A stretch of 64,000 nucleotides of DNA, from contig JAZNIU010000027.1 of NCBI GenBank assembly GCA_045577655.1, forward strand, positions 1,528 to 65,527, in the 5' to 3' direction. This stretch comes from Clostridia bacterium. Lineage in GTDB: Bacteria; Bacillota; Clostridia; RUG12999. The translations under genes and the position numbers were made by a program. Positions 1-64,000 of the stretch are shown in pieces (the stretch's first letter is position 1; the number at the start of each line of letters is the position of its first letter). A model generated the notes under the pieces. It had not been told where the DNA came from. It saw nothing but the letters and a program-made list of their open reading frames with translations, and ran no database searches.

Positions 1-543
1 AGGCCGGGCAAAAACTGCAAAATTTTCTATCTGTATAAATTCCGCACAATGACTGACGAAAAAGATGAAAATGGTAACTTGCTTCCTGATGATGTCCGAT
101 TGACAAAATTTGGCAGGTTCCTCAGAAAAACAAGTCTCGACGAACTCCCAGAAGCCATAAACATTTTAAAAGGGGATATGAGTGTTGTTGGTCCACGTCC
201 CCAGCTTGTACGGGATATGGTTTTCTTTGATGAAAATCAAATGAGGCGGCAAAGTGTTACTCCCGGTCTTACAGGTCTTGCGCAGATAAGCGGCAGAAAT
301 GGTATAACCTGGGAAGAAAAAATAGAGTTTGATTTAAAATACATAGAAAATATTACTTTTTTTGGTGATGTCAAGATTATTCTTCTGACTGTGTGGAAAG
401 CATTTGTAAAAACAGAAGGCATTTCCCAGGAGGGTATGGATACTGCCGAGGATTATGGCGACTGGCTGCTCAGTATGGGAAAGATTGATGAGACTGAATA
501 TAATGAAAAACAAACCGAAGCAAAAAATGTGTTAAGGATGTAG
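1..543 (+). CDS. Undecaprenyl-phosphate sugar phosphotransferase (bacterial sugar transferase family), C-terminal catalytic domain. The 5' end is truncated by the window edge.
   Basis: The reading frame is open from nt 1 and encodes ...KIFYLYKFRTM, the KFR(S/T)M motif of priming sugar transferases. Further motifs: DELPQ-like DELPEAINILKGDMSVVGPRP and PGLTGLAQ. The ORF track shows only the internal Met at 49. Confidence 0.85.
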   Translation, partial: RPGKNCKIFYLYKFRTMTDEKDENGNLLPDDVRLTKFGRFLRKTSLDELPEAINILKGDMSVVGPRPQLVRDMVFFDENQMRRQSVTPGLTGLAQISGRNGITWEEKIEFDLKYIENITFFGDVKIILLTVWKAFVKTEGISQEGMDTAEDYGDWLLSMGKIDETEYNEKQTEAKNVLRM

Positions 544-547
544 TGTT

Positions 548-1375
548 ATGGAAAAATTAAAATTCTCCGTTTCAATGTGTGTGTACGGCAAAGATAATCC
601 TCAGTGGTTTAAGGTTGCAGTAGACAGTGTTTTGAACCAAACCCGTCTTCCTAATGAGGTTGTTCTGATTGTAGACGGACCGGTCCCGGACGAGCTTGAT
701 TCTATTATCAAAAACTACGAGCAAATGGATATATTTAAGGTTATACGTCTTGAGACAAACCGTGGACACGGAGAGGCAAGGCGTATAGGTCTTGAAAATT
801 GCAACAACAATCTGGTTGCACTTATGGATGCAGATGATATAAGCTGTTCTGACAGATTTGAAAAACAACTTGAAATGTTTGAAAAAGATAACGAGCTTGC
901 AATCGTCGGCGGAAATATTACAGAGTTTATAGGTGACCCCGAAAATATTGTTGCACAACGTATCGTTCCATGTAATGATAAAGATATTAAAGAATATCTT
1001 AAAAAACGCTGCCCGATGAATCAGATGACAGTTATGTTTAAAAAAGATGGTGTTCAGTCGGTAGGAGGATATATTGACTGGTATTGCGATGAGGACTATT
1101 ATTTATGGATTAGGATGTGCCTTGCCGGACTAAAGTTTGCTAATTTGCCTGACATACTCGTTAATGTCAGAGTTGGAGCAGATATGTATCAGCGAAGAGG
1201 CGGGATAAAGTATTTTAAAAGTGAAGCAAAACTCCAGAGATTTATGCTTGATAAGAAAATTATTGGAACAGTTACATATTTGAGCAATGTTTTAAAGCGT
1301 GTTATTGTTCAGGTGATGCTTCCCAATAAACTGCGTGGATGGGTGTTTAAAAAATTGGCGAGAAAGTCGGTGTGA
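548..1375 (+). CDS. Glycosyltransferase family 2
   Basis: The N-terminus SVSMCVYGKDNP...VVLIVDGPVPDELD and the DAD motif (LMDADDIS) are typical of GT2/GT-A EPS transferases. It lies 4 nt after the upstream gene. Confidence 0.8.
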   Translation: MEKLKFSVSMCVYGKDNPQWFKVAVDSVLNQTRLPNEVVLIVDGPVPDELDSIIKNYEQMDIFKVIRLETNRGHGEARRIGLENCNNNLVALMDADDISCSDRFEKQLEMFEKDNELAIVGGNITEFIGDPENIVAQRIVPCNDKDIKEYLKKRCPMNQMTVMFKKDGVQSVGGYIDWYCDEDYYLWIRMCLAGLKFANLPDILVNVRVGADMYQRRGGIKYFKSEAKLQRFMLDKKIIGTVTYLSNVLKRVIVQVMLPNKLRGWVFKKLARKSV

Positions 1376-2190
1376 TTATGACGGAACTTCAAAGTAGGCT
1401 GCTCTGCGTTTTAAAATGGTTTCATGAATTGTGTAAGAAAGAAAATTTAGTTTATTATGCACAGGGGGGAACAGTTTTAGGGGCCGTAAGGCATAAAGGA
1501 TTTATTCCTTGGGATGATGATATTGATGTTGGAATGCCAAGAAAGGATTATGAAAAGTTTATAAAATTATCAGAGAAGGTAAATAAACATTCACAGTTTA
1601 TCATTGAATTTTCCGGCAAAAAAAAGGATTTTGTATATCCGTATTGTAAGATTTACGATCGGACAACAACTTTAGTGGAAAATACAAGATACAAGACAAA
1701 AAGGGGAATTTATATTGATGTATTTCCTATTGATGGAATAGGAAATACACTAGAAGAAAGTATTAACAACTTCAAAAAAGTGGACAAGATGATTAATTTG
1801 CTTTGCACAAGAGTTTGTGCGATACGAAAAGAAAGAAGTTGGTATAAAAACATTGCGATATTATTATCACGATGTATCCCCGAAAGTATGTTTAGTACGT
1901 TGGATTTAATGAAGAAAATTGAAACCTTAAGTAAGCAAAAAGAATACGACAAGTATGATTTTGTAGCAAATCTATGTGGCAATTGGCATGAAAAAGAAAT
2001 AATGGATAAGAAATGGGTTGAAAAGCCTATTCTATGCAAGTTTGAAAATATGCAGATTTTTATCCCCGGAAATTACGATGCATATCTTACAAGAATGTAT
2101 GGCGATTATATGAAATTGCCGCCGATAGAAAAAAGATGTACGCATCATGATTTTTTGTATATTGATTTGAATAAGTCATTTATGAAATAG
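1372..2190 (+). CDS. LicD-family phosphotransferase (phosphocholine / glycerol-phosphate / ribitol-phosphate transferase family)
   Basis: Carries the LicD nucleotidyltransferase-fold motif YAQGGTVLGAVRHKGFIPWDDDIDVGMPRKDY. The ATGA start overlaps the upstream stop. Confidence 0.75.
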   Translation: MIMTELQSRLLCVLKWFHELCKKENLVYYAQGGTVLGAVRHKGFIPWDDDIDVGMPRKDYEKFIKLSEKVNKHSQFIIEFSGKKKDFVYPYCKIYDRTTTLVENTRYKTKRGIYIDVFPIDGIGNTLEESINNFKKVDKMINLLCTRVCAIRKERSWYKNIAILLSRCIPESMFSTLDLMKKIETLSKQKEYDKYDFVANLCGNWHEKEIMDKKWVEKPILCKFENMQIFIPGNYDAYLTRMYGDYMKLPPIEKRCTHHDFLYIDLNKSFMK

Positions 2191-2199
2191 GAGGTTTTT

Positions 2200-2601
2200 A
2201 TGAAAAGAGTAATAACTTACGGAACATATGATTTGCTGCATTACGGACATATACTTTTGTTGAAACGAGCTAAGGAATTGGGGGACTATTTGATTGTTTG
2301 TCTTTCTACAGACGAGTTTAATGAAAATATGAAGAATAAAAAAACGTATTTTTCTTATGAACATAGAAAAAAACTTCTTGAAGCAGTTCGCTATGTTGAT
2401 CTGGTTGTTCCTGAAGAAAATTGGGAACAAAAAATTGATGATGTCAGAAAATATGACTGCGACATTTTTGTTATGGGGGATGACTGGAAAGGAAAATTTG
2501 ATTTTTTGAAAGATTATTGTGAAGTGGTGTATCTGGAGCGAACACCGGAAATATCTACAACTAAAATAAAGCAGGACTTAAAAATAGAGAGGGAAAAATA
2601 A
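2200..2601 (+). CDS. tagD: Glycerol-3-phosphate cytidylyltransferase (CDP-glycerol synthase)
   Basis: 133 aa. ITYGTYDLLHYGHILLLKRAKELGDYLIVCLSTDEFN is the HxGH cytidylyltransferase signature, with TagD size and layout. Confidence 0.8.
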   Translation: MKRVITYGTYDLLHYGHILLLKRAKELGDYLIVCLSTDEFNENMKNKKTYFSYEHRKKLLEAVRYVDLVVPEENWEQKIDDVRKYDCDIFVMGDDWKGKFDFLKDYCEVVYLERTPEISTTKIKQDLKIEREK

Positions 2602-2602
2602 T

Positions 2603-3439
2603 ATGGCTGAAAAAAGGTCCTTTGAAATTTTGTGTGCAACGATGCACCAAAATGACTTTTCTAAGATAAAAGAAATGAATATTCACTCTGATGTGGTTTT
2701 TGCAAACCAGTGTGACACTACCTCTTATGATGAATGCGAATTTGAAGGTAAAAAAGCAAAAATGATTTCCACTCAGACAAGAGGAGTAGGTGTGAACCGT
2801 AACCTTGCACTTTTGTATGCAAGCGGAGATGTTTGTCTTTTTGCAGATGATGACGTTGTTTATAGCGACGATATGGAAGAAAAGGTGGTATCAGAATTTG
2901 AAGATCACCCCGATGCTGACATTATAATTTTTCATTTTGAATCCGACAGCAAGGATAGGGTTCCGAAGAAATACCCGAAAACAAAAAAATGCGGGAGATT
3001 TTCAAAAATGTCCTGGGGCGCCGTGAGGGTTGCATTCAGACTTGAAAAGGTTAGAAGGGCAAATCTCTGGTTTACCACACTTTTTGGCGGTGGATGCATT
3101 TTCCCGTCGGGAGAGGACAGTATGTGGCTTAATGATGCTAAAAAAAGCGGGCTTAATTTTTATGTTTCAAAAGAAACAATAGGAAAGGTTTCTTATGCAA
3201 CATCCACATGGTTTACAGGATATGATGAGAAAATGTTTTACGGAAAAGGTGCTTTTTATAAAGCAATACATCCAAAAACGTTATTATTGTGGATGATTTA
3301 TTTTTGCCTCAGGACGAGAAAATTATCCGGAATGTCGGACTTTAACAAGTTGAAATGGATGATTTACGGTATTGATGGCTACAAAAAAATGATGACTTAT
3401 AATGATTACTGCAGTTATCTAAAAGAAAAAAATGGATGA
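2603..3439 (+). CDS. Glycosyltransferase (GT-A fold, GT2-like)
   Basis: Has a DxD-type motif (LFADDDVVYSDD) in a ~280 aa protein inside a polysaccharide locus. There is a 1-nt gap to tagD. Family assignment is tentative. Confidence 0.5.
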   Translation: MAEKRSFEILCATMHQNDFSKIKEMNIHSDVVFANQCDTTSYDECEFEGKKAKMISTQTRGVGVNRNLALLYASGDVCLFADDDVVYSDDMEEKVVSEFEDHPDADIIIFHFESDSKDRVPKKYPKTKKCGRFSKMSWGAVRVAFRLEKVRRANLWFTTLFGGGCIFPSGEDSMWLNDAKKSGLNFYVSKETIGKVSYATSTWFTGYDEKMFYGKGAFYKAIHPKTLLLWMIYFCLRTRKLSGMSDFNKLKWMIYGIDGYKKMMTYNDYCSYLKEKNG

Positions 3440-3458
3440 TTAAAGAAGGAATAAAAAT

Positions 3459-4529
3459 ATGAAGTATTCGATTATTACCATTCATCATATTCATAACTTC
3501 GGGTCTGTTTTTCAGGCATATTCTCTTTACAAGTTTCTGTCACAAAAGGGGTATGATGCTGAAATTATTGATTATCAGCCGTCATACTACAAAACCGGCA
3601 GGAATAAATTAAAATCACTTGTCGGCAAGATGATAAATCTTAAAGATTATATAAAAAGAGAAAAAAAGTTTGCACGGTTTATAAAAAAAAATGACAGGCT
3701 GTCTTCTGAAAAGTTCACTGATTACAAGCAACTGTGCAAATATTATAACAAAAAAGAGAATGTTTTTATTGCAGGTGGAGACCAGCTCTGGAACAATTAT
3801 CATCCATGCGGAAATGATGAAGCATACAAACTTTTGTTTACCGACAGTAAAAGAAAAATTGCCTATGGAACAAGCATGGGCAGAGATAATTTTTCTGAGG
3901 ATGATCTGAAAAAACTGGCAGAACAAACGGCAGATTTTAAGCAAATTATGATTCGCGAAAAATCGACTGTTTCGATGCTTCAAAAACACACTAAGACCAC
4001 TGTTATGCATGTAATAGATCCTGTTGGCCTTATAGATATTAAAGAGTTTGAAAAGCTTGCCGTAAAGCCGGATATAAAAGAGCCTTATGCGGTTATGTAT
4101 CTGGCAGATTCGGGGGAACTCCTAGATGAAGCTGTGAAAATTCTTTCGGAAAAACTAAACCTTAAAGTTGTTCATATTTGTGGGTTCAGAAAAAAATGTG
4201 AGTGCGACTTTTTCCTTAAAGACTCGGGACCTGAAGAAATTTTAGGATATATTATGAATGCCGAGTTTGTTATTTCAGCCTCGTTTCATGCAACCATGTT
4301 TTCGATTTTGTTTAACAAGCCGTTCGCATCACTGCTTCCCGGAAGCAATACCAATGCGAGAATTGAAGATATTCTTCGATTGTGCGGGCTTGAGGACAGA
4401 ATTGTCAGGGATGAACAGTCACTCGAATGCATAACAAATCAAATTGACTGGGAACAGGTCAACGAAAAAATAGAAAAATTAAAAATTGAGTCGGCCAGTA
4501 AACTGACAGAGGCACTTAATAATATTTGA
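3459..4529 (+). CDS. Polysaccharide pyruvyl transferase (CsaB/WcaK-like)
   Basis: The N-terminus YSIITIHHIHNFGSVFQAYSLYKFL matches the PF04230-type start (hxNYGaxLQ). ~350 aa. Found in an EPS context. Confidence 0.75.
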   Translation: MKYSIITIHHIHNFGSVFQAYSLYKFLSQKGYDAEIIDYQPSYYKTGRNKLKSLVGKMINLKDYIKREKKFARFIKKNDRLSSEKFTDYKQLCKYYNKKENVFIAGGDQLWNNYHPCGNDEAYKLLFTDSKRKIAYGTSMGRDNFSEDDLKKLAEQTADFKQIMIREKSTVSMLQKHTKTTVMHVIDPVGLIDIKEFEKLAVKPDIKEPYAVMYLADSGELLDEAVKILSEKLNLKVVHICGFRKKCECDFFLKDSGPEEILGYIMNAEFVISASFHATMFSILFNKPFASLLPGSNTNARIEDILRLCGLEDRIVRDEQSLECITNQIDWEQVNEKIEKLKIESASKLTEALNNI

Positions 4530-4543
4530 AAAGAGAATGAACT

Positions 4544-5761
4544 ATGAATGTAATATATTTATCAAGCGGTTGTTCGAATGAAAAATTTGCTGAACTGCGG
4601 AACAAAGGTATCACAAAAAAGATGCCGCAGGCACAAAAATATCACCACCTTCTGATGGAGGGAATAGCGGAAAATATTGATGGTGAACTGGTGTCCATTT
4701 CGGCAATCCCTGTGAATCGACAGTGGACAAAACAGGTGTTGTTTCGCAGAGAAGAGGAAATTGTCGGTAAAATACGATATATTTATGACTCCTTTATCAA
4801 TTCTATGTTTTTAAGGCAGTATACTCGATATATTGGAGCATTAAAAAATATTAAAAAGCTTTGCAGTAAGAATAATGACTGGGTGATTATCTGTGACGTT
4901 TTGAATCAGTCTTTGGCTAATGCCGCCCGCAAGGCAGGTAAGAAATATCATATTCCTGTGATTGGTATTGTTACGGATGTGCCGGGACACTCTGCTGGGG
5001 CACGTATAAAAAACCAGCCTTTTATAATCAGAAAAATAGCCAAACTGTCATCAAAAATGGCACAGGCCAACCTGCATAAATACAATGCTTATTTGCTTCT
5101 TACTGAAGAAATGAACAAGGTTGTTAATGGCAAAAACAGACCATACATTGTACTTGAAGGTCAGTCGGATGTTAATATGTCTTGCAGGGAAAATAAAATA
5201 GAAAACAAGACAGACCCAAAGATTATTATGTATGCCGGCGGCATTCATACAGAATTTGGGATAAAACGGATGGTAAATGCATTTGTTTCTGGCGGGTTTG
5301 AAGGATGGCAACTACATATTTACGGCGATGGAAACTACCAGAATGAGTTGAAAGATTTAGCAGAAAAAAATGAACAGATAAAATACTTTGGGATAAGACC
5401 AAATAGTGAAATTGTTGAAAACCAGCTTAATGCAAGTTTGCTTGTTAACCCCAGACTTACCGACGCGGAGTATGTTAAATATTCATTCCCTTCCAAGACA
5501 ATGGAATGCATGGCTTCTGGAACCCCGCTTCTGACAACAAAGCTTCCGGGGATGCCCCCGGAATATTATGATTTTGTATATTTCTTTGAAGAAGAAACCG
5601 AGGAAGGTATGCTTAAGGCTTTCCGCAAGGTTCTGTCAGTTCCGGCAGAAGAAATGCATTCGTTTGGTATGAAAGCCAAAGAGTTTGTACTTACAGAAAA
5701 AAATAATATCTGCCAGGCTAAAAAATTGGTTGATTTTGCAGCTGGGTTGAGGGTGAATTAG
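4544..5761 (+). CDS. Glycosyltransferase family 1 (GT4, retaining)
   Basis: C-terminal GT-B motif EYVKYSFPSKTMECMASGTPLLTT (the E-x7-E region). ~400 aa. Confidence 0.8.
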   Translation: MNVIYLSSGCSNEKFAELRNKGITKKMPQAQKYHHLLMEGIAENIDGELVSISAIPVNRQWTKQVLFRREEEIVGKIRYIYDSFINSMFLRQYTRYIGALKNIKKLCSKNNDWVIICDVLNQSLANAARKAGKKYHIPVIGIVTDVPGHSAGARIKNQPFIIRKIAKLSSKMAQANLHKYNAYLLLTEEMNKVVNGKNRPYIVLEGQSDVNMSCRENKIENKTDPKIIMYAGGIHTEFGIKRMVNAFVSGGFEGWQLHIYGDGNYQNELKDLAEKNEQIKYFGIRPNSEIVENQLNASLLVNPRLTDAEYVKYSFPSKTMECMASGTPLLTTKLPGMPPEYYDFVYFFEEETEEGMLKAFRKVLSVPAEEMHSFGMKAKEFVLTEKNNICQAKKLVDFAAGLRVN

Positions 5762-5763
5762 AT

Positions 5764-6975
5764 ATGGCAAATGAAAAAAGTATTATACAAATAAATACTT
5801 TGGATTGCATGGGATGTGGTCTGTGTTCGGAGATTTGCCCAAAACGGTGCATATCAATGATTCCGGATGATGAAGGATTTCTTGCTCCAAAGATTGATGC
5901 AGAAATGTGTATTGATTGTGGGGTATGCCTTAAAAACTGCCCTGCAGCCAATGCGGCAGACAGTTTGTTTTTCGGCGAGCCTCGTAGTTATTTCTGCGGA
6001 ACTATAAAGGATGATGATATTCTGCTTAAAAGCTCATCCGGGGGTGTTTTTGGTGTTCTTGCGAAGCATATTCTTGGCAAAAAAGGCTATGTTTGTGGAT
6101 GTATTTATAATGATGATATGATGGCGGTTCACGCCGTTACCAATGACAACGCTGTTGTAGAGAAAATGTATGGATCCAAGTATGTGCAGAGTAGAAGTGA
6201 CGAGTGTTTTGCTGAAATAAAAGACAAGCTTGATTTGGGTGAGAAATTGCTTTTCACGGGTACTGCATGCCAGATTGCTGCTCTTCGCATATATCTTCGG
6301 AAAAAATATGACAATCTGATTTGTGTTGAGATTTTATGTCATGGAGTACCGAGCCCGATGTTTTTCCGAAAGTATGTGAAATATCTGGAGAAAAAACTGC
6401 ACGGAAGGATTGAAAGCGTTCAGTTTCGCAACAAGGAAAAGCATGGATGGGGAAGCGAACACAGAACCTGTGTGGTCTATAATAAGAACGGAAAACAGAA
6501 AAAATACAGACCAATATTACCTGCATATTTCAGTGCCTTTTTCTATGGCATAAATTTGAGAGAATCCTGTTACCTTTGCAAGTTTGCGAAACCTGACAGG
6601 ATAGCCGACCTTACCATAGGGGATTTTTGGGGCTCGTGGGAAAAATTCGGCAAAAGGTTTACAGAAGGTATTTCGGTTGTTGGCATAAACAGTGAAAAAG
6701 GGCAAGACCTTATTGGAGAAGTGAAAGAAGAGTTTTCTCTCTTTGAAATACTTGGGAAAAATGAAGCTGTGCGTTCAAACGACAATTTTGAACATCCTAT
6801 TAAACGTCCACCGGAACGCGATTGTTTTTATAATGGTTTTGAGAAAAAATACAAGGGCGCCTGGAAAAAAGCATATTTTACAAAAACCTACCGAAAGAAA
6901 ACATTAGCTTCAGTTTACGGGGCGCTGGTGCCTGCAAAATGGCGATATCTTAGACATAAGCTAAAGAAGAGATAA
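5764..6975 (+). CDS. Coenzyme F420 hydrogenase/dehydrogenase beta-subunit-like iron-sulfur protein of the kind found in polysaccharide loci
   Basis: Two N-terminal 4Fe-4S ferredoxin motifs (CMGCGLCSEICP and CIDCGVCLKNCP), followed by a ~300 aa FrhB/FdhB-like body. Members of this family are commonly paired with pyruvyl transferases. Confidence 0.65.
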   Translation: MANEKSIIQINTLDCMGCGLCSEICPKRCISMIPDDEGFLAPKIDAEMCIDCGVCLKNCPAANAADSLFFGEPRSYFCGTIKDDDILLKSSSGGVFGVLAKHILGKKGYVCGCIYNDDMMAVHAVTNDNAVVEKMYGSKYVQSRSDECFAEIKDKLDLGEKLLFTGTACQIAALRIYLRKKYDNLICVEILCHGVPSPMFFRKYVKYLEKKLHGRIESVQFRNKEKHGWGSEHRTCVVYNKNGKQKKYRPILPAYFSAFFYGINLRESCYLCKFAKPDRIADLTIGDFWGSWEKFGKRFTEGISVVGINSEKGQDLIGEVKEEFSLFEILGKNEAVRSNDNFEHPIKRPPERDCFYNGFEKKYKGAWKKAYFTKTYRKKTLASVYGALVPAKWRYLRHKLKKR

Positions 6976-6982
6976 AGAGAAT

Positions 6983-7528
6983 ATGACAAATTTAAATAAA
7001 CAAAGAAATAAAAAGATGATACTCGCAGCCATGTTTCTGGCTCTGGGAATGGCGCTTCCTTTTCTTACCTCCCAGGTCAAAGAAATAGGCGATTCGCTGC
7101 TTCCAATGCATCTTGCGGTTATGCTGTGCGGGATTATTTGCGGCAGCAGATACGGGCTTGTTGTTGGACTGCTTTTACCAGTTTTAAGAGGTTTTTGTTT
7201 TGGAATGCCAAGACTTTACCCTAATGCTATGTGGATGTCACCCGAACTTGCTGTTTATGGGTTTTCAGTTGGATTTTTTTATTCGGTTTTACCGAAAAAC
7301 AGAAAAACCTCCGTTTATATTTCACTTCTGGGAGCTATGCTGTGCGGCAGGATAATCTGGGGGATTTTAAAGGCGGTTATTCTCGGCGTTTCGGAAAAAC
7401 AGTTTACAATAGCTATGTTTGTTGCAGAGGGGTTTGTTGATGCAATCCCCGGCATTATACTGCAACTTTTGTTAATACCGCTCATTGTTTCGCTTGTGAA
7501 AAAGGAGAATGCAAATGGACAAAATTAA
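6983..7528 (+). CDS. Small polytopic membrane protein, possibly an ECF-transporter S (substrate-capture) component
   Basis: 181 aa with about 5-6 TM helices. LPMHLAVMLCGIICGSRYGLVVGLLLP resembles the H-x-P/A...G-[PS]-x-x-G loop of ECF S components. Only 7 nt after the upstream stop; overlaps the next gene. Confidence 0.35.
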   Translation: MTNLNKQRNKKMILAAMFLALGMALPFLTSQVKEIGDSLLPMHLAVMLCGIICGSRYGLVVGLLLPVLRGFCFGMPRLYPNAMWMSPELAVYGFSVGFFYSVLPKNRKTSVYISLLGAMLCGRIIWGILKAVILGVSEKQFTIAMFVAEGFVDAIPGIILQLLLIPLIVSLVKKENANGQN

Positions 7529-8798
7529 GATATCTTTTCCTTATGGGAAAGGAAAAATGGAATATGAGTTTAATAAAAAAGAACTTGAAGGTGTTTTAAC
7601 ATCCGGGATAGAAGAATATATTCCTGAGGCAGATGAGGAAACTCTTGTAAGAAGGGCGCTTGAAAACCCGGTTGGTTCCAACCGTTTGTGCGAGCTTGCT
7701 AAAGGGAAAAACAAGATTGTTATTATTGCAAGTGACCATACGCGACCCGTTCCCAGCAAGGTTATTATGCCTGCTATGCTTGAAGAAATAAGAAAAGGCA
7801 ACCCTGATGCCGACATAACAATTCTTATTGCAACAGGTTGTCACAGAGGAACTACTAAAGAAGAACTTATTTACAAGTTTGGGGAAGAAATTGTTAAGAA
7901 TGAAAATATCTACATTCACGACTGCGACGAAAGAGAAAAACTTGAAAATTTAGGAAAACTTCCGTCAGGTGGCGAATGCGAAATAAATTCTATAGCAACA
8001 CAAGCTGATTTGCTTGTTGCGGAAGGGTTTATTGAACCACATCTTTTTGCAGGATATTCGGGTGGCAGGAAAAGTGTTCTGCCGGGTATTGTAAGCCGTG
8101 AGACAGTGCTTGCGAACCATTGTGCAGAGTTTATTGACAGTGAAAATGCAAGAACGGGAGTTCTTGAAAACAATCCCGTTCACAAGGATATGCTCTGGGC
8201 AGCAAAGGCTGCCAAGCTTACATTTATTGTAAATGTTGTTTTAAACGGAGAAAAAAAGGTTATTTACGCTGTTGCGGGAGACCTTGAAAAAGCTCATAAA
8301 AAGGGAACCGACTTTTTATCAACTCTGTGCGGAGTAAAAGGGACCGGGGCAGATGTTGTAATTACATCAAACGGTGGTTATCCGCTTGACCAGAATGTCT
8401 ACCAGGCGGTAAAAGGGATGACGGCAGCAGAAGCGGCAGTTAAAGGGGGAGGCGTAATAATTATGCTTTCCGAAACTTCTGACGGGTCAGGAAGCGACCA
8501 TTTTTATAATCTTCTCTCGGAGAAAGAAGATGTCGGTGAAATGATGAAAACTCTTCTTTCCCAGAAAAGAACCGAAACGGTTCCGGACCAGTGGCAGGCG
8601 CAGATTCTTTTGAGAATTCTGATGAAATCAACTGTTATATATATTTCCGAAATGGAAGATGAATTGGTTGAAAAAATGCATATGATACCTGCCAAATCTA
8701 TTGAAGAGGCACTTATAAAGGCAAAAAGAATATTGAATAAAGATAGTATTAAAATTACAGCGATTCCGGACGGAATTTCGGTTGTTGTTAAAAAATGA
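7515..8798 (+). CDS. LarA-family nickel-pincer-nucleotide-dependent 2-hydroxyacid racemase/epimerase homologue (DUF2088)
   Basis: LarA-type motifs are present: IIASDHTRPVP, ATGCHRGTT, GYSGGRKS (the Lys equivalent to the NPN-tethering lysine) and a downstream catalytic-type His (ANHCAEF). The ORF track starts at 7509, but the ATG at 7515 has better RBS spacing. Confidence 0.8.
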   Translation: MDKIKISFPYGKGKMEYEFNKKELEGVLTSGIEEYIPEADEETLVRRALENPVGSNRLCELAKGKNKIVIIASDHTRPVPSKVIMPAMLEEIRKGNPDADITILIATGCHRGTTKEELIYKFGEEIVKNENIYIHDCDEREKLENLGKLPSGGECEINSIATQADLLVAEGFIEPHLFAGYSGGRKSVLPGIVSRETVLANHCAEFIDSENARTGVLENNPVHKDMLWAAKAAKLTFIVNVVLNGEKKVIYAVAGDLEKAHKKGTDFLSTLCGVKGTGADVVITSNGGYPLDQNVYQAVKGMTAAEAAVKGGGVIIMLSETSDGSGSDHFYNLLSEKEDVGEMMKTLLSQKRTETVPDQWQAQILLRILMKSTVIYISEMEDELVEKMHMIPAKSIEEALIKAKRILNKDSIKITAIPDGISVVVKK

Positions 8799-8808
8799 GG
8801 AGAAATAA

Positions 8809-9942
8809 ATGAATATTTTAGTTGCAATAGATTCCTTTAAAGGAAGCCTTACTTCTCTTGAAGCGGGGAATGCTGCAAGTGAAGGAATAAAAAGATGTTT
8901 TCCTGATGCTGATATAAAAATTTTGCCCATAGCAGACGGCGGCGAGGGAACTGTTCAGGCTCTTGCCTATGGTCTGGGCGGAGAAATACAAAAAGTTTCT
9001 GTTAAAAATCCTCTGGGTGAAGAAATTGTTGCAGAATATGGTATGGTTGGGAAAACTGCAATAATCGAAATGGCAGCTGCTGCAGGAATTATTCTGATTG
9101 ACAAAACGCAGCTTAACCCAATGGTGACAACCACTTACGGAGTGGGACAGATAATCAGGGACGCAATTTCAAAAGGTTGCAGAGAATTTATTATCGGCAT
9201 TGGCGGAAGTGCAACCAACGACGGCGGTGCAGGAATGCTTCAGGCGCTCGGCTATCAGCTCCTTGACAAAGACGGAAATGAAATTTCGCTTGGAGCAAAA
9301 GACATAGGCAAAATTGCTCAGATAAAAGATAACAAAGTAGTTCCGGAACTTTCTGAATGTGTGTTTAATATTGCGTGTGATGTTACAAATCCTTTGTGCG
9401 GAGAAAACGGTTGCAGTGCAATTTTCGGCCCGCAAAAAGGCGCAAAAAAAGAAGATATCAAGGTGATGGATGATTCACTTTATCATTTTGCAGAAGTAAC
9501 AAAACAAAAGTATAAAAATACTGATATGAATTTCCCCGGAGCGGGAGCTGCAGGTGGACTTGGATTTGCTTTTATGGCGTTTCTGAATGGCAAACTGCAG
9601 TCGGGTATCAATCTTATACTTGAAAAAATTGAGATTGAAAAATATATAAAAGAAGCTGACCTTGTTATTACGGGTGAAGGAAAAATTGACAGCCAGACAA
9701 TTATGGGGAAAGCCCCGACGGGAATTGCAAAGCTTGCAAAAAAATATGACAAAAAGGTTATAGGTTTTTGCGGATGCACAACAAGAGATGCGGGAATTTG
9801 CAATCGGCACGGAATTGATGCTTTTTTCCCGATTGTCAGGTCTGCCTGCACCATAGAAGAGGCGATGGACAGGGAAAATGCGGCAGCAAATATGGCAGAT
9901 TGTGTTGAACAGGCAATGCGCCTTTTTGCTTTTTCAAAATAA
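8809..9942 (+). CDS. Glycerate kinase (GlxK/GarK family)
   Basis: MNILVAIDSFKGSLTSLEAGNA...ILPIADGGEGTV is the canonical glycerate kinase N-terminus. 377 aa. RBS GGAGAAATAA precedes the start. Confidence 0.85.
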   Translation: MNILVAIDSFKGSLTSLEAGNAASEGIKRCFPDADIKILPIADGGEGTVQALAYGLGGEIQKVSVKNPLGEEIVAEYGMVGKTAIIEMAAAAGIILIDKTQLNPMVTTTYGVGQIIRDAISKGCREFIIGIGGSATNDGGAGMLQALGYQLLDKDGNEISLGAKDIGKIAQIKDNKVVPELSECVFNIACDVTNPLCGENGCSAIFGPQKGAKKEDIKVMDDSLYHFAEVTKQKYKNTDMNFPGAGAAGGLGFAFMAFLNGKLQSGINLILEKIEIEKYIKEADLVITGEGKIDSQTIMGKAPTGIAKLAKKYDKKVIGFCGCTTRDAGICNRHGIDAFFPIVRSACTIEEAMDRENAAANMADCVEQAMRLFAFSK

Positions 9943-9957
9943 AATCAAAAAAAACTA

Positions 9958-9986
9958 TTGAAATATGGTAAAAAATATTATATAAT
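9958..9986 (+). promoter_or_regulatory. Sigma-A type promoter (TTGAAA - 17 nt - TATAAT) for the TAXI-TRAP operon
   Basis: Consensus -35 at 9958-9963 and -10 at 9981-9986 with a 17-nt spacer. It lies inside the 5' extension of the 9958 ORF call, so the true CDS start is 10021. Confidence 0.6.
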
Positions 9987-10020
9987 AATATATTATACTA
10001 ATAAAATATGGAGGATTATC

Positions 10021-10980
10021 ATGAAAAGAATAGTAGCTATGCTTATGGTGCTTGTAATGGCACTCGCTGTTGCTTCCTGCGGAAGCACAACAGGAACAAA
10101 AATGACAATGGGTACCGGCGGTACAGCAGGTACATATTATGGTTACGGCGGCGTTCTCGGACAGTATATCAAAGACAAAGCCGGCATTGGTGTAACAGTT
10201 GTTTCAACTGATGGTTCAAAAGCTAATATCCAGGGTATTGAAGCTGGAAACTATCAGCTCGGAACAGTTCAGTCTGACGTTATGTCTTATGCTTGGGAAG
10301 GCACACGCTCTTTCACAGAAGAAGGCAAAACAACTTCTTTCCGTACAGTTGCAGGGCTTTATGCAGAAGCAGTTCAGCTTGTTACAATGGACCCGTCCAT
10401 CAAATCTGTTGCAGACCTTAAAGGTAAAGCGGTTTCCATCGGTGCTCCCGGATCCGGCGTTTATTTTAACGCAGTTGACGTGCTTACAGCAGCAGGTCTT
10501 ACAGAAAACGACATTAAAGCACAGTATCAGTCTTTCGCAGACAGTGCAGATGCTTTAAAGGATGGAAAAATTGACGCAGCATTTATCGTTGCAGGTCCTC
10601 CGACACCGGCAATTACAGAGCTTTGCACAACAAACAGTGCATACCTCGTTCCTATCGACGGTGCAATTGCTGAAAAACTTATGAGTGACTGTCCTTTCTA
10701 TTCACTCTACACAATTCCTGCAGGTACATATAACGGCCAGGCAGAAGATGTTGTTACAGTAACAGTTAAAGCAACTCTCATCGTAAGTGAATCTGCATCT
10801 GAAGAAGATGTTTACAAATTGACAGCAGCAATTTTTGATAACATTGATGCTATTTCTGCAGAAAATGCAAAAGGTAAAGAACTTAGCCTTGAAAATGCAA
10901 CTGAAGGTCTTACAATTCCTTTCCACGCAGGTGCTGCAAAATATTTCTCAGAAAAAGGTATTACAGTAGCAGTCGATTAA
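10021..10980 (+). CDS. TAXI-family TRAP transporter solute-binding lipoprotein
   Basis: Lipoprotein signal (LAVASCGS). MTMGTGGTAGTYYGYGGVLGQYI is the TAXI signature. RBS GGAGGATTATC ATG. Confidence 0.85.
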   Translation: MKRIVAMLMVLVMALAVASCGSTTGTKMTMGTGGTAGTYYGYGGVLGQYIKDKAGIGVTVVSTDGSKANIQGIEAGNYQLGTVQSDVMSYAWEGTRSFTEEGKTTSFRTVAGLYAEAVQLVTMDPSIKSVADLKGKAVSIGAPGSGVYFNAVDVLTAAGLTENDIKAQYQSFADSADALKDGKIDAAFIVAGPPTPAITELCTTNSAYLVPIDGAIAEKLMSDCPFYSLYTIPAGTYNGQAEDVVTVTVKATLIVSESASEEDVYKLTAAIFDNIDAISAENAKGKELSLENATEGLTIPFHAGAAKYFSEKGITVAVD

Positions 10981-10996
10981 TTTATTCGCATATTTG

Positions 10997-11030
10997 TGGC
11001 TGCGGCGAAAAGTTCGTCGCAGCCATTTTA
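10997..11030 (+). terminator. Inter-cistronic stem-loop plus T-tract between the TRAP binding-protein and permease genes (a partial terminator or attenuator)
   Basis: TGGCTGCGGCGA aaagt TCGTCGCAGCCA forms a 12-bp stem (one G-U pair), followed by TTTTAGT. Confidence 0.55.
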
Positions 11031-11057
11031 GTATAACAGAACCAAGGGGGAAAACGG

Positions 11058-13007
11058 ATGTTATTTGGGAAAAAAGCAGAAACTGAAAACAGACCGATGG
11101 ACTTACAAGAGGTTATGCAGAAATTTGACCGCGAGTCCAACACCAGAATCTGGGAAGGTAAGGCGAAAATTGCAGTTAACTTCATTCTGGCTTCTTTTTC
11201 ACTTTTCTGCCTGTATGTAACTCTTTTTGCAAGCTGGTTGGAGGAACTCAGACTTACAACCTTTGTTGCATTTATTGTTTTTATAGGTTACCTTATGTAT
11301 CCTGCTAAAAAGGGTATCCAGAAGGTAAACTATATGCCGTGGTATGATGTTCTTCTTATGCTGCTTGGCACAGGAGCATTTCTTTACTATTCGGCAAATG
11401 CTATTACAATCATTCAGCAGGGAAGTAATTTTGAATGGTACCAGGTTGTAATAGGTATTATCGGCATAATTTCACTTATAGAGGTTTGTCGCAGAAGCGT
11501 TGGGCTGCCCATTGTCATTGTGGCACTCTGCTTTGTGGCTTATGCACTTATCTGGGGGCTTTCAAATCCATCCCTCTGGAAAAAACTTAACTATTTAACA
11601 CACTATCTGTTCTATAGCAAAGAAGGCATACTCTCAACACCAATAAACGTTTGCTCAAAATTTATTGTTGTGTTTATAATATTCGGTGCATTTTTGGAAA
11701 GAACGGGCATAGCTGACTTCTTCATCAAAATTGCAAACACAATTGTCGGCGGTTTTTCAGGCGGACCTGCAAAAGTTGCGGTTGTAGCAAGTGCTCTTGA
11801 AGGCATGGTTTCCGGTTCTTCTGTTGCAAACACAGTTGGTTCCGGCTCGGTTACAATACCACTTATGAAGAAAACCGGATACAAACCAGAGTTTGCGGCA
11901 GCGGCAGAAGCATCTGCCTCAACCGGTGGACAGATTATGCCGCCGATTATGGGTGCGGCAGCTTTCCTTATGGCAGACTATATCGGAGTTCCGTACAGTA
12001 ACATTGTTGTAAGAGCGATTTTGCCGGCGGTACTATATTTTGCAGGCGTGTTCATTACAGTTCACCTGGAAGCAAAAAAAGAAGGCTTGCGCGGAATTCC
12101 TAAAGAAGACCGTCCAAAACTTGTGCCGCTTTTAAAACAGATTTATCTGCTCCTTCCGCTTGTTCTTCTTATTTACCTTGTAGGTACAAGCAAAAACTCA
12201 ATTCAGTATGCTGCAGCAATTTCAATAATTGCGGCTATAGTTGTAAGTTTGTTTAACAAAGGAAGCCGTATAACACCAAAACGTTTCTTTGAAGCACTTG
12301 CAGCAGGCGGCCAGGGTATGATTACCGTAGCTGCAGCCTGCGGTGTTGCAGGAATAATTGCAGGAACAATCACAATGACCGGTCTTGCAAACATAATGAT
12401 TAACGGAATAGTTGCTCTTGCAGGAAACCAGGTTATAATTGCTCTGGTGCTCACAATGCTTTGTTGCATAGTTCTTGGTATGGGTGTTCCGACAACTGCT
12501 AACTATTGTATTATGGCAGCTACCTGTGCTCCCATTTTAACCCGTATGGGTGTACCCACTATTGCTGCACACTTCTTTGTGTTTTACTTTGGTATAGTGG
12601 CAGACCTCACGCCACCCGTTGCCCTTGCGGCGTATGCTGGTGCGGCTATCGGTCAGGCAAACCCAATGAAAACAGCGTTCACAGCAACAAAGCTTGCAAT
12701 TGGCGCGTTTATTGTTCCGTATATGTTTGCGCTTAATCCGAAAATGTTGATGATAGATGCAACGGCGTTTGAAATTATTCAGATAAGCATAACTTCACTT
12801 ATAGGGATTTTTGCAGTTTCCGCATCACTTGAAGGCTATTTGCTGGACAAAATGTCTTGGTATCAGAGGTTGATTTCTCTTGCCGGAGGTCTTCTACTTA
12901 TTGATGCCGGACTTTATACTGATATTGGTGGAATAAGCCTTGTGGCGATAATACTCATTTTGCAGTTTTTCTCAGGCAGAAAGAGAAAACTTGCAGCAAA
13001 TATATAA
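11058..13007 (+). CDS. TRAP transporter fused permease (TAXI-type DctQ-DctM fusion)
   Basis: 649 aa polytopic protein. The N-terminus ...QKFDRESNTRIWEGKAKIAVNFILASFSLFCLY is characteristic of TAXI fused permeases. Confidence 0.9.
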   Translation: MLFGKKAETENRPMDLQEVMQKFDRESNTRIWEGKAKIAVNFILASFSLFCLYVTLFASWLEELRLTTFVAFIVFIGYLMYPAKKGIQKVNYMPWYDVLLMLLGTGAFLYYSANAITIIQQGSNFEWYQVVIGIIGIISLIEVCRRSVGLPIVIVALCFVAYALIWGLSNPSLWKKLNYLTHYLFYSKEGILSTPINVCSKFIVVFIIFGAFLERTGIADFFIKIANTIVGGFSGGPAKVAVVASALEGMVSGSSVANTVGSGSVTIPLMKKTGYKPEFAAAAEASASTGGQIMPPIMGAAAFLMADYIGVPYSNIVVRAILPAVLYFAGVFITVHLEAKKEGLRGIPKEDRPKLVPLLKQIYLLLPLVLLIYLVGTSKNSIQYAAAISIIAAIVVSLFNKGSRITPKRFFEALAAGGQGMITVAAACGVAGIIAGTITMTGLANIMINGIVALAGNQVIIALVLTMLCCIVLGMGVPTTANYCIMAATCAPILTRMGVPTIAAHFFVFYFGIVADLTPPVALAAYAGAAIGQANPMKTAFTATKLAIGAFIVPYMFALNPKMLMIDATAFEIIQISITSLIGIFAVSASLEGYLLDKMSWYQRLISLAGGLLLIDAGLYTDIGGISLVAIILILQFFSGRKRKLAANI

Positions 13008-13026
13008 ATAAATTTGAGGTGTTATT

Positions 13027-13518
13027 ATGAAAACAATTAAAGCTGTTAAGCTTACAAACGAAGAATTTGCTCCTTTTGGACAGTTCTACACAATGACAGA
13101 ACCCGATGGCTACGCTCTTTGCGGAGAAATACATAAATTTTTTCCGGACAGAGTTGTCGGCGACAGCAATCACAGAATAGGTTTTTCGCCCATTGTTGTA
13201 AAAAAACCGGAAAAAATGGTTATTACTCAGCAGGAATATCATACAACAACCTGGGAAATGATTCTTCCGCTTGATGATGATATGATACTTCACTGTGCAC
13301 CTGCATCTGCAGGAACACCTGTTCCCGATTATGTAAAGGCATTTATTGTTCCTAAAAACACTCTTGTAAAGATGAATGCGGCAATCTGGCATCTTGCACC
13401 GCTTCCGGCAAATAATGACAGCCTTACAGCTATGATTATCTTGCCTGAATGCACCTATGCAAATGACTGCACAGTTGTTGACCTTAAAGAAGAGGAACAG
13501 TTTGAAATTGTAAAATAA
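13027..13518 (+). CDS. Ureidoglycolate lyase (AllA)-like cupin protein
   Basis: 163 aa. The N-terminus IKAVKLTNEEFAPFGQF resembles the AllA start (L-x-PLT-x-EAF-x-x-[FY]G). Assigned from memory of the family and not verified. Confidence 0.35.
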   Translation: MKTIKAVKLTNEEFAPFGQFYTMTEPDGYALCGEIHKFFPDRVVGDSNHRIGFSPIVVKKPEKMVITQQEYHTTTWEMILPLDDDMILHCAPASAGTPVPDYVKAFIVPKNTLVKMNAAIWHLAPLPANNDSLTAMIILPECTYANDCTVVDLKEEEQFEIVK

Positions 13519-13547
13519 ATTTGTGCTGATTATATGAGGTAAAAGCT

Positions 13548-14882
13548 ATGAAACTGCCGTATGGAGTAAACAGAATAATTACCATACTGGGCGAAGGCGG
13601 ATATGAGGCCTTCGCTGTGGGCGGTTGTGTGCGTGATATGATAATGGGGAAAGAACCCGTAGATTATGATATTACAACAAATGCTTTGCCACAGCAGATA
13701 AAAAACTGTTTTGCCGGGTTTAAAACAATTGACACAGGAATTAAACACGGAACTGTTACTGTTGTTTTAAATGACGAAAACTTTGAAATTACAACCTACA
13801 GGGTTGACGGAGAATACACTGACAACAGAAGACCGGACAATGTTCGGTTTTCTTCTTTAATCAGCGAGGATTTGTCCCGCAGAGATTTTACTGTAAATGC
13901 AATGGCGTATAGTGAGGATGAGGGCCTTGTTGATTTGTTTGATGGTGAAAAGGACATTAAAAACAAGGTTATTCGTTGTGTTGGTGATCCGGACAAACGT
14001 TTTAACGAAGACGGACTTCGTATTTTAAGAGCCTTACGATTTGCTTCCACCCTAGGTTTTGAAATTGAAAAGAAAACTGCAGAAGCAATAAAAAGAAACA
14101 AAGGACTTCTTAAAAACCTTTCGGCAGAAAGAGTTTTTTCAGAATTTAAAAAGCTTGTTTGCGGAGAAAATGCTGCAAAAATTATTAGTGATTATAAAGA
14201 GGTAATAGGCGTATTTCTACCGGAAATTCTGCCCATGATTGATTTTGTTCAGCGCACGAAATATCATAACTTAAATGTTTTTGACCACACTGTTAAAGCG
14301 TTTGAAAAAACAGAAAAAGATGTTGTTTTAAGACTTGCTGCTCTTTTGCACGATGTTGGCAAACCGGCGGCTGTAACAACCGACGAGGCAGGGGTGGACC
14401 ATTTTAAAGGTCATGCTGTCATCAGTGCAGAAATGGCTGAGACAGTGTTAAAACGACTAAAAGCAGACAATAAAACGATAGAATCGGTAAAACTGCTTAT
14501 ACTTTATCATAGTGCAAAAATTCTGCCCGAAGAAGCAGATTTAAAAAAACTAATTTCTGAAATTGGGTTTGAGCACGCAAAAAATCTGATGAAGCTTAAA
14601 ATTTCCGACACCTATGCAAAAGCATATCCTTATTGCGAAGATAATACTCCAAGAGAAAATCTTGAAATTATAAAAAGAATTGAAAAAAGCGGGGACCCTG
14701 TTTTTATAAAAGACTTAAAAATAAACGGGACCGACATTATGCAAATGGGTGTGAAAGGTCAGGCAGTCGGAAAGATTTTAAACCTGCTTCTTGATTTGGT
14801 GATTTTAAAGGAAATTGAAAATGAAAAAGGCTTGCTTTTGGAGCAAGCTGAAAAATTTATCTGTAACGGGAGGGAAAAATGA
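13548..14882 (+). CDS. cca: CCA-adding tRNA nucleotidyltransferase with HD domain
   Basis: Pol-beta head GGCVRDMIMGKEPVDYDITT and RDFTVNAMAY; an HD domain lies further on (LLHDVGKP). Confidence 0.85.
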   Translation: MKLPYGVNRIITILGEGGYEAFAVGGCVRDMIMGKEPVDYDITTNALPQQIKNCFAGFKTIDTGIKHGTVTVVLNDENFEITTYRVDGEYTDNRRPDNVRFSSLISEDLSRRDFTVNAMAYSEDEGLVDLFDGEKDIKNKVIRCVGDPDKRFNEDGLRILRALRFASTLGFEIEKKTAEAIKRNKGLLKNLSAERVFSEFKKLVCGENAAKIISDYKEVIGVFLPEILPMIDFVQRTKYHNLNVFDHTVKAFEKTEKDVVLRLAALLHDVGKPAAVTTDEAGVDHFKGHAVISAEMAETVLKRLKADNKTIESVKLLILYHSAKILPEEADLKKLISEIGFEHAKNLMKLKISDTYAKAYPYCEDNTPRENLEIIKRIEKSGDPVFIKDLKINGTDIMQMGVKGQAVGKILNLLLDLVILKEIENEKGLLLEQAEKFICNGREK

Positions 14883-16624
14883 AGAATAGCAGTAGTGGAA
14901 GATTTGCCAGATTTTTAACTTATTACATGCCATATCTTAAAATTATTATTCTGGACTTGCTTTGTGCCGGTCTGTCAACTGTTTGTGAACTTGTTTTTCC
15001 TATGATTGTCAGATATATTACCGACACAACACTTTCCGGCGGGCAAGCGCTTCTTTTTTCTTCTGTTGTGAGAATAGGTGCGGTTTACCTGTTTTTAAGA
15101 CTGGTTGATGTCGGCGCAAATTATTATATGTCAAATGCCGGTCATGTTATGGGAGCAAGAATGGAAACAGATATGCGTAAAGATTTGTTTAACCATTTGC
15201 AGAAACTCTCATTTAATTATTATGACAATGCCAAGGTTGGACAGATAATGTCCAGAATCACAAGCGATTTGTTTGACATCACAGAGTTTGCTCATCACTG
15301 CCCCGAAGAGTTTTTCATCGGAGCAATAAAAATAATCGGTTCGTTTGTAATCCTTATCAGAATAAACGTTTTGCTCACAGTTGTAATTTTCCTTTTGCTG
15401 CCTCTTATGTTTGTTTCAAGGCTTGCATTCAGGAAAAAAATGAAACGGGCTTTTAAAGAACAAAGGGAGCAGATAGGTGAGCTTAATGCTGAAGTTGAAG
15501 ATTCTCTTCTTGGTATCAGAGTTGTTAAAAGCTTTGCAAACGAAGACGTTGAGATAGAAAAGTTTAAAAAAAGCAACGTCAAGTTTCTGGAGAAAAAGAA
15601 AAATGCCTATAAGTATATGGCACTTTTCCATTCGGGAACAAGACTTTTTGACGGAATAATGTATATTGCCGTAATTATGGTAGGAGCCCTTCTTGTAATA
15701 AACGGCAAAATAAGCCCCGGTGATTTGATTGCGTTTGTGTTATACATCCAGACACTTATTGCATCGGTCAGAAGAGTTGTTGAATTTACCGAACAGTTTG
15801 AACGGGGTATAACGGGTATTGACCGTTTTTGTGAGATTATGGAAGAGCCGGTGGACATTTTTGACCTGCCGGATGCAAAAGAAATCTCGGATGTTCAAGG
15901 AAACATTACGTTTAAAAATATCAGTTTCAAATATTCGGACAATCTTGAAAATGTTCTGACAAACATAGACATAGACATCAAAAAAGGCGAGAATATTGCT
16001 GTTGTAGGCCCGTCAGGCGGGGGAAAAACAACTCTTTGCAGTCTTCTGCCAAGATTCTATGATATAACAGATGGCGAAATTTTTATAGACGGCGTAAATA
16101 TTAAAGATATTAAAATAAAATCCCTGCGCGAAAATATAGGTATTGTCCAGCAGGAAGTTTATATGTTCAGCGGAAGCGTGTTTGATAATATTGCCTACGG
16201 GAAACAGGATGCAACGCCTGAAGAAGTGGAAGAAGCTGCAAAAGCCGCCGGTGCTCACGAGTTCATTATGTCGCTTAAAGACGGATATAACACCTATGTC
16301 GGGGAACGGGGTGTCAAGCTTTCGGGAGGTCAGAAACAGAGAATTTCAATAGCAAGACTGTTTTTGAAAAATCCGCCGATTCTTATTCTGGACGAAGCCA
16401 CAAGTGCTCTGGACAATGAAAATGAGCTTATTGTTCAGAATTCTCTTGAACGCTTGTCAAAAGGCAGGACAACCTTTACCATAGCTCATAGGCTGACCAC
16501 CATACGTAATGCAACAAGAATTCTGGTGCTGACCGATGAGGGTATAATAGAAGAGGGTTCCCATGAGGAACTTATGCGGCGTGACGGGGAATATGCAAAA
16601 CTTTATAAACTATATACGAGATAA
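14879..16624 (+). CDS. ABC transporter, fused permease/ATP-binding protein (MsbA/multidrug-exporter type)
   Basis: Six-TM N-terminal domain. Walker A GPSGGGKTT, ABC signature LSGGQKQR, Walker B ILILDEATS. The ATGA start overlaps the cca stop. Confidence 0.9.
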   Translation: MKNSSSGRFARFLTYYMPYLKIIILDLLCAGLSTVCELVFPMIVRYITDTTLSGGQALLFSSVVRIGAVYLFLRLVDVGANYYMSNAGHVMGARMETDMRKDLFNHLQKLSFNYYDNAKVGQIMSRITSDLFDITEFAHHCPEEFFIGAIKIIGSFVILIRINVLLTVVIFLLLPLMFVSRLAFRKKMKRAFKEQREQIGELNAEVEDSLLGIRVVKSFANEDVEIEKFKKSNVKFLEKKKNAYKYMALFHSGTRLFDGIMYIAVIMVGALLVINGKISPGDLIAFVLYIQTLIASVRRVVEFTEQFERGITGIDRFCEIMEEPVDIFDLPDAKEISDVQGNITFKNISFKYSDNLENVLTNIDIDIKKGENIAVVGPSGGGKTTLCSLLPRFYDITDGEIFIDGVNIKDIKIKSLRENIGIVQQEVYMFSGSVFDNIAYGKQDATPEEVEEAAKAAGAHEFIMSLKDGYNTYVGERGVKLSGGQKQRISIARLFLKNPPILILDEATSALDNENELIVQNSLERLSKGRTTFTIAHRLTTIRNATRILVLTDEGIIEEGSHEELMRRDGEYAKLYKLYTR

Positions 16625-16664
16625 AAAAAAGAGATGTAACGATATTGTTACATCTCTTTTTGTT
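16623..16664. terminator. Bidirectional intrinsic terminator
   Basis: A-run, then AGAGATGTAAC gatatt GTTACATCTCT, then TTTTTG. It sits between convergent genes. Confidence 0.75.
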
Positions 16665-17412
16665 ACTTTGATATGTAGCTGAGATAGGTCTGAACGGAGA
16701 TTCTGATATATGGCAGAATCCAGAAAAATCCTATCCCGAGTGTTAATATTCCTAAAACATACCATCCTGTAAAGCTAAGATAAAGTGCAAAGAGTTTACC
16801 TTTTTTTCCGCGGAGAACTCTGGCTGAGCGTGCTGTTACAATGGAAACGTTTTCCGAATCATTTTTCTCAATTACAACCGCAGTTGCCGAGTATGAAAAC
16901 AGAGCATTTGTAAGGGTTATAATAAACAACAGTATAATCAAAATACAGATAGCAATGTTTACAGGAGAAAAATAGCTTAATCCGAAGAGCCCGTATATTT
17001 TAAAATATATTATGGTTATTGCCGTGAAAAGTGCAGTATAAAATACAACCAGAAAACTTTTTGAAATAGCAGGCAAAACTGCTTTTTTCATATTTCCGAA
17101 GAAACGGAACAATCTGTCGGTCTTTGGCTGGAATTTATTTGCAACATTTAAGTAATATGAGTTTCTGCCAAGGTTTATGGTCGAAGAAATAAAAATATAT
17201 GCCAGATAATATGCTGCATAAAATATGATAGCAGGCCAGCTGTAGATCATATCGCTGCCATATCTTCCAACGCATAAAAAGTGAACAGTTGCTATTGCGA
17301 AGAAAACCGCAAACTTTATTATAAATGATATTATTCCAACGCCAATATTGCGCCGCATATCAAAAAAATATGCGGCTTTGGCTTCTTTTTTTACTTTGCT
17401 GATGCTAATCAC
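16663..17412 (-). CDS. Integral membrane protein, DUF975-like
   Basis: 249 aa polytopic protein. The N-terminus MISISKVKKEAKAAY resembles DUF975 starts. Confidence 0.35.
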   Translation of the reverse strand: MISISKVKKEAKAAYFFDMRRNIGVGIISFIIKFAVFFAIATVHFLCVGRYGSDMIYSWPAIIFYAAYYLAYIFISSTINLGRNSYYLNVANKFQPKTDRLFRFFGNMKKAVLPAISKSFLVVFYTALFTAITIIYFKIYGLFGLSYFSPVNIAICILIILLFIITLTNALFSYSATAVVIEKNDSENVSIVTARSARVLRGKKGKLFALYLSFTGWYVLGILTLGIGFFWILPYIRISVQTYLSYISK

Positions 17413-17416
17413 AAAA

Positions 17417-19102
17417 TCAGACCTCCACTATAATAGGAAGCAGCATGGGGCTGCGTTTTGTTTTTGAATAAAGGAAAGTTGAAAGGGAGTTTTTAACATT
17501 CAGTTTTATTGTTGACCAGTCATGAATGCCGCTAGCTTTCGAATTGTTTAGAGATTTCACAACAACGCTGCGGATTTCTTCTATTAAATCTTCCGATTCG
17601 CGAACATATACAAAACCTCTTGAAATAACATCAGGAGAGCCGGAAAGTTCGCCGGTTTCGGAGGAAATGGAAATCACAATTACAATAAGACCGTCCTGTG
17701 CAAGATGCTTTCTGTCTCTTAATACAATATTTCCTACATCGCCGACACCAAGTCCGTCCACAAGAATTCTGCCGGAAGGTACGGTGCTGACTGTTTTTGC
17801 ACCTTCGGGAGAAAACTCCAGCATCTGACCATTGCCGAGAATAAAAATATTTTCAGGCAAAACGCCCATTTTTTCGCCAAGTTTGGCGTGCTGTATCAGA
17901 TGACGGTATTCCCCGTGAACAGGAATAAAATATTTTGGTTTTGTTATGCCAAGTACAATTTTAAGTTCTTCCTGGCATGCGTGGCCGGATACATGAATTT
18001 CATTTGCAGATTCATATATTACCTCGGCGCCTCTTTTAAACAAATCGTCAACAACCTTTGAGATTGACGGTTCGTTTCCGGGGATAGGTTTTGCACTTAT
18101 AACAATTAAATCGCCGCTTCCAATTTCAACTTTTCTGTGGTCGGAAGAAGCCATACGGGACAGCGCACTCATGGGTTCACCCTGACTGCCGGTTGTGCAA
18201 ATAACCACCTGGTGCGGTTGATATTTTTTTATTTCGTCAATCGAAATAAGAGTGCCGCGTGGAATATCAATATATCCGAGAAGTGATGCCACCTCTACAA
18301 TATTCTCCATGCTTCTGCCTGAAACAGCAAGCTTTCTGCCGTGTTTTACGGTTGAATTTATCAGCTGCTGAATTCTGTGGACATTTGAAGCAAAAGTAGC
18401 AACAATAATCCTTTTTTTCTTGTAAGTTGAAAAAATTTCATCAAAGGTTATACCAACCTTGCTTTCTGACATAGTGTAACCGGGATTTTCAACATTGGTA
18501 CTGTCTGAAAGAAGGGCAAGCACCCCTTTCTTTCCAAGTTCACCAAGACGACCAAGGTCAATCATGGACCCTGAAATTGGCGTTGGGTCAATTTTGAAGT
18601 CGCCGGTGTGGATAACCGTACCCATAGATGTAGTAATTGCAAGCATTACAGCATCGGGTATGCTGTGATTTGAATGTATAAATTCAACAGTAAAATTGTT
18701 TCCTATTTTTACTTTGTCGCCTTGCTTTACGCAAACAAGTTTTGTTTTTGAAAGAAGTCCGTGCTCTTTAAGTTTGCATTCTACAAGACCAAGAGTCAGT
18801 CTTGCGCCGTAAACAGGTACATCCAGCTCTTTTAAAAGATAGGGAAGACCACCGATATGGTCTTCGTGACCGTGTGTTAAAAGAACAGCGCGTACTTTTT
18901 GCTTATTTTTGATAAGATATGTTATATCCGGTATAACAAGGTCAATTCCGAGCATATCATCGTCCGGAAAAGCAAGTCCGCTGTCCACAACTATCATATC
19001 GTTGCCGCACTCATACACATACATGTTTTTGCCGATTTCGTTGAGTCCGCCCAGTGCAACAACTCTGAGTTTTGGTTTTCGTGCCAAAAAATACACCTCC
19101 AT
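17417..19102 (-). CDS. rnj: Ribonuclease J
   Basis: LRVVALGGLNEIGKNMYVYE...LLTHGHEDHIGG is the beta-CASP metallo-beta-lactamase fold. 561 aa. Confidence 0.9.
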   Translation of the reverse strand: MEVYFLARKPKLRVVALGGLNEIGKNMYVYECGNDMIVVDSGLAFPDDDMLGIDLVIPDITYLIKNKQKVRAVLLTHGHEDHIGGLPYLLKELDVPVYGARLTLGLVECKLKEHGLLSKTKLVCVKQGDKVKIGNNFTVEFIHSNHSIPDAVMLAITTSMGTVIHTGDFKIDPTPISGSMIDLGRLGELGKKGVLALLSDSTNVENPGYTMSESKVGITFDEIFSTYKKKRIIVATFASNVHRIQQLINSTVKHGRKLAVSGRSMENIVEVASLLGYIDIPRGTLISIDEIKKYQPHQVVICTTGSQGEPMSALSRMASSDHRKVEIGSGDLIVISAKPIPGNEPSISKVVDDLFKRGAEVIYESANEIHVSGHACQEELKIVLGITKPKYFIPVHGEYRHLIQHAKLGEKMGVLPENIFILGNGQMLEFSPEGAKTVSTVPSGRILVDGLGVGDVGNIVLRDRKHLAQDGLIVIVISISSETGELSGSPDVISRGFVYVRESEDLIEEIRSVVVKSLNNSKASGIHDWSTIKLNVKNSLSTFLYSKTKRSPMLLPIIVEV

Positions 19103-19254
19103 TATTATTAAGTTTTTGTAAAAAGCCGACGAGGTCGACCGGTCCGTTCAAAAAGCATCTTTTTATATTATACCATAAATTCGTAAAATAATAAAGCTTT
19201 TTTTAAAAAAATATATTTTGTTTTTTCGAGAGGTATATTTTTCTAAAAAAACAC

Positions 19255-19284
19255 TTGTCATTCAACCTATATATATGGTATAAT
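19255..19284 (+). promoter_or_regulatory. Sigma-A type promoter with extended -10 (TTGTCA ... TGgTATAAT)
   Basis: -35 at 19255-19260 and TGgTATAAT at 19276-19284, upstream of the U32 peptidase gene. Confidence 0.5.
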
Positions 19285-19322
19285 AAAATAGTATAATTTT
19301 TTCTTCAGGAAGGTTGTTGCAA

Positions 19323-21380
19323 ATGAAACCCGAACTGCTTGCACCGGCTAATATAAATACTTTGACAACAGCGGTTCAGGCAGGAGCCGACGCGGTTTAT
19401 ATCGGAGGCACAAGGTTTGGCGCAAGACAGTATGCCGACAATTTTGACATTGCCGCACTGGAAAAGGCAATTGACTATGCACACCTAAGAGGAGTTAAAG
19501 TATATATTACAACCAACATTTTGGTTGGGGACAGTGAAATATCCGAGTTTCTTTTGTTTGTGAAAGAAGCGTATAACATAGGCGCAGACGCTTTTATACT
19601 GCAGGATATTGGTATGGCAATGCGTATAAAAGAACTGCTGCCCGAAGCAAAGCTTCACGCCAGCACACAGTTGACTGTTCATAATACCCAGGGCGCAGCT
19701 TTTATGAAAGAACTGGGATTTGAAAGGGTTGTAACTGCCCGGGAACTTTCCAAAGAGGAAGTAGCGGATATTGTGAAAAACAGCGGTGTGGAGATTGAAA
19801 TGTTTGTTCACGGAGCTCTTTGCATGAGCTATTCCGGTCAGTGCCTTATGAGCAGCATGATAGGAGCACGAAGCGGCAACCGTGGAGCATGCGCACAACC
19901 CTGCAGGCTTCCGTATGGACTTGTTTGCGGAAACAAAAAGCTTTCGGAAGGCTATCTTTTAAGTCCGAAGGATCTTAGCCTTTCAGGGAATATTGACGAC
20001 ATATTTGATGTTGGCGCAGCATCTCTTAAAATTGAGGGAAGAATGAAAGGTCCGGAATATGTTGCGGCAGCGGTCTTGGTTTTTCGAAAACTTATTGACG
20101 AGAAAAGAAACGCCACAGAGGAAGAAAAGTTCCTGCTTGAAAATGCTTTTAGCAGAGGTGGGTTTACCGGTGGGTGTTTCACATCAGATTTTAAAAATTA
20201 TATGCGTCCCGAAAGCGGAAATGATGATATATATAAAAACAGAGACAATAGTCTGTTAAAACAGCTTAAACCATTTAGCGATATAAATGCAAACTTTAAG
20301 AGAAATCCGGTGGAATTTACAGCAAAAGTTTTTGTCGGAGAAAATTTTTGGCTTAAAGCGGAGAGTATGGGGGAAGAGGTAACGCTCGAAGGTGAGGTTG
20401 TGCAGATGGCACAAAACAAGCCCACAAGTGCTGAAACCATTGAAAAGCAGATTGAAAAAACAGGAGATTTTCCGTTTGCTGCGCAAGAAACAAATGTCAG
20501 CGCCGGAGAAAATGTTTTTGTTACTCTGTCAGAAATAAACTCTTTAAGGCGTCATGCACTTTCCTTGCTTGAAGAGAAGATTGCCGGAAAATATAAACAT
20601 AACGCAGAAATTGATTTCTTGAATAAAAAAACAAAAAAAGAAAATGAAAAAACAGAGCTCTTTGTCTGGGTATCAAATGAAGACCAGCTTAAAGAGGTAA
20701 GAAAAGTATGGCAGGGAGGACTGTTTGTTCCCTGTGAGCTTGACTGCGGGGAAGAAGACATTGCAGTTTTCCCTGACATAATAAAAAATTCCTGGCTTGA
20801 AAGCTATGAAAAGATAATGAAAGAGCTAAAAAGTTGCAAAATTTGCACCGCGAATTATGCTATAATAAAAATGGCAAAAAAGTATGGTAAAGAAATTATA
20901 GGCAGCAGTGCTCTTAATGTTTTTAACAGTGAAACCGTTTCCGAATGGGAAAAGTATGGACTGTGCGGAGTTTTTCTTTCAGAAGAGCTCAATCTTGGTC
21001 AGGTTAAAAGCATTTCTTCCAAAGTTCCCGTTTTTGTTACGGCTTACGGCAAATCTGTTATGATGAAAACTGCAGTTTGTCCGGTGAAAGCGGCAATGGG
21101 GAAATGCCTTGGAGAAAAATGCGAAAGCTATCTTAAAGACAGAAAAAATGAAACCTTTGGAATAATGTGCGACAAACAGACCACGTTTATTTTAAATTCC
21201 AAACCGATTTATATGGCGGACAAACTTTCAGAAATTGAAAAGGCAAACGTCTTTGGTGCCGTTATTAAATTCACTGATGAGACCGGCGAAAAGTGCCGGG
21301 ATATTATAAAAAAATTTGTCAGCGAAAAAGAGCCTGACGGTCCTTTTACAAGAGGACATTATTACCGCGGGGTGACCTGA
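19323..21380 (+). CDS. Peptidase U32 family protein (collagenase-like, long form)
   Basis: MKPELLAPANI...AGADAVYIGG is the U32 N-terminus. RBS AGGAAGG lies 9 nt before the ATG at 19323; the ORF track's TTG at 19314 is less likely. Confidence 0.8.
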   Translation: MKPELLAPANINTLTTAVQAGADAVYIGGTRFGARQYADNFDIAALEKAIDYAHLRGVKVYITTNILVGDSEISEFLLFVKEAYNIGADAFILQDIGMAMRIKELLPEAKLHASTQLTVHNTQGAAFMKELGFERVVTARELSKEEVADIVKNSGVEIEMFVHGALCMSYSGQCLMSSMIGARSGNRGACAQPCRLPYGLVCGNKKLSEGYLLSPKDLSLSGNIDDIFDVGAASLKIEGRMKGPEYVAAAVLVFRKLIDEKRNATEEEKFLLENAFSRGGFTGGCFTSDFKNYMRPESGNDDIYKNRDNSLLKQLKPFSDINANFKRNPVEFTAKVFVGENFWLKAESMGEEVTLEGEVVQMAQNKPTSAETIEKQIEKTGDFPFAAQETNVSAGENVFVTLSEINSLRRHALSLLEEKIAGKYKHNAEIDFLNKKTKKENEKTELFVWVSNEDQLKEVRKVWQGGLFVPCELDCGEEDIAVFPDIIKNSWLESYEKIMKELKSCKICTANYAIIKMAKKYGKEIIGSSALNVFNSETVSEWEKYGLCGVFLSEELNLGQVKSISSKVPVFVTAYGKSVMMKTAVCPVKAAMGKCLGEKCESYLKDRKNETFGIMCDKQTTFILNSKPIYMADKLSEIEKANVFGAVIKFTDETGEKCRDIIKKFVSEKEPDGPFTRGHYYRGVT

Positions 21381-21382
21381 TA

Positions 21383-21736
21383 ATGATAAAAAAAGCAGAT
21401 GTTATTATTGCAATCATTGTTCTTGTTATTTCTTTTGGCGGATATTTTGCCACAGGTGCAGGTTTTAAAGCTGAAGAAAAAAATGTTGTGATTGAAGTGG
21501 ACGGGCAGCTGTTTGCAACATATTCCATGACTGAAACAAGAGAAGTTGATGTTAAGGGACACAACAGGGTTGAAATTACCCCTGAATATGTCAGAGTGAT
21601 ATATGCCGATTGCCCGGACAAGCTTGATGTCCGCCAGGGGAAAATTTCTTCTGTAGGCAGCATAATTGTATGTCTTCCAAACAGAATGACAGTCAGAATA
21701 ACGGGGGAATCTGAGATTGACGCACTCAGCTATTAA
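21383..21736 (+). CDS. NusG domain II-containing protein
   Basis: 117 aa with an N-terminal TM helix. Sits in the conserved position upstream of the Gx transporter gene in Clostridia. Confidence 0.45.
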   Translation: MIKKADVIIAIIVLVISFGGYFATGAGFKAEEKNVVIEVDGQLFATYSMTETREVDVKGHNRVEITPEYVRVIYADCPDKLDVRQGKISSVGSIIVCLPNRMTVRITGESEIDALSY

Positions 21737-22244
21737 AACATCAAAAATAACATATATTGCACTTTTTTCGGCACTTGGTGCGATTGTGCAGATTATAGAA
21801 AATCTTTTACCCACCACTCTTCCGCTTCCCGGTGGCAGACTTGGACTTTCAAACGTTGTTATAATGTTTGTTATGTTCTTCTATGGCGGGAAAGATGCTT
21901 TTCTGGTGGCAATACTTAAAAGTCTTGTTGCACTTTTGATTTCCGGAAATGTTACTGCATTGCCCTACTCGCTTGCGGGCGGTGTGTGCGCTGTTTTCGC
22001 AATGAATATGGCGCGGAGACAAATTAAAGGAATCGGACATGCAGGATGCGGTATTATAGGAGCTTTTTCAAACAACATTGCACAAACACTGGTTGGTGCG
22101 GCGATAATGTCCAATGTGTACGTTGTTTCGTATATTTTTGTTTTAGGACCTGTTTCAGTTGTTACCGGCACATTTACGGGCATTTTGTCCGGTTATGTGT
22201 TTGAAAAATTTAAAAACGGAGAAAGAGTATGGAAAAAAGGATAG
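21717..22244 (+). CDS. Gx transporter family protein (heptaprenyl diphosphate synthase component I-like)
   Basis: 175 aa polytopic membrane protein in the typical NusG-dII/Gx pairing. Confidence 0.5.
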   Translation: MTHSAIKTSKITYIALFSALGAIVQIIENLLPTTLPLPGGRLGLSNVVIMFVMFFYGGKDAFLVAILKSLVALLISGNVTALPYSLAGGVCAVFAMNMARRQIKGIGHAGCGIIGAFSNNIAQTLVGAAIMSNVYVVSYIFVLGPVSVVTGTFTGILSGYVFEKFKNGERVWKKG

Positions 22245-22810
22245 TGCTGGCTTCGGCATCACCGAGGAGAAAAGAAATTCTTAGAAACATTGGTCTTGAA
22301 TTTGAGATAATTCCGTCAGGCGCTGATGAAAAGATTTCAGAAGGTCTTGACCCTTGTATGATTGTTCAGGAGCTTTCTCTTGCAAAAGGTGCAGAGGTAG
22401 CTGCAAGGACAAAAAATGCAATTGTAATTTCTGCGGACACCATTGTCTGTTACGACGGGGAAATACTTGGAAAACCTGCAGACGCAGAAAAAGCAAAAGA
22501 AATGCTTAAAATGTTGTCGGGGAACTCGCACGAGGTTTATACCGGGATAAGTGTTACCGATTCAAAAAGCGGCAAAGCTGTTTCTGACTATGAAATGACC
22601 AAAGTTGTTTTCAGAAAGCTGACAGACCGTGAAATTGACGGATATATTCAAACGGGCGAAAGTATGGACAAGGCAGGGGCTTACGGAATCCAGGGTATTG
22701 GCGGTCTGCTTGTTGAGTCCATTTCGGGAGACTATTTTAATGTTGTAGGGCTTCCCGTGGCTAAACTTTACGAGATACTTAAAGAAGAATTTAATATAAA
22801 CATATTGTAA
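22229..22810 (+). CDS. maf: Maf family nucleoside triphosphate pyrophosphatase (septum formation protein)
   Basis: The N-terminus RIVLASASPRRKEILRNIGLEFEIIPS is diagnostic. Confidence 0.85.
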   Translation: MEKRIVLASASPRRKEILRNIGLEFEIIPSGADEKISEGLDPCMIVQELSLAKGAEVAARTKNAIVISADTIVCYDGEILGKPADAEKAKEMLKMLSGNSHEVYTGISVTDSKSGKAVSDYEMTKVVFRKLTDREIDGYIQTGESMDKAGAYGIQGIGGLLVESISGDYFNVVGLPVAKLYEILKEEFNINIL

Positions 22811-22823
22811 GGAGATGTGTATC

Positions 22824-23852
22824 ATGATGTTTTCAAAAGATATAGGAATTGACCTTGGAACAGCTAATTCGCTTGTTTATGTAAAGGGAAAAGGTATTGT
22901 AATAAACGAGCCCTCGGTGGTAGCGGTTAATGTTTCCACAGGCGAAGTTATGGCAGTGGGTGATGAAGCAAAAGATATGCTGGGAAGAACACCCGGAAAC
23001 ATTGTTGCAGTCCGTCCCATGCAAGACGGTGTAATTGCCGACTTTGAAGTTACCCAGGCTATGATGAAAAAACTTATAACAAAAGCTATGGGTGGCGGCG
23101 GCCAGCTCTTTAAACCAACCGTTGTAATCTGTATTCCCTACGGTGTTACAGAAGTGGAAAAGCGTGCCGTTGAGGAAGTTGTTCTGCAGGCAGGCGCAAA
23201 AGATGTTTACATGGTATATGAACCAATGGCGGCGGCGATTGGTGCGGGACTTCCTGTTGGCGAACCGTTTGGCAATATGATTGTCGACATTGGCGGAGGA
23301 ACAAGCGAAGTTGCAGTTCTTTCTCTTGGCGGAATTGTTGTTTGCAATTCCATCAGAGTTGCAGGAGATGCTTTTGACAATGCAATAGTGAATTATATTA
23401 AAAGAGAACATTCTGTTCATATCGGCGAAAGAACTGCTGAAGAGATTAAAGTGAAAATCGGTTCAGCATATCCGTATGAAGACGAATATTCAATGGAAGT
23501 GAAAGGTCGCGACCTTGTTACAGGACTTCCGAAAGTTACAAAAATCAGGCCGGACGAAGTAAGAAATGCGTTGTTTGAACAGATTGGTGCCATAATCGAA
23601 GCGATTAAAACATCACTTGAAGCATCGCCGCCGGAAATAGCTGCCGATATTATGGACAGAGGCATCATGCTTGCAGGCGGCGGAGCAATGCTCAGAGGTC
23701 TTGACAGAATTATTGAAATTGAAACCAAAATTAAAGTTAAAATTGCCGAACAACCACTTGACTGTGTTGTTAAAGGTATTGGTAAAATTCTTGAAGGCAC
23801 AGATAAAAATAATCTTAAAAGAGTTCTTGAAAACCCAAAAACAAGTAGATAA
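22824..23852 (+). CDS. mreB: Rod shape-determining protein MreB
   Basis: MFSKDIGIDLGTANSLVY is the actin-like ATPase signature. AGGAG lies 9 nt before the ATG at 22824. Confidence 0.9.
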   Translation: MMFSKDIGIDLGTANSLVYVKGKGIVINEPSVVAVNVSTGEVMAVGDEAKDMLGRTPGNIVAVRPMQDGVIADFEVTQAMMKKLITKAMGGGGQLFKPTVVICIPYGVTEVEKRAVEEVVLQAGAKDVYMVYEPMAAAIGAGLPVGEPFGNMIVDIGGGTSEVAVLSLGGIVVCNSIRVAGDAFDNAIVNYIKREHSVHIGERTAEEIKVKIGSAYPYEDEYSMEVKGRDLVTGLPKVTKIRPDEVRNALFEQIGAIIEAIKTSLEASPPEIAADIMDRGIMLAGGGAMLRGLDRIIEIETKIKVKIAEQPLDCVVKGIGKILEGTDKNNLKRVLENPKTSR

Positions 23853-23869
23853 TTTCGGAGTGATGAAAA

Positions 23870-24712
23870 ATGCTTAATGAACTGCTGAAAAAAAGGTTTC
23901 TGACAGTTCTTATTGTGGTTGTTATTATAGTGTCTCTTATTGCCGGAATCGGTAGAATTTTTCCAGGCAAAGACGGGAAAAGGGCAAATTTTGTTGCTGA
24001 CGCCGTTGGCATAATCGTAAGTCCGTTTCAGGGAGCTTTTTCATGGGCTGTAGGAAATATTTGCGATGTTGTCAATTTTTTTGGCAGTAGCAAATGGAAA
24101 AGTGAAGAGATAGAAAGACTCAATAAAGAAATTGCTGCTCTTGAAAATAATTTAAGTGAACTTGATGCATACAAAGAGCAGAACGACACATTAAGAAATC
24201 TTCTGGAAATTCAGAAACAGAATATAGAGTACGATCCTGTTTGTGCAGAAGTTATCGGCAGGGAAGCAGAAAACTGGTCGGGACTTATAAAACTTAATAA
24301 AGGCACGCTGAGCGGCATTGCGAAAAAAGATGTTGTAATTTCCAATGATGGACTGGTTGGTTATGTCAGCGAGGTGGGAACAAATTGGTGTGTTGTTACC
24401 ACAATTGTTTCGCCCGATTCGGGGATTAGTTGTGTTATACCCAGGACAGGCGAAATTGTTATACTTGACGGGGAAGTCAAGGATTCGGGCAGCAACAAAT
24501 GCAAACTATCATACATTGCTGCCGACAGTCTGATTGCTCAGGGTGAAGCTGTTGAAACAAGCGGTGAGGGCGGAATTTACCCGCAAGGGTTTTTCGTTGG
24601 CAGAGTTGATAATATTTATAACGCAAAAGACGGAATATCAAAAGAGGCCGATGTTAAAACAGCGGTTGATTTCAGAAGATTAAGAGATGTTTTGGTTTTC
24701 AGAAAAAAATAG
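23870..24712 (+). CDS. mreC: Rod shape-determining protein MreC
   Basis: N-terminal TM helix, coiled-coil region and beta-rich C-terminus, in synteny after mreB. Confidence 0.75.
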   Translation: MLNELLKKRFLTVLIVVVIIVSLIAGIGRIFPGKDGKRANFVADAVGIIVSPFQGAFSWAVGNICDVVNFFGSSKWKSEEIERLNKEIAALENNLSELDAYKEQNDTLRNLLEIQKQNIEYDPVCAEVIGREAENWSGLIKLNKGTLSGIAKKDVVISNDGLVGYVSEVGTNWCVVTTIVSPDSGISCVIPRTGEIVILDGEVKDSGSNKCKLSYIAADSLIAQGEAVETSGEGGIYPQGFFVGRVDNIYNAKDGISKEADVKTAVDFRRLRDVLVFRKK

Positions 24713-24736
24713 AAAAAGAAAGAGTGGTGGGAGAAA

Positions 24737-25228
24737 ATGACAAGCTGGATATTTACTGGGTTTTTAGCGCTTATCTATTTGCTCCAGACTGCTCTTTTTG
24801 CAAATATGGCAATACTGGGTGTAGTGCCGGATATTATACTTGTTTGTTTATTGTGTTATACAATACTTTTTGGCAGAGAAAAAGGATTTGTATGTGCTCT
24901 TGTGACAGGGTTTGTTGTTGATTTGCTCACAGGCGACTTTTTTGGCAGACATATTATTATTTATGTTTTTTCTTCAGCACTTGCTGATTTTCTCACAGGA
25001 AAACTGTTTGGAAAAAACTTTCTTACGGCAGCACTTATTACTCTCATTGTAAGTTTTCTGGGAGGGGTTGTAATGGCTGTATATATGTATGCTGCAAAAA
25101 TTGACAGAAACATTTTTTATCTTATGTTTCAGACAGCGCCTCTGTACGCGGCGTATAACGCAGTTATAAGTATTTTTATGTTTTTCCCGGTGGAAAGCCT
25201 TAAAAGCTATTCTTTCAGGAAGGAGTGA
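24737..25228 (+). CDS. mreD: Rod shape-determining protein MreD
   Basis: 163 aa polytopic membrane protein directly after mreC. Confidence 0.6.
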   Translation: MTSWIFTGFLALIYLLQTALFANMAILGVVPDIILVCLLCYTILFGREKGFVCALVTGFVVDLLTGDFFGRHIIIYVFSSALADFLTGKLFGKNFLTAALITLIVSFLGGVVMAVYMYAAKIDRNIFYLMFQTAPLYAAYNAVISIFMFFPVESLKSYSFRKE

Positions 25229-25232
25229 CACC

Positions 25233-27290
25233 ATGAAATTTGCTCAAAAATTTTTTGAAAACAGACTTTTGGTTCTTATCTGTGTAGCAGTTCTTATGGC
25301 ACTCATTCTGACAGTGCAGGCGGTTAAACTCCAGCTTGTTCAGGGGGAATATTATAAACAGGTATCTGCTGACAGAACATATAAAAACATTACTATTAAG
25401 GCTCCGAGAGGAGAAATTGTGGACCGATATGGCAGAATACTTGCAGGCAACAAGTCTGCCTCCAGTATTGTTATTGACTATAATTTTGAATCAAAAGAAA
25501 AGCTTAACGATACGATTATTGCACTTCTTGAGATTGTTGAGCAAAGCGGCGAGCACTATGAAGACTCTTTGCCAATCTCGTATGATGAACCCTACAGTTT
25601 CAGATTCGGTGAGGTCAGAGGGCTTAATTTAAACGAAGCAGAATGGAAAGAAAAATATGAAATAAACAAAACTTTTTCGCCAAAACAGGTGCTGGCGTTT
25701 CTTGAAGAAAAATATGAAATAAAAAACATTGATGATAAAAAGCTTAAAAGGAAATTGATTGGCGTCAGGTATGATATGCAGCTCAGGAATTTCAGCAGCG
25801 CAAATCCATTTTCTTTTATGACCGATATAGATATAACGCTGGTTTCTAAAATAAAAGAAAACTCTGACAGACTTGGTGCTGTTGAGATAATCATTGAACC
25901 GGTCCGTGACTATGGTGAAAATTGTATTGCAGCACACCTGCTTGGCAGGGTGGACAAAATCTACCGTGAAGAATATGAAAAACTGCAGTACAAAGGATAT
26001 GGTATGAATGATACCATAGGCAAAGACGGTCTTGAAAAATATCTTGAAGAATATTTAAGAGGAACAGACGGCAGAGAGGGAAGAGACGTCAGCATGAAAG
26101 GCAAGACAGTTACTCTCTCAAAAAATGTTGAGGCTGTTCCCGGCAAAAAAGCGGTGCTCAGCATAGATGCAAAAGTTCAGGAGGCAGCCGAAAAAACCCT
26201 TGCGGAATCGGTACATGCTTATTATGACGAGGGAGTAACTCAGGTAGGGGGCGGCGCCGCAGTTGCCATTGATGTAAACACCGGTGAAGTGCTTGCACTT
26301 GCAAGCTATCCGACATACAATCTCGGAACATTCAGAGAAGATTATTCCCGCCTTTCAAACAACAGCAAAAATCCAATGTTCAACAGGGCGATAGCAGGAG
26401 CATATCCTCCGGGGTCAACCTTTAAAGCGCTGACCGCGATAACTGGTCTTGAAGAGGGAGCAATTTCAGGGTCTACAATAATAACCTGTAATGGTCCCTA
26501 CCAGGCCTATGCACCTTCTTATACACCTGCATGCTGGATACACAACGATTATGGCGGCAGTCACGACGGTATCGGCGTTGTGTCGGCACTTGAAGTTTCC
26601 TGTAACATATATTTCTATGAAACAGGCAGGCGTCTTGGTATAGAAAAGTTAAATGAATATGCCGAAAAGTTCGGTCTTGGCAAAAAAACAGGCATAGAAC
26701 TGAGCGGCGAAAGCGAAGGAATTCTTGCCGGCCCAAAATACAGGGAAAGCATTGATGCTGTGTGGTATCCCGGGGATACAATTCAGGCGGCAATCGGTCA
26801 GTCGGATAATATGTTCACGCCCATTCAGATGGCAAACTATACTGCAACCATTGCAAATGGCGGAACAAGGTATGTGCCGCACATTGTGAAAAACATAGTA
26901 TCTTATGATGGAAAGCATACAATAGCATCATTTAAACCAACAGTTGCTGAAAAGATAGATATATCCAAAGAAAATCTAGAGCTTGTCCACCAGGGCATGA
27001 GAGCGGTTGTTGAAACAGGAAGTGCCAAGATTACTTTCAGCGATTATGAGATTGACGTTGCGGGTAAAACAGGAACGGCTCAGTCGGGAGGCGGCAGAAC
27101 ACCGCACAGCTGGTTTATATCCTTTGCACCTTATGACGACCCTCAGATTGCCATTGCGGTTATTATTGAGAACGCCGGTGTTAACGGACTTGGCAAATAT
27201 GTTTACAATGTAGCAAGAAATATGTATGAGGCATATTTTGACAGCGCAGAAACAGAAGAACCAGAGAAATATAATTCAATTTTAAACTGA
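25233..27290 (+). CDS. mrdA: Penicillin-binding protein 2 (elongasome transpeptidase)
   Basis: Motifs STFK (GSTFKAL), SCN (EVSCNIY) and KTGTA. 685 aa with an N-terminal membrane anchor. Confidence 0.85.
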   Translation: MKFAQKFFENRLLVLICVAVLMALILTVQAVKLQLVQGEYYKQVSADRTYKNITIKAPRGEIVDRYGRILAGNKSASSIVIDYNFESKEKLNDTIIALLEIVEQSGEHYEDSLPISYDEPYSFRFGEVRGLNLNEAEWKEKYEINKTFSPKQVLAFLEEKYEIKNIDDKKLKRKLIGVRYDMQLRNFSSANPFSFMTDIDITLVSKIKENSDRLGAVEIIIEPVRDYGENCIAAHLLGRVDKIYREEYEKLQYKGYGMNDTIGKDGLEKYLEEYLRGTDGREGRDVSMKGKTVTLSKNVEAVPGKKAVLSIDAKVQEAAEKTLAESVHAYYDEGVTQVGGGAAVAIDVNTGEVLALASYPTYNLGTFREDYSRLSNNSKNPMFNRAIAGAYPPGSTFKALTAITGLEEGAISGSTIITCNGPYQAYAPSYTPACWIHNDYGGSHDGIGVVSALEVSCNIYFYETGRRLGIEKLNEYAEKFGLGKKTGIELSGESEGILAGPKYRESIDAVWYPGDTIQAAIGQSDNMFTPIQMANYTATIANGGTRYVPHIVKNIVSYDGKHTIASFKPTVAEKIDISKENLELVHQGMRAVVETGSAKITFSDYEIDVAGKTGTAQSGGGRTPHSWFISFAPYDDPQIAIAVIIENAGVNGLGKYVYNVARNMYEAYFDSAETEEPEKYNSILN

Positions 27291-27309
27291 CAGGAGAGAA
27301 ATATCAGAA

Positions 27310-27897
27310 ATGATGGTACAGCTTAAAGGAGTGATGGGTGGCATAAAACTCAAAGCAGCTCCGGTGAAAAATACATTATCACTTATGGAAGAGATAAAAG
27401 AAAAGCTTGTTTCTGTGAAAGAGCTTTTGAAAAACCAGGAAGAGATAACTGTATGGATTGAAAGTTCCACACTTTCTTTTGCTGAAAAACTTTATATCCG
27501 CAAATATATATTTGATATGTTTGGAGAAAACACACTTGTGAATTTTGATGTCCCGAAAGAAGAAGCTCCGGTTTCGGTCTTTCATTCGGGGACACTCAGG
27601 TCAGGACAAAAACTTTGTTCTGACGGACACATAATAGTCCAGGGGGATGTTAATCCGGGGGCGGAACTTAAAGCTGCCGGCAATGTTGTTGTTCTTGGGA
27701 CACTTAAAGGAATTGTTCATGCGGGTGCAGGCGGAAACAGGTCGGCAAGTGTCAGCGCACTTTCTCTTTGTCCGACCCAGATAAGAATTGCTGATGTCAT
27801 TACAAGGTCGCCTGACCAGACAGAAGATCCGCAAATCCCGGAAACCGCTTACATAATGGAAGACAGAATTTATGTGGAGCCTCTTGTCAGAAAGTGA
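27310..27897 (+). CDS. minC: Septum site-determining protein MinC
   Basis: C-terminal beta-helix repeats (GDVNPGAELKAAGNVVVLG) in synteny before minD. Confidence 0.7.
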   Translation: MMVQLKGVMGGIKLKAAPVKNTLSLMEEIKEKLVSVKELLKNQEEITVWIESSTLSFAEKLYIRKYIFDMFGENTLVNFDVPKEEAPVSVFHSGTLRSGQKLCSDGHIIVQGDVNPGAELKAAGNVVVLGTLKGIVHAGAGGNRSASVSALSLCPTQIRIADVITRSPDQTEDPQIPETAYIMEDRIYVEPLVRK

Positions 27898-27903
27898 AAA
27901 ATA

Positions 27904-27933
27904 TTGACAAACAGGGCATTTTTGTTGTAGAAT
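27904..27933 (+). promoter_or_regulatory. Sigma-A type promoter (TTGACA - 18 nt - TAGAAT) upstream of minD
   Basis: -35 at 27904-27909 and -10 at 27928-27933, with a TG dinucleotide just upstream of the -10. Confidence 0.5.
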
Positions 27934-28022
27934 TTATCTAACGATTGCAGGCATATACACAAAGATTCGACAAGCAGAGTATGATATAATTATCTCGAAA
28001 AATTTATATTTTGGAGGTAATT

Positions 28023-28823
28023 ATGGGAAAAGTGTATGTAATAACGTCCGGCAAGGGCGGTGTTGGTAAAACAACTACAACGGCAAATATAGGAACGGCA
28101 CTTGCCGCACGCGGCAAAAAAGTTGTGCTTATAGATGCAGATATTGGGCTCAGAAATCTTGATCTTATTATGGGTCTTGAAAACAGAGTTGTCTATGACA
28201 TTGTAAACGTCATAGAGAAAAAGTGCAGACTTAAACAGGCACTTATCAAAGATAAAAGACAAAAGGAACTTTATATGCTTCCGGCGGCACAGACGAGAGA
28301 TAAAGACTGTGTTACTGCCGAGCAAATGAAAGAACTTTGTGAAACGCTTAAAAAAGAGTTTGATTACATACTTATAGACTGTCCTGCAGGGATTGAACAG
28401 GGATTTAAAAATGCAATTGCAGGAGCAGATGAAGCAATTGTTGTTACAACGCCCGAAGTGTCTGCAGTAAGAGACGCCGACAGGATTATCGGACTGCTTG
28501 AAGCAAACGGGCTTAAAAAGCCTCGGCTTATTGTAAACCGTATTCGCATAAACATGGTAAAAAAAGGAAACATGATGGGTGTTGAGGACATTGAGGAACT
28601 TCTTGCCATAGGAATTCTAGGCATTGTTCCCGATGATGAAAATATAATAATAACCTCCAATAAAGGCGAACCTGCAGCAATGAACGAAAAAACTCTCATA
28701 GGGGAGGCATATCGCAATATTGCCGGCAGAGTTTGCGGAGAGGACATTCCGTTTATAAAGTTTGACACAGAAAACTTTATAACTAGAGTGCGCAAAATGT
28801 TTGGAGGTGTAAAATATGCTTAA
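28023..28823 (+). CDS. minD: Septum site-determining ATPase MinD
   Basis: MGKVYVITSGKGGVGKTT is the deviant Walker A. RBS GGAGG precedes the ATG at 28023. Confidence 0.9.
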   Translation: MGKVYVITSGKGGVGKTTTTANIGTALAARGKKVVLIDADIGLRNLDLIMGLENRVVYDIVNVIEKKCRLKQALIKDKRQKELYMLPAAQTRDKDCVTAEQMKELCETLKKEFDYILIDCPAGIEQGFKNAIAGADEAIVVTTPEVSAVRDADRIIGLLEANGLKKPRLIVNRIRINMVKKGNMMGVEDIEELLAIGILGIVPDDENIIITSNKGEPAAMNEKTLIGEAYRNIAGRVCGEDIPFIKFDTENFITRVRKMFGGVKYA

Positions 28824-29085
28824 AGGAATTTCGCGGCTACTAAAAAAACACAAGTCAAGTGAGGTTGCAAAAAGCAGAATGCAGGTTCTTCTGTCCATCG
28901 ACAGACAGAAAACGTCTATGATAACGGAAGAAACAATTAACAATATCAAAGAAGAAATAATGGCGGTAATAAGCAAATATCTTAAGATAGATGTAACATC
29001 TTTTGATGTAAAACTTGAAAGGAACACAGACGACAGTGGCAGAGTTCTTTCCACTGTTGTTGCCAATATACCAATAGACATATAA
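28816..29085 (+). CDS. minE: Cell division topological specificity factor MinE
   Basis: 89 aa overlapping the minD stop, with the typical MinE N-terminus (...[19 protein letters not shown]). Confidence 0.8.
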
Positions 29086-29093
29086 CAGAAAGG

Positions 29094-29525
29094 ATGGGGC
29101 AAATGAACATTGCTTTAATTGCACACGACAAGAAAAAAGAACTTATGGTACAATTCTGTATTGCATACAAGGGGATTTTAGAAAAACATACTCTTTGTGC
29201 CACAGGTACAACAGGCGGACTTATTGCGGAAACAACGGGGCTTAATGTCCACCGCTTTCTGTCGGGACCGCAGGGCGGCGATCAGCAGATTGGTGCAAGA
29301 ATTGCATATGACGAAATTGACCTTGTCCTCTTTTTCAGAGACCCACTTACAATGAAACCTCACGAGCCGGAAATTTCCCCCATTTTGAAGCTCGCCGATA
29401 TACACAATGTTCCGGTAGCAACAAATGTTGCAACTGCCGAAGTTCTTATTATGGGCGTGGAAAGAGGCGACCTGGCTTGGCGTGAAATTGTTAATCCTAA
29501 AGCTAAAGCAAATATTGTTGAATAG
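29094..29525 (+). CDS. mgsA: Methylglyoxal synthase
   Basis: [16 protein letters not shown]...[11 protein letters not shown] is the MgsA signature. Confidence 0.85.
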
Positions 29526-29545
29526 TATTTGCGGAAAGGCACAAA

Positions 29546-30835
29546 ATGGAAAATTTAACCGTTGTTGAGCTTAGGAAGAAAGCAAAAGAGCTGGGAGCAA
29601 CAGGCGTTTCTTCCATGAAAAAATCTCAACTTATTGAATTTATTGATTCGGCAAAAGCTTTTGACGAACCTAAAAAACAGCTTTTTGACCTTAATAAAAG
29701 CAAAAAAAATGTCGACGGAATTTTAGAGGTGCTTGCCGACGGATATGGGTTTGCCAGAGGTGCAAACTGTCTGGATGGCAACAGCGATGTTTATGTTTCG
29801 CCGTCGCTTATCAGAAAATATCTCTTGAAAACAGGCGATAAAATTGAGGGTTTTGCAGTTCGCCGTGAAGGCGAAAAGTTTGAAGCTCTTATATACATTA
29901 CATCAGTCAACGGAGAAAAACCCGAAAAAATAAAAAACAGGGTTTCGTTTGAAAATCTTGTTCCGGTATATCCGGACGAGAGACTGAAAATGGAAACAAC
30001 TCAAAATGAATATGCTACAAGACTTATGGATATTATTTCACCGGTGGGCAAAGGGCAGAGAGGGCTTATTGTTGCTCCGCCAAAAACCGGTAAAACCACC
30101 ATACTAAAACAAATAGCAAAAAGTGTGAAGAAAAACAATCCTGAAGTTCACTTAATAGTTCTGTTAATTGATGAGCGCCCCGAAGAAGTGACAGATATGA
30201 TTTATTCGATAGAGGGTGCCGAGGTTGTTTATTCCACTTTTGATATGCCGCCCGAAAACCATACAAAAGTTGCGGAAATGGTGCTCGAACGCGTCCAGCG
30301 TCTTGTTGAACAGAAAAAGGATGTTGTTTTGCTGCTTGACAGTTTAACGCGTCTTGCAAGAGCATACAATCTTACTGGTCAGACAAGCGGAAGGTCTCTT
30401 TCCGGCGGGCTTGATGCGGGAGCACTTTATAAACCTAAAAAATTCTTTGGTGCTGCCAGAAACATTAAATCAGGTGGAAGCCTGACCATACTTGCAACTG
30501 CGCTCATAGAAACGGGAAGCAAGATGGATGATGTTATTTTTGAGGAGTTCAAGGGAACAGGGAATATGGAACTTCACCTTGACAGGAAAATGTCTGAACG
30601 CAGAATTTTCCCTGCCATTGACATTTACAAGTCGGGCACAAGAAAAGAGAATCTTCTTCTTCCGTACGAGGAACTTGCAGCAGCCTGGAATATAAGGCGT
30701 GCGTTCGGGGACACACCATCGCCCGAGGTAACGGAATATATAATCAAAAAACTTGTTTCTACAAAAAACAATTTGGAATTTATTGATATTATAAACAAAG
30801 AAATGAAAAACGAAAATTTTTCAGTCAGGAGATAG
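29546..30835 (+). CDS. rho: Transcription termination factor Rho
   Basis: Rho_N domain ([14 protein letters not shown]), then an OB domain, then RecA-like ATPase motifs (Walker [10 protein letters not shown]). Confidence 0.9.
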
Positions 30836-30838
30836 TTT

Positions 30839-31981
30839 ATGAAAAAAATTGTCGCATTATTAGTTGTTATAACTCTTGCTTTTTCAGCAGTATCTTTGCA
30901 GGCTTTTGCTCTTGATATCAGCGATGTTGACAGTAATGCGGCACTTCTTATGGATGCAACTACAGGGAAGATTATGTTTGAGAAGAACCCTGACCAGAAG
31001 GTTGCTATCGCAAGTATAACAAAACTTATGGTTCTGCTTATCACTATGGAAGAAATAAAAGCAGGAAATCTTACTCTTGACACAATTATAACAGGAACAA
31101 AAGAAGCAAAGGAAATAGGCGGGTCCACGATGTTTCTGGACGACGGTGAACAGCTGCCGCTTGAAACTATAATAAAAGGAATTTGCATAAGCAGTGCAAA
31201 TGATGGGACGGTTGCTCTTGCACAACATATAGAGGGTAGCACAGCCGGTTTTGTTGCCCGTATGAATTCCCGCGCGAAAGAACTTGGACTTAAAAGTACT
31301 AACTATAAAAATGTTGTTGGATTTGACGATTTTGAACACTATTCAACTGCCAGAGATGTTGCGGTCATCAGCCGTGAACTTGTGCTTAACCACCCGGAAA
31401 TTCTGACCTATTCATCAATTAAGGAAGAATGGATAAGAGAGGGAAAAACACAGCTGCTTAACACCAACAGGCTTATTGGCAGATACAAATATGCTACCGG
31501 TCTTAAAACGGGAACAGAAAGCAACGCAAAATATTGTCTTGTTGCCACTGCCAAAAAAGATGAAACAGAGCTTATTGCAGTTGTTCTTGGCGCAGACGAT
31601 AATACTATGAGAACGATAGAAGCACAAATGCTTCTTGAATACGGATATAATTCTTTTGAGCTTGCGACCGTGGCGCCGGTGTCGGAACCACTGGGACAGA
31701 TAAAAGTGAAAAAAGGAAAAGCTGATTTTGTTGATGTTGTTCCGGAAAAAGATGTTAAGGTTGTAGTTCCCAAAGGACAAAGCGATTTAATAAAAAAAGA
31801 AGTTGTTTTTGATGATGAAATTTCAGCTCCTTTTGTAAAAGGTACAAAAGTGGGGGAAATTACTGTCAGGGTGGGCGACGAGGTTGCAGCAGTTGTGCCA
31901 CTTGTGACGGCAGCAGAGCTGGAAAAAATTTCTTTTTTCGGAGCTCTTTTAAAACTTATACGTTCAATGTTTGCATTTTAG
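30839..31981 (+). CDS. D-alanyl-D-alanine carboxypeptidase (serine-type, PBP5 family)
   Basis: Signal peptide. Motifs SITK (ASITKLM), SxN (SSANDG) and KTG (LKTGTE). Confidence 0.85.
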   Translation: MKKIVALLVVITLAFSAVSLQAFALDISDVDSNAALLMDATTGKIMFEKNPDQKVAIASITKLMVLLITMEEIKAGNLTLDTIITGTKEAKEIGGSTMFLDDGEQLPLETIIKGICISSANDGTVALAQHIEGSTAGFVARMNSRAKELGLKSTNYKNVVGFDDFEHYSTARDVAVISRELVLNHPEILTYSSIKEEWIREGKTQLLNTNRLIGRYKYATGLKTGTESNAKYCLVATAKKDETELIAVVLGADDNTMRTIEAQMLLEYGYNSFELATVAPVSEPLGQIKVKKGKADFVDVVPEKDVKVVVPKGQSDLIKKEVVFDDEISAPFVKGTKVGEITVRVGDEVAAVVPLVTAAELEKISFFGALLKLIRSMFAF

Positions 31982-31984
31982 AAA

Positions 31985-32013
31985 AACTGCCTTTGAAAAA
32001 AGGCAGTTTTTTT
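31985..32013 (+). terminator. Rho-independent terminator
   Basis: AACTGCCTTT gaaa AAAGGCAGTT followed by TTTTTTT. Confidence 0.8.
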
Positions 32014-32112
32014 GCAAAAAAATTGAAAAAAATATTGAAAAAAGACGAATGCTGTGCTATAATTACTTTATTAAACCGCCTGTGTCACGATAAAGGAATT
32101 GAGTGATTTAAT

Positions 32113-33261
32113 ATGAAAAAAATATGGTTGGTTGTTTTGCTTGCTTCGGTAATGGCTTTGTTGATATGTTGTGCAAGCCCTAAAGTACATAATTCTGATA
32201 TCCGGGAAACACCGGAGCAAAAAGAAGAAAAAGAAATTCTTGCAATTATTGAAAATATGACATTGAACGAAAAAGTATGTCAGATGTTCATTGTTGCTCC
32301 CGAAAACCTTAATATGGGAGAAACCGTCCGGAGCGTTTCACCGACCTTTATATCAGGGTTGGAAGAATACCCGGTAGGCGGAATTGTCTGTTTTGCGGAC
32401 AATGTGAGCTCACGCACCCAGCTTAAGCAAATGCTATCCGATATGTCAGAACTTGGGAAAACTCCGATGTTTTTGGCTGTTGACCAGGAGGGCGGCAGAG
32501 TTGCAAGACTTAAAGAAAATGTGGATTTCCCGGCATTTGATAGTATGTATTCATACAGAAACGATGGCGAAACTGCTGCCTACGAAAATGCAAAAACTAT
32601 TGCGGAAGAAATGAAAAAACTTGGGTTTAATCTCGATTATGCACCCGTGGCAGATGTCTGGTCCAACAAAAACAACACTGTTATAGGCGAAAGAGCCTAC
32701 AGTGACGATTTTTCTGAAAGTGCAAGTCTTGTTTCTGCAGCGGTGAAAGGTTTTCACGATGGGGGAGTGATGTGCACACTTAAACATTTTCCCGGTCATG
32801 GAGATACTTTTGTTGATACCCATGATGCACTTGCCTATGTTTCAAAAACAAAAAAAGAACTTAATTCACAGGAAATTCTTCCGTTTAAAGCGGGAATAGC
32901 CGCCGGAGCAGATATGGTTATGATAGGCCATCTTGTGATAAAAGATATTGACGATAAAAACCCCGCCACTTTGTCAGATGCGGTTGTGACAGACTATCTG
33001 AAACAGGAACTTGGGTTTGACGGGGTGGTTATTACCGACAGTATGGCTATGGGCGCGGTTTCAACGCTTTATGGGTCCGGTGAATTGTCAGTGCGTGCAA
33101 TAAATGCCGGAGTGGATATTGTTCTTATGCCGAAAAGTCTTTCTGCAGCGGTTGAGGGTGTTTTAAAAGCTGTAAATGACGGCAGGGTTTCAGAAGATAG
33201 AATTGACGAAAGTGTCATGAAGATACTAAAACTGAAAAGAAAATACGGACTTTATAATTAG
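32113..33261 (+). CDS. Glycoside hydrolase family 3 beta-N-acetylhexosaminidase (NagZ-like) lipoprotein
   Basis: Signal peptide with Cys (LICCAS). The KHFPGHGD catalytic motif is diagnostic of GH3 NagZ. Confidence 0.8.
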   Translation: MKKIWLVVLLASVMALLICCASPKVHNSDIRETPEQKEEKEILAIIENMTLNEKVCQMFIVAPENLNMGETVRSVSPTFISGLEEYPVGGIVCFADNVSSRTQLKQMLSDMSELGKTPMFLAVDQEGGRVARLKENVDFPAFDSMYSYRNDGETAAYENAKTIAEEMKKLGFNLDYAPVADVWSNKNNTVIGERAYSDDFSESASLVSAAVKGFHDGGVMCTLKHFPGHGDTFVDTHDALAYVSKTKKELNSQEILPFKAGIAAGADMVMIGHLVIKDIDDKNPATLSDAVVTDYLKQELGFDGVVITDSMAMGAVSTLYGSGELSVRAINAGVDIVLMPKSLSAAVEGVLKAVNDGRVSEDRIDESVMKILKLKRKYGLYN

Positions 33262-33281
33262 CATAAACAGGAGGGACCACC

Positions 33282-33854
33282 ATGCAGATTTTAAAAGACA
33301 GAATACTTAAAGACGGCAAAGTTAAACCCGGAAATGTTTTAAAGGTTGACAGTTTTTTAAATCACAAAATGGACATTCGTTTGCTGAAAGAAATTGGTGA
33401 TGAGTTTAAAAGAAGATTTGCAGATGTTAAAATCAACAAAATTTTAACAGTTGAAGCATCCGGTATCGGTATTGCATGCATGGTAGCACAGGCATTTGAT
33501 GTCCCACTTGTATTTGCAAAGAAAAATCAGACAAAAAATATTGCTGGAGAGGTTTTTACTTCCAAAGTTAAATCCTTTACCCACGGCAGAATATATGATG
33601 TAATCGTTTCAAAAGAATTTCTGTCGCCCGACGACAAAGTTCTTGTTATAGACGATTTTATGGCTAACGGTTGTGCACTTGAGGGACTTATAGAAATTAT
33701 AAATCAGTCGGGAGCGTCTCTTGAGGGGGTTGGCATTGTTATTGAAAAATGGTTCCAGGGCGGCGGAGACAGAATCCGCGAAAAAGGAATACGTGTGGAA
33801 TCTCTTGCTATGATAGAATCAATGACAGATACAACTCTTAAATTTAAAGAATAA
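33282..33854 (+). CDS. xpt: Xanthine phosphoribosyltransferase
   Basis: MQILKDRILKDGKV...VDSFLNHKMD matches the Xpt N-terminus. PRPP motif VLVIDDFMANG. Confidence 0.85.
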   Translation: MQILKDRILKDGKVKPGNVLKVDSFLNHKMDIRLLKEIGDEFKRRFADVKINKILTVEASGIGIACMVAQAFDVPLVFAKKNQTKNIAGEVFTSKVKSFTHGRIYDVIVSKEFLSPDDKVLVIDDFMANGCALEGLIEIINQSGASLEGVGIVIEKWFQGGGDRIREKGIRVESLAMIESMTDTTLKFKE

Positions 33855-33857
33855 AAT

Positions 33858-34715
33858 ATGAAAAAATTAACTTATTTAGTTTTGGTGTTGTTTTTTCTTT
33901 CGGGATGCAAAGGGGATGTCCTTGAAGAAGAGTTTGAAAGCAGTCTTATTATTTCTTCAGGACAAACTCTGGAAACGAGAATATCCGTGCCTGACGGTTT
34001 TGTAAGGAAAGATGCCAAAGAGGGAAGTTTAACGAATTTTTTGCGTAAATACAGTATGAAAGACAGAGGCGAACCACTGCTGCTGCATAATGGCAAAAAC
34101 AAATCAAACCAAAAGGCACATGCGGCAATATTTAATCTTCCGATAGAAACTGATGATTTGCAACAATGTGCCGATTCGGTAATTCGTGTGTATGCAGAAT
34201 ATTTTTGGGCAACCGGACAGAAAGAAAAAATTGCTTTTCATTTTACTGATGGATTTTTGTGTGAATATTTAAAGTGGGAACAGGGTTTTCGCCCCGTTGT
34301 AGATGATGGAGGAACAAGGTGGAGCAAAACTGTCGGGGTTGACACTTCATATCAAAATTTTGTAAAATATCTCAGGACGGTTTTCAGTTATGCCGGGACG
34401 TTGTCAGTGGAAGCCTACGAAACAGAAACAATAAGCCTTTCGGAAATGACGGTGGGCGATGTTATAATAAAAGGCGGCTCGCCGGGACACGTTGTTATGG
34501 TTGTTGATGTCTGTGAAAATGAAAAAGGAGAAAAAGCTTTTTTGCTTGCACAGGGTTATATGCCTGCACAGGAGTTTCACGTCATAAAAAATCCTTTGCA
34601 TGAGGATGATATGTGGTATTATGAAAAGGAAATAATATTTCCCCTTAATACTGCAGAATATACTTTTGGAAATGATAAAATGATTAAAAGAGTAAATTAC
34701 TCTGAAATAAATTAG
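33858..34715 (+). CDS. Hypothetical lipoprotein
   Basis: Lipobox LSGC. 285 aa with no motif I can assign confidently. Confidence 0.35.
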   Translation: MKKLTYLVLVLFFLSGCKGDVLEEEFESSLIISSGQTLETRISVPDGFVRKDAKEGSLTNFLRKYSMKDRGEPLLLHNGKNKSNQKAHAAIFNLPIETDDLQQCADSVIRVYAEYFWATGQKEKIAFHFTDGFLCEYLKWEQGFRPVVDDGGTRWSKTVGVDTSYQNFVKYLRTVFSYAGTLSVEAYETETISLSEMTVGDVIIKGGSPGHVVMVVDVCENEKGEKAFLLAQGYMPAQEFHVIKNPLHEDDMWYYEKEIIFPLNTAEYTFGNDKMIKRVNYSEIN

Positions 34716-34748
34716 CTTAAAAAAAGACAGATATACAGGAGGAACATT

Positions 34749-35432
34749 ATGAAAAAGATTTATGAAGGAAAAACAAAAGATGTTTACGAACTTGAAAACG
34801 GCAATGTAATGCTTAAGTTCAAAGATGATTGCACAGGCAAAGACGGTGTTTTTGACCCTGGTGAAAACACAGTTGGTCTTAAAATTGACGGCATAGGCAA
34901 AGAAAACCTCAAAACTTCGGTTTACTATTTTAATATGCTTAAAGATGCCGGCATTAAAACACATTTTGTGAGCGCAGATGTTGAAAATGCAACTATGGAA
35001 GTGCTTCCGGGCAAAGTTTTCGGACACGGCCTTGAAGTTATCTGCAGACTTGTTGCAACAGGAAGCTTCATCCGCAGATATGGCGAATATATCGAAGACG
35101 GCACACCACTTGAAGGCGGTTATGTTGAATGCACATTCAAAAACGACGAAAAAGGTGACCCGCTTGTAACAAGCGAAGGACTTGCTGCTCTTGGCGTTAT
35201 GAGCGAAAGCATGTTTGAAAGCATGAAACAGCAGACTCTTAAAATAACAAAAATTGTTGCAGACGACCTTAAAACAATAGGTCTTGATTTGTGGGATATC
35301 AAATTTGAATTTGGCTACAACAACGACGAAGTTATCCTCATTGACGAAATTGCTTCGGGCAATATGCGTGTATATAAAGACGGGAAAATTGTTGAACCGG
35401 TTGAGCTTACAAAATATATCCTTAACAGATAA
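34749..35432 (+). CDS. purC: Phosphoribosylaminoimidazole-succinocarboxamide synthase
   Basis: [18 protein letters not shown] is the SAICAR synthetase N-terminus. 227 aa. Confidence 0.9.
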
Positions 35433-35563
35433 TATAAAATTAGATTGGACGGCACTTTGCTTTTTGCGTTGTGCCGTCTTTTTTACAGTAAAAATTATTG
35501 ACCGTTTCAAGCGTTTATGGTATAATAAAATGACAGAATAAGGCATTTTTTAAGAGGAACATT

Positions 35564-36367
35564 GTGCGGATGACAAAAAGTATATTAACAAAAGAACAGC
35601 TGATGATGCAGCTTTATAAATTCCGGCATATTAAAGGCAAAATTGTTACGGTACATACTTCGCTGAAAGCTGTTGGAGAAATAGAGGGTGGCGGCGAAAC
35701 ACTTTTGTCGGCATTGATCAATTTTTTCACTCAGGACGGTGGACTTTTATGTGTCCCCACGCATACCTGGGACAGTGATGTATACGACACGAGAAGAGCG
35801 GACAGTTGCACAGGGGTTTTGTCGCAGCTTGCAGCTGCACATCCCGATGCTGTAAGAACCCTGCATCCCACACATTCCATGGCGGTGTTTGGGGAGAGGG
35901 AAAAGGTGGATTCTTTTATAAATTATGAGGCTGTTTCTGATACGCCGGCAAATCCCCGTGGATGTTACGGCAAAATTCTTGAAGAGGACGGATATGTTCT
36001 ATTGATTGGTGTAGGACATGAGAAAAACACATTTCTTCATTGTGTGGAAGAACTTCTTGACACGCCTGCCCGTTTGACAGAATATAAAGTTGAAAAGAAG
36101 ATTATTCATAAAGACGGAAGAGAAGAAAAACGCTTTATGTATTGGTTTGATGAAAAGAAAATTCCCGATATTTCCATATATTTTCCAAAATTTGAAGAGG
36201 CGTTTCGCTATTATGGTGCTATCGAGGATGGCTGTATTGGAAACGCCAAAGCACAGATGTGCAGCGCAAGAAAAATGTTTGATGCTATAGAAAAAATTTA
36301 TACAAACAACCATTTTGAAGAGTTGCTTGGAAACGACCTGCCAATAGACAAAAAGCTATACCAGTAA
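35564..36367 (+). CDS. AAC(3)-family aminoglycoside N3-acetyltransferase homologue
   Basis: ~267 aa. VTVHTSLKAVGEIEGGGETLLSAL...LLCVPTHTW follows the PF02522 pattern. GTG start. Confidence 0.7.
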   Translation: MRMTKSILTKEQLMMQLYKFRHIKGKIVTVHTSLKAVGEIEGGGETLLSALINFFTQDGGLLCVPTHTWDSDVYDTRRADSCTGVLSQLAAAHPDAVRTLHPTHSMAVFGEREKVDSFINYEAVSDTPANPRGCYGKILEEDGYVLLIGVGHEKNTFLHCVEELLDTPARLTEYKVEKKIIHKDGREEKRFMYWFDEKKIPDISIYFPKFEEAFRYYGAIEDGCIGNAKAQMCSARKMFDAIEKIYTNNHFEELLGNDLPIDKKLYQ

Positions 36368-36424
36368 CATTGTTTAGTTTTTGTATAGTAGAAATCTAAA
36401 AAATTATAAAAAGGAAATTTTAAT

Positions 36425-36820
36425 ATGAACAGATTAGAAAAAGCAGTAGAAAATCATAACAAAGGATGCAACTGTGCGCAATCGGTGGCATGCGTGTTTG
36501 CAGACAGATTGGGATATAGCGAGGATGAAATATTCAGACTCACCGAAGCTTTTGGCGGAGGTATGGGTGGAACTCAGGGTGTTTGCGGTGCTGTAAGTGC
36601 TATGGTTTTTGTGGCAGGTGGAATCAAGAGCTATGGTATGGACAGACTTCCCGAAACAAATAAAAAAGAAAGCTACGATTTTGCCTGTGAGCTTATGGAG
36701 AGATTTAAGTCCAGGATTGGAACAATTATGTGTGAAGAAATAAAAAATAAAGCTCTTCGCTCGTGTGACGGATGTATAGAGGATGCCGTCGAAATATTAG
36801 AAGAATTTATGGGAGAATAA
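36425..36820 (+). CDS. C_GCAxxG_C_C family protein (putative redox-active protein)
   Basis: KGCNCAQSVACVF...GVCGAVSA carries the family's namesake cysteine motif. Confidence 0.75.
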   Translation: MNRLEKAVENHNKGCNCAQSVACVFADRLGYSEDEIFRLTEAFGGGMGGTQGVCGAVSAMVFVAGGIKSYGMDRLPETNKKESYDFACELMERFKSRIGTIMCEEIKNKALRSCDGCIEDAVEILEEFMGE

Positions 36821-36961
36821 AAAGTCTATTTTCTGTACTTTCAAATAGAGCAGTTTTGATTGTATTGTTTTTTCCTGACTTGACACCAGTAAGAATTATG
36901 TTGAAGAAAATAAATAAGAATTATAATAAATATTCAAACTGATAAAATGGGAGGAAATTTT

Positions 36962-38233
36962 ATGGTTCCGGCAATAGTACTATTTGCTTTAACTTATGTA
37001 TGCATACTTGCATTTGGCAAGTACAGGACCTATATTGCTCTTGCATCCGGTGCAATATTTATTTTATCGGGTATGCTTCCGCTAAAGGAGATACTATCTT
37101 CAATAGATTTTAATGTACTTCTTATGATTATTGGAACAATGGGGCTTGTATCTCTGTTTACAGAAAGCAAAATGCCTGCAATGCTTGCAGATATGGTTAT
37201 GGAAAAAGTTCCAAACGTTAAATGGGCAGCGGTTTCCCTGGCTTTGTTTGCTGGGATAATTTCAGCGTTTGTTGATAATGTTGCTACAGTACTTATGGTG
37301 GCACCGATAGCACTTGCCATTTGTAAAAAGCTTGACACAAATCCGGTGCCTTTTATTATAGCAATAGCCGTTTCCTCCAATCTGCAGGGCGCGGCAACAC
37401 TGGTTGGCGATACCACAGCAATTATGCTTGGTTCTGCGCTGGATATGAGTTTCCTGGACTTTTTCTGGTATAAGGGCAGACCCAGTATATTTTTTGCAGT
37501 AGAACTCGGAGCAGTACTCTCGGCGCTTATTCTGCTTTTCATATTTAAAAAAGAAAATGCATCCATTGAGCAGAAAAATGAGCGCACAAAGGTGACCGAC
37601 TATTTCCCAACAGTGCTTCTCGTTGCGGTTTTGGTGCTTCTTATCGCTGCTTCTTTTGTTCCGAACAAACCTGATATAACAAACGGACTGATATGTTGCG
37701 GTCTGCTTGTAATCGGACTTATATACACAGTTATAAAGAAGAAAACATTTTCTGCAATAGCAGAACCACTTAAAGAAATTGATTTTCAGACAATAGGAAT
37801 TCTTGTCGGAATATTCCTTATGATAGGCGGAATATCATCAATGGGAGTTATTGATGCGCTGGCAAACCTGCTTGCAAAGGCAGGCAGCGGAAACATTTTT
37901 GTGCTGTACACTGTAATTGTTGTTGCATCGGTGATTATTTCTGCATTTATCGATAATATACCTTATGTTGCAACAATGATTCCTGTTATTGCCGGGATTG
38001 CAACGGCGCTTAACATTGATGCAACACCACTCTATTTCGGACTGCTTTCGGGCGCAACCCTTGGCGGCAACATCACACCGGTGGGAGCTTCTGCCAATAT
38101 TACAGGAATAGGAATTCTGAAAAAATCGGGATATTCGGTAAGCAACGGCGACTTCTTTAAAATCGGAATTCCATTTACAATTGCTGCAATTGTCCCTGCA
38201 TACATTTATATCTGGATAATGTACGGAATTTAA
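36962..38233 (+). CDS. ArsB/NhaD-superfamily (citrate/anion) permease
   Basis: ~420 aa with 10-12 TM helices and the internal repeat typical of the ArsB/NhaD/CitMHS fold. RBS GGGAGG lies 7 nt before the ATG at 36962. Confidence 0.55.
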   Translation: MVPAIVLFALTYVCILAFGKYRTYIALASGAIFILSGMLPLKEILSSIDFNVLLMIIGTMGLVSLFTESKMPAMLADMVMEKVPNVKWAAVSLALFAGIISAFVDNVATVLMVAPIALAICKKLDTNPVPFIIAIAVSSNLQGAATLVGDTTAIMLGSALDMSFLDFFWYKGRPSIFFAVELGAVLSALILLFIFKKENASIEQKNERTKVTDYFPTVLLVAVLVLLIAASFVPNKPDITNGLICCGLLVIGLIYTVIKKKTFSAIAEPLKEIDFQTIGILVGIFLMIGGISSMGVIDALANLLAKAGSGNIFVLYTVIVVASVIISAFIDNIPYVATMIPVIAGIATALNIDATPLYFGLLSGATLGGNITPVGASANITGIGILKKSGYSVSNGDFFKIGIPFTIAAIVPAYIYIWIMYGI

Positions 38234-38312
38234 AATGCATTGACTGATTAAGAGTTTTTAAAATTTTACGTCAGCAACTAAGTTATATTGAAAATACAAA
38301 GGAGAAATTATA

Positions 38313-39113
38313 GTGAGTTTTTTAAAAGGCAAAACAGCAATTATTACAGGCGCAGGATATGCGGTTCTTTCTGATGGAAAATGCGGGTCAATCGGTTATG
38401 GTATTGCAACCGCTTACGCAAAGGAAGGCGCAAATCTTGTTATTACAGGAAGAAATGTTGAAAAGCTTGAAAAGGCGAAAGAAGAGCTTGAAAAATTATA
38501 TGGCATTAAAGTTTTAGCTGTTTCTGCAGATATTGCCGAGGGAAATGATAACGAAAAAATTGCAAAAGATGTTGTTCAAAAGGCAATAGATGCTTTTGGA
38601 AGAATAGATGTTTTAATTAACAATGCCCAGGCTTCAGCATCGGGCGTTACAATTCAGGACCACACAACAGAGCAGTTCAATCTTGCTATGTATTCTGGAC
38701 TGTATGCAGCGTTTTATTATATGAAAGCTTGCTATCCCTATCTTAAAGAAACAAAGGGAAGTGTTATAAACTTTGCATCGGGAGCAGGTCTTTTCGGCAA
38801 TTATGGTCAGTGCTCATATGCGGCAGCAAAAGAAGCTATCCGCGGACTTTCCCGTGTTGCTGCAACTGAATGGGCAAAAGACGGGATAAATACAAATGTT
38901 ATTTGTCCGCTTGCATGGACCGCACAGCTGGAAAATTTTGAAAAAGCATATCCCGATGCATTCAAGGCGAATGTGAAAATTCCTCCGGCAGGTCACTTTG
39001 GAGATTCTGAACTTGAAATCGGAAGAGTATGTGTTCAGCTTGCTTCGCCCGACTTTAAATATATGAACGGAGAAACATTAACCCTCGAGGGTGGAATGGG
39101 CCTCAGACCGTAA
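38313..39113 (+). CDS. SDR-family oxidoreductase
   Basis: TGAGYA...GIGYGIA glycine-rich NAD(P)-binding motif and an NNAQ-type region. 266 aa. Confidence 0.75.
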   Translation: MSFLKGKTAIITGAGYAVLSDGKCGSIGYGIATAYAKEGANLVITGRNVEKLEKAKEELEKLYGIKVLAVSADIAEGNDNEKIAKDVVQKAIDAFGRIDVLINNAQASASGVTIQDHTTEQFNLAMYSGLYAAFYYMKACYPYLKETKGSVINFASGAGLFGNYGQCSYAAAKEAIRGLSRVAATEWAKDGINTNVICPLAWTAQLENFEKAYPDAFKANVKIPPAGHFGDSELEIGRVCVQLASPDFKYMNGETLTLEGGMGLRP

Positions 39114-39188
39114 CATTTTTTGCCCCTAACTTGACAAAATCATAATAAAAATGTCGAATATTGTCGGAAAAACAGAGGAGGAGAAGAT

Positions 39189-39653
39189 GTGTGGAAAAAT
39201 TGTGTAGAAAATGCATATGAAGATATAAGTTTACACGATTGTGTTGTCAATGGCGTAGAGGTATATGATGATGTATTATCTTTAACTCTTGATGATGGAT
39301 TTTGGATGTTAGCAGATTCAAAATATAATTCTTGTGGAGAAACGGTTCGTACAGATAAGTCGAAAATTAATTTTATTGAATTTGACGAACAGATGTCCGT
39401 GCTTTATTTATTCAAAAGACATTATATATTTGGTAAGCGTTTATGTACAACAAGAAAAAAAGTGAATTTGAAAAAAGTATATGAAAAAATAAATAAAGGC
39501 GAGTGGGAATTAGAATTTAACGAACAATACCATTCTTTTCATAGATCATTGTTTTTTGGTGCAGTAACAACAAAGAAAAAATATGGGAATTTGAATTTCA
39601 AATGGTTATTGACTGTGACAAAATTGAGTATTGCTGGAATAATATTTGCCTAG
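39189..39653 (+). CDS. Hypothetical protein
   Basis: 154 aa ORF with no recognisable motif. Locally AT-richer than its neighbours, with a C-terminal hydrophobic tail. Confidence 0.3.
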   Translation: MWKNCVENAYEDISLHDCVVNGVEVYDDVLSLTLDDGFWMLADSKYNSCGETVRTDKSKINFIEFDEQMSVLYLFKRHYIFGKRLCTTRKKVNLKKVYEKINKGEWELEFNEQYHSFHRSLFFGAVTTKKKYGNLNFKWLLTVTKLSIAGIIFA

Positions 39654-39760
39654 ATAGAAAATGGTGAATTTTTGGTCTTAGCATAACATAAACTTGACAC
39701 CAAAAAGGTTTGCATCTAAACCTTATGTGTCGCAATTAAAAATATTCAGAGGTATTAAAT

Positions 39761-40279
39761 ATGGAATTTGAAAAATTGATTACACAAAGATATTCTGTCA
39801 GAAGTTTTAGACCGCAGCATTTGTCCGAAGAAAGCATTTCAAAAATTTTAGACGCATCACACAAAGCGCCCACGGGACGCAATTATCAGCCCCAGAGAAT
39901 TCTGGTTTTAAACACAGATGAAGGAATGGGAAAAATAAAAAAATGCACAAAATGTCATTTTAATGCACCTGCGGCAATGCTTGTATGCTATAATGAAGAG
40001 GAAAGCTGGAAAAGGGTGTATGACGGGGCTCTTTCTGCACCGGTTGATGCAGCGATTGTAGCAACGCATATGATGCTTGCCGCGCATAATGCTGGAGTGG
40101 GATGCTGCTGGGTTATGCATTTTGACCCGGCGGCAATTAAAGAGGAATTTGGAATTCCCGACAATATCAAACCGCTTGCACTTCTTGTGATGGGATATCC
40201 GGCAGAAGATGCGGTGCCAAGTGATTTTCATAGTGAATTCCGGCCTCTTGAAGAAGTTGTTTTTTACGACCGGTTTTAA
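39761..40279 (+). CDS. Nitroreductase family protein
   Basis: ITQRYSVRSF...APTGRNYQPQRILVL is the nitroreductase/NfnB-like signature. Confidence 0.8.
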   Translation: MEFEKLITQRYSVRSFRPQHLSEESISKILDASHKAPTGRNYQPQRILVLNTDEGMGKIKKCTKCHFNAPAAMLVCYNEEESWKRVYDGALSAPVDAAIVATHMMLAAHNAGVGCCWVMHFDPAAIKEEFGIPDNIKPLALLVMGYPAEDAVPSDFHSEFRPLEEVVFYDRF

Positions 40280-40300
40280 AGACAGAAAGGAAAATTTCAG

Positions 40301-40831
40301 ATGTACATACTGGCACAAATAATAGGCGTACTTGCTGTTGTCCTTTTTGTTTTAAGCTATCAGTTTAAACGTCGGAAACATATTGTTCTGGCAAATGCAG
40401 TGTCAAACTGTTTGTATGTTTTGCAATATATTCTGCTTGGGGCGCTGGAAGGTGCAGCAATCGATATGCTGTCTTCTGTTTCGGCAGTTGCGGCGAATGG
40501 TAAGGACAAAGGGTTTGTAGCAAAACACGTTAAAACGATTTTTATAACTTTAAATTTAGCAATACTTGCAGCAGGACTTTGTTTATATAAAAACATATTC
40601 AGCCTGTTTCCCATTGTTGGTGCTATTTTGCAGACAAGTGCTTTCTGGGTAACAGAGGAACGAAAAATAAGGCTTGTTTCTTTGCTCGGAGCACCTTTCT
40701 GGCTTATATATAACCTTGTAAGTATGGCATATGGTTCGACCATAGGGAACGCACTGTCTATTATTTCGCTGGCAGTAGCAATTTATAGATATGATATATA
40801 TCCAAAAATAAAAAGGAGGAATTTAAAATGA
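40301..40831 (+). CDS. YgjV-like inner membrane protein
   Basis: 176 aa with 6-7 TM helices. The N-terminus YILAQIIGVLAVVLF resembles the YgjV family. Tentative. Confidence 0.4.
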   Translation: MYILAQIIGVLAVVLFVLSYQFKRRKHIVLANAVSNCLYVLQYILLGALEGAAIDMLSSVSAVAANGKDKGFVAKHVKTIFITLNLAILAAGLCLYKNIFSLFPIVGAILQTSAFWVTEERKIRLVSLLGAPFWLIYNLVSMAYGSTIGNALSIISLAVAIYRYDIYPKIKRRNLK

Positions 40832-41199
40832 GTGGAAAAAAACAATGGTATATTGTAGACGGATATCGTCCGTCACCAACACCCGACCCGAATGCAAAAT
40901 ATGAAGGACATGAAAGTATTATGATATTGAATACTAATGACGTTGACGCGCACGTCAGTATCAGTATTTATTTTGAAGACCGTGACCCTGTGGAAAATAT
41001 TCCGTACATTGTCCCGGCGAAGCGTATCAGATGTTTTAAAAGTGATGACAAAGAGGTGCTTGGCGGTCTTGAAATAGGCGTAGGAGTTCAATATTCAATG
41101 GAAATTAAAAGTGATGTCGGCGTTGTTGTTCAATATGGAAGACTTGATGTACAGCAGCCTAATATGGCGTATATGGCTCTTATGGCACAAAGCGAATAA
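40828..41199 (+). CDS. Sensory rhodopsin transducer (ASRT)-like beta-sandwich protein
   Basis: 123 aa soluble protein. ILNTNDVDAHVSISIYFEDRDPV...VVVQYGRLDVQQ matches my recollection of the ASRT family (PF07100); unverified. The ATGA start overlaps the upstream stop. Confidence 0.4.
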   Translation: MSGKKQWYIVDGYRPSPTPDPNAKYEGHESIMILNTNDVDAHVSISIYFEDRDPVENIPYIVPAKRIRCFKSDDKEVLGGLEIGVGVQYSMEIKSDVGVVVQYGRLDVQQPNMAYMALMAQSE

Positions 41200-41212
41200 A
41201 GGACGGACCTAA

Positions 41213-42109
41213 ATGAAAACAGAGAAAAATATTTTTATCGCATTTTTTCTTAATCTGACATTTTCGATTTTTGAATTTTTAGGAGGAACCATTACAGGAA
41301 GTGTTGCGATAGTTTCGGATGCGGTGCACGATATCGGAGACGCTATAAGCATTGGTTGCGCATGGCTTTTGGAACGAAAAAGCAAAAAACAGCCTGATGA
41401 TATATACACATACGGGTATATTCGATATTCTGTTGTGGGCAGTCTTATAACAACGGTGATTCTGCTTTTAGGTTCAATCGTGGTTATATACAACGCAGTT
41501 TTAAGAATTTTTAATCCCGTTGCCATTGATTATAACGGAATGATTATATTTGCGATTATTGGCGCGGCTGTTAATTTTTTTGCTGCCCTCTTCACAAAAG
41601 AAGGACATTCGCTCAACCAGAAAGCCGTTAATCTTCATATGATAGAAGATGTTCTTGGCTGGATTGTTGTTTTAATTGGTGCGATTGTTATGCGATTTAC
41701 TAATTTTGCAGTTATCGACCCGATACTGTCTATTTTAGTTTCTGTGTTTATACTTTTTAATGCAATAAAGAATTTCAAACAGATTGAGAATCTTTTTCTT
41801 GAAAAAATTCCTGCAGGTATAAAACTTGAAGAACTGAAAGAACACATCTGTGAAATTGACGATGTTATTGACGTTCATCACATCCATGTGTGGAGTATGG
41901 ACGGGTATAATAATTATGCAACGATGCATGTTGTCACAGAAGAGGAAAGCTCTTTAATAAAAGAAAAAATAAGAACCGAGCTTAAAGAGCATGGAATAGG
42001 TCATGTTACTTTAGAACTTGAAAAGCCGGGAGAAGAGTGCGACGCTGAACATTGCCATGTTCATCATACTGAAACAGGTGGACATCACCACCACCATCAT
42101 CATCACTAA
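41213..42109 (+). CDS. Cation diffusion facilitator transporter (CzcD-like) with C-terminal poly-His tail
   Basis: Six TM helices, HD/DxxxD metal-site motifs (SDAVHDIGD), and a tail ending GGHHHHHHHH. Confidence 0.85.
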   Translation: MKTEKNIFIAFFLNLTFSIFEFLGGTITGSVAIVSDAVHDIGDAISIGCAWLLERKSKKQPDDIYTYGYIRYSVVGSLITTVILLLGSIVVIYNAVLRIFNPVAIDYNGMIIFAIIGAAVNFFAALFTKEGHSLNQKAVNLHMIEDVLGWIVVLIGAIVMRFTNFAVIDPILSILVSVFILFNAIKNFKQIENLFLEKIPAGIKLEELKEHICEIDDVIDVHHIHVWSMDGYNNYATMHVVTEEESSLIKEKIRTELKEHGIGHVTLELEKPGEECDAEHCHVHHTETGGHHHHHHHH

Positions 42110-42123
42110 ACGAGGCGAGAAAA

Positions 42124-42879
42124 ATGAAAAATACTGAACTGCTGATAAAATCCACAATGGATGGCACTATGCAACCTTCTTTGTTCTATAAAGCAAAAGG
42201 GGAGGAAAAACGACCTCTGCTTGTCGGACTGCATACATGGAGCTATGACAGGTTTAATCAAATAGATAATATGCTTCCGTATGCGGAGAAGTACAATTTT
42301 AATTTGCTGTTGCCGGAGTTCCGGGGCGCCAATCTCAAAGCAAATCCCAATTGCACAAAAGCGTGCGGGTCCGACTATGCAAAACAAGACATAAAAGATG
42401 CTATTGACTATGTTGTCACCAATAAAAATATTGACAGAAGCAATATTTTTTTGCTGGGACTCAGCGGCGGCGGTCATATGGCGCTTTTAATGTCCGGTTT
42501 TTGTCCTGAATATTTTAAGGCTGTTGGTGCATATGTTCCGATTACCGACCTTGAAAAATGGATAAACCAGAACCCCGGATACAGAGATAATGTTTTAGCT
42601 TGTTGCAATAACGATGTGGCAGAGCTTAGAAAAAGGTCGCCTATTAATCATGTTCAAAAAATTGCAGAGTCAAATTTGAAGATCTTTCATGGAAAATTTG
42701 ACCCGGTTGTTCCGGTGGCACAAAGTCTGGAGCTGTATGAAAAAATAATGTCAGACTATCCGGATGCCCGTGTTTTCCTTGATGTTTTTGACGGTGGTCA
42801 TGAAATTGATATGAAAATGGCTTTCTACTGGATTCTTTCTCAATATCAGGAAATAGAAAAAGCGGTTGTTACAGGCTGA
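42124..42879 (+). CDS. Alpha/beta hydrolase (S9/esterase-like)
   Basis: GxSxG nucleophile elbow (LLGLSGGGHMAL), with a later Asp and His (DGGHE). Confidence 0.6.
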   Translation: MKNTELLIKSTMDGTMQPSLFYKAKGEEKRPLLVGLHTWSYDRFNQIDNMLPYAEKYNFNLLLPEFRGANLKANPNCTKACGSDYAKQDIKDAIDYVVTNKNIDRSNIFLLGLSGGGHMALLMSGFCPEYFKAVGAYVPITDLEKWINQNPGYRDNVLACCNNDVAELRKRSPINHVQKIAESNLKIFHGKFDPVVPVAQSLELYEKIMSDYPDARVFLDVFDGGHEIDMKMAFYWILSQYQEIEKAVVTG

Positions 42880-42908
42880 TTCATATATTCTTAAATTGGA
42901 GATACAAA

Positions 42909-43781
42909 ATGAAAAAAATATTAGATCCTAGGCTTATGTTAATCGTTTCAATGATAATATTCGGTACGCTGGGGCCATTTGTACGAAACATTTCGGTTTC
43001 ATCGGGTGAACTTGCGCTCTACCGTGCCATTCTGGCGTCTGTTATGATAGCGCTTTTCCTTGTTATTACAAAACAGAAAATACCTTTTTCTAAGATTAAA
43101 AAAGAAGTGCCGCTTTTGCTTGCTTCGGGAATTGCAATGGGAATAAACTGGATTTTGCTTTTTGAAGCATACAAATACACAACTGTTTCAGCAGCTACTC
43201 TCAGCTACTATTTTGCTCCGGTTATTGTTACAGCGGTTTGCCCTGTTCTTTTTCGGGAGAAATTAACCGTTAAGCAACTGATATGTTTTATTATGTCTTC
43301 TGTCGGACTGATAATGATTACGGGCATAGGAAAACTGGGAGGCGGAAAAGATTTTATAGGCATCATGTTCGGTCTTGGTGCGGCGGTTTTCTATGCAACA
43401 GTAATTTTACTTAACAAATTCATAAAAAATGTTGATGGAATTCACAGAACTTTTTTGCAGTTTATTGCTGCAATTGTTGTTCTTGCTCCGTACGTTTTTG
43501 CTACAAGCGGAGTTTCGCTTAATGTGCTTGACACGGTTGGTTGGGCAAATCTTCTTGTTGTAGGTATTGTGCATACCGGCATTACATATTGTTTGTATTT
43601 TTATTCTCTCAAAGAATTACCGGGCCAGAAAGCCGCAATTTTAAGTTATATTGACCCGCTTGTAGCGGTTATAATTTCTGTCACGGTATTGGGCGAGATG
43701 ATGACTTTCTGGCAAGCGGTAGGCGGAATTTTGATTTTAGGATTTACAATGTGGAACGAAATAACACCCCGAACGAAATAG
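42909..43781 (+). CDS. DMT-superfamily (EamA-like) transporter
   Basis: 290 aa with 10 TM helices and two EamA-type repeats. Confidence 0.75.
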   Translation: MKKILDPRLMLIVSMIIFGTLGPFVRNISVSSGELALYRAILASVMIALFLVITKQKIPFSKIKKEVPLLLASGIAMGINWILLFEAYKYTTVSAATLSYYFAPVIVTAVCPVLFREKLTVKQLICFIMSSVGLIMITGIGKLGGGKDFIGIMFGLGAAVFYATVILLNKFIKNVDGIHRTFLQFIAAIVVLAPYVFATSGVSLNVLDTVGWANLLVVGIVHTGITYCLYFYSLKELPGQKAAILSYIDPLVAVIISVTVLGEMMTFWQAVGGILILGFTMWNEITPRTK

Positions 43782-43797
43782 TTCGGGGATTTTTTAT
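43767..43797 (+). terminator. Rho-independent terminator
   Basis: CCCCGAAC gaaata GTTCGGGG followed by ATTTTTTATT. The stop codon lies in the loop. Confidence 0.8.
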
Positions 43798-43806
43798 TAA
43801 AAATGC

Positions 43807-43835
43807 TTGACATGGCTAAATGAGTGTGTTATAAT
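43807..43835 (+). promoter_or_regulatory. Consensus sigma-A promoter with extended -10 (TTGACA - 17 nt - TGtTATAAT) for the ylxM-ffh-rpsP operon
   Basis: -35 at 43807-43812, TG at 43827-43828, -10 at 43830-43835. Confidence 0.7.
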
Positions 43836-43866
43836 ATGTAAAGTAATTTGCTTTACAGGTGATTTT

Positions 43867-44199
43867 ATGGCTAAAAATTTCATAAACGGGATGTTACTTG
43901 ATTTTTACGGGAGTCTGCTTTCCGAAAGACAAAGAGATGTTATGGAGCTTTATTATAACGAGGATTTGTCTTTGGCGGAAATTGCAGAGGATATAGGGAT
44001 TACCAGACAGGGAGTCCGTGATGCCATAAAAAAATCTGAAAGCATTTTAGCTGAAACAGAAGAAAAGCTTGGGCTTGCCCAAAGGTTTAAAGATATTTCT
44101 CAGAAACTGGATATACTGAAAAGAATGGTGCTTGAAATAGATGTTGACAAAAAAGAAACCGAGCCCATAATTAAGCTTATATCAGAACTTGAAATTTGA
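43867..44199 (+). CDS. ylxM: YlxM/p13-like putative DNA-binding protein (UPF0122) preceding ffh
   Basis: MAKNFINGMLLDFYGSLLSERQRDVMELYYNEDLSLAEIAE is the conserved sigma-70 region-4-like HTH protein found upstream of ffh in Firmicutes. Confidence 0.75.
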   Translation: MAKNFINGMLLDFYGSLLSERQRDVMELYYNEDLSLAEIAEDIGITRQGVRDAIKKSESILAETEEKLGLAQRFKDISQKLDILKRMVLEIDVDKKETEPIIKLISELEI

Positions 44200-44209
44200 G
44201 GTGAAAAAT

Positions 44210-45553
44210 TTGGCATTTGATAGTTTGGTTGAAAGACTTCAAGACACCTTCAGAAAAATGAAAAATCATGGTAAGGTAACAGAGCTTGATGTTAAAAATG
44301 CCATGAGAGAAATACGGCTTGCTTTGCTGGAAGCAGACGTAAACTATAAAGTTGTTAAAGATTTTGTCAAAAAAACTTCTGAACGTGCTGTTGGCGCTGA
44401 GATTTTAGAAAGTCTGACACCGGCTCAACATATTATAAAAATTGTTAAAGAAGAAATGGTTGAACTTCTTGGAAAAGAAGAAGCTAAACTTGAGTTTTCT
44501 TCAAAACCGCCAACGGTTATAATGATGGTTGGTTTGCAGGGTGCAGGTAAAACAACAACTTCTGCAAAACTTGCTTTGCTGCTCAAAAAACAGCGTGCAA
44601 AAAGACCGCTTCTTGTTGCTTGCGATGTTTACAGACCTGCTGCTATCAAACAACTTCAGGTGGTGGGTGCACAACTTGACATTCCGGTTTTTTCAATCGA
44701 AGGGTCAAATGACCCGGTTGAAATTGCCAAAAAAGCAATTGATAATGCTAAAGACCACGGTAACGACCTTGTTATCATAGATACTGCGGGCAGACTTCAT
44801 GTTAATGAAGAGCTTATGCAGGAACTTGAAAATATAAAAACTGTTGCAGAGCCTACCGAAATTCTTCTTGTTGTTGACTCTATGACGGGTCAGGATGCAG
44901 TTAATGTTGCTGAATCATTCAATGAACAGCTTGAGATTACCGGCGTTGTTCTCACAAAGCTTGACGGTGACACGCGTGGCGGTGCTGCGATAAGTGTACG
45001 CGCCGTAACAGGTAAACCGGTTAAATTTGCCGGTATGGGAGAAAAGCTTTCAGACCTTGAAGTGTTTTATCCCGAACGCATGGCATCGAGAATTCTTGGG
45101 ATGGGCGATGTCCTGACGCTTATTGACAAGGCTCAGGAAGCATTTGATGAAAAACAGGCAAAAGAGCTTGAACAGAAACTTCGTCAAAACAAGTTTGATC
45201 TGGAAGATTTTCTGGTTCAGCTCAGACAAATGAAAAATATGGGGCCTTTGTCCCAGATAGTAGGCATGCTTCCGGGAGTTGATTCAAAAGCGCTTAAAAA
45301 TGCAAATATTGACGACAATCATCTTTCGAGGACCGAGGCAATAATCCTGTCTATGACGCCAAAAGAAAGGCAAAATCCAAGCATAATAAACGCAAGCCGC
45401 AAACAGAGGATTGCAAACGGTTCAGGGATGAGAGTTCAGGAGGTTAATGCCTTGCTTAAACAGTTTGATGCAATGCAGAAAATGATTAAGCAGATGACAG
45501 GTAACAAACAAATGCAAAGACAAATGAAAAAAATGGGCAGGTTCCCGTTTTAA
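44210..45553 (+). CDS. ffh: Signal recognition particle protein Ffh
   Basis: MAFDSLVERLQ canonical start (TTG at 44210, RBS GAGGTG; the ORF track begins at 44189). GTPase motifs GLQGAGKTT and DTAGR. M-domain Met-rich tail. Confidence 0.9.
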   Translation: MAFDSLVERLQDTFRKMKNHGKVTELDVKNAMREIRLALLEADVNYKVVKDFVKKTSERAVGAEILESLTPAQHIIKIVKEEMVELLGKEEAKLEFSSKPPTVIMMVGLQGAGKTTTSAKLALLLKKQRAKRPLLVACDVYRPAAIKQLQVVGAQLDIPVFSIEGSNDPVEIAKKAIDNAKDHGNDLVIIDTAGRLHVNEELMQELENIKTVAEPTEILLVVDSMTGQDAVNVAESFNEQLEITGVVLTKLDGDTRGGAAISVRAVTGKPVKFAGMGEKLSDLEVFYPERMASRILGMGDVLTLIDKAQEAFDEKQAKELEQKLRQNKFDLEDFLVQLRQMKNMGPLSQIVGMLPGVDSKALKNANIDDNHLSRTEAIILSMTPKERQNPSIINASRKQRIANGSGMRVQEVNALLKQFDAMQKMIKQMTGNKQMQRQMKKMGRFPF

Positions 45554-45580
45554 TAAAATATTATTTGGAGGTGAATATAA

Positions 45581-45826
45581 ATGGCAGTTAAAATTCGTTT
45601 AAGCCGTATGGGCGCAAAGAAAAATCCTTTTTACAGAATTGTTGTTGCAGATTCCAGATATCCGAGAAACGGTCGTTTCATTGAAGAAATAGGAACATAC
45701 AATCCTATCACTGAACCGGCTGAAGTAAAGGTTGATGCAGAAAAAGCAAAAAAATGGCTTGCTTGTGGTGCTCAGCCCACAGATACTGTTAAAGCTTTAC
45801 TTAAGAAAAACGGTATTGAAAAATAA
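45581..45826 (+). CDS. rpsP: 30S ribosomal protein S16
   Basis: [26 protein letters not shown] is the S16 signature. Confidence 0.9.
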
Positions 45827-45846
45827 TTCGGTTTGGAGAAAAGCAG

Positions 45847-46077
45847 ATGAAAGAATTATTGACAAACATTGCAAAATCGCTTGTTGACAAACCGGAAAAT
45901 GTTTCTGTTGCCGAGTCGGAAAACGACAGAGGCGTTTTACTCGAACTTCAGGTTGACCCTAAAGATATGGGTAAAATAATCGGCAAACAGGGCAGAATTG
46001 CAAAAGCAATCAGAACTGTTGTTAAAGCGGTTGCAAGTAAAGAGGACAAAAAAGTCAGAGTTGACATTATTGAATGA
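45847..46077 (+). CDS. KH-domain RNA-binding protein (YlqC family)
   Basis: 76 aa. The GKIIGKQGRIAKAIRTVV GXXG KH loop lies in the conserved position between rpsP and rimM. Confidence 0.75.
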   Translation: MKELLTNIAKSLVDKPENVSVAESENDRGVLLELQVDPKDMGKIIGKQGRIAKAIRTVVKAVASKEDKKVRVDIIE

Positions 46078-46139
46078 TGTTTCGCCGGGTAAGACTACTC
46101 GGCGAAATTCATATCCAGCATAATTTGCAGGTGATTTAA

Positions 46140-46628
46140 TTGAAAAAAATTAATATAGGTAAAATTGTTACAACACGCGGTATCCGCGGAGAAATCAAAA
46201 TTTTTCCCCATACAAACGTTACGGATATGTTTGATAAGCTTAAAACTGTTTATATTGGGGAAAATGAAGAAAAGATTAAATTTGTTAAACACATAAAAGG
46301 TTGTGTATCTGTTAAATTCAGCGGAGTAGACACACCGGAAGAAGCACAAAAGCTTGTAGGTAAGCAAGTTTTTGTTGACGAAAAAATGTTGCCGAGTCTT
46401 GAAGAAAACAGCTTTTATCTGAAAGATATTATCGGTTGTGACGTTAAAGATGCAGAAGAAAATTTTGTCGGCAAAATAACCGATGTAATTTTTACCGGAG
46501 CAAACGATGTTTACGAAATAACTTCGGAAGAAGACAGAAAAATACTTGTTCCTGCTGTTAAAGAGTTCATTTTAAATGTGGACATAAAAAACAAACTTAT
46601 TACAGTTAATTTAATTGAAGGAATGTAA
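46140..46628 (+). CDS. rimM: 16S rRNA processing protein RimM
   Basis: INIGKIVTTRGIRGEIKIFP matches the RimM N-terminus, followed by a PRC barrel C-terminus. TTG start with an AGGTGA RBS. Confidence 0.8.
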   Translation: MKKINIGKIVTTRGIRGEIKIFPHTNVTDMFDKLKTVYIGENEEKIKFVKHIKGCVSVKFSGVDTPEEAQKLVGKQVFVDEKMLPSLEENSFYLKDIIGCDVKDAEENFVGKITDVIFTGANDVYEITSEEDRKILVPAVKEFILNVDIKNKLITVNLIEGM

Positions 46629-46666
46629 AAAAATGACGGTGGTATAACCACCGTCATTTTTATTTT
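46627..46666. terminator. Bidirectional intrinsic terminator between rimM and the convergent WG-repeat gene
   Basis: A-run, then AATGACGGTGG tataa CCACCGTCATT, then TTTTATTTTG. Confidence 0.75.
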
Positions 46667-48120
46667 GTTGTTATTGTTACTGTCTGGGTGTCATCAATCC
46701 AGCCAACTGTGCAGGAGAAAGCTTCTGCAACCGCTCGGACGGGCACAAGGGTTCTGCTGCTTATAAGCTGTGGCGGAACATCAAGTTCTTTTCTTACGCC
46801 GTTTATATAAATTTCGGGTTTGCCGATTGTAAGTGAAATTGTAGTTTTACCTTGAGTTGATGTAACTGTCTGTGTAGCATCGTCCCAGTCAACGGTTGCA
46901 CCAAGTGATTCAAAAATTGCACGCAGGGGAACAAGAGTTCTGCTGTTTACAAGCTGAGGAGCAACATCAAAATTAACAGGTTTTCCGTCGATTAAAACAT
47001 CAATATATGTTTCAAACAGTACTATTCCATATTTGCCGTCTTTGCAAATTGATGCTGAAGAATTTTTAAGAGGAGAGATTGACTCGTACTGGAGAGGAAG
47101 AACAACGTTGTTCTCTTTGTCAATTATACCCCAATTATAATCTTTTGAAACAACAACGCGACCCTTTTCAAACCAGCCGGCATAAGAATATTCGGCAGGG
47201 ATGACAAGTTTTCCTTCGGTGTTTATAAAACCCCATTTTCCTCCCAAAGATACTGCTGCAAGTCCTTGCGAGAAAGTGCGGACATTGTCAAATTCAAAGT
47301 CGGTAATAAGTTTGCCGGTTTTGTCGATTGCGGCAAACAAAGTTTTGTTGCCGACTTTTTTACTTACGGCTGCAACACCTTCTGAAAAATCAGTTGCGCC
47401 GGAATATTCAAAATCAATTACGGTTTTACCTGTAGCATCAATGAACCCCCAGTTTCCATTTTTCATAACGCGGGCAAGACCATCGGAAAAACTTGTTGCC
47501 ATATCAAAATCAAAGTTAATTATTTTTTCGCCTTTGTCGTTTAAATATCCCCATTTATCTCCAATGGCTACGGCAACAATGCCATCTGAAAAACCGGAAC
47601 CGTTGTCGTATGCGGGCGGAACAATTTCCTGCCCCAGTGCATTGATATATCCGATTTTTAAGTCTTTTAAAACTGTTGCAACACCGCCTGAAAAGTCAGA
47701 AACATTGGAGTAGATAAGCGGAACCACGATTTCACCATAACAATTGATAAAACCAAATTTTCCGTTGCGACCAACTGCTGCAAGACCTTCGTGGAAATCA
47801 CTTGCCGAATCGTATGTAGCCAGAATAACCTCGGTTCCGTAACCGTTTATATATCCGTATTTATTATTTCTTTTAAAAACTGCAAGTCCCTCTGAAAAAT
47901 TACTGGTATAATCAAATGTTGGCAGAGTAAGAAACTTGCCGGAAGCATCAATAAACCCCCATTTTCCATCTTTTTCTACAGATGCAAAACCTTCGCTGAA
48001 AGGATTTGCAAAAGTATATTCGCAATTGATAATTGACATAGTCACTCCTGCACTTGCATTAAACAAAAAAGTTGACATAAAAAGTGCAGTAAGAACTAAA
48101 AGAGTAAGTATTTTTTTCAT
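46660..48120 (-). CDS. Secreted WG-repeat (KWG) protein with C-terminal copper-amine-oxidase-like N-terminal domain repeats
   Basis: Signal peptide. About 12 tandem repeats (KWGFID..G, KYGYIN, KFGFIN). Two C-terminal LVPLRAIFESLGATVDWD-type repeats. Confidence 0.7.
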   Translation of the reverse strand: MKKILTLLVLTALFMSTFLFNASAGVTMSIINCEYTFANPFSEGFASVEKDGKWGFIDASGKFLTLPTFDYTSNFSEGLAVFKRNNKYGYINGYGTEVILATYDSASDFHEGLAAVGRNGKFGFINCYGEIVVPLIYSNVSDFSGGVATVLKDLKIGYINALGQEIVPPAYDNGSGFSDGIVAVAIGDKWGYLNDKGEKIINFDFDMATSFSDGLARVMKNGNWGFIDATGKTVIDFEYSGATDFSEGVAAVSKKVGNKTLFAAIDKTGKLITDFEFDNVRTFSQGLAAVSLGGKWGFINTEGKLVIPAEYSYAGWFEKGRVVVSKDYNWGIIDKENNVVLPLQYESISPLKNSSASICKDGKYGIVLFETYIDVLIDGKPVNFDVAPQLVNSRTLVPLRAIFESLGATVDWDDATQTVTSTQGKTTISLTIGKPEIYINGVRKELDVPPQLISSRTLVPVRAVAEAFSCTVGWIDDTQTVTITTK

Positions 48121-48229
48121 AAATAAAACCTCCTTGATTTTTATGGTTTAATTATACCATCTGTAATAAGAAAATGCAATACAGTATTTTTTTATTTTAT
48201 GTGTAAATAATAACCTTTAAAGAAAGGTT

Positions 48230-49639
48230 GTGTTTTGCACGGTGAAAATACCAAAAAATATAAATGAGTCAACGAAACTATTTAAAAGTACCATAAACTT
48301 TGACAGAAATTTTGATGTCATCTTTCGTCAGTTTTATATGGGGTGCCAGAAATGTAGTATTTTTACATTAGACGGCGAGGTTAATGGTGAAGTTTTGACC
48401 CATATCCTGAAAAATCTTATGGACGTTAAATCAAAGGTGCCGCTGACCACAGACGAGATTGATAAAAAAATTATTACATTTATAGAAGTGAGCATCCAGA
48501 CAGAGCTTAAAGAAGTTGTAAATTCAATGTATGTGGGATCTGCTGTTATGTTTGTAGACGGCATTGAAGAAGCGTTTGTCATTGACGCTAAAAGTTTTCC
48601 GCAGGATAAATCAATGGAACCTGAAAAAGACAAAACCATTAGGGGTTCAAGAGATGGGTTTGGTGCCATACCCATTTTTAATGCTGCACTTATCAGGCGA
48701 AGAATACATTCGACAGAACTTATGATGGAAAAATTTTCTGTGGGCAGAAAATCTTCTTCTGATGTTATTGTTTGTTATATGGAAGGGCTCAGCGACAAGA
48801 AATTTGTTGAAGAAGTTAAAAGGAAAATTTCCGGACTTGATATACAGGGGTTGACAATGAACCAGGAGACACTGTCCGAAAATATTTTTCCTACAAAATG
48901 GTATAATCCATTTCCAAAAGTTAGATACACTGAACGTCCGGACGAGACAAGTGCAGCTCTTTTGGAAGGGAAGGTTATAATAATTACCGACAACTCTCCG
49001 TCTGTAATGATTTTGCCGGCAAAAATGATAGATTTTGTTAAAGAAGCAAACGACTACTATTTTCCGCCAATAACCGGAACATACTACAGATTTATCAAAT
49101 ATGGGCTTATGCTGTTGTCCCTTCTTTTAACTCCGCTCTGGCTTGTTATTCTTGAAAATCTGGACCGACTACCCGAATGGTTTAGAATTTTTGAAATTGA
49201 CGAGCCGGTGAAAATCCCCGTATTGCTTCAAATTCTGATAATGGAGTTTGTACTTGAAATCATAAGAATTTCAACAATGAACACGCCGAACGTTCTTGGC
49301 AGTTCAATCGGTATAGTGGGCGCTCTTCTGGTAGGCGAATTTGCCGTATCGTCAGGATGGCTTTCATCTGAAACGGTGTTCTATATGTCTTTCCTTGCAA
49401 TTTCAATCTATGCAAGCCCCAACTTTGAATATGGTTATGCCACAAAATTCCTGCGGATTTTTCTTGTTTTACTGACAGGCATATTTGGCCTTATTGGTCT
49501 TGTTGCAGGACTTGCGCTAATCTTTGTAATGCTCATCACGACAAAAACTGTGGACGGAAAGAGCTACCTGCATCCTATTATACCTTTTGACTACAAAGAA
49601 CTTAAAAAATATTCTTTCAGAAGCAAGCTGAAAAGATGA
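48230..49639 (+). CDS. GerA-family spore germination receptor A subunit (lone subunit)
   Basis: The soluble N-domain (DVIFRQFYMG...IDGEVNGEVL...GSRDGFGAIPIFNAALIRRR) and a C-terminal 5-TM region match the GerAA family. The start codon is uncertain (GTG at 48230 per the ORF track). Confidence 0.75.
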   Translation: MFCTVKIPKNINESTKLFKSTINFDRNFDVIFRQFYMGCQKCSIFTLDGEVNGEVLTHILKNLMDVKSKVPLTTDEIDKKIITFIEVSIQTELKEVVNSMYVGSAVMFVDGIEEAFVIDAKSFPQDKSMEPEKDKTIRGSRDGFGAIPIFNAALIRRRIHSTELMMEKFSVGRKSSSDVIVCYMEGLSDKKFVEEVKRKISGLDIQGLTMNQETLSENIFPTKWYNPFPKVRYTERPDETSAALLEGKVIIITDNSPSVMILPAKMIDFVKEANDYYFPPITGTYYRFIKYGLMLLSLLLTPLWLVILENLDRLPEWFRIFEIDEPVKIPVLLQILIMEFVLEIIRISTMNTPNVLGSSIGIVGALLVGEFAVSSGWLSSETVFYMSFLAISIYASPNFEYGYATKFLRIFLVLLTGIFGLIGLVAGLALIFVMLITTKTVDGKSYLHPIIPFDYKELKKYSFRSKLKR

Positions 49640-49670
49640 TTGCAAGAGGCTTAAATATATGATATAATTA

Positions 49671-49710
49671 ATGCATGCAGAGTATAATGCTTTGTATGCA
49701 TTTTTGTTTT
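49671..49710 (+). terminator. Hairpin plus T-tract downstream of gerA-like gene and inside the leader of the next operon
   Basis: ATGCATGCAGAG tataatg CTTTGTATGCAT forms a 12-bp stem (two G-U pairs), followed by TTTTTGTTTT. Confidence 0.5.
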
Positions 49711-49759
49711 AACTAGTTATTAGGCTGCAACTGATAATTCTTGCTAAGGAGGAGTATTA

Positions 49760-50380
49760 GTGATAGTAAAAAAAATTTATCCTGGATATAATTTTGCTAA
49801 TTGCTATCTTGCTTTTGATAAAAAAACGCGAGAAGGGATTATGATTGACCCGGGCGGCATGGCAGACAGGCTGATCGGGGAGATAAAAAAAGAGGGCGTT
49901 GATATTAAATATATTTTTATTACTCATGCTCATTTTGACCATATAGGTGCACTTGAAGAGGTTGCTGAATATACAAAAGCAAAAGTTGTTATTTATAAGG
50001 CGGAAGAAAATGCGCTGACTGACGAAAAACTGAATCTTGCATATCTTGCCGGAGCTGTTCCAAACAGACGGGGTGCGGACATAACTGTTGGCGAAAATGA
50101 CGTGATAGAGGTGGGGGAAATGAAATTTTCTTTCATTCATACACCAGGGCATACTGCTGGAGGAATGTGCATTTTTGACGGCAAAGAGACTCTTTTTACA
50201 GGGGACACCCTTTTTTGTGGCAGCATTGGCAGAAGTGATTTCCCCGGAGGAAATTTCGGTGTACTCAAAAAGTCGCTTGAAAAGCTAATGAAACTTGATG
50301 ACAAAGTGCGGATTTATCCGGGACATGAGGAGGAATCGACAATCGGGGCTGAAAGAAAAACAAACCCGTATATAGTATGA
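49760..50380 (+). CDS. MBL-fold metallo-hydrolase (hydroxyacylglutathione-hydrolase-like)
   Basis: THAHFDHIG (HxHxDH) and a later GHTAGG motif. 206 aa. Confidence 0.8.
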   Translation: MIVKKIYPGYNFANCYLAFDKKTREGIMIDPGGMADRLIGEIKKEGVDIKYIFITHAHFDHIGALEEVAEYTKAKVVIYKAEENALTDEKLNLAYLAGAVPNRRGADITVGENDVIEVGEMKFSFIHTPGHTAGGMCIFDGKETLFTGDTLFCGSIGRSDFPGGNFGVLKKSLEKLMKLDDKVRIYPGHEEESTIGAERKTNPYIV

Positions 50381-51792
50381 TTAAGTTATATATCAGCGGA
50401 CATGATGTTTTAACTCCGCTTTCGGAAATTATACACGCTTTTACAAATGAAAAAATATTGCCAGTGAACTCTGCTGATGAAGCAGATGTTATAAGCATAA
50501 AAGAAGATTCTACCATAAAGACGATAATAAAACACGACGGCAAAACATATTATAACCAGCAATGCATTATGCAAAGCGGTGCCCGTAACTTCACGCAAAT
50601 TGTTGGCGATGCGGTGAAACTTTGCTATTACAAGCTTGCAGCGGAAATATATAACAGAAAACTTCCCTGGGGGATTATTACGGGTATCAGACCTGAAAAG
50701 CTTGTCTCTGAATTTGACAGCAAGGAGCTTGATCGTGAATTTGCCGAAAGGTTTTGTGTGTCGGACAAAAAGCTTGCACTTGCAAGATTGGTGAACGGAG
50801 TACAGTCGCCCATAAAAAAGACTGTGTCGGAAAAAGACATTTGTGTTTATATTGGAATTCCGTTTTGTCCTACAAGATGTCTTTACTGTTCTTTTGTGTC
50901 TCAACCTATGGGCAAGCAGAAAAAACTAGTGAACGGTTATGTTGAAAAGCTTATTGAAGAAATAAACTACACCGCTGAACTAATTGAAAAAAGCGACAGG
51001 AACATTCTTTCTGTTTATGTTGGTGGCGGAACGCCCAGCTCGCTTGATGAACCTTTGTTTGATCAGCTTCTTAAAACCATAAATAACAGATTTATAAAAA
51101 AGAGGATTTCCGAATTTACTGTTGAAGCGGGCAGAGCAGATACCATAACTGAGGGAAAGCTTGTTTCGATGAAAAATGCGGGTGTGACAAGAATAAGCAT
51201 AAATCCGCAGTCTATGAACAATGAAACACTTAAAAAAGTAGGTCGTAACCACACCGAGGAAGATTTTGTTTCTGCCTTTTCCCTTGCGAGAAAAATGGGA
51301 TTTGACAACATAAATACCGACCTTATTGCAGGTCTTCCCGGAGAAACAGAAGAGATGTTCAAAAGCTCTTTTGACAGACTATTAAATCTTTCGCCCGATG
51401 GGGTTACTGTTCATACTATGTGCATCAAAAGAGCAGCAGACCTTAAAACACAAACGGATAAAATTGTTACATACAATGCGGCAGAAATGGTGGACTATGC
51501 TTTTGCGCGGCTTTGCGAAACAGGTTTTGTTCCGTATTATATGTATAAACAAAAAGACACATTACTCAATCTTGAGAATGTGGGATATTCATTGCCGGGC
51601 AAGGAAAGCATATACAACATTTTTATGATGGAAGATATGGGAACGGTTTTAGGACTTGGAGCTGGCAGCGTTTCAAAAGTTTATTATCCGCAGGAAAACA
51701 GAATAGAAAGAATTTTCAATTTCAAAAATCCTGATATCTACATCTCAAGATTTGATGAAATTCTTAAGAGAAAAGAAGATTACGACCTGTAA
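50377..51792 (+). CDS. HemN/HemZ-like oxygen-independent coproporphyrinogen-III-oxidase-family radical SAM protein
   Basis: Radical SAM CxxxCxxC (CPTRCLYCSF), GGGTPS, and a long N-terminal extension typical of HemZ-type members. ATGA coupling to the upstream gene. Confidence 0.7.
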   Translation: MIKLYISGHDVLTPLSEIIHAFTNEKILPVNSADEADVISIKEDSTIKTIIKHDGKTYYNQQCIMQSGARNFTQIVGDAVKLCYYKLAAEIYNRKLPWGIITGIRPEKLVSEFDSKELDREFAERFCVSDKKLALARLVNGVQSPIKKTVSEKDICVYIGIPFCPTRCLYCSFVSQPMGKQKKLVNGYVEKLIEEINYTAELIEKSDRNILSVYVGGGTPSSLDEPLFDQLLKTINNRFIKKRISEFTVEAGRADTITEGKLVSMKNAGVTRISINPQSMNNETLKKVGRNHTEEDFVSAFSLARKMGFDNINTDLIAGLPGETEEMFKSSFDRLLNLSPDGVTVHTMCIKRAADLKTQTDKIVTYNAAEMVDYAFARLCETGFVPYYMYKQKDTLLNLENVGYSLPGKESIYNIFMMEDMGTVLGLGAGSVSKVYYPQENRIERIFNFKNPDIYISRFDEILKRKEDYDL

Positions 51793-52019
51793 TCTACCAG
51801 AATAATATCGTCGCCGATTTTTGTTATATTATTCCACGGAATGACATAGTCGTTATTTCCGCCGGAAAAAATACTTAGCAGATTGGAAGGGCCGGGGATG
51901 ACTATTGCTTCAACCGTGCCCTTCTCGTAATTTATATTAACGTCGCTTACATAACCAAGTCTTTTGCCGTCTAAAACATTTATAACCTCTTTGTTTTTAA
52001 ACTCCGAGCTTCTGTTCAT
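51780..52019 (-). CDS. YlmC/YmxH-family sporulation protein (PRC barrel)
   Basis: 79 aa. SEFKNKEVINVLDGKRLGYVSDVNINYEKG matches YmxH. Confidence 0.75.
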   Translation of the reverse strand: MNRSSEFKNKEVINVLDGKRLGYVSDVNINYEKGTVEAIVIPGPSNLLSIFSGGNNDYVIPWNNITKIGDDIILVDYRS

Positions 52020-52193
52020 AATATCACATCCTTTTCTAAATAAATATGCCGAAAAAGTGCAGATATGAATGAAAAACGGAAAGTAGTCAGAATAGATTTT
52101 TACTATGCAACAGAAAACAAGAGCTTTTTAAAGAAAATGGAAGAATTTCAAGTATAATTTAAAAATTTAAACGTTTTTGATAGGTATAAAGGC

Positions 52194-52224
52194 TTGAATA
52201 TTTTGGTAATTTTCTGTATATTAT
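52194..52224 (+). promoter_or_regulatory. Sigma-A type promoter of groESL (TTGAAT ... TATATT/TATTAT)
   Basis: -35 at 52194-52199, with an AT-rich -10 17-19 nt downstream, immediately before CIRCE. Confidence 0.5.
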
Positions 52225-52233
52225 AAATATGGT

Positions 52234-54262
<2,029 letters not shown>

Positions 54263-54280
54263 TATCATTCATAAAAACAA

Positions 54281-54317
54281 AAAGCTCTTTGCAAATTTTT
54301 GCAAAGGGCTTTTTTTA
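54281..54317 (+). terminator. Rho-independent terminator after groEL
   Basis: AAAGCTCTTTGCAAA ttt TTTGCAAAGGGCTTT followed by TTTTTTT. Confidence 0.8.
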
Positions 54318-54425
54318 TTGCAAAAATATGTATATTTATGGGAGAATTTGACGACAATAAATAAAAGGGATTAAAAAAATTTTACAGAAATTCTATATAT
54401 AAGAATAACAGAAAGGTGAAACACA

Positions 54426-54731
54426 ATGAATTTTACAATTACTAAAAGAAAGGACAAGCTGACTGTCAAAATAAACGGCGAACTTGACCATCACAATTCC
54501 CGGATGCTGAGAGAAAATGTTGACCTTGAGATTAAAGGCGGTAATATAAAAACTTTGGTTTTTGATTTTTCCGAACTTTCCTTTATGGACAGTTCCGGAA
54601 TAGGAATTATTATGGGACGTTTTCATATTATGAGCCTGTGTGGCGGGAAAGTTGTGGTTGAAAATCCTCCTGAATATGTTAAGAAAATTATATACATGTC
54701 CGGTCTTCGCGACATTGTTGATATTGCATGA
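54426..54731 (+). CDS. spoIIAA: Anti-sigma F factor antagonist SpoIIAA
   Basis: 101 aa STAS domain ([13 protein letters not shown]). First gene of the spoIIA operon. Confidence 0.85.
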
Positions 54732-55189
54732 AAGGAAAGAAGAAAATGAGAGACAAAATGAAACTTGAATTTCCCGCAAAAAGTTCCTGCGAATCTTTTG
54801 CCAGAGTGGCGGTTGCGGCTTTTGTATCAAGAATTGACCCAACGCTTGCACAAATAAACGAGATAAAAACTGCCGTTTCCGAAGGGGTTACAAACAGTAT
54901 CATTCACGGATATGAAAACGGGGATGGAATAATATACATAGAATGTGAAATTAAAGACAAAGAGGTTAAAATAATTATTGCAGACAAGGGAAAGGGAATA
55001 GAGGACATAAAACAGGCTATGACCCCTCTTTTCACAACAAATCCCGACGGAGAGAGGTCAGGTATGGGATTTACCGTTATGGAAAGCTTTATGGATAAAA
55101 TAGAAGTTAAATCTTTGCCGGGAATAGGAACACGAATTGTTATGACAAAAAATCTTGAATGCGTAGAGGAGGAGTGTAAATGTGGATAG
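54728..55189 (+). CDS. spoIIAB: Anti-sigma F factor SpoIIAB (serine kinase)
   Basis: HATPase fold ([13 protein letters not shown]...GKGIEDI). ATGA overlap with spoIIAA. Confidence 0.85.
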
Positions 55190-55898
55190 AAACACTCTTC
55201 TTGTTAAAGCATTACAGGGTGGAGATGAAAATGCTTTGGAGAGTCTGCTCTCGCAAAATGATAGACTTGTGTGGAGTGTTGTTCAGCATATGACGCAGAC
55301 CGGCTTTGAAAAAGAGGATCTGTTTCAGGTAGGGTGTATTGGTCTTATTAAAGCTGCAAAAAGATTTGATATTTCCAGAAATCTTGCTTTTTCAACCTAT
55401 GCTGTGCATATGATTATCGGAGAAATTAAACGATATATGCGCGATGACGGAATTATAAAAGTAAGCAGAAGTTTAAAAGAACTGTCATACAAGATAAAAA
55501 AGGCAAGCAACGAATATATAAAAAATACGGGGAATGAACCTACAGTTACATATCTGGCAGAAATTCTTAATAAAAGTGAAGCAGAGATTATAGAAGGAAT
55601 GGAGTCTTCAAGACTTCCTTTTTCAATAAACCAACCTGTTGGTAATGAATGTGGCGTTGCTTTAGCCGATAAAATCGCTGTGGAGGGCTCTTTTGACGAA
55701 AAAGTGTTAGATGCTGTTTCCCTTGAAGAAGCCGTAAAAACGCTTGAAAAACGAGAAAAATTTATTTTGTATATGAGATACTATAATAATAAAACGCAGG
55801 CTGAGGTTGCAGAAAAACTTGGTATTTCGCAAGTGCATGTATCAAGACTTGAAAAGAAAATTCTTGAAAAATTAAGAAAAGAAATAGCCGCATGTTAA
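55182..55898 (+). CDS. sigF: RNA polymerase sporulation sigma factor SigF
   Basis: Sigma-70 regions 2, 3 and 4 ([10 protein letters not shown]... and [14 protein letters not shown]). GTG start overlapping the spoIIAB stop, with RBS GAGGAGGAG. Confidence 0.85.
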
Positions 55899-55920
55899 AA
55901 AAACTTGCGGCTTTCTTTAT
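55886..55920 (+). terminator. Putative weak terminator after sigF
   Basis: AGCCGCA ...14-nt loop... TGCGGCT followed by TTCTTTAT. The stop codon lies in the loop. Confidence 0.4.
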
Positions 55921-56024
55921 CTTCATTTGAAGTGTACAACAAAAATATTGACCTGTCAAACAAAAAAGTATCAATCATTATTGATACAATGATATGATAC
56001 TCTTTTTCTCAATCAAATATTCAA

Positions 56025-57083
56025 TTACTGGGCTTTCACTTTTTGCCAGATTTCATCGTAAAAACTGTTAATCTCGTCGCTTGTGATAAACATTTCCATA
56101 TTTTGTAAATCTTCATCAAGAGGAAATGCAGCACGATTTGAAGCAAAATCCGGATGAGAATTTTTTATTTCATCATAAACCTCTGTGTGAGGAGTAGAGT
56201 AGGTAATCTCAAGACAGTTGCGGGTAGCAATCTCTTTTTCACACATAAAGTTAATAAACTTCTGTGCCAGGTCTTTCTGCTGAGATTGTTCGGTTATGCA
56301 CATAACATCAACAAACCAGTTTGAACCTTCTTTGGGAATAACATAATTAAGACTGCCTTCAGATTCAAGCATTGACTCGATGGCATTTCCTGACCAGGTT
56401 ATTGCAATGTCTGCTTCCTCGCCAAGCATTTTGTCATTTACTTCGTCAACAACATACGCCAGAACATGAGGTTTCTGTTTTATGAGAAGTTCCATAGCTT
56501 CGTTAAGCTCTTTTTCATCTGTTGAGTTAAGAGAATAACCAAGATATTTAAGAGCAGCGCCGATTGTATCTCTGTGGCTGTCTACCATAAGAATTTTTTT
56601 GCTGTATTTGTCGCTGAAAATATCTTCCCAGCTTGTGGGTGCTTCTTTTATATTGTTTGTGTTGTATAAAATACCAAGAGTGCCCCACATATACGGAACA
56701 GTATATTCGTTTTGTGGGTCATAGTACAGACCTTTAAACTTTTCGTCTATTTTTTCAAAATTTGGAATGGCAGACATATCAATTTTGCTGACAAGCTTTT
56801 CGTCTATCATACGTTTTGCCATATATTCTGATGGGAAAAGAACATCGTAAGAAGATGGGTCGGTTTTTATTTTAGCATACATTTCTTCGTTGGTAGCAAA
56901 TGTATCGTATACGACCTGAACTCCATACATTTCTTCGAATTCGTCCAGAACGGATTCGTCAATATATTCTCCCCAGTTAAATACTTTAAGTTTTGGTTTG
57001 CTGGAAGATGCACATCCCGGGAGAAGTGCAACAACCATTAAAACGGAAAGAATAACAGCTAAAAATTTTTTCAATATTACCAC
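56025..57083 (-). CDS. potD: Spermidine/putrescine ABC transporter substrate-binding lipoprotein
   Basis: Signal peptide with LPGC lipobox. PotD-family body. Last gene of the potABCD array. Confidence 0.85.
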   Translation of the reverse strand: MVILKKFLAVILSVLMVVALLPGCASSSKPKLKVFNWGEYIDESVLDEFEEMYGVQVVYDTFATNEEMYAKIKTDPSSYDVLFPSEYMAKRMIDEKLVSKIDMSAIPNFEKIDEKFKGLYYDPQNEYTVPYMWGTLGILYNTNNIKEAPTSWEDIFSDKYSKKILMVDSHRDTIGAALKYLGYSLNSTDEKELNEAMELLIKQKPHVLAYVVDEVNDKMLGEEADIAITWSGNAIESMLESEGSLNYVIPKEGSNWFVDVMCITEQSQQKDLAQKFINFMCEKEIATRNCLEITYSTPHTEVYDEIKNSHPDFASNRAAFPLDEDLQNMEMFITSDEINSFYDEIWQKVKAQ

Positions 57084-57871
57084 TCCTTTTGTTTAGGTTC
57101 TTTTTTATCTTTAAGTCTTGTGTTAACCACAATAAGCAAAAACAACACTGAAAAGAACATTATTGTTGAAAGTGCGTTTATAGACGGGTTTATACCTTTT
57201 CTTGTCATAGAATAAATCATGATGGAAAGGTTTGAAACACCCGGTCCGGTTGTGAAAAAGCTTATAACAAAATCGTCGATTGACAATGTAAAAGCAAGCA
57301 GCATTCCGGTTGCAATACCCGGCAGAAGCTCGGGCAGAATAACCTTGAAAAATGCTTTTGAGGGTGTTGCGCCCAAATCAAGTGCCGCCTCATAGGTGTT
57401 TTTGTTAAGCTGGTCAAACTTTGGTAAAAGCGACAGAATTATGTAAGGTACACTGAATGTTATGTGGGACAACAAAAGCGTCAAAAATCCGCGCGGAATT
57501 GTTAAAAACACAAAAAGTATCATCATGGAAACACCCGTAACAATATCAGGGTTAAGCATTGGAAGATATGTTGTGTTTAAAAGCAAGTTCTTGAATTTGC
57601 GGTTTTTCATTCTGTAGAGAAGCCATGCAGCAGCAAGACCGATAATAGTAGAAATTATGGAAGATATCGCTGCAATTAAAAGCGTGTTCCACAAAGCTTC
57701 CATTATAGCGCTGTTTTCAAACAGTTCTCTATACCATCTGAGAGAAAATCCACCCCATTTGTTTCTGAATTTTGAGCCGTTGAAAGAGTAGATTACCATT
57801 ATAAGAATTGGTGCATAAAGAAAAAGATACACGAGGATGGAATAGGTGTTTTTAAGCAGTTTTTTTACCAT
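57077..57871 (-). CDS. potC: Spermidine/putrescine ABC transporter permease PotC
   Basis: Six-TM permease with an EAA-type loop (YEAALDLGATPSKAF). Confidence 0.85.
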   Translation of the reverse strand: MVKKLLKNTYSILVYLFLYAPILIMVIYSFNGSKFRNKWGGFSLRWYRELFENSAIMEALWNTLLIAAISSIISTIIGLAAAWLLYRMKNRKFKNLLLNTTYLPMLNPDIVTGVSMMILFVFLTIPRGFLTLLLSHITFSVPYIILSLLPKFDQLNKNTYEAALDLGATPSKAFFKVILPELLPGIATGMLLAFTLSIDDFVISFFTTGPGVSNLSIMIYSMTRKGINPSINALSTIMFFSVLFLLIVVNTRLKDKKEPKQKEW

Positions 57872-58695
57872 AGTCCGCCACCTCCGGTCTCTTCAGCTTT
57901 TCCTTTAGGCACAACTGCCATGCTGACAAGGAGGATTATCATAACAACAACAGAAATTGCAGAAGCAAAATTCCAGTTGTTTGCATACAGGAATTGTTGT
58001 TCTATAATATCTCCTATAAGCGAAGTATGGCCTCCGCCCATAAGTCGTGAAATTACAAAAGTTGTAACAGCCGGCATAAACACCATCGAAATGCCCGAAG
58101 CAACACCGGACAAACTTAAGGGGAGAGTTACCGAAAAGAAAACTTTTACCTTGTTTGCACCAAGGTCTTGCGCCGCTTCAATAACTGAACGGTCGGTTTT
58201 GGTGAGTGAAGAATAGATTGGGAAAACCATAAAAGGTAAAAAGTTGTAAACCATACCAAGTACAACGGCGCCCTGGTTATATAAAAGTTCCAGCTTGTCA
58301 AAACCAAGTTTTACAAGAAGTGTGTTTATAAGCCCGTTATTTTCGAGTATTGTAAGCCAGGCGTATGTACGCATCAGAAAGTTCATCCACATGGGGAGAA
58401 CAAAAAGCGTAACACAAAAACTCTGGATTTTAGGTTTAAGCGAAACAAGTATCATTGCCATCGGATAGCCTATCAAAAGGCATATAATGGTTGAAATAAA
58501 TGCAAGGTAGAGTGACCTTCCGAGAGACTTTAAATAAACGTCTTCGGTAAAAAATTTTGAAAAATTGCTCCAGGTAAACCGAACCATATCGCCGTCGTTT
58601 ACGGTAATAGAATAAAATACTATAAGTGCTATAGGCAGAACGATAAAAATGAACACCCACGCAGTAAAAGTAGCGGTTAGAAGTTTATTCTTCAT
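57865..58695 (-). CDS. potB: Spermidine/putrescine ABC transporter permease PotB
   Basis: Six-TM permease with an EAA loop ([16 protein letters not shown]). Confidence 0.85.
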
Positions 58696-59743
58696 GGCAA
58701 ATCACCTCGGATTTGTGCATGATATGTATGTCAAATGGTGCAATTCTGAGATGAACATTAGCACCCTGTTCTTCGCTGATGGTAGACTGCATGGTGAATT
58801 CCATTCCCAGAGCTTCTATTACCATTTCATAGTGAATCCCTTTGAATATAACCGATTTAACAGTTCCGGTAAACATTGCTTTTTCGGGTTTGCAAATTTT
58901 AATGTCTTCCGGACGTATAACAACATCAACAATTTCTTTTTTTGCAAAGCCTGTGTCAACACATTCAAAATGCTTTCCGCCAAACTCAATATCACAGTCA
59001 TCGTGCATAATGCCTTCGATGATATTACTGTCGCCAATGAAATCCGCGACAAAAGAGTTTGCGGGCTCGTTGTAAATATCAACCGGCGAACCATACTGCT
59101 GGATTATACCTTCGTTCATAACAACTATTGAATCGGACATTGTAAGAGCTTCTTCCTGATCGTGTGTTACATAAACAAAAGTAATACCAAGCTGCTGCTG
59201 AATGGATTTAAGCTCCAGCTGCATTTCTTTTCTGAGTTTTAAATCAAGCGCACCGAGAGGCTCGTCCAGGAGGAGAACTTCAGGGTGGTTAACAAGTGCA
59301 CGGGCAATAGCAACACGTTGCTGCTGACCACCTGATAAAGAGGTAACAGAACGTTTTTCATAACCGGGAAGATTAACAAGGTCCAGCATATCGCTTGCTT
59401 TTTTCTGAATCTGGCGTTCGGGAACGTTTTTAATGCGCAGACCAAAAGCAATGTTTTCATACACGTTCATATGCGGAAAAAGAGCATATCGCTGAAAAAC
59501 GGTGTTTACCGGACGTTTGTAGGGAGGGATATTTGTTGTGTCCACACCACCTAAAAAAACCTTGCCGCTTGTAGGCATTTCAAACCCGCCTATAATGCGC
59601 AAAGTTGTTGTTTTTCCGCACCCGCTCGGACCTAAAAGAGTTATGAACTGATGCTTTTCTATATCAAGATTTATATTATTAAGGACAGTTTCTCCGTCAA
59701 ACTCCTTAGTTATGTTTTTAAGCTGAATAAATTTTTCTGCCAA
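58685..59743 (-). CDS. potA: Spermidine/putrescine ABC transporter ATP-binding protein PotA
   Basis: Walker [10 protein letters not shown], signature [13 protein letters not shown], Walker B LLLDEPL, and a C-terminal TOBE domain. Confidence 0.9.
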
Positions 59744-60051
59744 TTATCACACCTCTTACCCATAAAATATATACGATATAATATTACAATTTTTACAGCT
59801 CTATGTCAATAGATTTTGCAAAAAAAAATAACTTTTTTTATTACTGAGAAAAATTTAGCAAAACAACAGTATTTTTTTGAAGAATTTTTCTATACTATAG
59901 CATGAAAAACCTTTAAAACAAACGTTTTCAAAGAGGTTTTTAAAAGTTAACTATTTTAAACCAAAAGTTTAATATACTTTTATTTTTGCTTGGGAAATTG
60001 AAGTATATTAAATTTTTAATTTAAATAAAGACTATGTATGTAAAAAAACAC

Positions 60052-60080
60052 TTGAAAAAAATTACAAAAAGTAGTATAAT
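60052..60080 (+). promoter_or_regulatory. Consensus sigma-A promoter (TTGAAA - 17 nt - TATAAT) for asnS
   Basis: -35 at 60052-60057 and -10 at 60075-60080, with a ~38-nt leader and AGGAAAGG RBS. I looked for T-box elements and found none. Confidence 0.65.
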
Positions 60081-60118
60081 ACTAATATTGACTGACAGTA
60101 GGAAAGGTTGCAAACAGT

Positions 60119-61513
60119 ATGATTAGAACAGAAATTAAACAGATTTACAGAAACACCGCAGAGTTTGGCGGTAAAAATGTTACCGTAGCAGGTTGGATTA
60201 AGACAATTCGTGCGTCTAAAGCTTTTGGTTTTATAGAACTTAATGATGGAAGTTTTTTCAAAAATATTCAGGTTGTTTTTGAAGAAGATAAAATATCAAA
60301 TTATAAGACGATAGAAAAATTAAATGTTGGTTCTGCGATTATTGTTGAGGGACTTCTTGAACTTACTCCCGAAGCAAAACAGCCATTTGAAATAAAGGCA
60401 CAGTCCATTGTGGTTGAAGGGGAATCAACACCCGACTATCCTTTGCAGAAAAAACGTCATTCAGTTGAATTTTTACGAGAAATTGCCCACTTAAGACCGA
60501 GAACAAATTTGTTCTCTGCGGCACTTCGTGTACGTTCTGCAGCAGCTTTTGCAATTCATCAGTTTTTTAATGACAGAGGGTTCGTTTATGTTCATACACC
60601 TATTATAACATCCAGCGACTGCGAAGGCGCAGGCGAGATGTTCCAGGTAACAACAATGGACCTTAACAATATTCCGAAGACAGAAGATGGCAAAGTGGAT
60701 TTTTCTCAGGACTTTTTCGGAAAACCTGTAAACCTCACTGTTAGCGGTCAGCTTAATGTTGAAACACACTGTATGGCTTTTGGCAAGGTTTATACTTTTG
60801 GGCCTACTTTCCGTGCAGAAAATTCCAACACTGCCCGCCACGCTGCAGAGTTCTGGATGATAGAACCTGAAATTGCTTTTGCAGACCTGAAGGACGATAT
60901 GGTACTTGCTGAAGATTTATTGAAATATATCATAAACTACTGTCTTGAAAATGTTCGTGAAGAGCTTGAATTTTTCAATGCTTTTGTGGATAATGGTCTT
61001 ATAGAAAGACTTGAAGGCATTGTTTCAAGTGAATTTGGCCATGTTACTTATACCGAAGCGATTGACCTTCTTGTTCCGCATGCTGATAAGTTTGACTACC
61101 CTGTTTCCTGGGGTATGGACCTGCAGACAGAACATGAGAGATTTTTAACAGAACAGATATTCAAAAAACCTGTTTTTGTTACCGACTATCCGAAAGAAAT
61201 CAAAGCATTCTATATGCGCCAGAACGATGACGGAAAAACAGTTGCCGCAATGGATTGTCTTGTTCCCGGTGTTGGTGAAATTGTCGGCGGAAGCCAGAGG
61301 GAAGAGCGCATGGATGTTCTTCTTGCCAAGATGAAAGAAGCAGGACTTGATGAAAAAGATTACACATTCTATACCGACCTCAGAAAATACGGCGGTACAA
61401 AACATGCCGGTTTCGGTCTGGGATTTGAAAGAATGATTATGTATCTCACAGGTATTTCAAATATCCGTGATGTTCAGTCTTTTGCAAGAACTGTTGGAAA
61501 ATGTGATTTCTAA
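60119..61513 (+). CDS. asnS: Asparagine--tRNA ligase
   Basis: Class IIb aaRS with an N-terminal OB anticodon-binding domain ([11 protein letters not shown]). Motif 2 region ([11 protein letters not shown]) and motif 3 (GFGLGFERM). Confidence 0.9.
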
Positions 61514-61556
61514 TAAAAAAAGAAAAACACTTTGCGATTGCAAAGTGTTTTTTGTT
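61514..61556. terminator. Bidirectional intrinsic terminator between asnS and the convergent FHA-RDD gene
   Basis: A-run, then AACACTTTGC gatt GCAAAGTGTT, then TTTTTG. Confidence 0.8.
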
Positions 61557-61564
61557 GTATATTG

Positions 61565-62371
61565 TTATTTTTTAACTGTTTTTGTACCTGCAAGCAGGTC
61601 GTGCAAAGTACGTTTGCCCGAGAAAATGGGGAAGAACCCTATAAACAGAATGAGCGTTGACAAAAACTTTGCAAAAAAACGTTTTGTTGCTTTTTGGTAG
61701 GATATCTGTTCCTGTGTCATGGAATCAACTACACAAAGACCAAACATCATTTTTCCCATAGTTGCCATGGTATTTCCTGACTCTGCCAGGGCATAATACA
61801 TCCAGAAGATGAAAATCCAGGAAATGAGAGTCAGCACAATTATAAGTTTCAGCGGAACAAATCTGTTAAAAGCAACAAGAATGATTGCCGCTGCGCCGAT
61901 GCACATGAACATTGCGATAACAAAATCTGCAAGTGCTGCAACAAGCCGTGGAAGAGCAGGAGCCGGAGAATAGGAACCGGGCACTTCGGGTTTGCTGCGA
62001 GGCAAGGGCTGACTTGCTTCTTTTTTCACCTTTTCGGGTTTATGTCTTTCGTCTTCACAGGTATATCTTAAGGTGATAACATTGCTGGATGTTCCAATTG
62101 TAACATTCATGCCCGAGGCAAGTCGTATACGGTTATAAGGAGTGCCGCTGACACGGATTTTGTTCAGACTGCCGGCGTCTATAATATCCACAGTATCGCC
62201 GGAAAACTGAAGTATCGCATGATGACGTGAAACAGACGGAAAAGGCAAAATAATGTCGTTGTCGTCTGCTCGGCCTATTTTAATTTCTCCGTCTTCAAAG
62301 GAAGAAAGCGAGTTTAAAAGAATGGTTTTTTGTTTTTCATTTCCCAAAAAGACTGTCAGATAATGTTTCAT
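61565..62371 (-). CDS. FHA-domain protein fused to an RDD-family membrane domain
   Basis: N-terminal FHA (IKIGRADDNDIILPFPSVSRHHAIL). Pro/Ser-rich linker. C-terminal RDD-type membrane domain ending KRTLHDLLAGTKTV. Confidence 0.7.
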   Translation of the reverse strand: MKHYLTVFLGNEKQKTILLNSLSSFEDGEIKIGRADDNDIILPFPSVSRHHAILQFSGDTVDIIDAGSLNKIRVSGTPYNRIRLASGMNVTIGTSSNVITLRYTCEDERHKPEKVKKEASQPLPRSKPEVPGSYSPAPALPRLVAALADFVIAMFMCIGAAAIILVAFNRFVPLKLIIVLTLISWIFIFWMYYALAESGNTMATMGKMMFGLCVVDSMTQEQISYQKATKRFFAKFLSTLILFIGFFPIFSGKRTLHDLLAGTKTVKK

Positions 62372-62520
62372 GATATGTTCCCCCGTATGTTATCTGGATA
62401 ATTTCATTCTACACTAAATAGGAAATAAAGTCAATAATTTATTTTATTTGGTAAATTACTATTGTTTTTCAGTAAAAAATATAGTATAATAAATAAGATA
62501 CGAATAGGAGTAACAGGTTT

Positions 62521-63252
62521 ATGTCCGAAAAATATTTTCCCGTTCTTGTCGGCAGAGAGGATAAGAGAAAAATATTCATCGAATATGGTGAATATCTCAA
62601 AATTATTAAATTTGCAAAGGCGGGAGCGTCCGATGGCGCAAGAGGAGTTCTTCTGGGCAAGAAAACCTGTGACGGAATATACATTTTAAAAGCACTTGAA
62701 GCACTATATACCGGGGACGAAGGTTTAGAAGCGCCAAGTTTCACAATGGAGTCCTGGAGCAGAATTATGGCAGAAATCAAGGAAAATTACTGTGACCTTG
62801 AAGTTATAGGTCAGTATGCATCGCATTCGCCCCACGCTCCAAACAGAAGCGACTATATTATGCAGGAAAAATTTTTTTCTTCCGAGCAGGATATGTTGTT
62901 CCTTTTTGACCCGGTGAAAAATGTGGACAGATTTTACTTTTACTCTGGCAGAGAATATGTCTTTGTTGATGGGTTTTATCTTTTTGACAAATATGAAAAT
63001 CCGATAGATTTAAAACTCAGAGAAGCGGTCACACGTCCTCTTGAGAGAGAATATGAAATCCGGATGAAAATGTTTGAAAAGATGAAACAACGTATAAAAA
63101 AACAAAACAATTTTTATGCGGTAATTGCAATAATTTTATTGGTATTTCTTATATACAACTTAATCCATCTGTTCGAGCTTGAACAAAGAATTGATGGGTT
63201 TTATGGGGAGAATACAGAATGGAACAGAGAATTTATGAACTCAGAAAACTAA
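62521..63252 (+). CDS. Membrane-anchored MPN/JAB-like domain protein with non-canonical metal-site motif
   Basis: MPN-like layout: E..GVLLGKK, then VIGQYASHSPHAPNRSDY (cf. WYHSHPxxxxxxSxxD), then LFLFDP. HxxH-x4-SD replaces the canonical HxH-x7-S-xx-D. C-terminal TM helix. Tentative. Confidence 0.3.
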   Translation: MSEKYFPVLVGREDKRKIFIEYGEYLKIIKFAKAGASDGARGVLLGKKTCDGIYILKALEALYTGDEGLEAPSFTMESWSRIMAEIKENYCDLEVIGQYASHSPHAPNRSDYIMQEKFFSSEQDMLFLFDPVKNVDRFYFYSGREYVFVDGFYLFDKYENPIDLKLREAVTRPLEREYEIRMKMFEKMKQRIKKQNNFYAVIAIILLVFLIYNLIHLFELEQRIDGFYGENTEWNREFMNSEN

Positions 63253-64000
63253 TTGAATATCATAACGAAAAGTATTATAATCAGGATTCTCCCGAAATAT
63301 CTGATTTTGAATATGACATAATGCTTCGCGAACTTGAAGAACTGGAACAAAAGTTCCCCCAGTTTGCTGACGAAAATTCTCCAACCAAACATGTCGGAGG
63401 AAATAAATCCTCTTTGTTTTCACCTGTCAGACACACGGTTAAAATGCAGAGTTTGTCGGACGTTTTTTCAAAAGAAGAGCTTGCGTCTTTTATAGAAAAA
63501 ACCGAACAACAGGCGGGAGAAAAAATTTATTTTTCGGTAGAACCGAAAATAGACGGGCTTTCCGTGTCACTTGAATACCGTGACGGACTTTTTGTCCGTG
63601 GTTCAACAAGGGGAGACGGCGATGTCGGAGAAGATGTTACCGAAAATCTTAAAACTGTTGCGGGAATTCCGCGAAAGATAGAGGACGCGCCTGAGTTTTT
63701 GGAGGTCAGAGGAGAAGTTTTTATGCCCACCAAAAGCTTTGAAAGGTTAAATGCTTTTCAGGAGGCGGAGGGCAAACCCCTTTTTGCAAACCCCAGAAAT
63801 GCAGCGGCAGGCTCTCTTCGTCAGTTGGATAGCAGTGTAACTGCAGAGAGAGGTCTTGAAATTTTTGTATTTAATATACAACAGGTTATAGGAAAAGAAT
63901 TTTTAAGTCACAGCCAGTCGCTTGACTATCTGGAGGAAAAAGGATTTAAAGTTGTTCCGGACAGGAAAGTGCTCTGTGGTATAGAAGACATTTTCAGTCA
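63219..64000 (+). CDS. ligA: NAD-dependent DNA ligase LigA. N-terminal part only; the 3' end lies beyond the window.
   Basis: MEQRIYELRKLIEYHNEKYYNQDSPEISDFEYDIMLRELEELE, then the adenylation motif KIDGLS (Lys in EPKIDGLSVSL). The ORF is open to the window end. Confidence 0.9.
   Translation, partial: MEQRIYELRKLIEYHNEKYYNQDSPEISDFEYDIMLRELEELEQKFPQFADENSPTKHVGGNKSSLFSPVRHTVKMQSLSDVFSKEELASFIEKTEQQAGEKIYFSVEPKIDGLSVSLEYRDGLFVRGSTRGDGDVGEDVTENLKTVAGIPRKIEDAPEFLEVRGEVFMPTKSFERLNAFQEAEGKPLFANPRNAAAGSLRQLDSSVTAERGLEIFVFNIQQVIGKEFLSHSQSLDYLEEKGFKVVPDRKVLCGIEDIFS

Follow-up and report, generated by a model that had tools for sequence, protein, structure and literature searches.

Lactyl ethers and the gene pairs described with them

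Lactic-acid ethers are present in many O antigens, capsules, and exopolysaccharides, such as those of E. coli O58, O124, O146, O69, and O150, Shigella dysenteriae, Klebsiella K22 and K37, Proteus, and Providencia, and lactyl ethers also occur in rumen Butyrivibrio and some cyanobacteria. Muramic acid aside, no paper on the enzymes that make lactyl ethers was found in the literature searched. The reduction of an enolpyruvyl to a lactyl group is carried out by MurB, and also by the nitroreductase-like C-terminal domain of FbiB in F420 synthesis. Among proteins with the FrhB fold, the FrhB-family enzyme BciB is a ferredoxin-dependent 8-vinyl reductase that reduces a C=C bond, and HCAR (7-hydroxymethyl chlorophyll a reductase) reductively removes the hydroxyl from a hydroxymethyl group.

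All characterised enzymes of the PS_pyruv_trans family (PF04230) form ketals (PMC6801904). The O antigen of E. coli O124 contains 4-O-lactyl-Glc, with pyruvate unlisted; O164 corresponds to O124 minus the lactyl group, and the loss is attributed to a frameshift in wfeP (PMC7685785). In Klebsiella, the K22 and K37 loci combine a pyruvyl transferase gene (wclZ) with a “nitroreductase” gene (HG127), and in K66 the gene paired with the pyruvyl transferase is named “coenzyme F420 hydrogenase”; the capsules of all three types are reported to be non-pyruvylated, and K22 carries 4-O-(1-carboxyethyl)-GlcA (PMC4616057, PMC3857182). In Salinivibrio, Man4Lac is found in place of the 4,6-pyruvyl-Man of related O-units (PMC8466920). 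The literature searched yielded no paper characterising the iron–sulfur partner of a pyruvyl transferase, in agreement with an earlier note on the DNA described here, which held that the role of this partner has never been shown biochemically.

The glycan genes of the window

The window is a stretch of 64,000 nucleotides from a Clostridia bacterium (GCA_045577655.1 JAZNIU010000027.1:1528-65527). Its ORFs were assigned to gene families by Pfam profile search, and equivalog calls were taken from NCBIfam models. The visible glycan genes are as follows.

49..543, plus strand: Bac_transf, priming sugar-phosphate transferase, 3' part only (PF02397, E 1.2e-39, profile positions 63-178 only)
548..1375, plus strand: GT2 glycosyltransferase (PF00535, E 3.7e-24)
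1372..2190, plus strand: LicD-family phosphotransferase (PF04991, E 7.1e-51)
2200..2601, plus strand: glycerol-3-phosphate cytidylyltransferase, TagD-like (TIGR01518 equivalog, 197.9 bits, cutoff 165.4; PF01467)
2603..3439, plus strand: second GT2-like glycosyltransferase (PF00535, E 3.1e-10), conserved in related loci L001-L013
3459..4529, plus strand: PyrT, PS_pyruv_trans family, 356 aa (PF04230, E 5.6e-38, 131.9 bits, cutoff 25.3, residues 13-292)
4544..5761, plus strand: GT4 (Glycos_transf_1), 405 aa, between the PyrT and FrhB-like genes (PF00534, E 9.7e-16)
5764..6975, plus strand: predicted FrhB/FdhB-fold iron–sulfur flavoprotein, 403 aa (PF04432, E 5.6e-21, 75.4 bits, cutoff 23.3, residues 160-323)

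The gene for the priming transferase extends past the left edge of the window and is the conserved head of the cassette in L001-L013, and the first GT2 has orthologues in L001-L010 and L013 (E 1e-117 to 4e-142). The LicD-family protein probably adds a CDP-activated alcohol phosphate. The earlier note had placed ORFs at 3459-4529 and 5764-6975, exactly where they sit, and had described them as bracketing a GT4 gene, which the Glycos_transf_1 assignment of 4544-5761 bears out. The pair had also been located inside the glycan operon; instead, the PyrT and FrhB-like genes close the visible run of glycan genes at its 3' end, and no Wzx or Wzy homologue was found downstream of the pair or anywhere else in the window. 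The pair is followed by Wzy, GT4s, and Wzx in related loci. A promoter and terminator scan gave counts no different from the shuffled-sequence level.

The FrhB-like protein

By its sequence and its modelled structure, the product of 5764-6975 has a true FrhB/FdhB fold, and two 4Fe-4S motifs are read from its translation.

5806..5841, plus strand: first 4Fe-4S motif CMGCGLCSEICP, residues 15-26, with C15, C18, C21, and C25 invariant
5908..5943, plus strand: second 4Fe-4S motif CIDCGVCLKNCP, residues 49-60, with C49, C52, C55, and C59 invariant

Several Fer4 models also match the protein. Of the profiles suggested earlier for checking the pair, PF04230 and PF04432 score above their cutoffs, while PF04422 (FrhB_FdhB_N) reaches 21.5 bits, just below its cutoff of 22; the same profile lies above the cutoff in relatives, namely the second copy in L001 (29.5 bits) and the fusion protein of L016 (26.7 bits). 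Cys169, Cys192, Cys269, and Cys272 are invariant in an alignment of 49 homologues, are also aligned in the FrhB-family protein of E. coli O124, and would be the ligands of a core 4Fe-4S cluster. The AlphaFold2 model (pLDDT 85.8, pTM 0.88) is matched by Foldseek with probability 1.0 to 18 FrhB-family chains (E 3e-16 to 4e-10, TM about 0.4-0.58), including the F420-reducing Fwd/CODH subunits 8rja_E and 8riu_B, Fsr (7np8/7npa), HCAR (5dqr), FrhB (9r51_B/6qii_B/4ci0_C), and FdhB (7bkb_E). At this match probability the protein therefore does not fall into an unrelated ferredoxin family, an outcome named beforehand; PF04432, both quoted motifs, and the FrhB fold agree with its first description as an FrhB/FdhB-like 2x[4Fe-4S] protein.

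Taken at their word, the Pfam and PGAP names would make the protein a subunit of a dehydrogenase or hydrogenase that really depends on F420, and its top structural matches are F420-reducing enzymes. Its identity to these enzymes is only 15-20%, however, no hydrogenase or dehydrogenase partner genes lie nearby, and in HCAR and BciB the same fold works with ferredoxin. F420 dependence, which had not been expected in this organism, is unlikely because the same kind of pair is also found in E. coli, which to our knowledge makes no F420; nor do we know of its synthesis in Clostridia, Bacteroidota, or the other hosts. A genuine F420 enzyme is thus highly improbable here.

PyrT belongs to a reductase-partnered subfamily

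PyrT had been described as a pyruvyl transferase of the CsaB/WcaK type, and its PF04230 membership agrees with this, the likeness to ketal-forming enzymes aside: no close similarity to proven ketal-forming enzymes was found. A subfamily HMM made from FrhB-paired PyrTs, the PyrT of the window included, gives 257.6 bits to WfeP of E. coli O124 and 259.4 bits to a nitroreductase-adjacent PyrT of an E. coli plasmid; an unpaired capsule PyrT gets only 18 bits, and the ketal-forming WcaK is not matched. When the PyrT profile was run against PDB sequences, nothing significant was obtained, with Pvg1p at E 0.22 only, and phmmer of the window's PyrT against the PDB returned no match. WfeP itself aligns with the window's PyrT over the full length (374 columns) at 27% identity (E 3e-27). 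These comparisons assign PyrT to a WfeP-type, reductase-partnered subfamily of PS_pyruv_trans, and such a separate subfamily fits a product other than a ketal.

Recurrence of the pair

Co-occurrence was sampled in 34 related loci, drawn from several phyla. A PyrT gene adjoins, is fused to, or lies near the FrhB-like gene in 31 of them, and the hosts of the paired loci include Clostridia, Bacteroidota, Myxococcota, Gastranaerophilales, and Acetivibrio; the pairing is likewise found on plasmids of Pseudobutyrivibrio and Desulfotalea. Four of the 34 loci encode PyrT–FrhB fusions, and PF04230–FrhB-like fusions, in both orders, account for 25 of the 150 best 50%-cluster representatives, some of the fusion proteins also containing GT domains. 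The order of the PyrT–GT4–FrhB trio is kept in L001-L012 (GT4 E 1e-172 to 8e-193). The pairing is not due to chance, and the earlier statement that it recurs in many polysaccharide loci holds in this co-occurrence check.

The FrhB-like protein might instead serve another redox step of glycan synthesis or act as an electron carrier, with a normal pyruvate ketal as the final substituent; keto sugar reduction, or formation of the alcohol for the LicD/cytidylyltransferase branch, are possible variants. This would suit L001, where the cytidylyltransferase and LicD genes enclose a second FrhB-like gene that has no PyrT partner, and L013, which has lost PyrT and kept the FrhB-like gene. It would also suit the occurrence of subfamily members outside glycan loci: close relatives of the window's FrhB-like protein (P0374, 36% identity; L032/L034) stand in non-glycan contexts, and a protein search seeded with the Desulfotalea homologue, which returned no enterobacterial protein by name, also brought up non-glycan family members. 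However, the fusions are frequent, specific to PF04230, and found in both orders; known ketal systems work without such a partner, as with wcaK, whose neighbours are wzxC and wcaL; and the O124 glycan has no ketal despite its PF04230 gene. A separate redox role is accordingly quite unlikely.

The E. coli O124/O164 cluster

The O124 cluster was located by a distant blastn search with K-12 glf, followed by comparison of nine O-antigen regions; the other eight (O96, an O9-linked capsule locus, and others) are not relevant. The cluster shared by O124 and O164 has the order wzx, FrhB-family gene, PF04230 gene, and GTs. When the O124 pair was itself used as the query of a distant blastn search, no further chromosomal serogroup was matched. 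Among six E. coli genomes containing the cluster, three show a 1-nt deletion (a single T) in the PF04230 gene, and the FrhB gene is identical. The genetic support for lactylation in E. coli covers the PyrT gene only, and not the FrhB-family gene.

The E. coli FrhB-family protein shares 22% identity with that of the window (E 2e-6), has no Fer4 domain, and scores 43-46 bits, below non-glycan members, with an HMM of PyrT-adjacent FrhB-like proteins. By these measures, the O124 reductase is placed in a distant FrhB branch and is not orthologous to the window protein. Read as an analogy, the O124 comparison suggests a lactyl ether rather than a pyruvate ketal for the window.

LarA and the genes beyond the pair

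Two further genes follow the pair.

6983-7528: ECF S-component gene, between the FrhB-like gene and LarA
7509-8798, same strand as the pair: LarA (NCBIfam equivalog for nickel-dependent lactate racemase, 618.8 bits, cutoff 460)

LarA, described earlier as adjacent to the pair, is separated from it by the ECF S-component gene. It could act with the pair by setting the lactyl configuration, or by providing the D- or L-lactate that would be attached directly, and it lies on the same strand, with a gap of only 8 nt separating 6975 from the following gene and nothing resembling a terminator at that junction. Against such a role, LarA passes the equivalog model for lactate racemase; moreover, no match to LarA, ECF-S, or glycerate kinase was found in any of the 34 related loci, and none of the three was found in the E. 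coli O124/O164 cluster. The LarA mechanism requires a free 2-hydroxyl, which a lactyl ether does not have. A part for LarA in the modification has very little probability, and the functional link proposed earlier fails on its absence from the related loci and the E. coli cluster and on its racemase assignment. Together with the ECF-S gene, a glycerate kinase, and a TAXI-TRAP transporter, LarA seems to make up a module for taking up and using hydroxy acids, and the genes past 6975 would form a module separate from the glycan cassette.

A proposed route to a lactyl ether

We cautiously favour the view that PyrT and the FrhB-like protein form a two-enzyme module that would place a lactyl (1-carboxyethyl) ether, and not a pyruvate ketal, on one glycan sugar, the reductase being fed by ferredoxin and not by F420. 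In the first step, the PF04230 enzyme would join the three-carbon acid from phosphoenolpyruvate to a sugar hydroxyl, most likely giving an enolpyruvyl ether. In the second, electrons from ferredoxin or flavodoxin would pass through the two N-terminal 4Fe-4S clusters and the core cluster to the flavin of the FrhB-fold protein, which would reduce the C=C bond to yield the lactyl ether. The whole would amount to MurA/MurB chemistry performed by unrelated protein families, presumably as a cytoplasmic reaction whose acceptor is a nucleotide sugar or a lipid-linked repeat unit, and the GT4 encoded between the two genes probably places the modified sugar. The lactyl-ether idea of the earlier note thus gains comparative support from O124/O164 and K22/K37, and loses its tie to LarA.

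Alternatively, in line with the option put first in the earlier note, PyrT may make a cyclic pyruvate ketal that the FrhB-like protein opens reductively, cleaving one C–O bond, to leave a lactyl ether. Ketal formation by all characterised PF04230 enzymes, the replacement of 4,6-pyruvyl-Man by Man4Lac in Salinivibrio, and the reductive hydroxyl removal by the structural relative HCAR are in its favour, and the co-occurrence and O124 evidence fit it equally well. However, enol ether reduction has two precedents, in MurB and FbiB, whereas no biological case of a ketal being cleaved reductively is known to us, and the profile of reductase-partnered PyrTs misses WcaK and barely matches Pvg1p. Ketal opening is therefore considered unlikely.

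Returning to the enolpyruvyl route, it may also represent, as we propose more tentatively, a widespread path to glycan lactyl ethers that is not homologous to MurA/MurB, in which a PF04230 subfamily acts as enolpyruvyl transferase and an FrhB-type protein, replaced by a nitroreductase fold in some lineages, acts as a ferredoxin-fed ene-reductase. The suggested two-gene signature would predict a lactyl substituent from sequence, would account for “pyruvyl transferase” loci with non-pyruvylated glycans, and would mean that a very large bacterial FrhB-like group (16,518 cluster representatives at E<=0.001) has a function independent of F420. If this is true, thousands of “F420 hydrogenase beta” genes in glycan loci of gut Clostridia and Bacteroidota mark lactylated surface polymers, and about one in six representatives is a fused bifunctional enzyme. 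E. coli O124, whose glycan structure is known and of which a variant with a natural PyrT frameshift is available, offers a direct testbed.

Comparison with known systems

WcaK, CsaB, Pvg1p, GumL, and ExoV resemble the window's PyrT in belonging to PF04230 and in the expected PEP donor, but differ from it in having no reductase partner and in forming cyclic ketals. The likeness to MurA/MurB, the UDP-GlcNAc enolpyruvyl transferase and reductase, lies only in the proposed chemistry, the formation of an enolpyruvyl ether from PEP on a sugar hydroxyl and its flavin-dependent reduction: neither an EPSP-synthase-like nor a MurB-type FAD-binding Pfam domain was found in PyrT or the FrhB-like protein, which have no homology to MurA/MurB, and the reductant is NADPH for MurB versus, probably, ferredoxin via the FeS clusters for the window protein. 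HCAR and BciB share the FrhB fold with the window protein and, as is proposed for it, use FeS clusters and a flavin to act on an organic substrate independently of F420, and HCAR is matched by the model at E 2.6e-12 with about 18% identity; their substrates, in contrast, are tetrapyrroles, neither has a PF04230 partner, and the window protein has an additional N-terminal 2x[4Fe-4S] domain, as in Fsr and FpoF.

Klebsiella K22 and K37 likewise combine a PF04230-type gene with a flavoreductase partner, although their reductase, unlike that of the window, has a nitroreductase fold and no FeS clusters. K66 is not used as evidence for lactylation, because a lactyl-rhamnose is improbable there; its sugar table has mannose genes and no rhamnose. 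In E. coli O124/O164 (Shigella dysenteriae type 3), a PF04230 gene of the same subfamily as the window's PyrT stands beside an FrhB/FdhB-family gene in a Wzx/Wzy glycan cluster. The O124 pair differs in its reversed gene order and direct adjacency, with no GT between the genes where the window has the GT4, and in belonging to the O antigen of a Gram-negative host. The O124 glycan carries a lactyl ether without a pyruvate ketal, and the lactyl group is lost together with the PF04230 reading frame.

Gene Organization of the Glycan Cassette

The pyruvyl transferase of the window (PyrT; PF04230) and its FrhB-like partner form an ordinary member of a widespread putative PyrT/FrhB-like module. In the open reading frame map, the genes between 49 and 9942 are arranged in tandem on the + strand, and the assignments come from Pfam and NCBIfam models.

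Genes assigned around the PyrT/FrhB-like pair (window coordinates)
49-543, + strand: priming sugar-phosphate transferase, truncated by the window edge
548-1375, + strand: GT2
1372-2190, + strand: LicD-family phosphotransferase
2200-2601, + strand: glycerol-3-phosphate cytidylyltransferase (TIGR01518, above cutoff)
2603-3439, + strand: GT2-like protein
3459-4529, + strand: PyrT, PS_pyruv_trans (131.9 bits)
4544-5761, + strand: GT4
5764-6975, + strand: FrhB-like protein, two 4Fe-4S motifs N-terminal to FrhB_FdhB domains
6983-7528, + strand: ECF transporter S component
7509-8798, + strand: LarA
8809-9942, + strand: glycerate kinase
9958-13007: TAXI-TRAP transporter

Translation bears out the gene pair and the two cysteine motifs quoted in the earlier note, which occupy residues 15-26 and 49-60 of the FrhB-like protein. 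The pair had been placed inside a glycan operon; it does lie in glycan genes, but at the end of the visible ones rather than in mid-cluster. The predicted product of the cassette, given its cytidylyltransferase and LicD genes, is a four-sugar unit bearing glycerol phosphate and a lactyl ether. A perfect inverted repeat of 8 bp, rich in G+C (TTCCGGGG ATGC CCCCGGAA), lies at 5544-5563 within the GT4 coding sequence; both strands give a terminator-like call there, which is probably incidental.

Family and Fold of the FrhB-like Protein

The iron–sulfur protein is truly FrhB-like, as first proposed, with its C-terminal Pfam domain, an AlphaFold2 model, and Foldseek all in agreement. The C-terminal domain scores well over threshold, and the N-terminal domain falls slightly under it (21.5 versus 22). 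The AlphaFold2 model, built from 49 homologues, is confident (pLDDT 85.8, pTM 0.88), and its Foldseek matches in the PDB with significant E values are FrhB-family chains only, at 15-20% identity: the F420-reducing subunits of Fwd and CODH from Ca. Ethanoperedens, the Fsr sulfite reductase (N-terminal half), HCAR of plants, FdhB, and FrhB itself. Eight cysteines in the ferredoxin-like domain are invariant among homologues, as are C169, C192, C269, and C272 in the core. The family is very large: 16,518 cluster representatives match at E ≤ 0.001, of which 7,780 reach E ≤ 1e-30.

Recurrence of the Pair across Genomes

The expected recurrence of the pairing was confirmed in a scan with one genome per species, in which PyrT is adjacent to, fused with, or near the FrhB-like gene in 31 of 34 related loci. 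The 13 closest loci (60-66% identity), from gut and rumen Clostridia, keep the entire cassette from the priming transferase through the FrhB-like gene, and all except one of them keep the PyrT-GT4-FrhB order (12/13). At the distant loci (33-41% identity), found in Ruminococcus, Christensenellaceae, Prevotella, Paludibacteraceae, Oribacterium, Myxococcales, Gastranaerophilales, and Acetivibrio, the immediate neighbour is nearly always a PyrT gene. The same association occurs on annotated plasmids of Pseudobutyrivibrio xylanivorans and Desulfotalea. PyrT and the FrhB-like protein are a single polypeptide in four of the 34 loci (L016, L027, L029, and L030), and among the 150 best 50%-identity cluster representatives, 28 are at least 463 residues long, 25 of them PF04230-FrhB-like fusions; the FrhB-like part may precede or follow PF04230, and GT domains are also present in some of the 28. 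Because the two proteins are fused in both orders across many lineages, there is strong evidence that they act on the same substrate.

The three loci without a nearby PyrT are L013, L032, and L034 (the last two are described below), and other loci vary in composition. At L013 (7872-11107), the PyrT gene is absent from an otherwise intact cassette that keeps the GT4 and FrhB-like genes. In L001, an additional FrhB-like gene (4731-5918), which encodes two Fer4 motifs and lacks its own PyrT, lies between the cytidylyltransferase and LicD genes; at this position, L002-L007 encode a protein of ~277 aa without a Pfam match. On the P. xylanivorans plasmid pNP95 (L035), a radical SAM/SPASM protein (6723-7895) is encoded directly upstream of a split PyrT and FrhB-like pair, and this plasmid locus contains one further gene of each kind, PyrT and FrhB-like.

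The Neighbouring LarA Block

LarA scores 618.8 bits against the NCBIfam equivalog model for nickel-dependent lactate racemase, above its cutoff of 460. The earlier note had called it adjacent to the pair and proposed a link to it; it is in fact one gene further off, behind the ECF S component, and no LarA lies nearby in any of the 34 related loci or in the E. coli cluster described below. The ECF S-component and glycerate kinase genes are likewise absent near the pair from these loci and that cluster. In the relatives, Wzy, GT4s, and Wzx come after the FrhB-like gene, where the window instead has the transporter/LarA/kinase group. The gap between the two blocks is 8 nt, and the promoter and terminator scan gave no terminator-like site at their junction; therefore, read-through is possible. 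Nothing points to a functional link between the LarA block and the pair. In the region 6983-13518, the ECF S-component gene overlaps the LarA start, the glycerate kinase and TAXI-TRAP transporter follow, and a ureidoglycolate-lyase-like/DUF4867 protein ends the group, which looks like a separate module for hydroxy-acid uptake and conversion.

Lactyl Ethers in E. coli and Klebsiella

A survey of Klebsiella capsules lists four types lacking pyruvate despite a pyruvyl transferase gene, and three of the four have a redox gene in the same locus, annotated as ‘nitroreductase’ in K22 and K37 and as ‘coenzyme F420 hydrogenase’ in K66 (PMC4616057). The lactyl ether 4-O-[(S)-1-carboxyethyl]-glucuronic acid is documented in the K22 capsule, and an acetyl group is all that sets K37 apart from K22 (PMC3857182). 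Among E. coli O antigens, lactyl groups are found in O58, O124, O146, O69, and O150, and pyruvate in O112ac, O149, and O156 only; the sole difference between O124 and O164 is glucolactilic acid versus glucose, caused by a frameshift in wfeP (2019 review, PMC7685785). In an exopolysaccharide cluster of Zunongwangia, ‘WfeP’ adjoins a ‘4Fe-4S ferredoxin’ gene (PMC4332637).

The O124/O164 cluster was located in six complete E. coli genomes through a distant search with K-12 glf and annotated regions. In strain WEC (NZ_CP114592.1), the gene order is galF, wzx (O124/O164 family), an FrhB-family gene (WP_000236767.1), a PyrT gene (WP_000861297.1), GT2, GT32, wzy (O124/O164 family), GT2, glf, GT2, and gnd. 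The pair is annotated as ‘Coenzyme F420 hydrogenase/dehydrogenase beta subunit C-terminal domain’ and ‘polysaccharide pyruvyl transferase family protein’, and Pfam confirms both families. The PyrT gene is annotated as two pieces in three of the six genomes (TUM18780, L050 2980-4115; TUM18530; and DETEC-C31) and is intact in WEC, RMDEC465, and VL7S7. DNA alignment reveals that the split gene lacks one T at nucleotide 394, shortening a T7 run to T6, and that the FrhB-family gene is identical. As this deletion matches the published wfeP frameshift, we infer that wfeP is the PF04230 gene; therefore, the FrhB-family and PyrT pair sits in a cluster with a lactyl-ether, ketal-free product. The split-PyrT strains are probably O164-type and the intact ones O124-type, and a broken PyrT reading frame is accompanied by a missing lactyl group.

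The small, IS-rich E. coli plasmid pBDSF8-3_3 (24.8 kb; L051 2739-10812) carries the remains of two adjacent glycan cassettes, one with a nitroreductase fragment, PyrT, and GT2, and the other with a flippase, an FrhB-like gene, PyrT, and a GT fragment; therefore, both kinds of reductase partner occur on one mobile element.

Relation of the E. coli Pair to the Window Pair

An alignment with WfeP covers the whole of the window PyrT at 27% identity and E 3e-27. When FrhB-paired PyrTs were used to build an HMM, WfeP scored 257.6 bits and the E. coli plasmid PyrT adjoining the nitroreductase fragment 259.4 bits. The same HMM gives only 18 bits to a short, unpaired PF04230 protein encoded without a reductase partner in E. 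coli Ec-U7 (L046 3015-3893), in a group-1-type capsule locus upstream of the O9 O-antigen locus, and does not detect WcaK; the yeast ketal enzyme Pvg1p reaches only E 0.22 with a profile of paired PyrTs. Thus, reductase-partnered PyrTs form a subfamily of their own, whichever reductase family adjoins, and by these similarities the lactyl-ether link of E. coli carries over to the window PyrT.

The carry-over to the window reductase is weaker. The E. coli O124/O164 reductase belongs to a distant FrhB branch, has 22% identity to the window protein, lacks the Fer4 domain, and scores 43-46 bits on an HMM of PyrT-adjacent FrhB-like proteins. Nearer relatives exist outside glycan loci. One is P0374 (L042 1575-3040; 36% identity; a cluster of 190 member sequences), whose gene follows an ORF of 78 aa among housekeeping genes (NAD synthase and lysine-pathway genes), with no PyrT within reach. 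In two Lachnospiraceae MAGs (L032 963-3374 and L034 9944-12338), the ferredoxin is split off as a separate gene (79 aa), and this gene and two FrhB-core genes in tandem all lie between carAB (carbamoyl-phosphate synthase) and rpsF (ribosomal protein S6), clearly a different setting and a non-glycan use of the same subfamily. Therefore, the role proposed for the window FrhB-like protein rests on neighbourhood, fusion, and chemical analogy, and orthology is no basis for it.

Proposed Chemistry and Comparison with Known Systems

The proposal builds on the observed families, fold, and conserved cysteines, on the tight, repeated PyrT/FrhB linkage, and on the demonstrated link of WfeP-type PyrT to a lactyl ether in E. 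coli. Known ketal pyruvyltransferases need no redox partner, which argues that the FrhB-like partner adds chemistry; E. coli wcaK, of colanic acid, is flanked by wzxC and wcaL. PyrT would use PEP and leave an enolpyruvyl ether, and the FrhB-like protein would draw electrons from ferredoxin or flavodoxin and relay them via its clusters to a flavin, which would reduce the double bond and thereby set the R or S configuration. F420 is an unlikely donor because the hosts of the pair, E. coli among them, are not known to be F420 producers. Reductive opening of a preformed ketal is a live rival to enol-ether reduction, and the co-occurrence and O124 evidence fits both alike. Enol-ether reduction has parallels in MurB and the nitroreductase-like domain of FbiB, which turn enolpyruvyl into lactyl groups; within the FrhB family, BciB uses ferredoxin to reduce a vinyl group, and HCAR demonstrates that the FrhB fold functions without F420.

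The wide annotation of the gene pair and the tie of wfeP to glucolactilic acid are known already. Searches of 8 million openly searchable papers yielded a single one, Pan et al. 2015, that names both F420 and a pyruvyl transferase, in a bare gene list. The new element is rated to be a functional variant of a reductase of the FrhB/HCAR/BciB kind, together with a new variant of PF04230 transferase.

Follow-up and report, generated by a model that had tools for sequence, protein, structure and literature searches.

A LarA-family racemase paired with a class I glycerate kinase, a candidate glycerate route at the edge of a variable polysaccharide locus in Clostridia

The lctBCD(E)F lactate-oxidation operon of Acetobacterium woodii combines EtfB, EtfA, an FAD-dependent lactate dehydrogenase and a lactate permease with a lactate racemase. 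Solved lactate racemases of the LarA family come from Thermoanaerobacterium thermosaccharolyticum (2YJG) and Lactiplantibacillus plantarum (5HUQ). Class I glycerate kinases are represented by GlxK and GarK of the E. coli glyoxylate and glucarate/galactarate pathways, and group II S components of ECF transporters by RibU, ThiT, FolT and PanT, small six-helix proteins that carry AxxxA in helix 1 and whose genes have no ATPase or T genes of their own beside them. All enzymes of the lactate racemase (LAR) group that were tested in a 2024 study racemise glycerate (PMC11770544). LarAH43 of Enterocloster asparagiformis, which has Gln (Q359) where LarA1 has T359, shows a kcat/KM of 1.14e5 M-1 s-1 for glycerate against 8.3e4 M-1 s-1 for lactate, whereas LarA1 (T359) and LarAH51 (E357) prefer lactate 10-17-fold, and a role in specificity has been proposed for this residue (PMC11770544). 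The same study states the physiological role of LarAH43 to be unknown.

The locus described here lies in a 64-kb stretch of DNA from a Clostridia bacterium, the whole of which we call the window. An ECF-S-like gene, larA and glxK form a cassette on the + strand (Table 1), preceded by open reading frames from 49 to 6975 on the same strand. The three products have 181, 427 and 377 aa. For larA, an ATG at 7509 would give 429 aa, but the location of GGAG (7504-7507) suits the ATG at 7515 instead, and database protein P0001 has the same length of 427 aa. The FrhB-like gene ends 7 nt before the ATG of the ECF-S gene, which overlaps larA by 14 nt, and glxK, preceded by GAGGAG, follows larA after 10 nt. 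There is no convincing + strand terminator in 1-9942; weak terminator-like matches lie inside coding sequence (3503, 3859, 5544, 7141, 8766), and the total of 17 is not above that in shuffled sequences (11.8 +/- 3.8). Nor does any promoter-like site or convincing terminator occur on the + strand between 5786 and 9958. The layout of the open reading frames and both scans thus bear out the earlier note, which had described genes all on the + strand, tightly spaced and free of terminators up to a first promoter-like element at 9958. That element sits in the 79-nt AT-rich gap that separates glxK from the TAXI gene; since the scan as a whole gave about as many promoter-like matches as expected by chance (43, with 42.1 in shuffled sequences), its position makes it plausible but does not prove a promoter.

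Table 1. Features of the racemase-kinase cassette and its surroundings (window coordinates).
Feature	Position	Strand	Evidence and remarks
Pyruvyl transferase	3459-4529	+	PF04230; context, outside cassette
GT1	4544-5761	+	PF00534; context, outside cassette
FrhB-like FeS protein	5764-6975	+	PF04432 + Fer4; context, outside cassette
Nucleotide-homology breakpoint vs L080	6981-6982		EPS side variable, downstream side kept
Group-II-type ECF transporter S component, 181 aa	6983-7528	+	PF12822 ECF_trnsprt 48.8 bits, cut-off 30.7
LarA, predicted NPN-dependent 2-hydroxyacid racemase, LAR group	7515-8798	+	PF09861 + PF21113, NF033504
Class I glycerate kinase (GlxK/GarK family), predicted product 2-PG or 3-PG	8809-9942	+	PF02595, TIGR00045
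Sigma-70-like promoter match TTGAAA-17-TATAAT	9958-9986	+	11/12, top match of 1-16000 scan
TAXI-family TRAP solute-binding lipoprotein, candidate carboxylate importer	10022-10980	+	PF16868 9e-80, TIGR02122 322 bits
Strong hairpin, 14 pairs, 8 G-C, between binding-protein and permease genes	10996-11026	+	
TRAP fused DctQM-type permease	11058-13007	+	TIGR02123 664 bits, PF06808
Small cupin-like protein, 19 nt after permease gene	13027-13518	+	weak PF04115 7.6e-8, PF16161 2.3e-7

The LarA of the window shares the full-length two-domain architecture and all functional residues of the T. thermosaccharolyticum and L. plantarum enzymes (2YJG, 2e-152; 5HUQ, 1e-135). Both domains match clearly (PF09861, 2e-72, 243 bits; PF21113, 4e-61, 206 bits), and the score against the NF033504 model Ni_dep_LarA is above its cut-off (618.8 bits, cut-off 460). 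Models for malate racemases (382 vs 500; 302 vs 462) and for the LarAH10 type (330 vs 540) stay below their cut-offs. Alignment to 8EZF/5HUQ and 2YJG displays the conserved segments SDHTRPVPS, ATGCHRG, EPHLFAGYSGGRKS, ANHCAEF and GGYPLDQNVYQAVKGM. In L. plantarum numbering, the catalytic H108 and H174, K184, which tethers NPN, the Ni ligand H200 and the carboxylate-binding R75, Y294, Q295 and K298 are all kept. The motifs DHTRP, GCHRG and GG-R-K, which had been recognised before from the letters alone, are present and align with residues that serve catalysis and NPN binding in solved LarA structures. In contrast to the solved systems, larA has no adjoining larBCE, larD or lar(MN)QO and instead has genes for an ECF S component and for a glycerate kinase as neighbours. 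A tblastn search of the 64-kb window found no larC, and no obvious larB or larE is present among its translated open reading frames.

The solved enzymes have E or T at the specificity position, whereas residue 361 of the window LarA is Gln (PDQWQAQI, against PDQWTAQI in L. plantarum), in alignment with T359 of LarA1 and Q359 of LarAH43. The likeness to LarAH43 lies in the LAR branch and in this residue, and dual activity, on lactate as well as on glycerate, is therefore predicted. As the preference of LarAH43 for glycerate is only 1.4-fold, lactate would still be an equally good substrate in vitro. The earlier note took a grouping with bona fide lactate racemases as grounds against a glycerate role. 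The grouping is indeed found, but it no longer refutes that role because racemisation of glycerate by LAR-group enzymes was demonstrated in 2024 (PMC11770544).

The kinase covers positions 1-371 of the 372 in PF02595 (1.2e-145, 485.6 bits) and scores 452 bits against TIGR00045 (cut-off 168). It belongs to the same family as E. coli GlxK and GarK, with a full-length match, and scores under the equivalog cut-offs of both the 2-kinase (NF007668, 381 vs 686) and the 3-kinase (NF007401, 342 vs 625); stereospecificity for D-glycerate is an assumption from the family. Unlike in E. coli, there are no genes for glyoxylate carboligase, tartronate semialdehyde reductase or glucarate metabolism here, and the upstream enzyme is a racemase.

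We compared 79 related species-level loci, 67 of them with 1.5 kb or more of sequence downstream and 62 with both flanks. A glxK gene lies beside larA on the same strand at 25 of the 79 and at 24 of the 67. The linked kinases belong to four lineages, only 32-45% identical to each other, and accompany LarAs from five or more clades. Gene orders vary (ECF-S-LarA-GlxK, LarA-ECF-S-GlxK, GlxK-LarA, or with a 2-kb insert), and the flanks are unrelated (RhaA, integrase, DnaG, FTHFS, sulfatase). What is kept across these loci is LarA-GlxK, and small cassettes of this kind are found in dozens of gut Clostridia. The earlier claim that LarA and glycerate kinase had never been paired holds for the literature searched, in which we did not find a racemase upstream of a class I glycerate kinase described, but not for genomes, where the pairing is common.

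Three readings had been proposed: a racemase that feeds D-glycerate to the kinase, a decoration of the polysaccharide, or a coincidental juxtaposition with genes that belong to the TRAP module downstream. The first is the best supported, because LarA and GlxK stay adjacent across species and across four GlxK lineages and because the window enzyme has the Gln that marks the glycerate-preferring LarAH43. We consider it somewhat more probable than its negation (roughly 0.55) that the ECF-S gene, larA and glxK are a portable, self-contained cassette in which a racemase and a D-glycerate kinase form a route for L- or DL-glycerate. LarA with its nickel-pincer nucleotide (NPN) cofactor would interconvert the two enantiomers, L and D, of a very short 2-hydroxy acid; with these neighbours, glycerate is the likely substrate in vivo. 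GlxK would then turn D-glycerate into 2- or 3-phosphoglycerate, with flux presumably directed towards glycolysis, and together the two enzymes would enable the cell to use L- or racemic glycerate. The kinase partner would thereby suggest a physiological role for the window enzyme. Points against this route include the good use of lactate expected in vitro, the lack of an evident source of L-glycerate at the locus, and the presence of Gln in six LarAs of lactate-oxidation operons as well.

These operons provide the case for the strongest rival, a plain lactate racemase for the use or production of D-/L-lactate, with GlxK as an unrelated neighbour kept by inheritance. The enzyme is above the cut-off of a model named "nickel-dependent lactate racemase", is highly similar to the two solved lactate racemases, and Q-type enzymes use lactate well (PMC11770544). 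The lct-type arrangement is the exact context of 16 related loci with LarAs up to 75% identical to that of the window, among them relatives of 70-75% identity (L003, L004, L015, L020) in EtfBA/LDH operons, and the nearest LarAs (70-77%) are split between GlxK and Etf/LDH contexts. We nevertheless regard this explanation as unlikely. Searches of the 64-kb window with representatives of Etf, LDH and lactate permease (tblastn) found none of the other lct-type genes, and among the 62 loci with both flanks GlxK occurs at 22 and an Etf/LDH/LctP context at 16, with no locus having both. Inheritance alone is hard-pressed to explain a pair that persists over four kinase lineages, several orders and unrelated flanks, and never with lactate genes. 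The residue equivalent to T359 differs likewise between GlxK-linked LarAs (Q 12, M 12, E 0) and those of lactate operons (E 11, Q 6, M 0), although this correlation is weak when independent clades are counted, E being found in about 4/10 lactate clades and 0/7 GlxK clades.

Improbable, in our view, is that the cassette and the TAXI-TRAP act on another short 2-hydroxy acid such as 2-hydroxybutyrate or 2,4-dihydroxybutyrate, with a shifted specificity of the kinase. We know of no GlxK-family kinase that acts on either compound. The failure of GlxK to reach both E. coli equivalog cut-offs is consistent with such a shift, as is a Met variant at the specificity position, which defines an entire GlxK-linked clade. 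LAR-group enzymes do racemise both acids, but with activities 10-1000 times lower in Q- and T-type enzymes (PMC11770544).

A polysaccharide (EPS) operon directly precedes the cassette (Bac_transf, GT2, LicD, cytidylyltransferase, GT2, pyruvyl transferase, GT1 and the FrhB-like protein with 2x[4Fe-4S]). In the second proposed reading, larA and glxK would make a lactyl, glyceryl or phosphoglycerate substituent for the EPS, with the pyruvyl transferase and the FrhB-like protein taking part. The tight spacing and the lack of a promoter-like site or convincing terminator between 5786 and 9958 agree with it. So does L080, a MAG from this species or a close relative of it, in which an EPS gene overlaps the ECF-S gene by 4 nt. 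However, EPS genes are found near LarA at none of the roughly 78 other species-level loci, and the cassette occurs in many non-EPS contexts. The upstream genes of L080 are themselves different (GT2, UDP-glucose dehydrogenase family, GT4, GT1) and lack the pyruvyl transferase and the FrhB-like protein, while the cassette is kept at about 99% identity. By blastn, L080:5313-5917 corresponds to 6981-7585 of the window with 98.8% identity, beginning 2 nt ahead of the ECF-S start codon, and nothing further upstream can be aligned. These differences and the sharp start of homology indicate that the cassette is a conserved flank of a variable EPS locus and not a part of it. The pyruvyl transferase, GT1 and FrhB-like genes are beside LarA at no other locus surveyed. 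The linkage appears to be positional rather than functional, apparently an accident of this species, and a role in polysaccharide decoration seems very improbable. The cassette is probably transcribed by read-through from the strain-variable polysaccharide operon.

The third reading fares better in part: the juxtaposition with the EPS genes is incidental, and the TRAP module is a plausible partner, but one with a promoter-like site of its own. The TAXI gene starts at ATG 10022 and not at TTG 9958, with GGAGG at 10011 and a signal peptide that ends in ...VASCGS. The hairpin behind it probably attenuates or stabilises the transcript within the operon. The weak matches of the cupin-like protein are to ureidoglycolate lyase and DUF4867, and it is under every NCBIfam cut-off. 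A TAXI-TRAP beside LarA-GlxK is confined to this species group. In one other locus (L067), LarA and GlxK are flanked by a DctPQM TRAP, which is not of the TAXI type, and by a CdaR/PucR-type regulator that recalls the E. coli sugar-diacid regulon. It is this independent recurrence of a TRAP-type carboxylate importer that makes the downstream TAXI-TRAP a plausible partner, and it is probably the importer in this organism.

The ECF-S protein has the family match, the six-helix fold and the AxxxA motif of group II S components. Its AF2 model (pLDDT 88.6, pTM 0.85) has a vitamin-type fold and is most similar in the PDB to RibU, ThiT, FolT and PanT (Foldseek probability 1.0, TM 0.55-0.67). A16 and A20 form the motif, the former invariant and the latter nearly so; further invariant residues are P41-M42-H43, M75-P76, M85, E88, Y92, R123 and Q161. 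A metal transporter of the NikM/CbiM type is contradicted by the lack of a PF01891 match, the N-terminus MTNLNK, the lack of N/Q/O partner genes and poor structural matches to 4M5B and 4M58 (TM 0.45-0.52, probability about 0.5). As for the known group II components, no EcfA/A'/T energising module was seen among the open reading frames of the 64-kb window, and there is no known riboswitch upstream of the gene. In contrast to them, the protein has no NCBIfam match and resembles solved S components only marginally in sequence. Its genomic partners are LarA, LarC and DUF3842. The gene is beside LarA at 17-18 genome loci in two gene orders (9 with GlxK, 2 in lactate context, 7 bare), and in the window the overlap couples it translationally to larA. 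Family members lie directly upstream of LarC at 8/80 metagenome loci, and a CsoR/RcnR-family repressor adjoins in 4.

We therefore do not favour the earlier suggestion that this protein takes up the substrate, since LarA has it as a neighbour whatever the context and members of its family adjoin LarC. More likely, judging from this gene neighbourhood, it serves the nickel-pincer cofactor system. In the lar operon of L. plantarum, the substrate channel LarD also adjoins larC, so that adjacency to LarC is compatible with substrate transport as well. The bulk substrate is most likely not its cargo, which would more probably be a micronutrient for the cofactor system; our guess is nickel or a pyridine precursor. 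In a cofactor salvage module, the S component would take up a dephosphorylated pyridinium riboside related to NPN, which the GlxK-family kinase would phosphorylate again for loading into LarA. Such a module would resemble vitamin transporter and kinase pairs and would suit the two gene orders that unite all three genes, the link of the S-component family to LarA and LarC and the lack of larB, larC and larE in the window. It is highly doubtful, however: the kinase is a full-length, high-scoring class I glycerate kinase, the S component is absent from most LarA-GlxK loci and GlxK from most loci that pair the S component with LarA, and we know of no precedent.

Two linked proposals follow, which we put forward jointly and only tentatively: that LarA-GlxK is the first physiological pathway of NPN-dependent glycerate racemisation, and that the S component represents a new subfamily of ECF S components dedicated to the nickel-pincer cofactor system. 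The latter is suggested by the recurrent coupled position beside LarA and by that beside LarC with a CsoR/RcnR-type metalloregulator. If true, gut and rumen Clostridia would possess a two-enzyme route for L- or DL-glycerate, in which E versus Q or M at the T359-equivalent position would tune LarA to lactate or to glycerate, and the S-component subfamily would import nickel, a pyridine precursor or an intermediate of the cofactor.

Conservation of gene neighbours points to glycerate kinase (GlxK) as a functional partner of the nickel-dependent racemase LarA. From one genome per species 80 related loci were retrieved, 79 of them with a LarA relative (34-98% identity), and when every ORF lying up to 7 kb from LarA in these 79 loci was clustered, three recurrent partners emerged. 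A same-strand class I glycerate kinase occurs in 25 loci; among the 67 loci having at least 1.5 kb of downstream sequence it is present in 24, so that the larA-glxK part of the gene order, whose conservation the earlier note had left open, is kept in relatives. PF02595 was verified for one distant GlxK representative. An S component lies beside LarA in 17-18 loci, mostly overlapping the larA start, and EtfB, EtfA and a FAD-dependent LDH are found in 16, often together with a lactate permease and a GntR regulator, which is the known lactate-oxidation context. In the 62 loci for which both flanks are available, GlxK (22 loci) and the lactate context (16 loci) never occur together.

The LarA-linked GlxKs belong to four lineages with a mutual identity of only 32-45%, and their LarA neighbours come from at least five separate clades. 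Their arrangements vary (ECF-S-LarA-GlxK, LarA-ECF-S-GlxK, GlxK-LarA, or a 2-kb insert separating LarA and GlxK), and the genes flanking the cassette are unrelated, including rhamnose isomerase, integrase, DnaG, formate-THF ligase and sulfatase. We interpret these several kinase lineages, gene orders and unrelated flanks as characteristic of a small functional cassette and not of synteny kept by inheritance. Searches of the literature for a link of LarA to glycerate kinase, for a "glycerate racemase" and for an ECF S component tied to lactate racemase returned nothing relevant, and the supplementary material to the 2020 paper on the LarA superfamily mentions neither COG1929 nor glycerate kinase. 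In the literature that could be searched, neither the recurrent racemase-kinase cassette nor the S component linked to LarA and LarC is described; the enzymes of the window are new members of known families.

The window LarA has the complete Lar_N and LarA_C architecture and reaches 618.8 bits, against a cut-off of 460, on the NCBIfam equivalog "nickel-dependent lactate racemase", and scores below the cut-offs that apply to the models for malate racemase and LarAH10. Its nearest solved structures are the lactate racemases of T. thermosaccharolyticum (2YJG, 2e-152) and L. plantarum (5HUQ/8EZF, 1e-135), and counterparts of R75, H108, H174, K184, H200, Y294, Q295 and K298 are all kept in the alignment. 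Profile search and residue alignment thus agree with the initial identification of a LarA homologue with intact catalytic motifs, and we assign the protein to the lactate racemase branch as a genuine member. The Shine-Dalgarno motif GGAG at 7504-7507 suits the larA ATG at 7515 and not that at 7509, in agreement with a database copy of 427 aa (P0001); an exact-sequence look-up of the window LarA, in its 429-aa and in its 427-aa form, matched no database record. GlxK belongs over its full length to the class I glycerate kinases (PF02595, 1e-145; TIGR00045, 452 bits). It scores below the cut-offs for both E. coli equivalogs, so that its product may be either 2-PG or 3-PG.

Features of the window and of related loci discussed in the text
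Feature	Position	Strand	Description
EPS operon	to 6975	+	bacterial sugar transferase (C-terminal part), GT2, LicD, cytidylyltransferase, GT2, polysaccharide pyruvyl transferase, GT1, FrhB-like protein with two 4Fe-4S motifs
Window EPS genes compared with L080	3459-6975	+	pyruvyl transferase, GT1, FrhB-like
ECF S-component gene	6983-7528	+	181 aa, PF12822; starts 7 nt past the FrhB-like stop
larA	7515-8798	+	LarA racemase
glxK	8809-9942	+	class I glycerate kinase
Promoter-like site	9958-9986		TTGAAA-17-TATAAT, followed by GGAGG
TAXI-type TRAP lipoprotein gene	from 10022		real start ATG 10022, downstream of the gap 3' of glxK
Hairpin	10996-11026	+	14 pairs, 8 G-C; between TAXI binding-protein gene and TRAP permease gene
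Small protein	13027-13518		19 nt past TRAP permease gene
Second small membrane protein	21717-22244		175 aa, multi-pass
EPS genes in L080	L080:895-5318		5' of S-component gene: GT2, UDP-glucose dehydrogenase family protein, GT4, GT1
Carboxylate-uptake operon, Dorea MAG	L067:1013-10501		PucR/CdaR-type regulator, DctP, DctQ, DctM, alpha/beta hydrolase, LarA (Q-type), PucR-type HTH::DctP fusion (690 aa), GlxK
Rfam match	L090:20-84		5' of S-component gene; "Enterococcus sRNA 64"

A route in which a glycerate racemase feeds the kinase, one of the readings offered in the earlier note, is in our view the best explanation of the recurrent LarA-GlxK linkage and of the residue at the specificity position of LarA, and we give it a probability of about 0.55. 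Glycerate would enter the cell through a carboxylate importer, for which the TAXI-TRAP system is a plausible candidate here; LarA loaded with the nickel-pincer nucleotide (NPN) would equilibrate L- and D-glycerate via the proton-coupled hydride transfer of its family; and the class I kinase, assumed to be D-specific by analogy with characterised family members, would phosphorylate glycerate and pull the equilibrium to phosphoglycerate and glycolysis. Gene identities, active-site conservation and gene linkage are direct observations, and from them we infer the in vivo substrate, the stereospecificity of the kinase, the role of the TRAP importer and the origin of L-glycerate.

Every enzyme of the lactate racemase group tested in 2024 also racemises glycerate in vitro (PMC11770544). 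LarAH43 of Enterocloster asparagiformis reaches 1.14e5 M-1 s-1 on glycerate versus 8.3e4 M-1 s-1 on lactate, LarA1 and LarAH51 prefer lactate 10-17-fold, and the active-site difference singled out is T359 in LarA1, E357 in LarAH51 and Q359 in LarAH43; the physiological significance of glycerate racemisation was left open by the authors, who never mention a kinase (PMC11770544). The window LarA has Gln at this position (PDQWQAQI versus PDQWTAQI). According to the main rival explanation, LarA would be a plain lactate racemase, as its equivalog score reads at face value, and GlxK an unrelated neighbour; set against the recurrence of the pair this appears unlikely. No Etf, LDH or LctP gene is present in the 64-kb window.

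The distribution of residues at the specificity position differs between the two gene contexts. GlxK-linked LarAs have Q in 12 cases, M in 12 and E in none, versus E in 11, Q in 6 and M in none for LarAs of lactate operons, which fits a model of E/T-type lactate specialists and dual Q-type enzymes. When each independent clade is counted once the contrast becomes weak (about 4 of 10 lactate clades have E, versus 0 of 7 GlxK clades), and Q is present in both contexts. In a column-wise scan for positions separating GlxK-linked from lactate-linked LarAs, the T359 equivalent ranks 8th, and the higher-ranked columns are variable positions that may merely track phylogeny; we therefore regard the correlation of residue and context as suggestive only. 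The M-type LarAs form one clade (L022, L024, L026, L027, L028, L030, L031, L035, L038, L040, L041, L074), in which GlxK always follows, with the S component in between in 5 loci, and usually GalM (galactose mutarotase) and GalT (type-2 galactose-1-phosphate uridylyltransferase) are also found downstream. These enzymes may be further specialised; no characterised enzyme with Met at this position was found in the LarA literature searched.

The Dorea MAG locus L067, in which the cassette lies inside a coherent carboxylate-uptake operon, provides a parallel for the TAXI-TRAP genes beside the cassette in the window, although the TRAP subtype differs. The earlier note had also considered that cassette and polysaccharide genes are juxtaposed by chance and that the former belongs with the TRAP module; the incidental nature of the EPS juxtaposition holds, and the TRAP partnership is plausible from the L067 parallel. 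The gap 3' of glxK is AT-rich, 79 nt long, and contains the promoter-like match that scores best in the region; over the whole scan, promoter-like matches were at chance level, so that this site is a plausible promoter, not a proven one. The hairpin between the TAXI and permease genes is the sole strong + strand stem-loop within positions 1-16000; it probably acts as an attenuator within the operon or stabilises the mRNA. The small protein past the permease matches ureidoglycolate lyase (PF04115) and DUF4867 only weakly, in both cases under the curated NCBIfam cut-offs, and the regulator::solute-binding-protein fusion of L067 is unusual. The remaining genes of the window, identified from their translations, are housekeeping genes (mreBCD, minCD, rho, ffh, groESL, potABCD, asnS and others).

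The layout upstream was described correctly in the earlier note: all substantial ORFs called from nt 49 to 9942 are on the + strand with gaps of -20 to +19 nt, the first good promoter-like site is at 9958, and no convincing intrinsic terminator precedes 9942 on this strand, the matches being weak, intragenic and within 1.4 SD of shuffles. The S-component gene overlaps larA by 14 nt, and 10 nt separate larA from glxK, which is preceded by GAGGAG. The tie to polysaccharide synthesis drawn from this layout finds no support in the comparison of loci. In tblastn searches of all window proteins against the 80 loci, EPS genes lie 5' of the cassette solely in L080. L080 and L001 are contigs of one MAG, whose species is the same as that of the window or a close relative (L001 DNA is 93% identical to the window, the L080 overlap 98.8%). 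The EPS genes of L080 are entirely unlike those of the window; pyruvyl transferase and FrhB-like gene are both absent upstream of its S-component gene. Nucleotide homology starts at 6981, 2 bases ahead of the S-component ATG, which marks a recombination boundary. On these comparative grounds we dismiss the cassette as a member of the EPS operon, and a lactyl or glyceryl decoration of the polysaccharide loses its basis. By sequence comparison the cassette is a conserved flank of a strain-variable EPS locus, outside the EPS gene set, and is probably transcribed by read-through from the EPS operon in the source species. Function should not be inferred in annotation from a position at the 3' edge of capsule or EPS loci, which are hot spots of recombination and have conserved flanks.

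ECF S components are high-affinity micronutrient carriers. For the S component of the window, a confident AlphaFold model built with database homologues (pLDDT 88.6) finds its best PDB matches exclusively among vitamin-type proteins (RibU, ThiT, FolT, PanT; probability 1.0, TM 0.55-0.67), and metal-type CbiM/NikM entries fit less well; a profile search against PDB sequences gave a marginal match to RibU only. The protein has an AxxxA motif in helix 1 and invariant PMH 41-43, E88, Y92, R123 and Q161. Because its fold is of the vitamin type and Arg, Glu, Tyr and Gln residues are invariant, we lean towards an organic ligand, e.g. a pyridine precursor, with nickel as the alternative. A second small membrane protein of the window has an S-component-like look; on one side it is flanked by a small unannotated ORF, itself preceded by a long ORF for a putative peptidase U32, and on the other by a putative maf, identities read from translations alone.

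The S component accompanies LarA irrespective of its partners (GlxK in 9 loci, lactate genes in 2, neither in 7). When metagenome contigs were scanned in return with an alignment of S-component family members, 80 loci were obtained, in which the closest relatives (at least 53% identity) lie directly 5' of LarA in 6. In 8 further loci (L094, L103, L106, L113, L115, L120, L138, L148) the gene directly 3' of a family member encodes LarC (PF01969, 1e-136), the nickel-inserting cyclometallase of NPN synthesis; in most of these loci the S-component match covers about 4001-4530. The 64-kb window contains no LarC. In L113, L115 and L120 the next gene encodes a repressor of the CsoR/RcnR family (PF02583), which has a His-rich N-terminus and carries an x-C-H-C fingerprint, and in L117 such a repressor precedes the S-component gene; among the neighbours of the S-component-LarC loci nothing else is obviously nickel-related. 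With two genes of the NPN system as neighbours, the cargo can be argued to serve the cofactor rather than the substrate, which speaks against the substrate uptake initially proposed but should be taken as a lead and no more. The larC gene of L. plantarum, too, has a substrate channel gene as its neighbour, and the family member P0183 has no Lar gene nearby. Other frequent neighbours are a second tandem S-component copy (about 25 loci) and DUF3842 (18 loci). DUF3842 (PF12953, about 135 aa) adjoins the S component, often present as two tandem copies, in L090, L095, L101, L108, L110, L118, L126, L127, L131, L133, L136, L144, L147, L151, L153, L156 and L158. In the 20 S-component loci whose upstream gaps are longest, an Rfam scan detected no riboswitch, and two tRNAs matched; the borderline sRNA match in L090 (44.5 bits versus a gathering score of 44.3) is probably due to chance.

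A conserved partner that consumes one enantiomer only would, as predicted here, give the glycerate racemisation of the lactate racemase group a concrete role. If true, this would be an L-glycerate salvage route in Oscillospiraceae and Acutalibacteraceae, which are abundant in rumen and gut and for the most part uncultured. Loci with GlxK versus Etf/LDH, and with Q or M versus E, form a natural dataset on how specificity is set in the LarA family, and an S component that tracks both LarA and LarC could indicate a novel supply line for the nickel-pincer cofactor.
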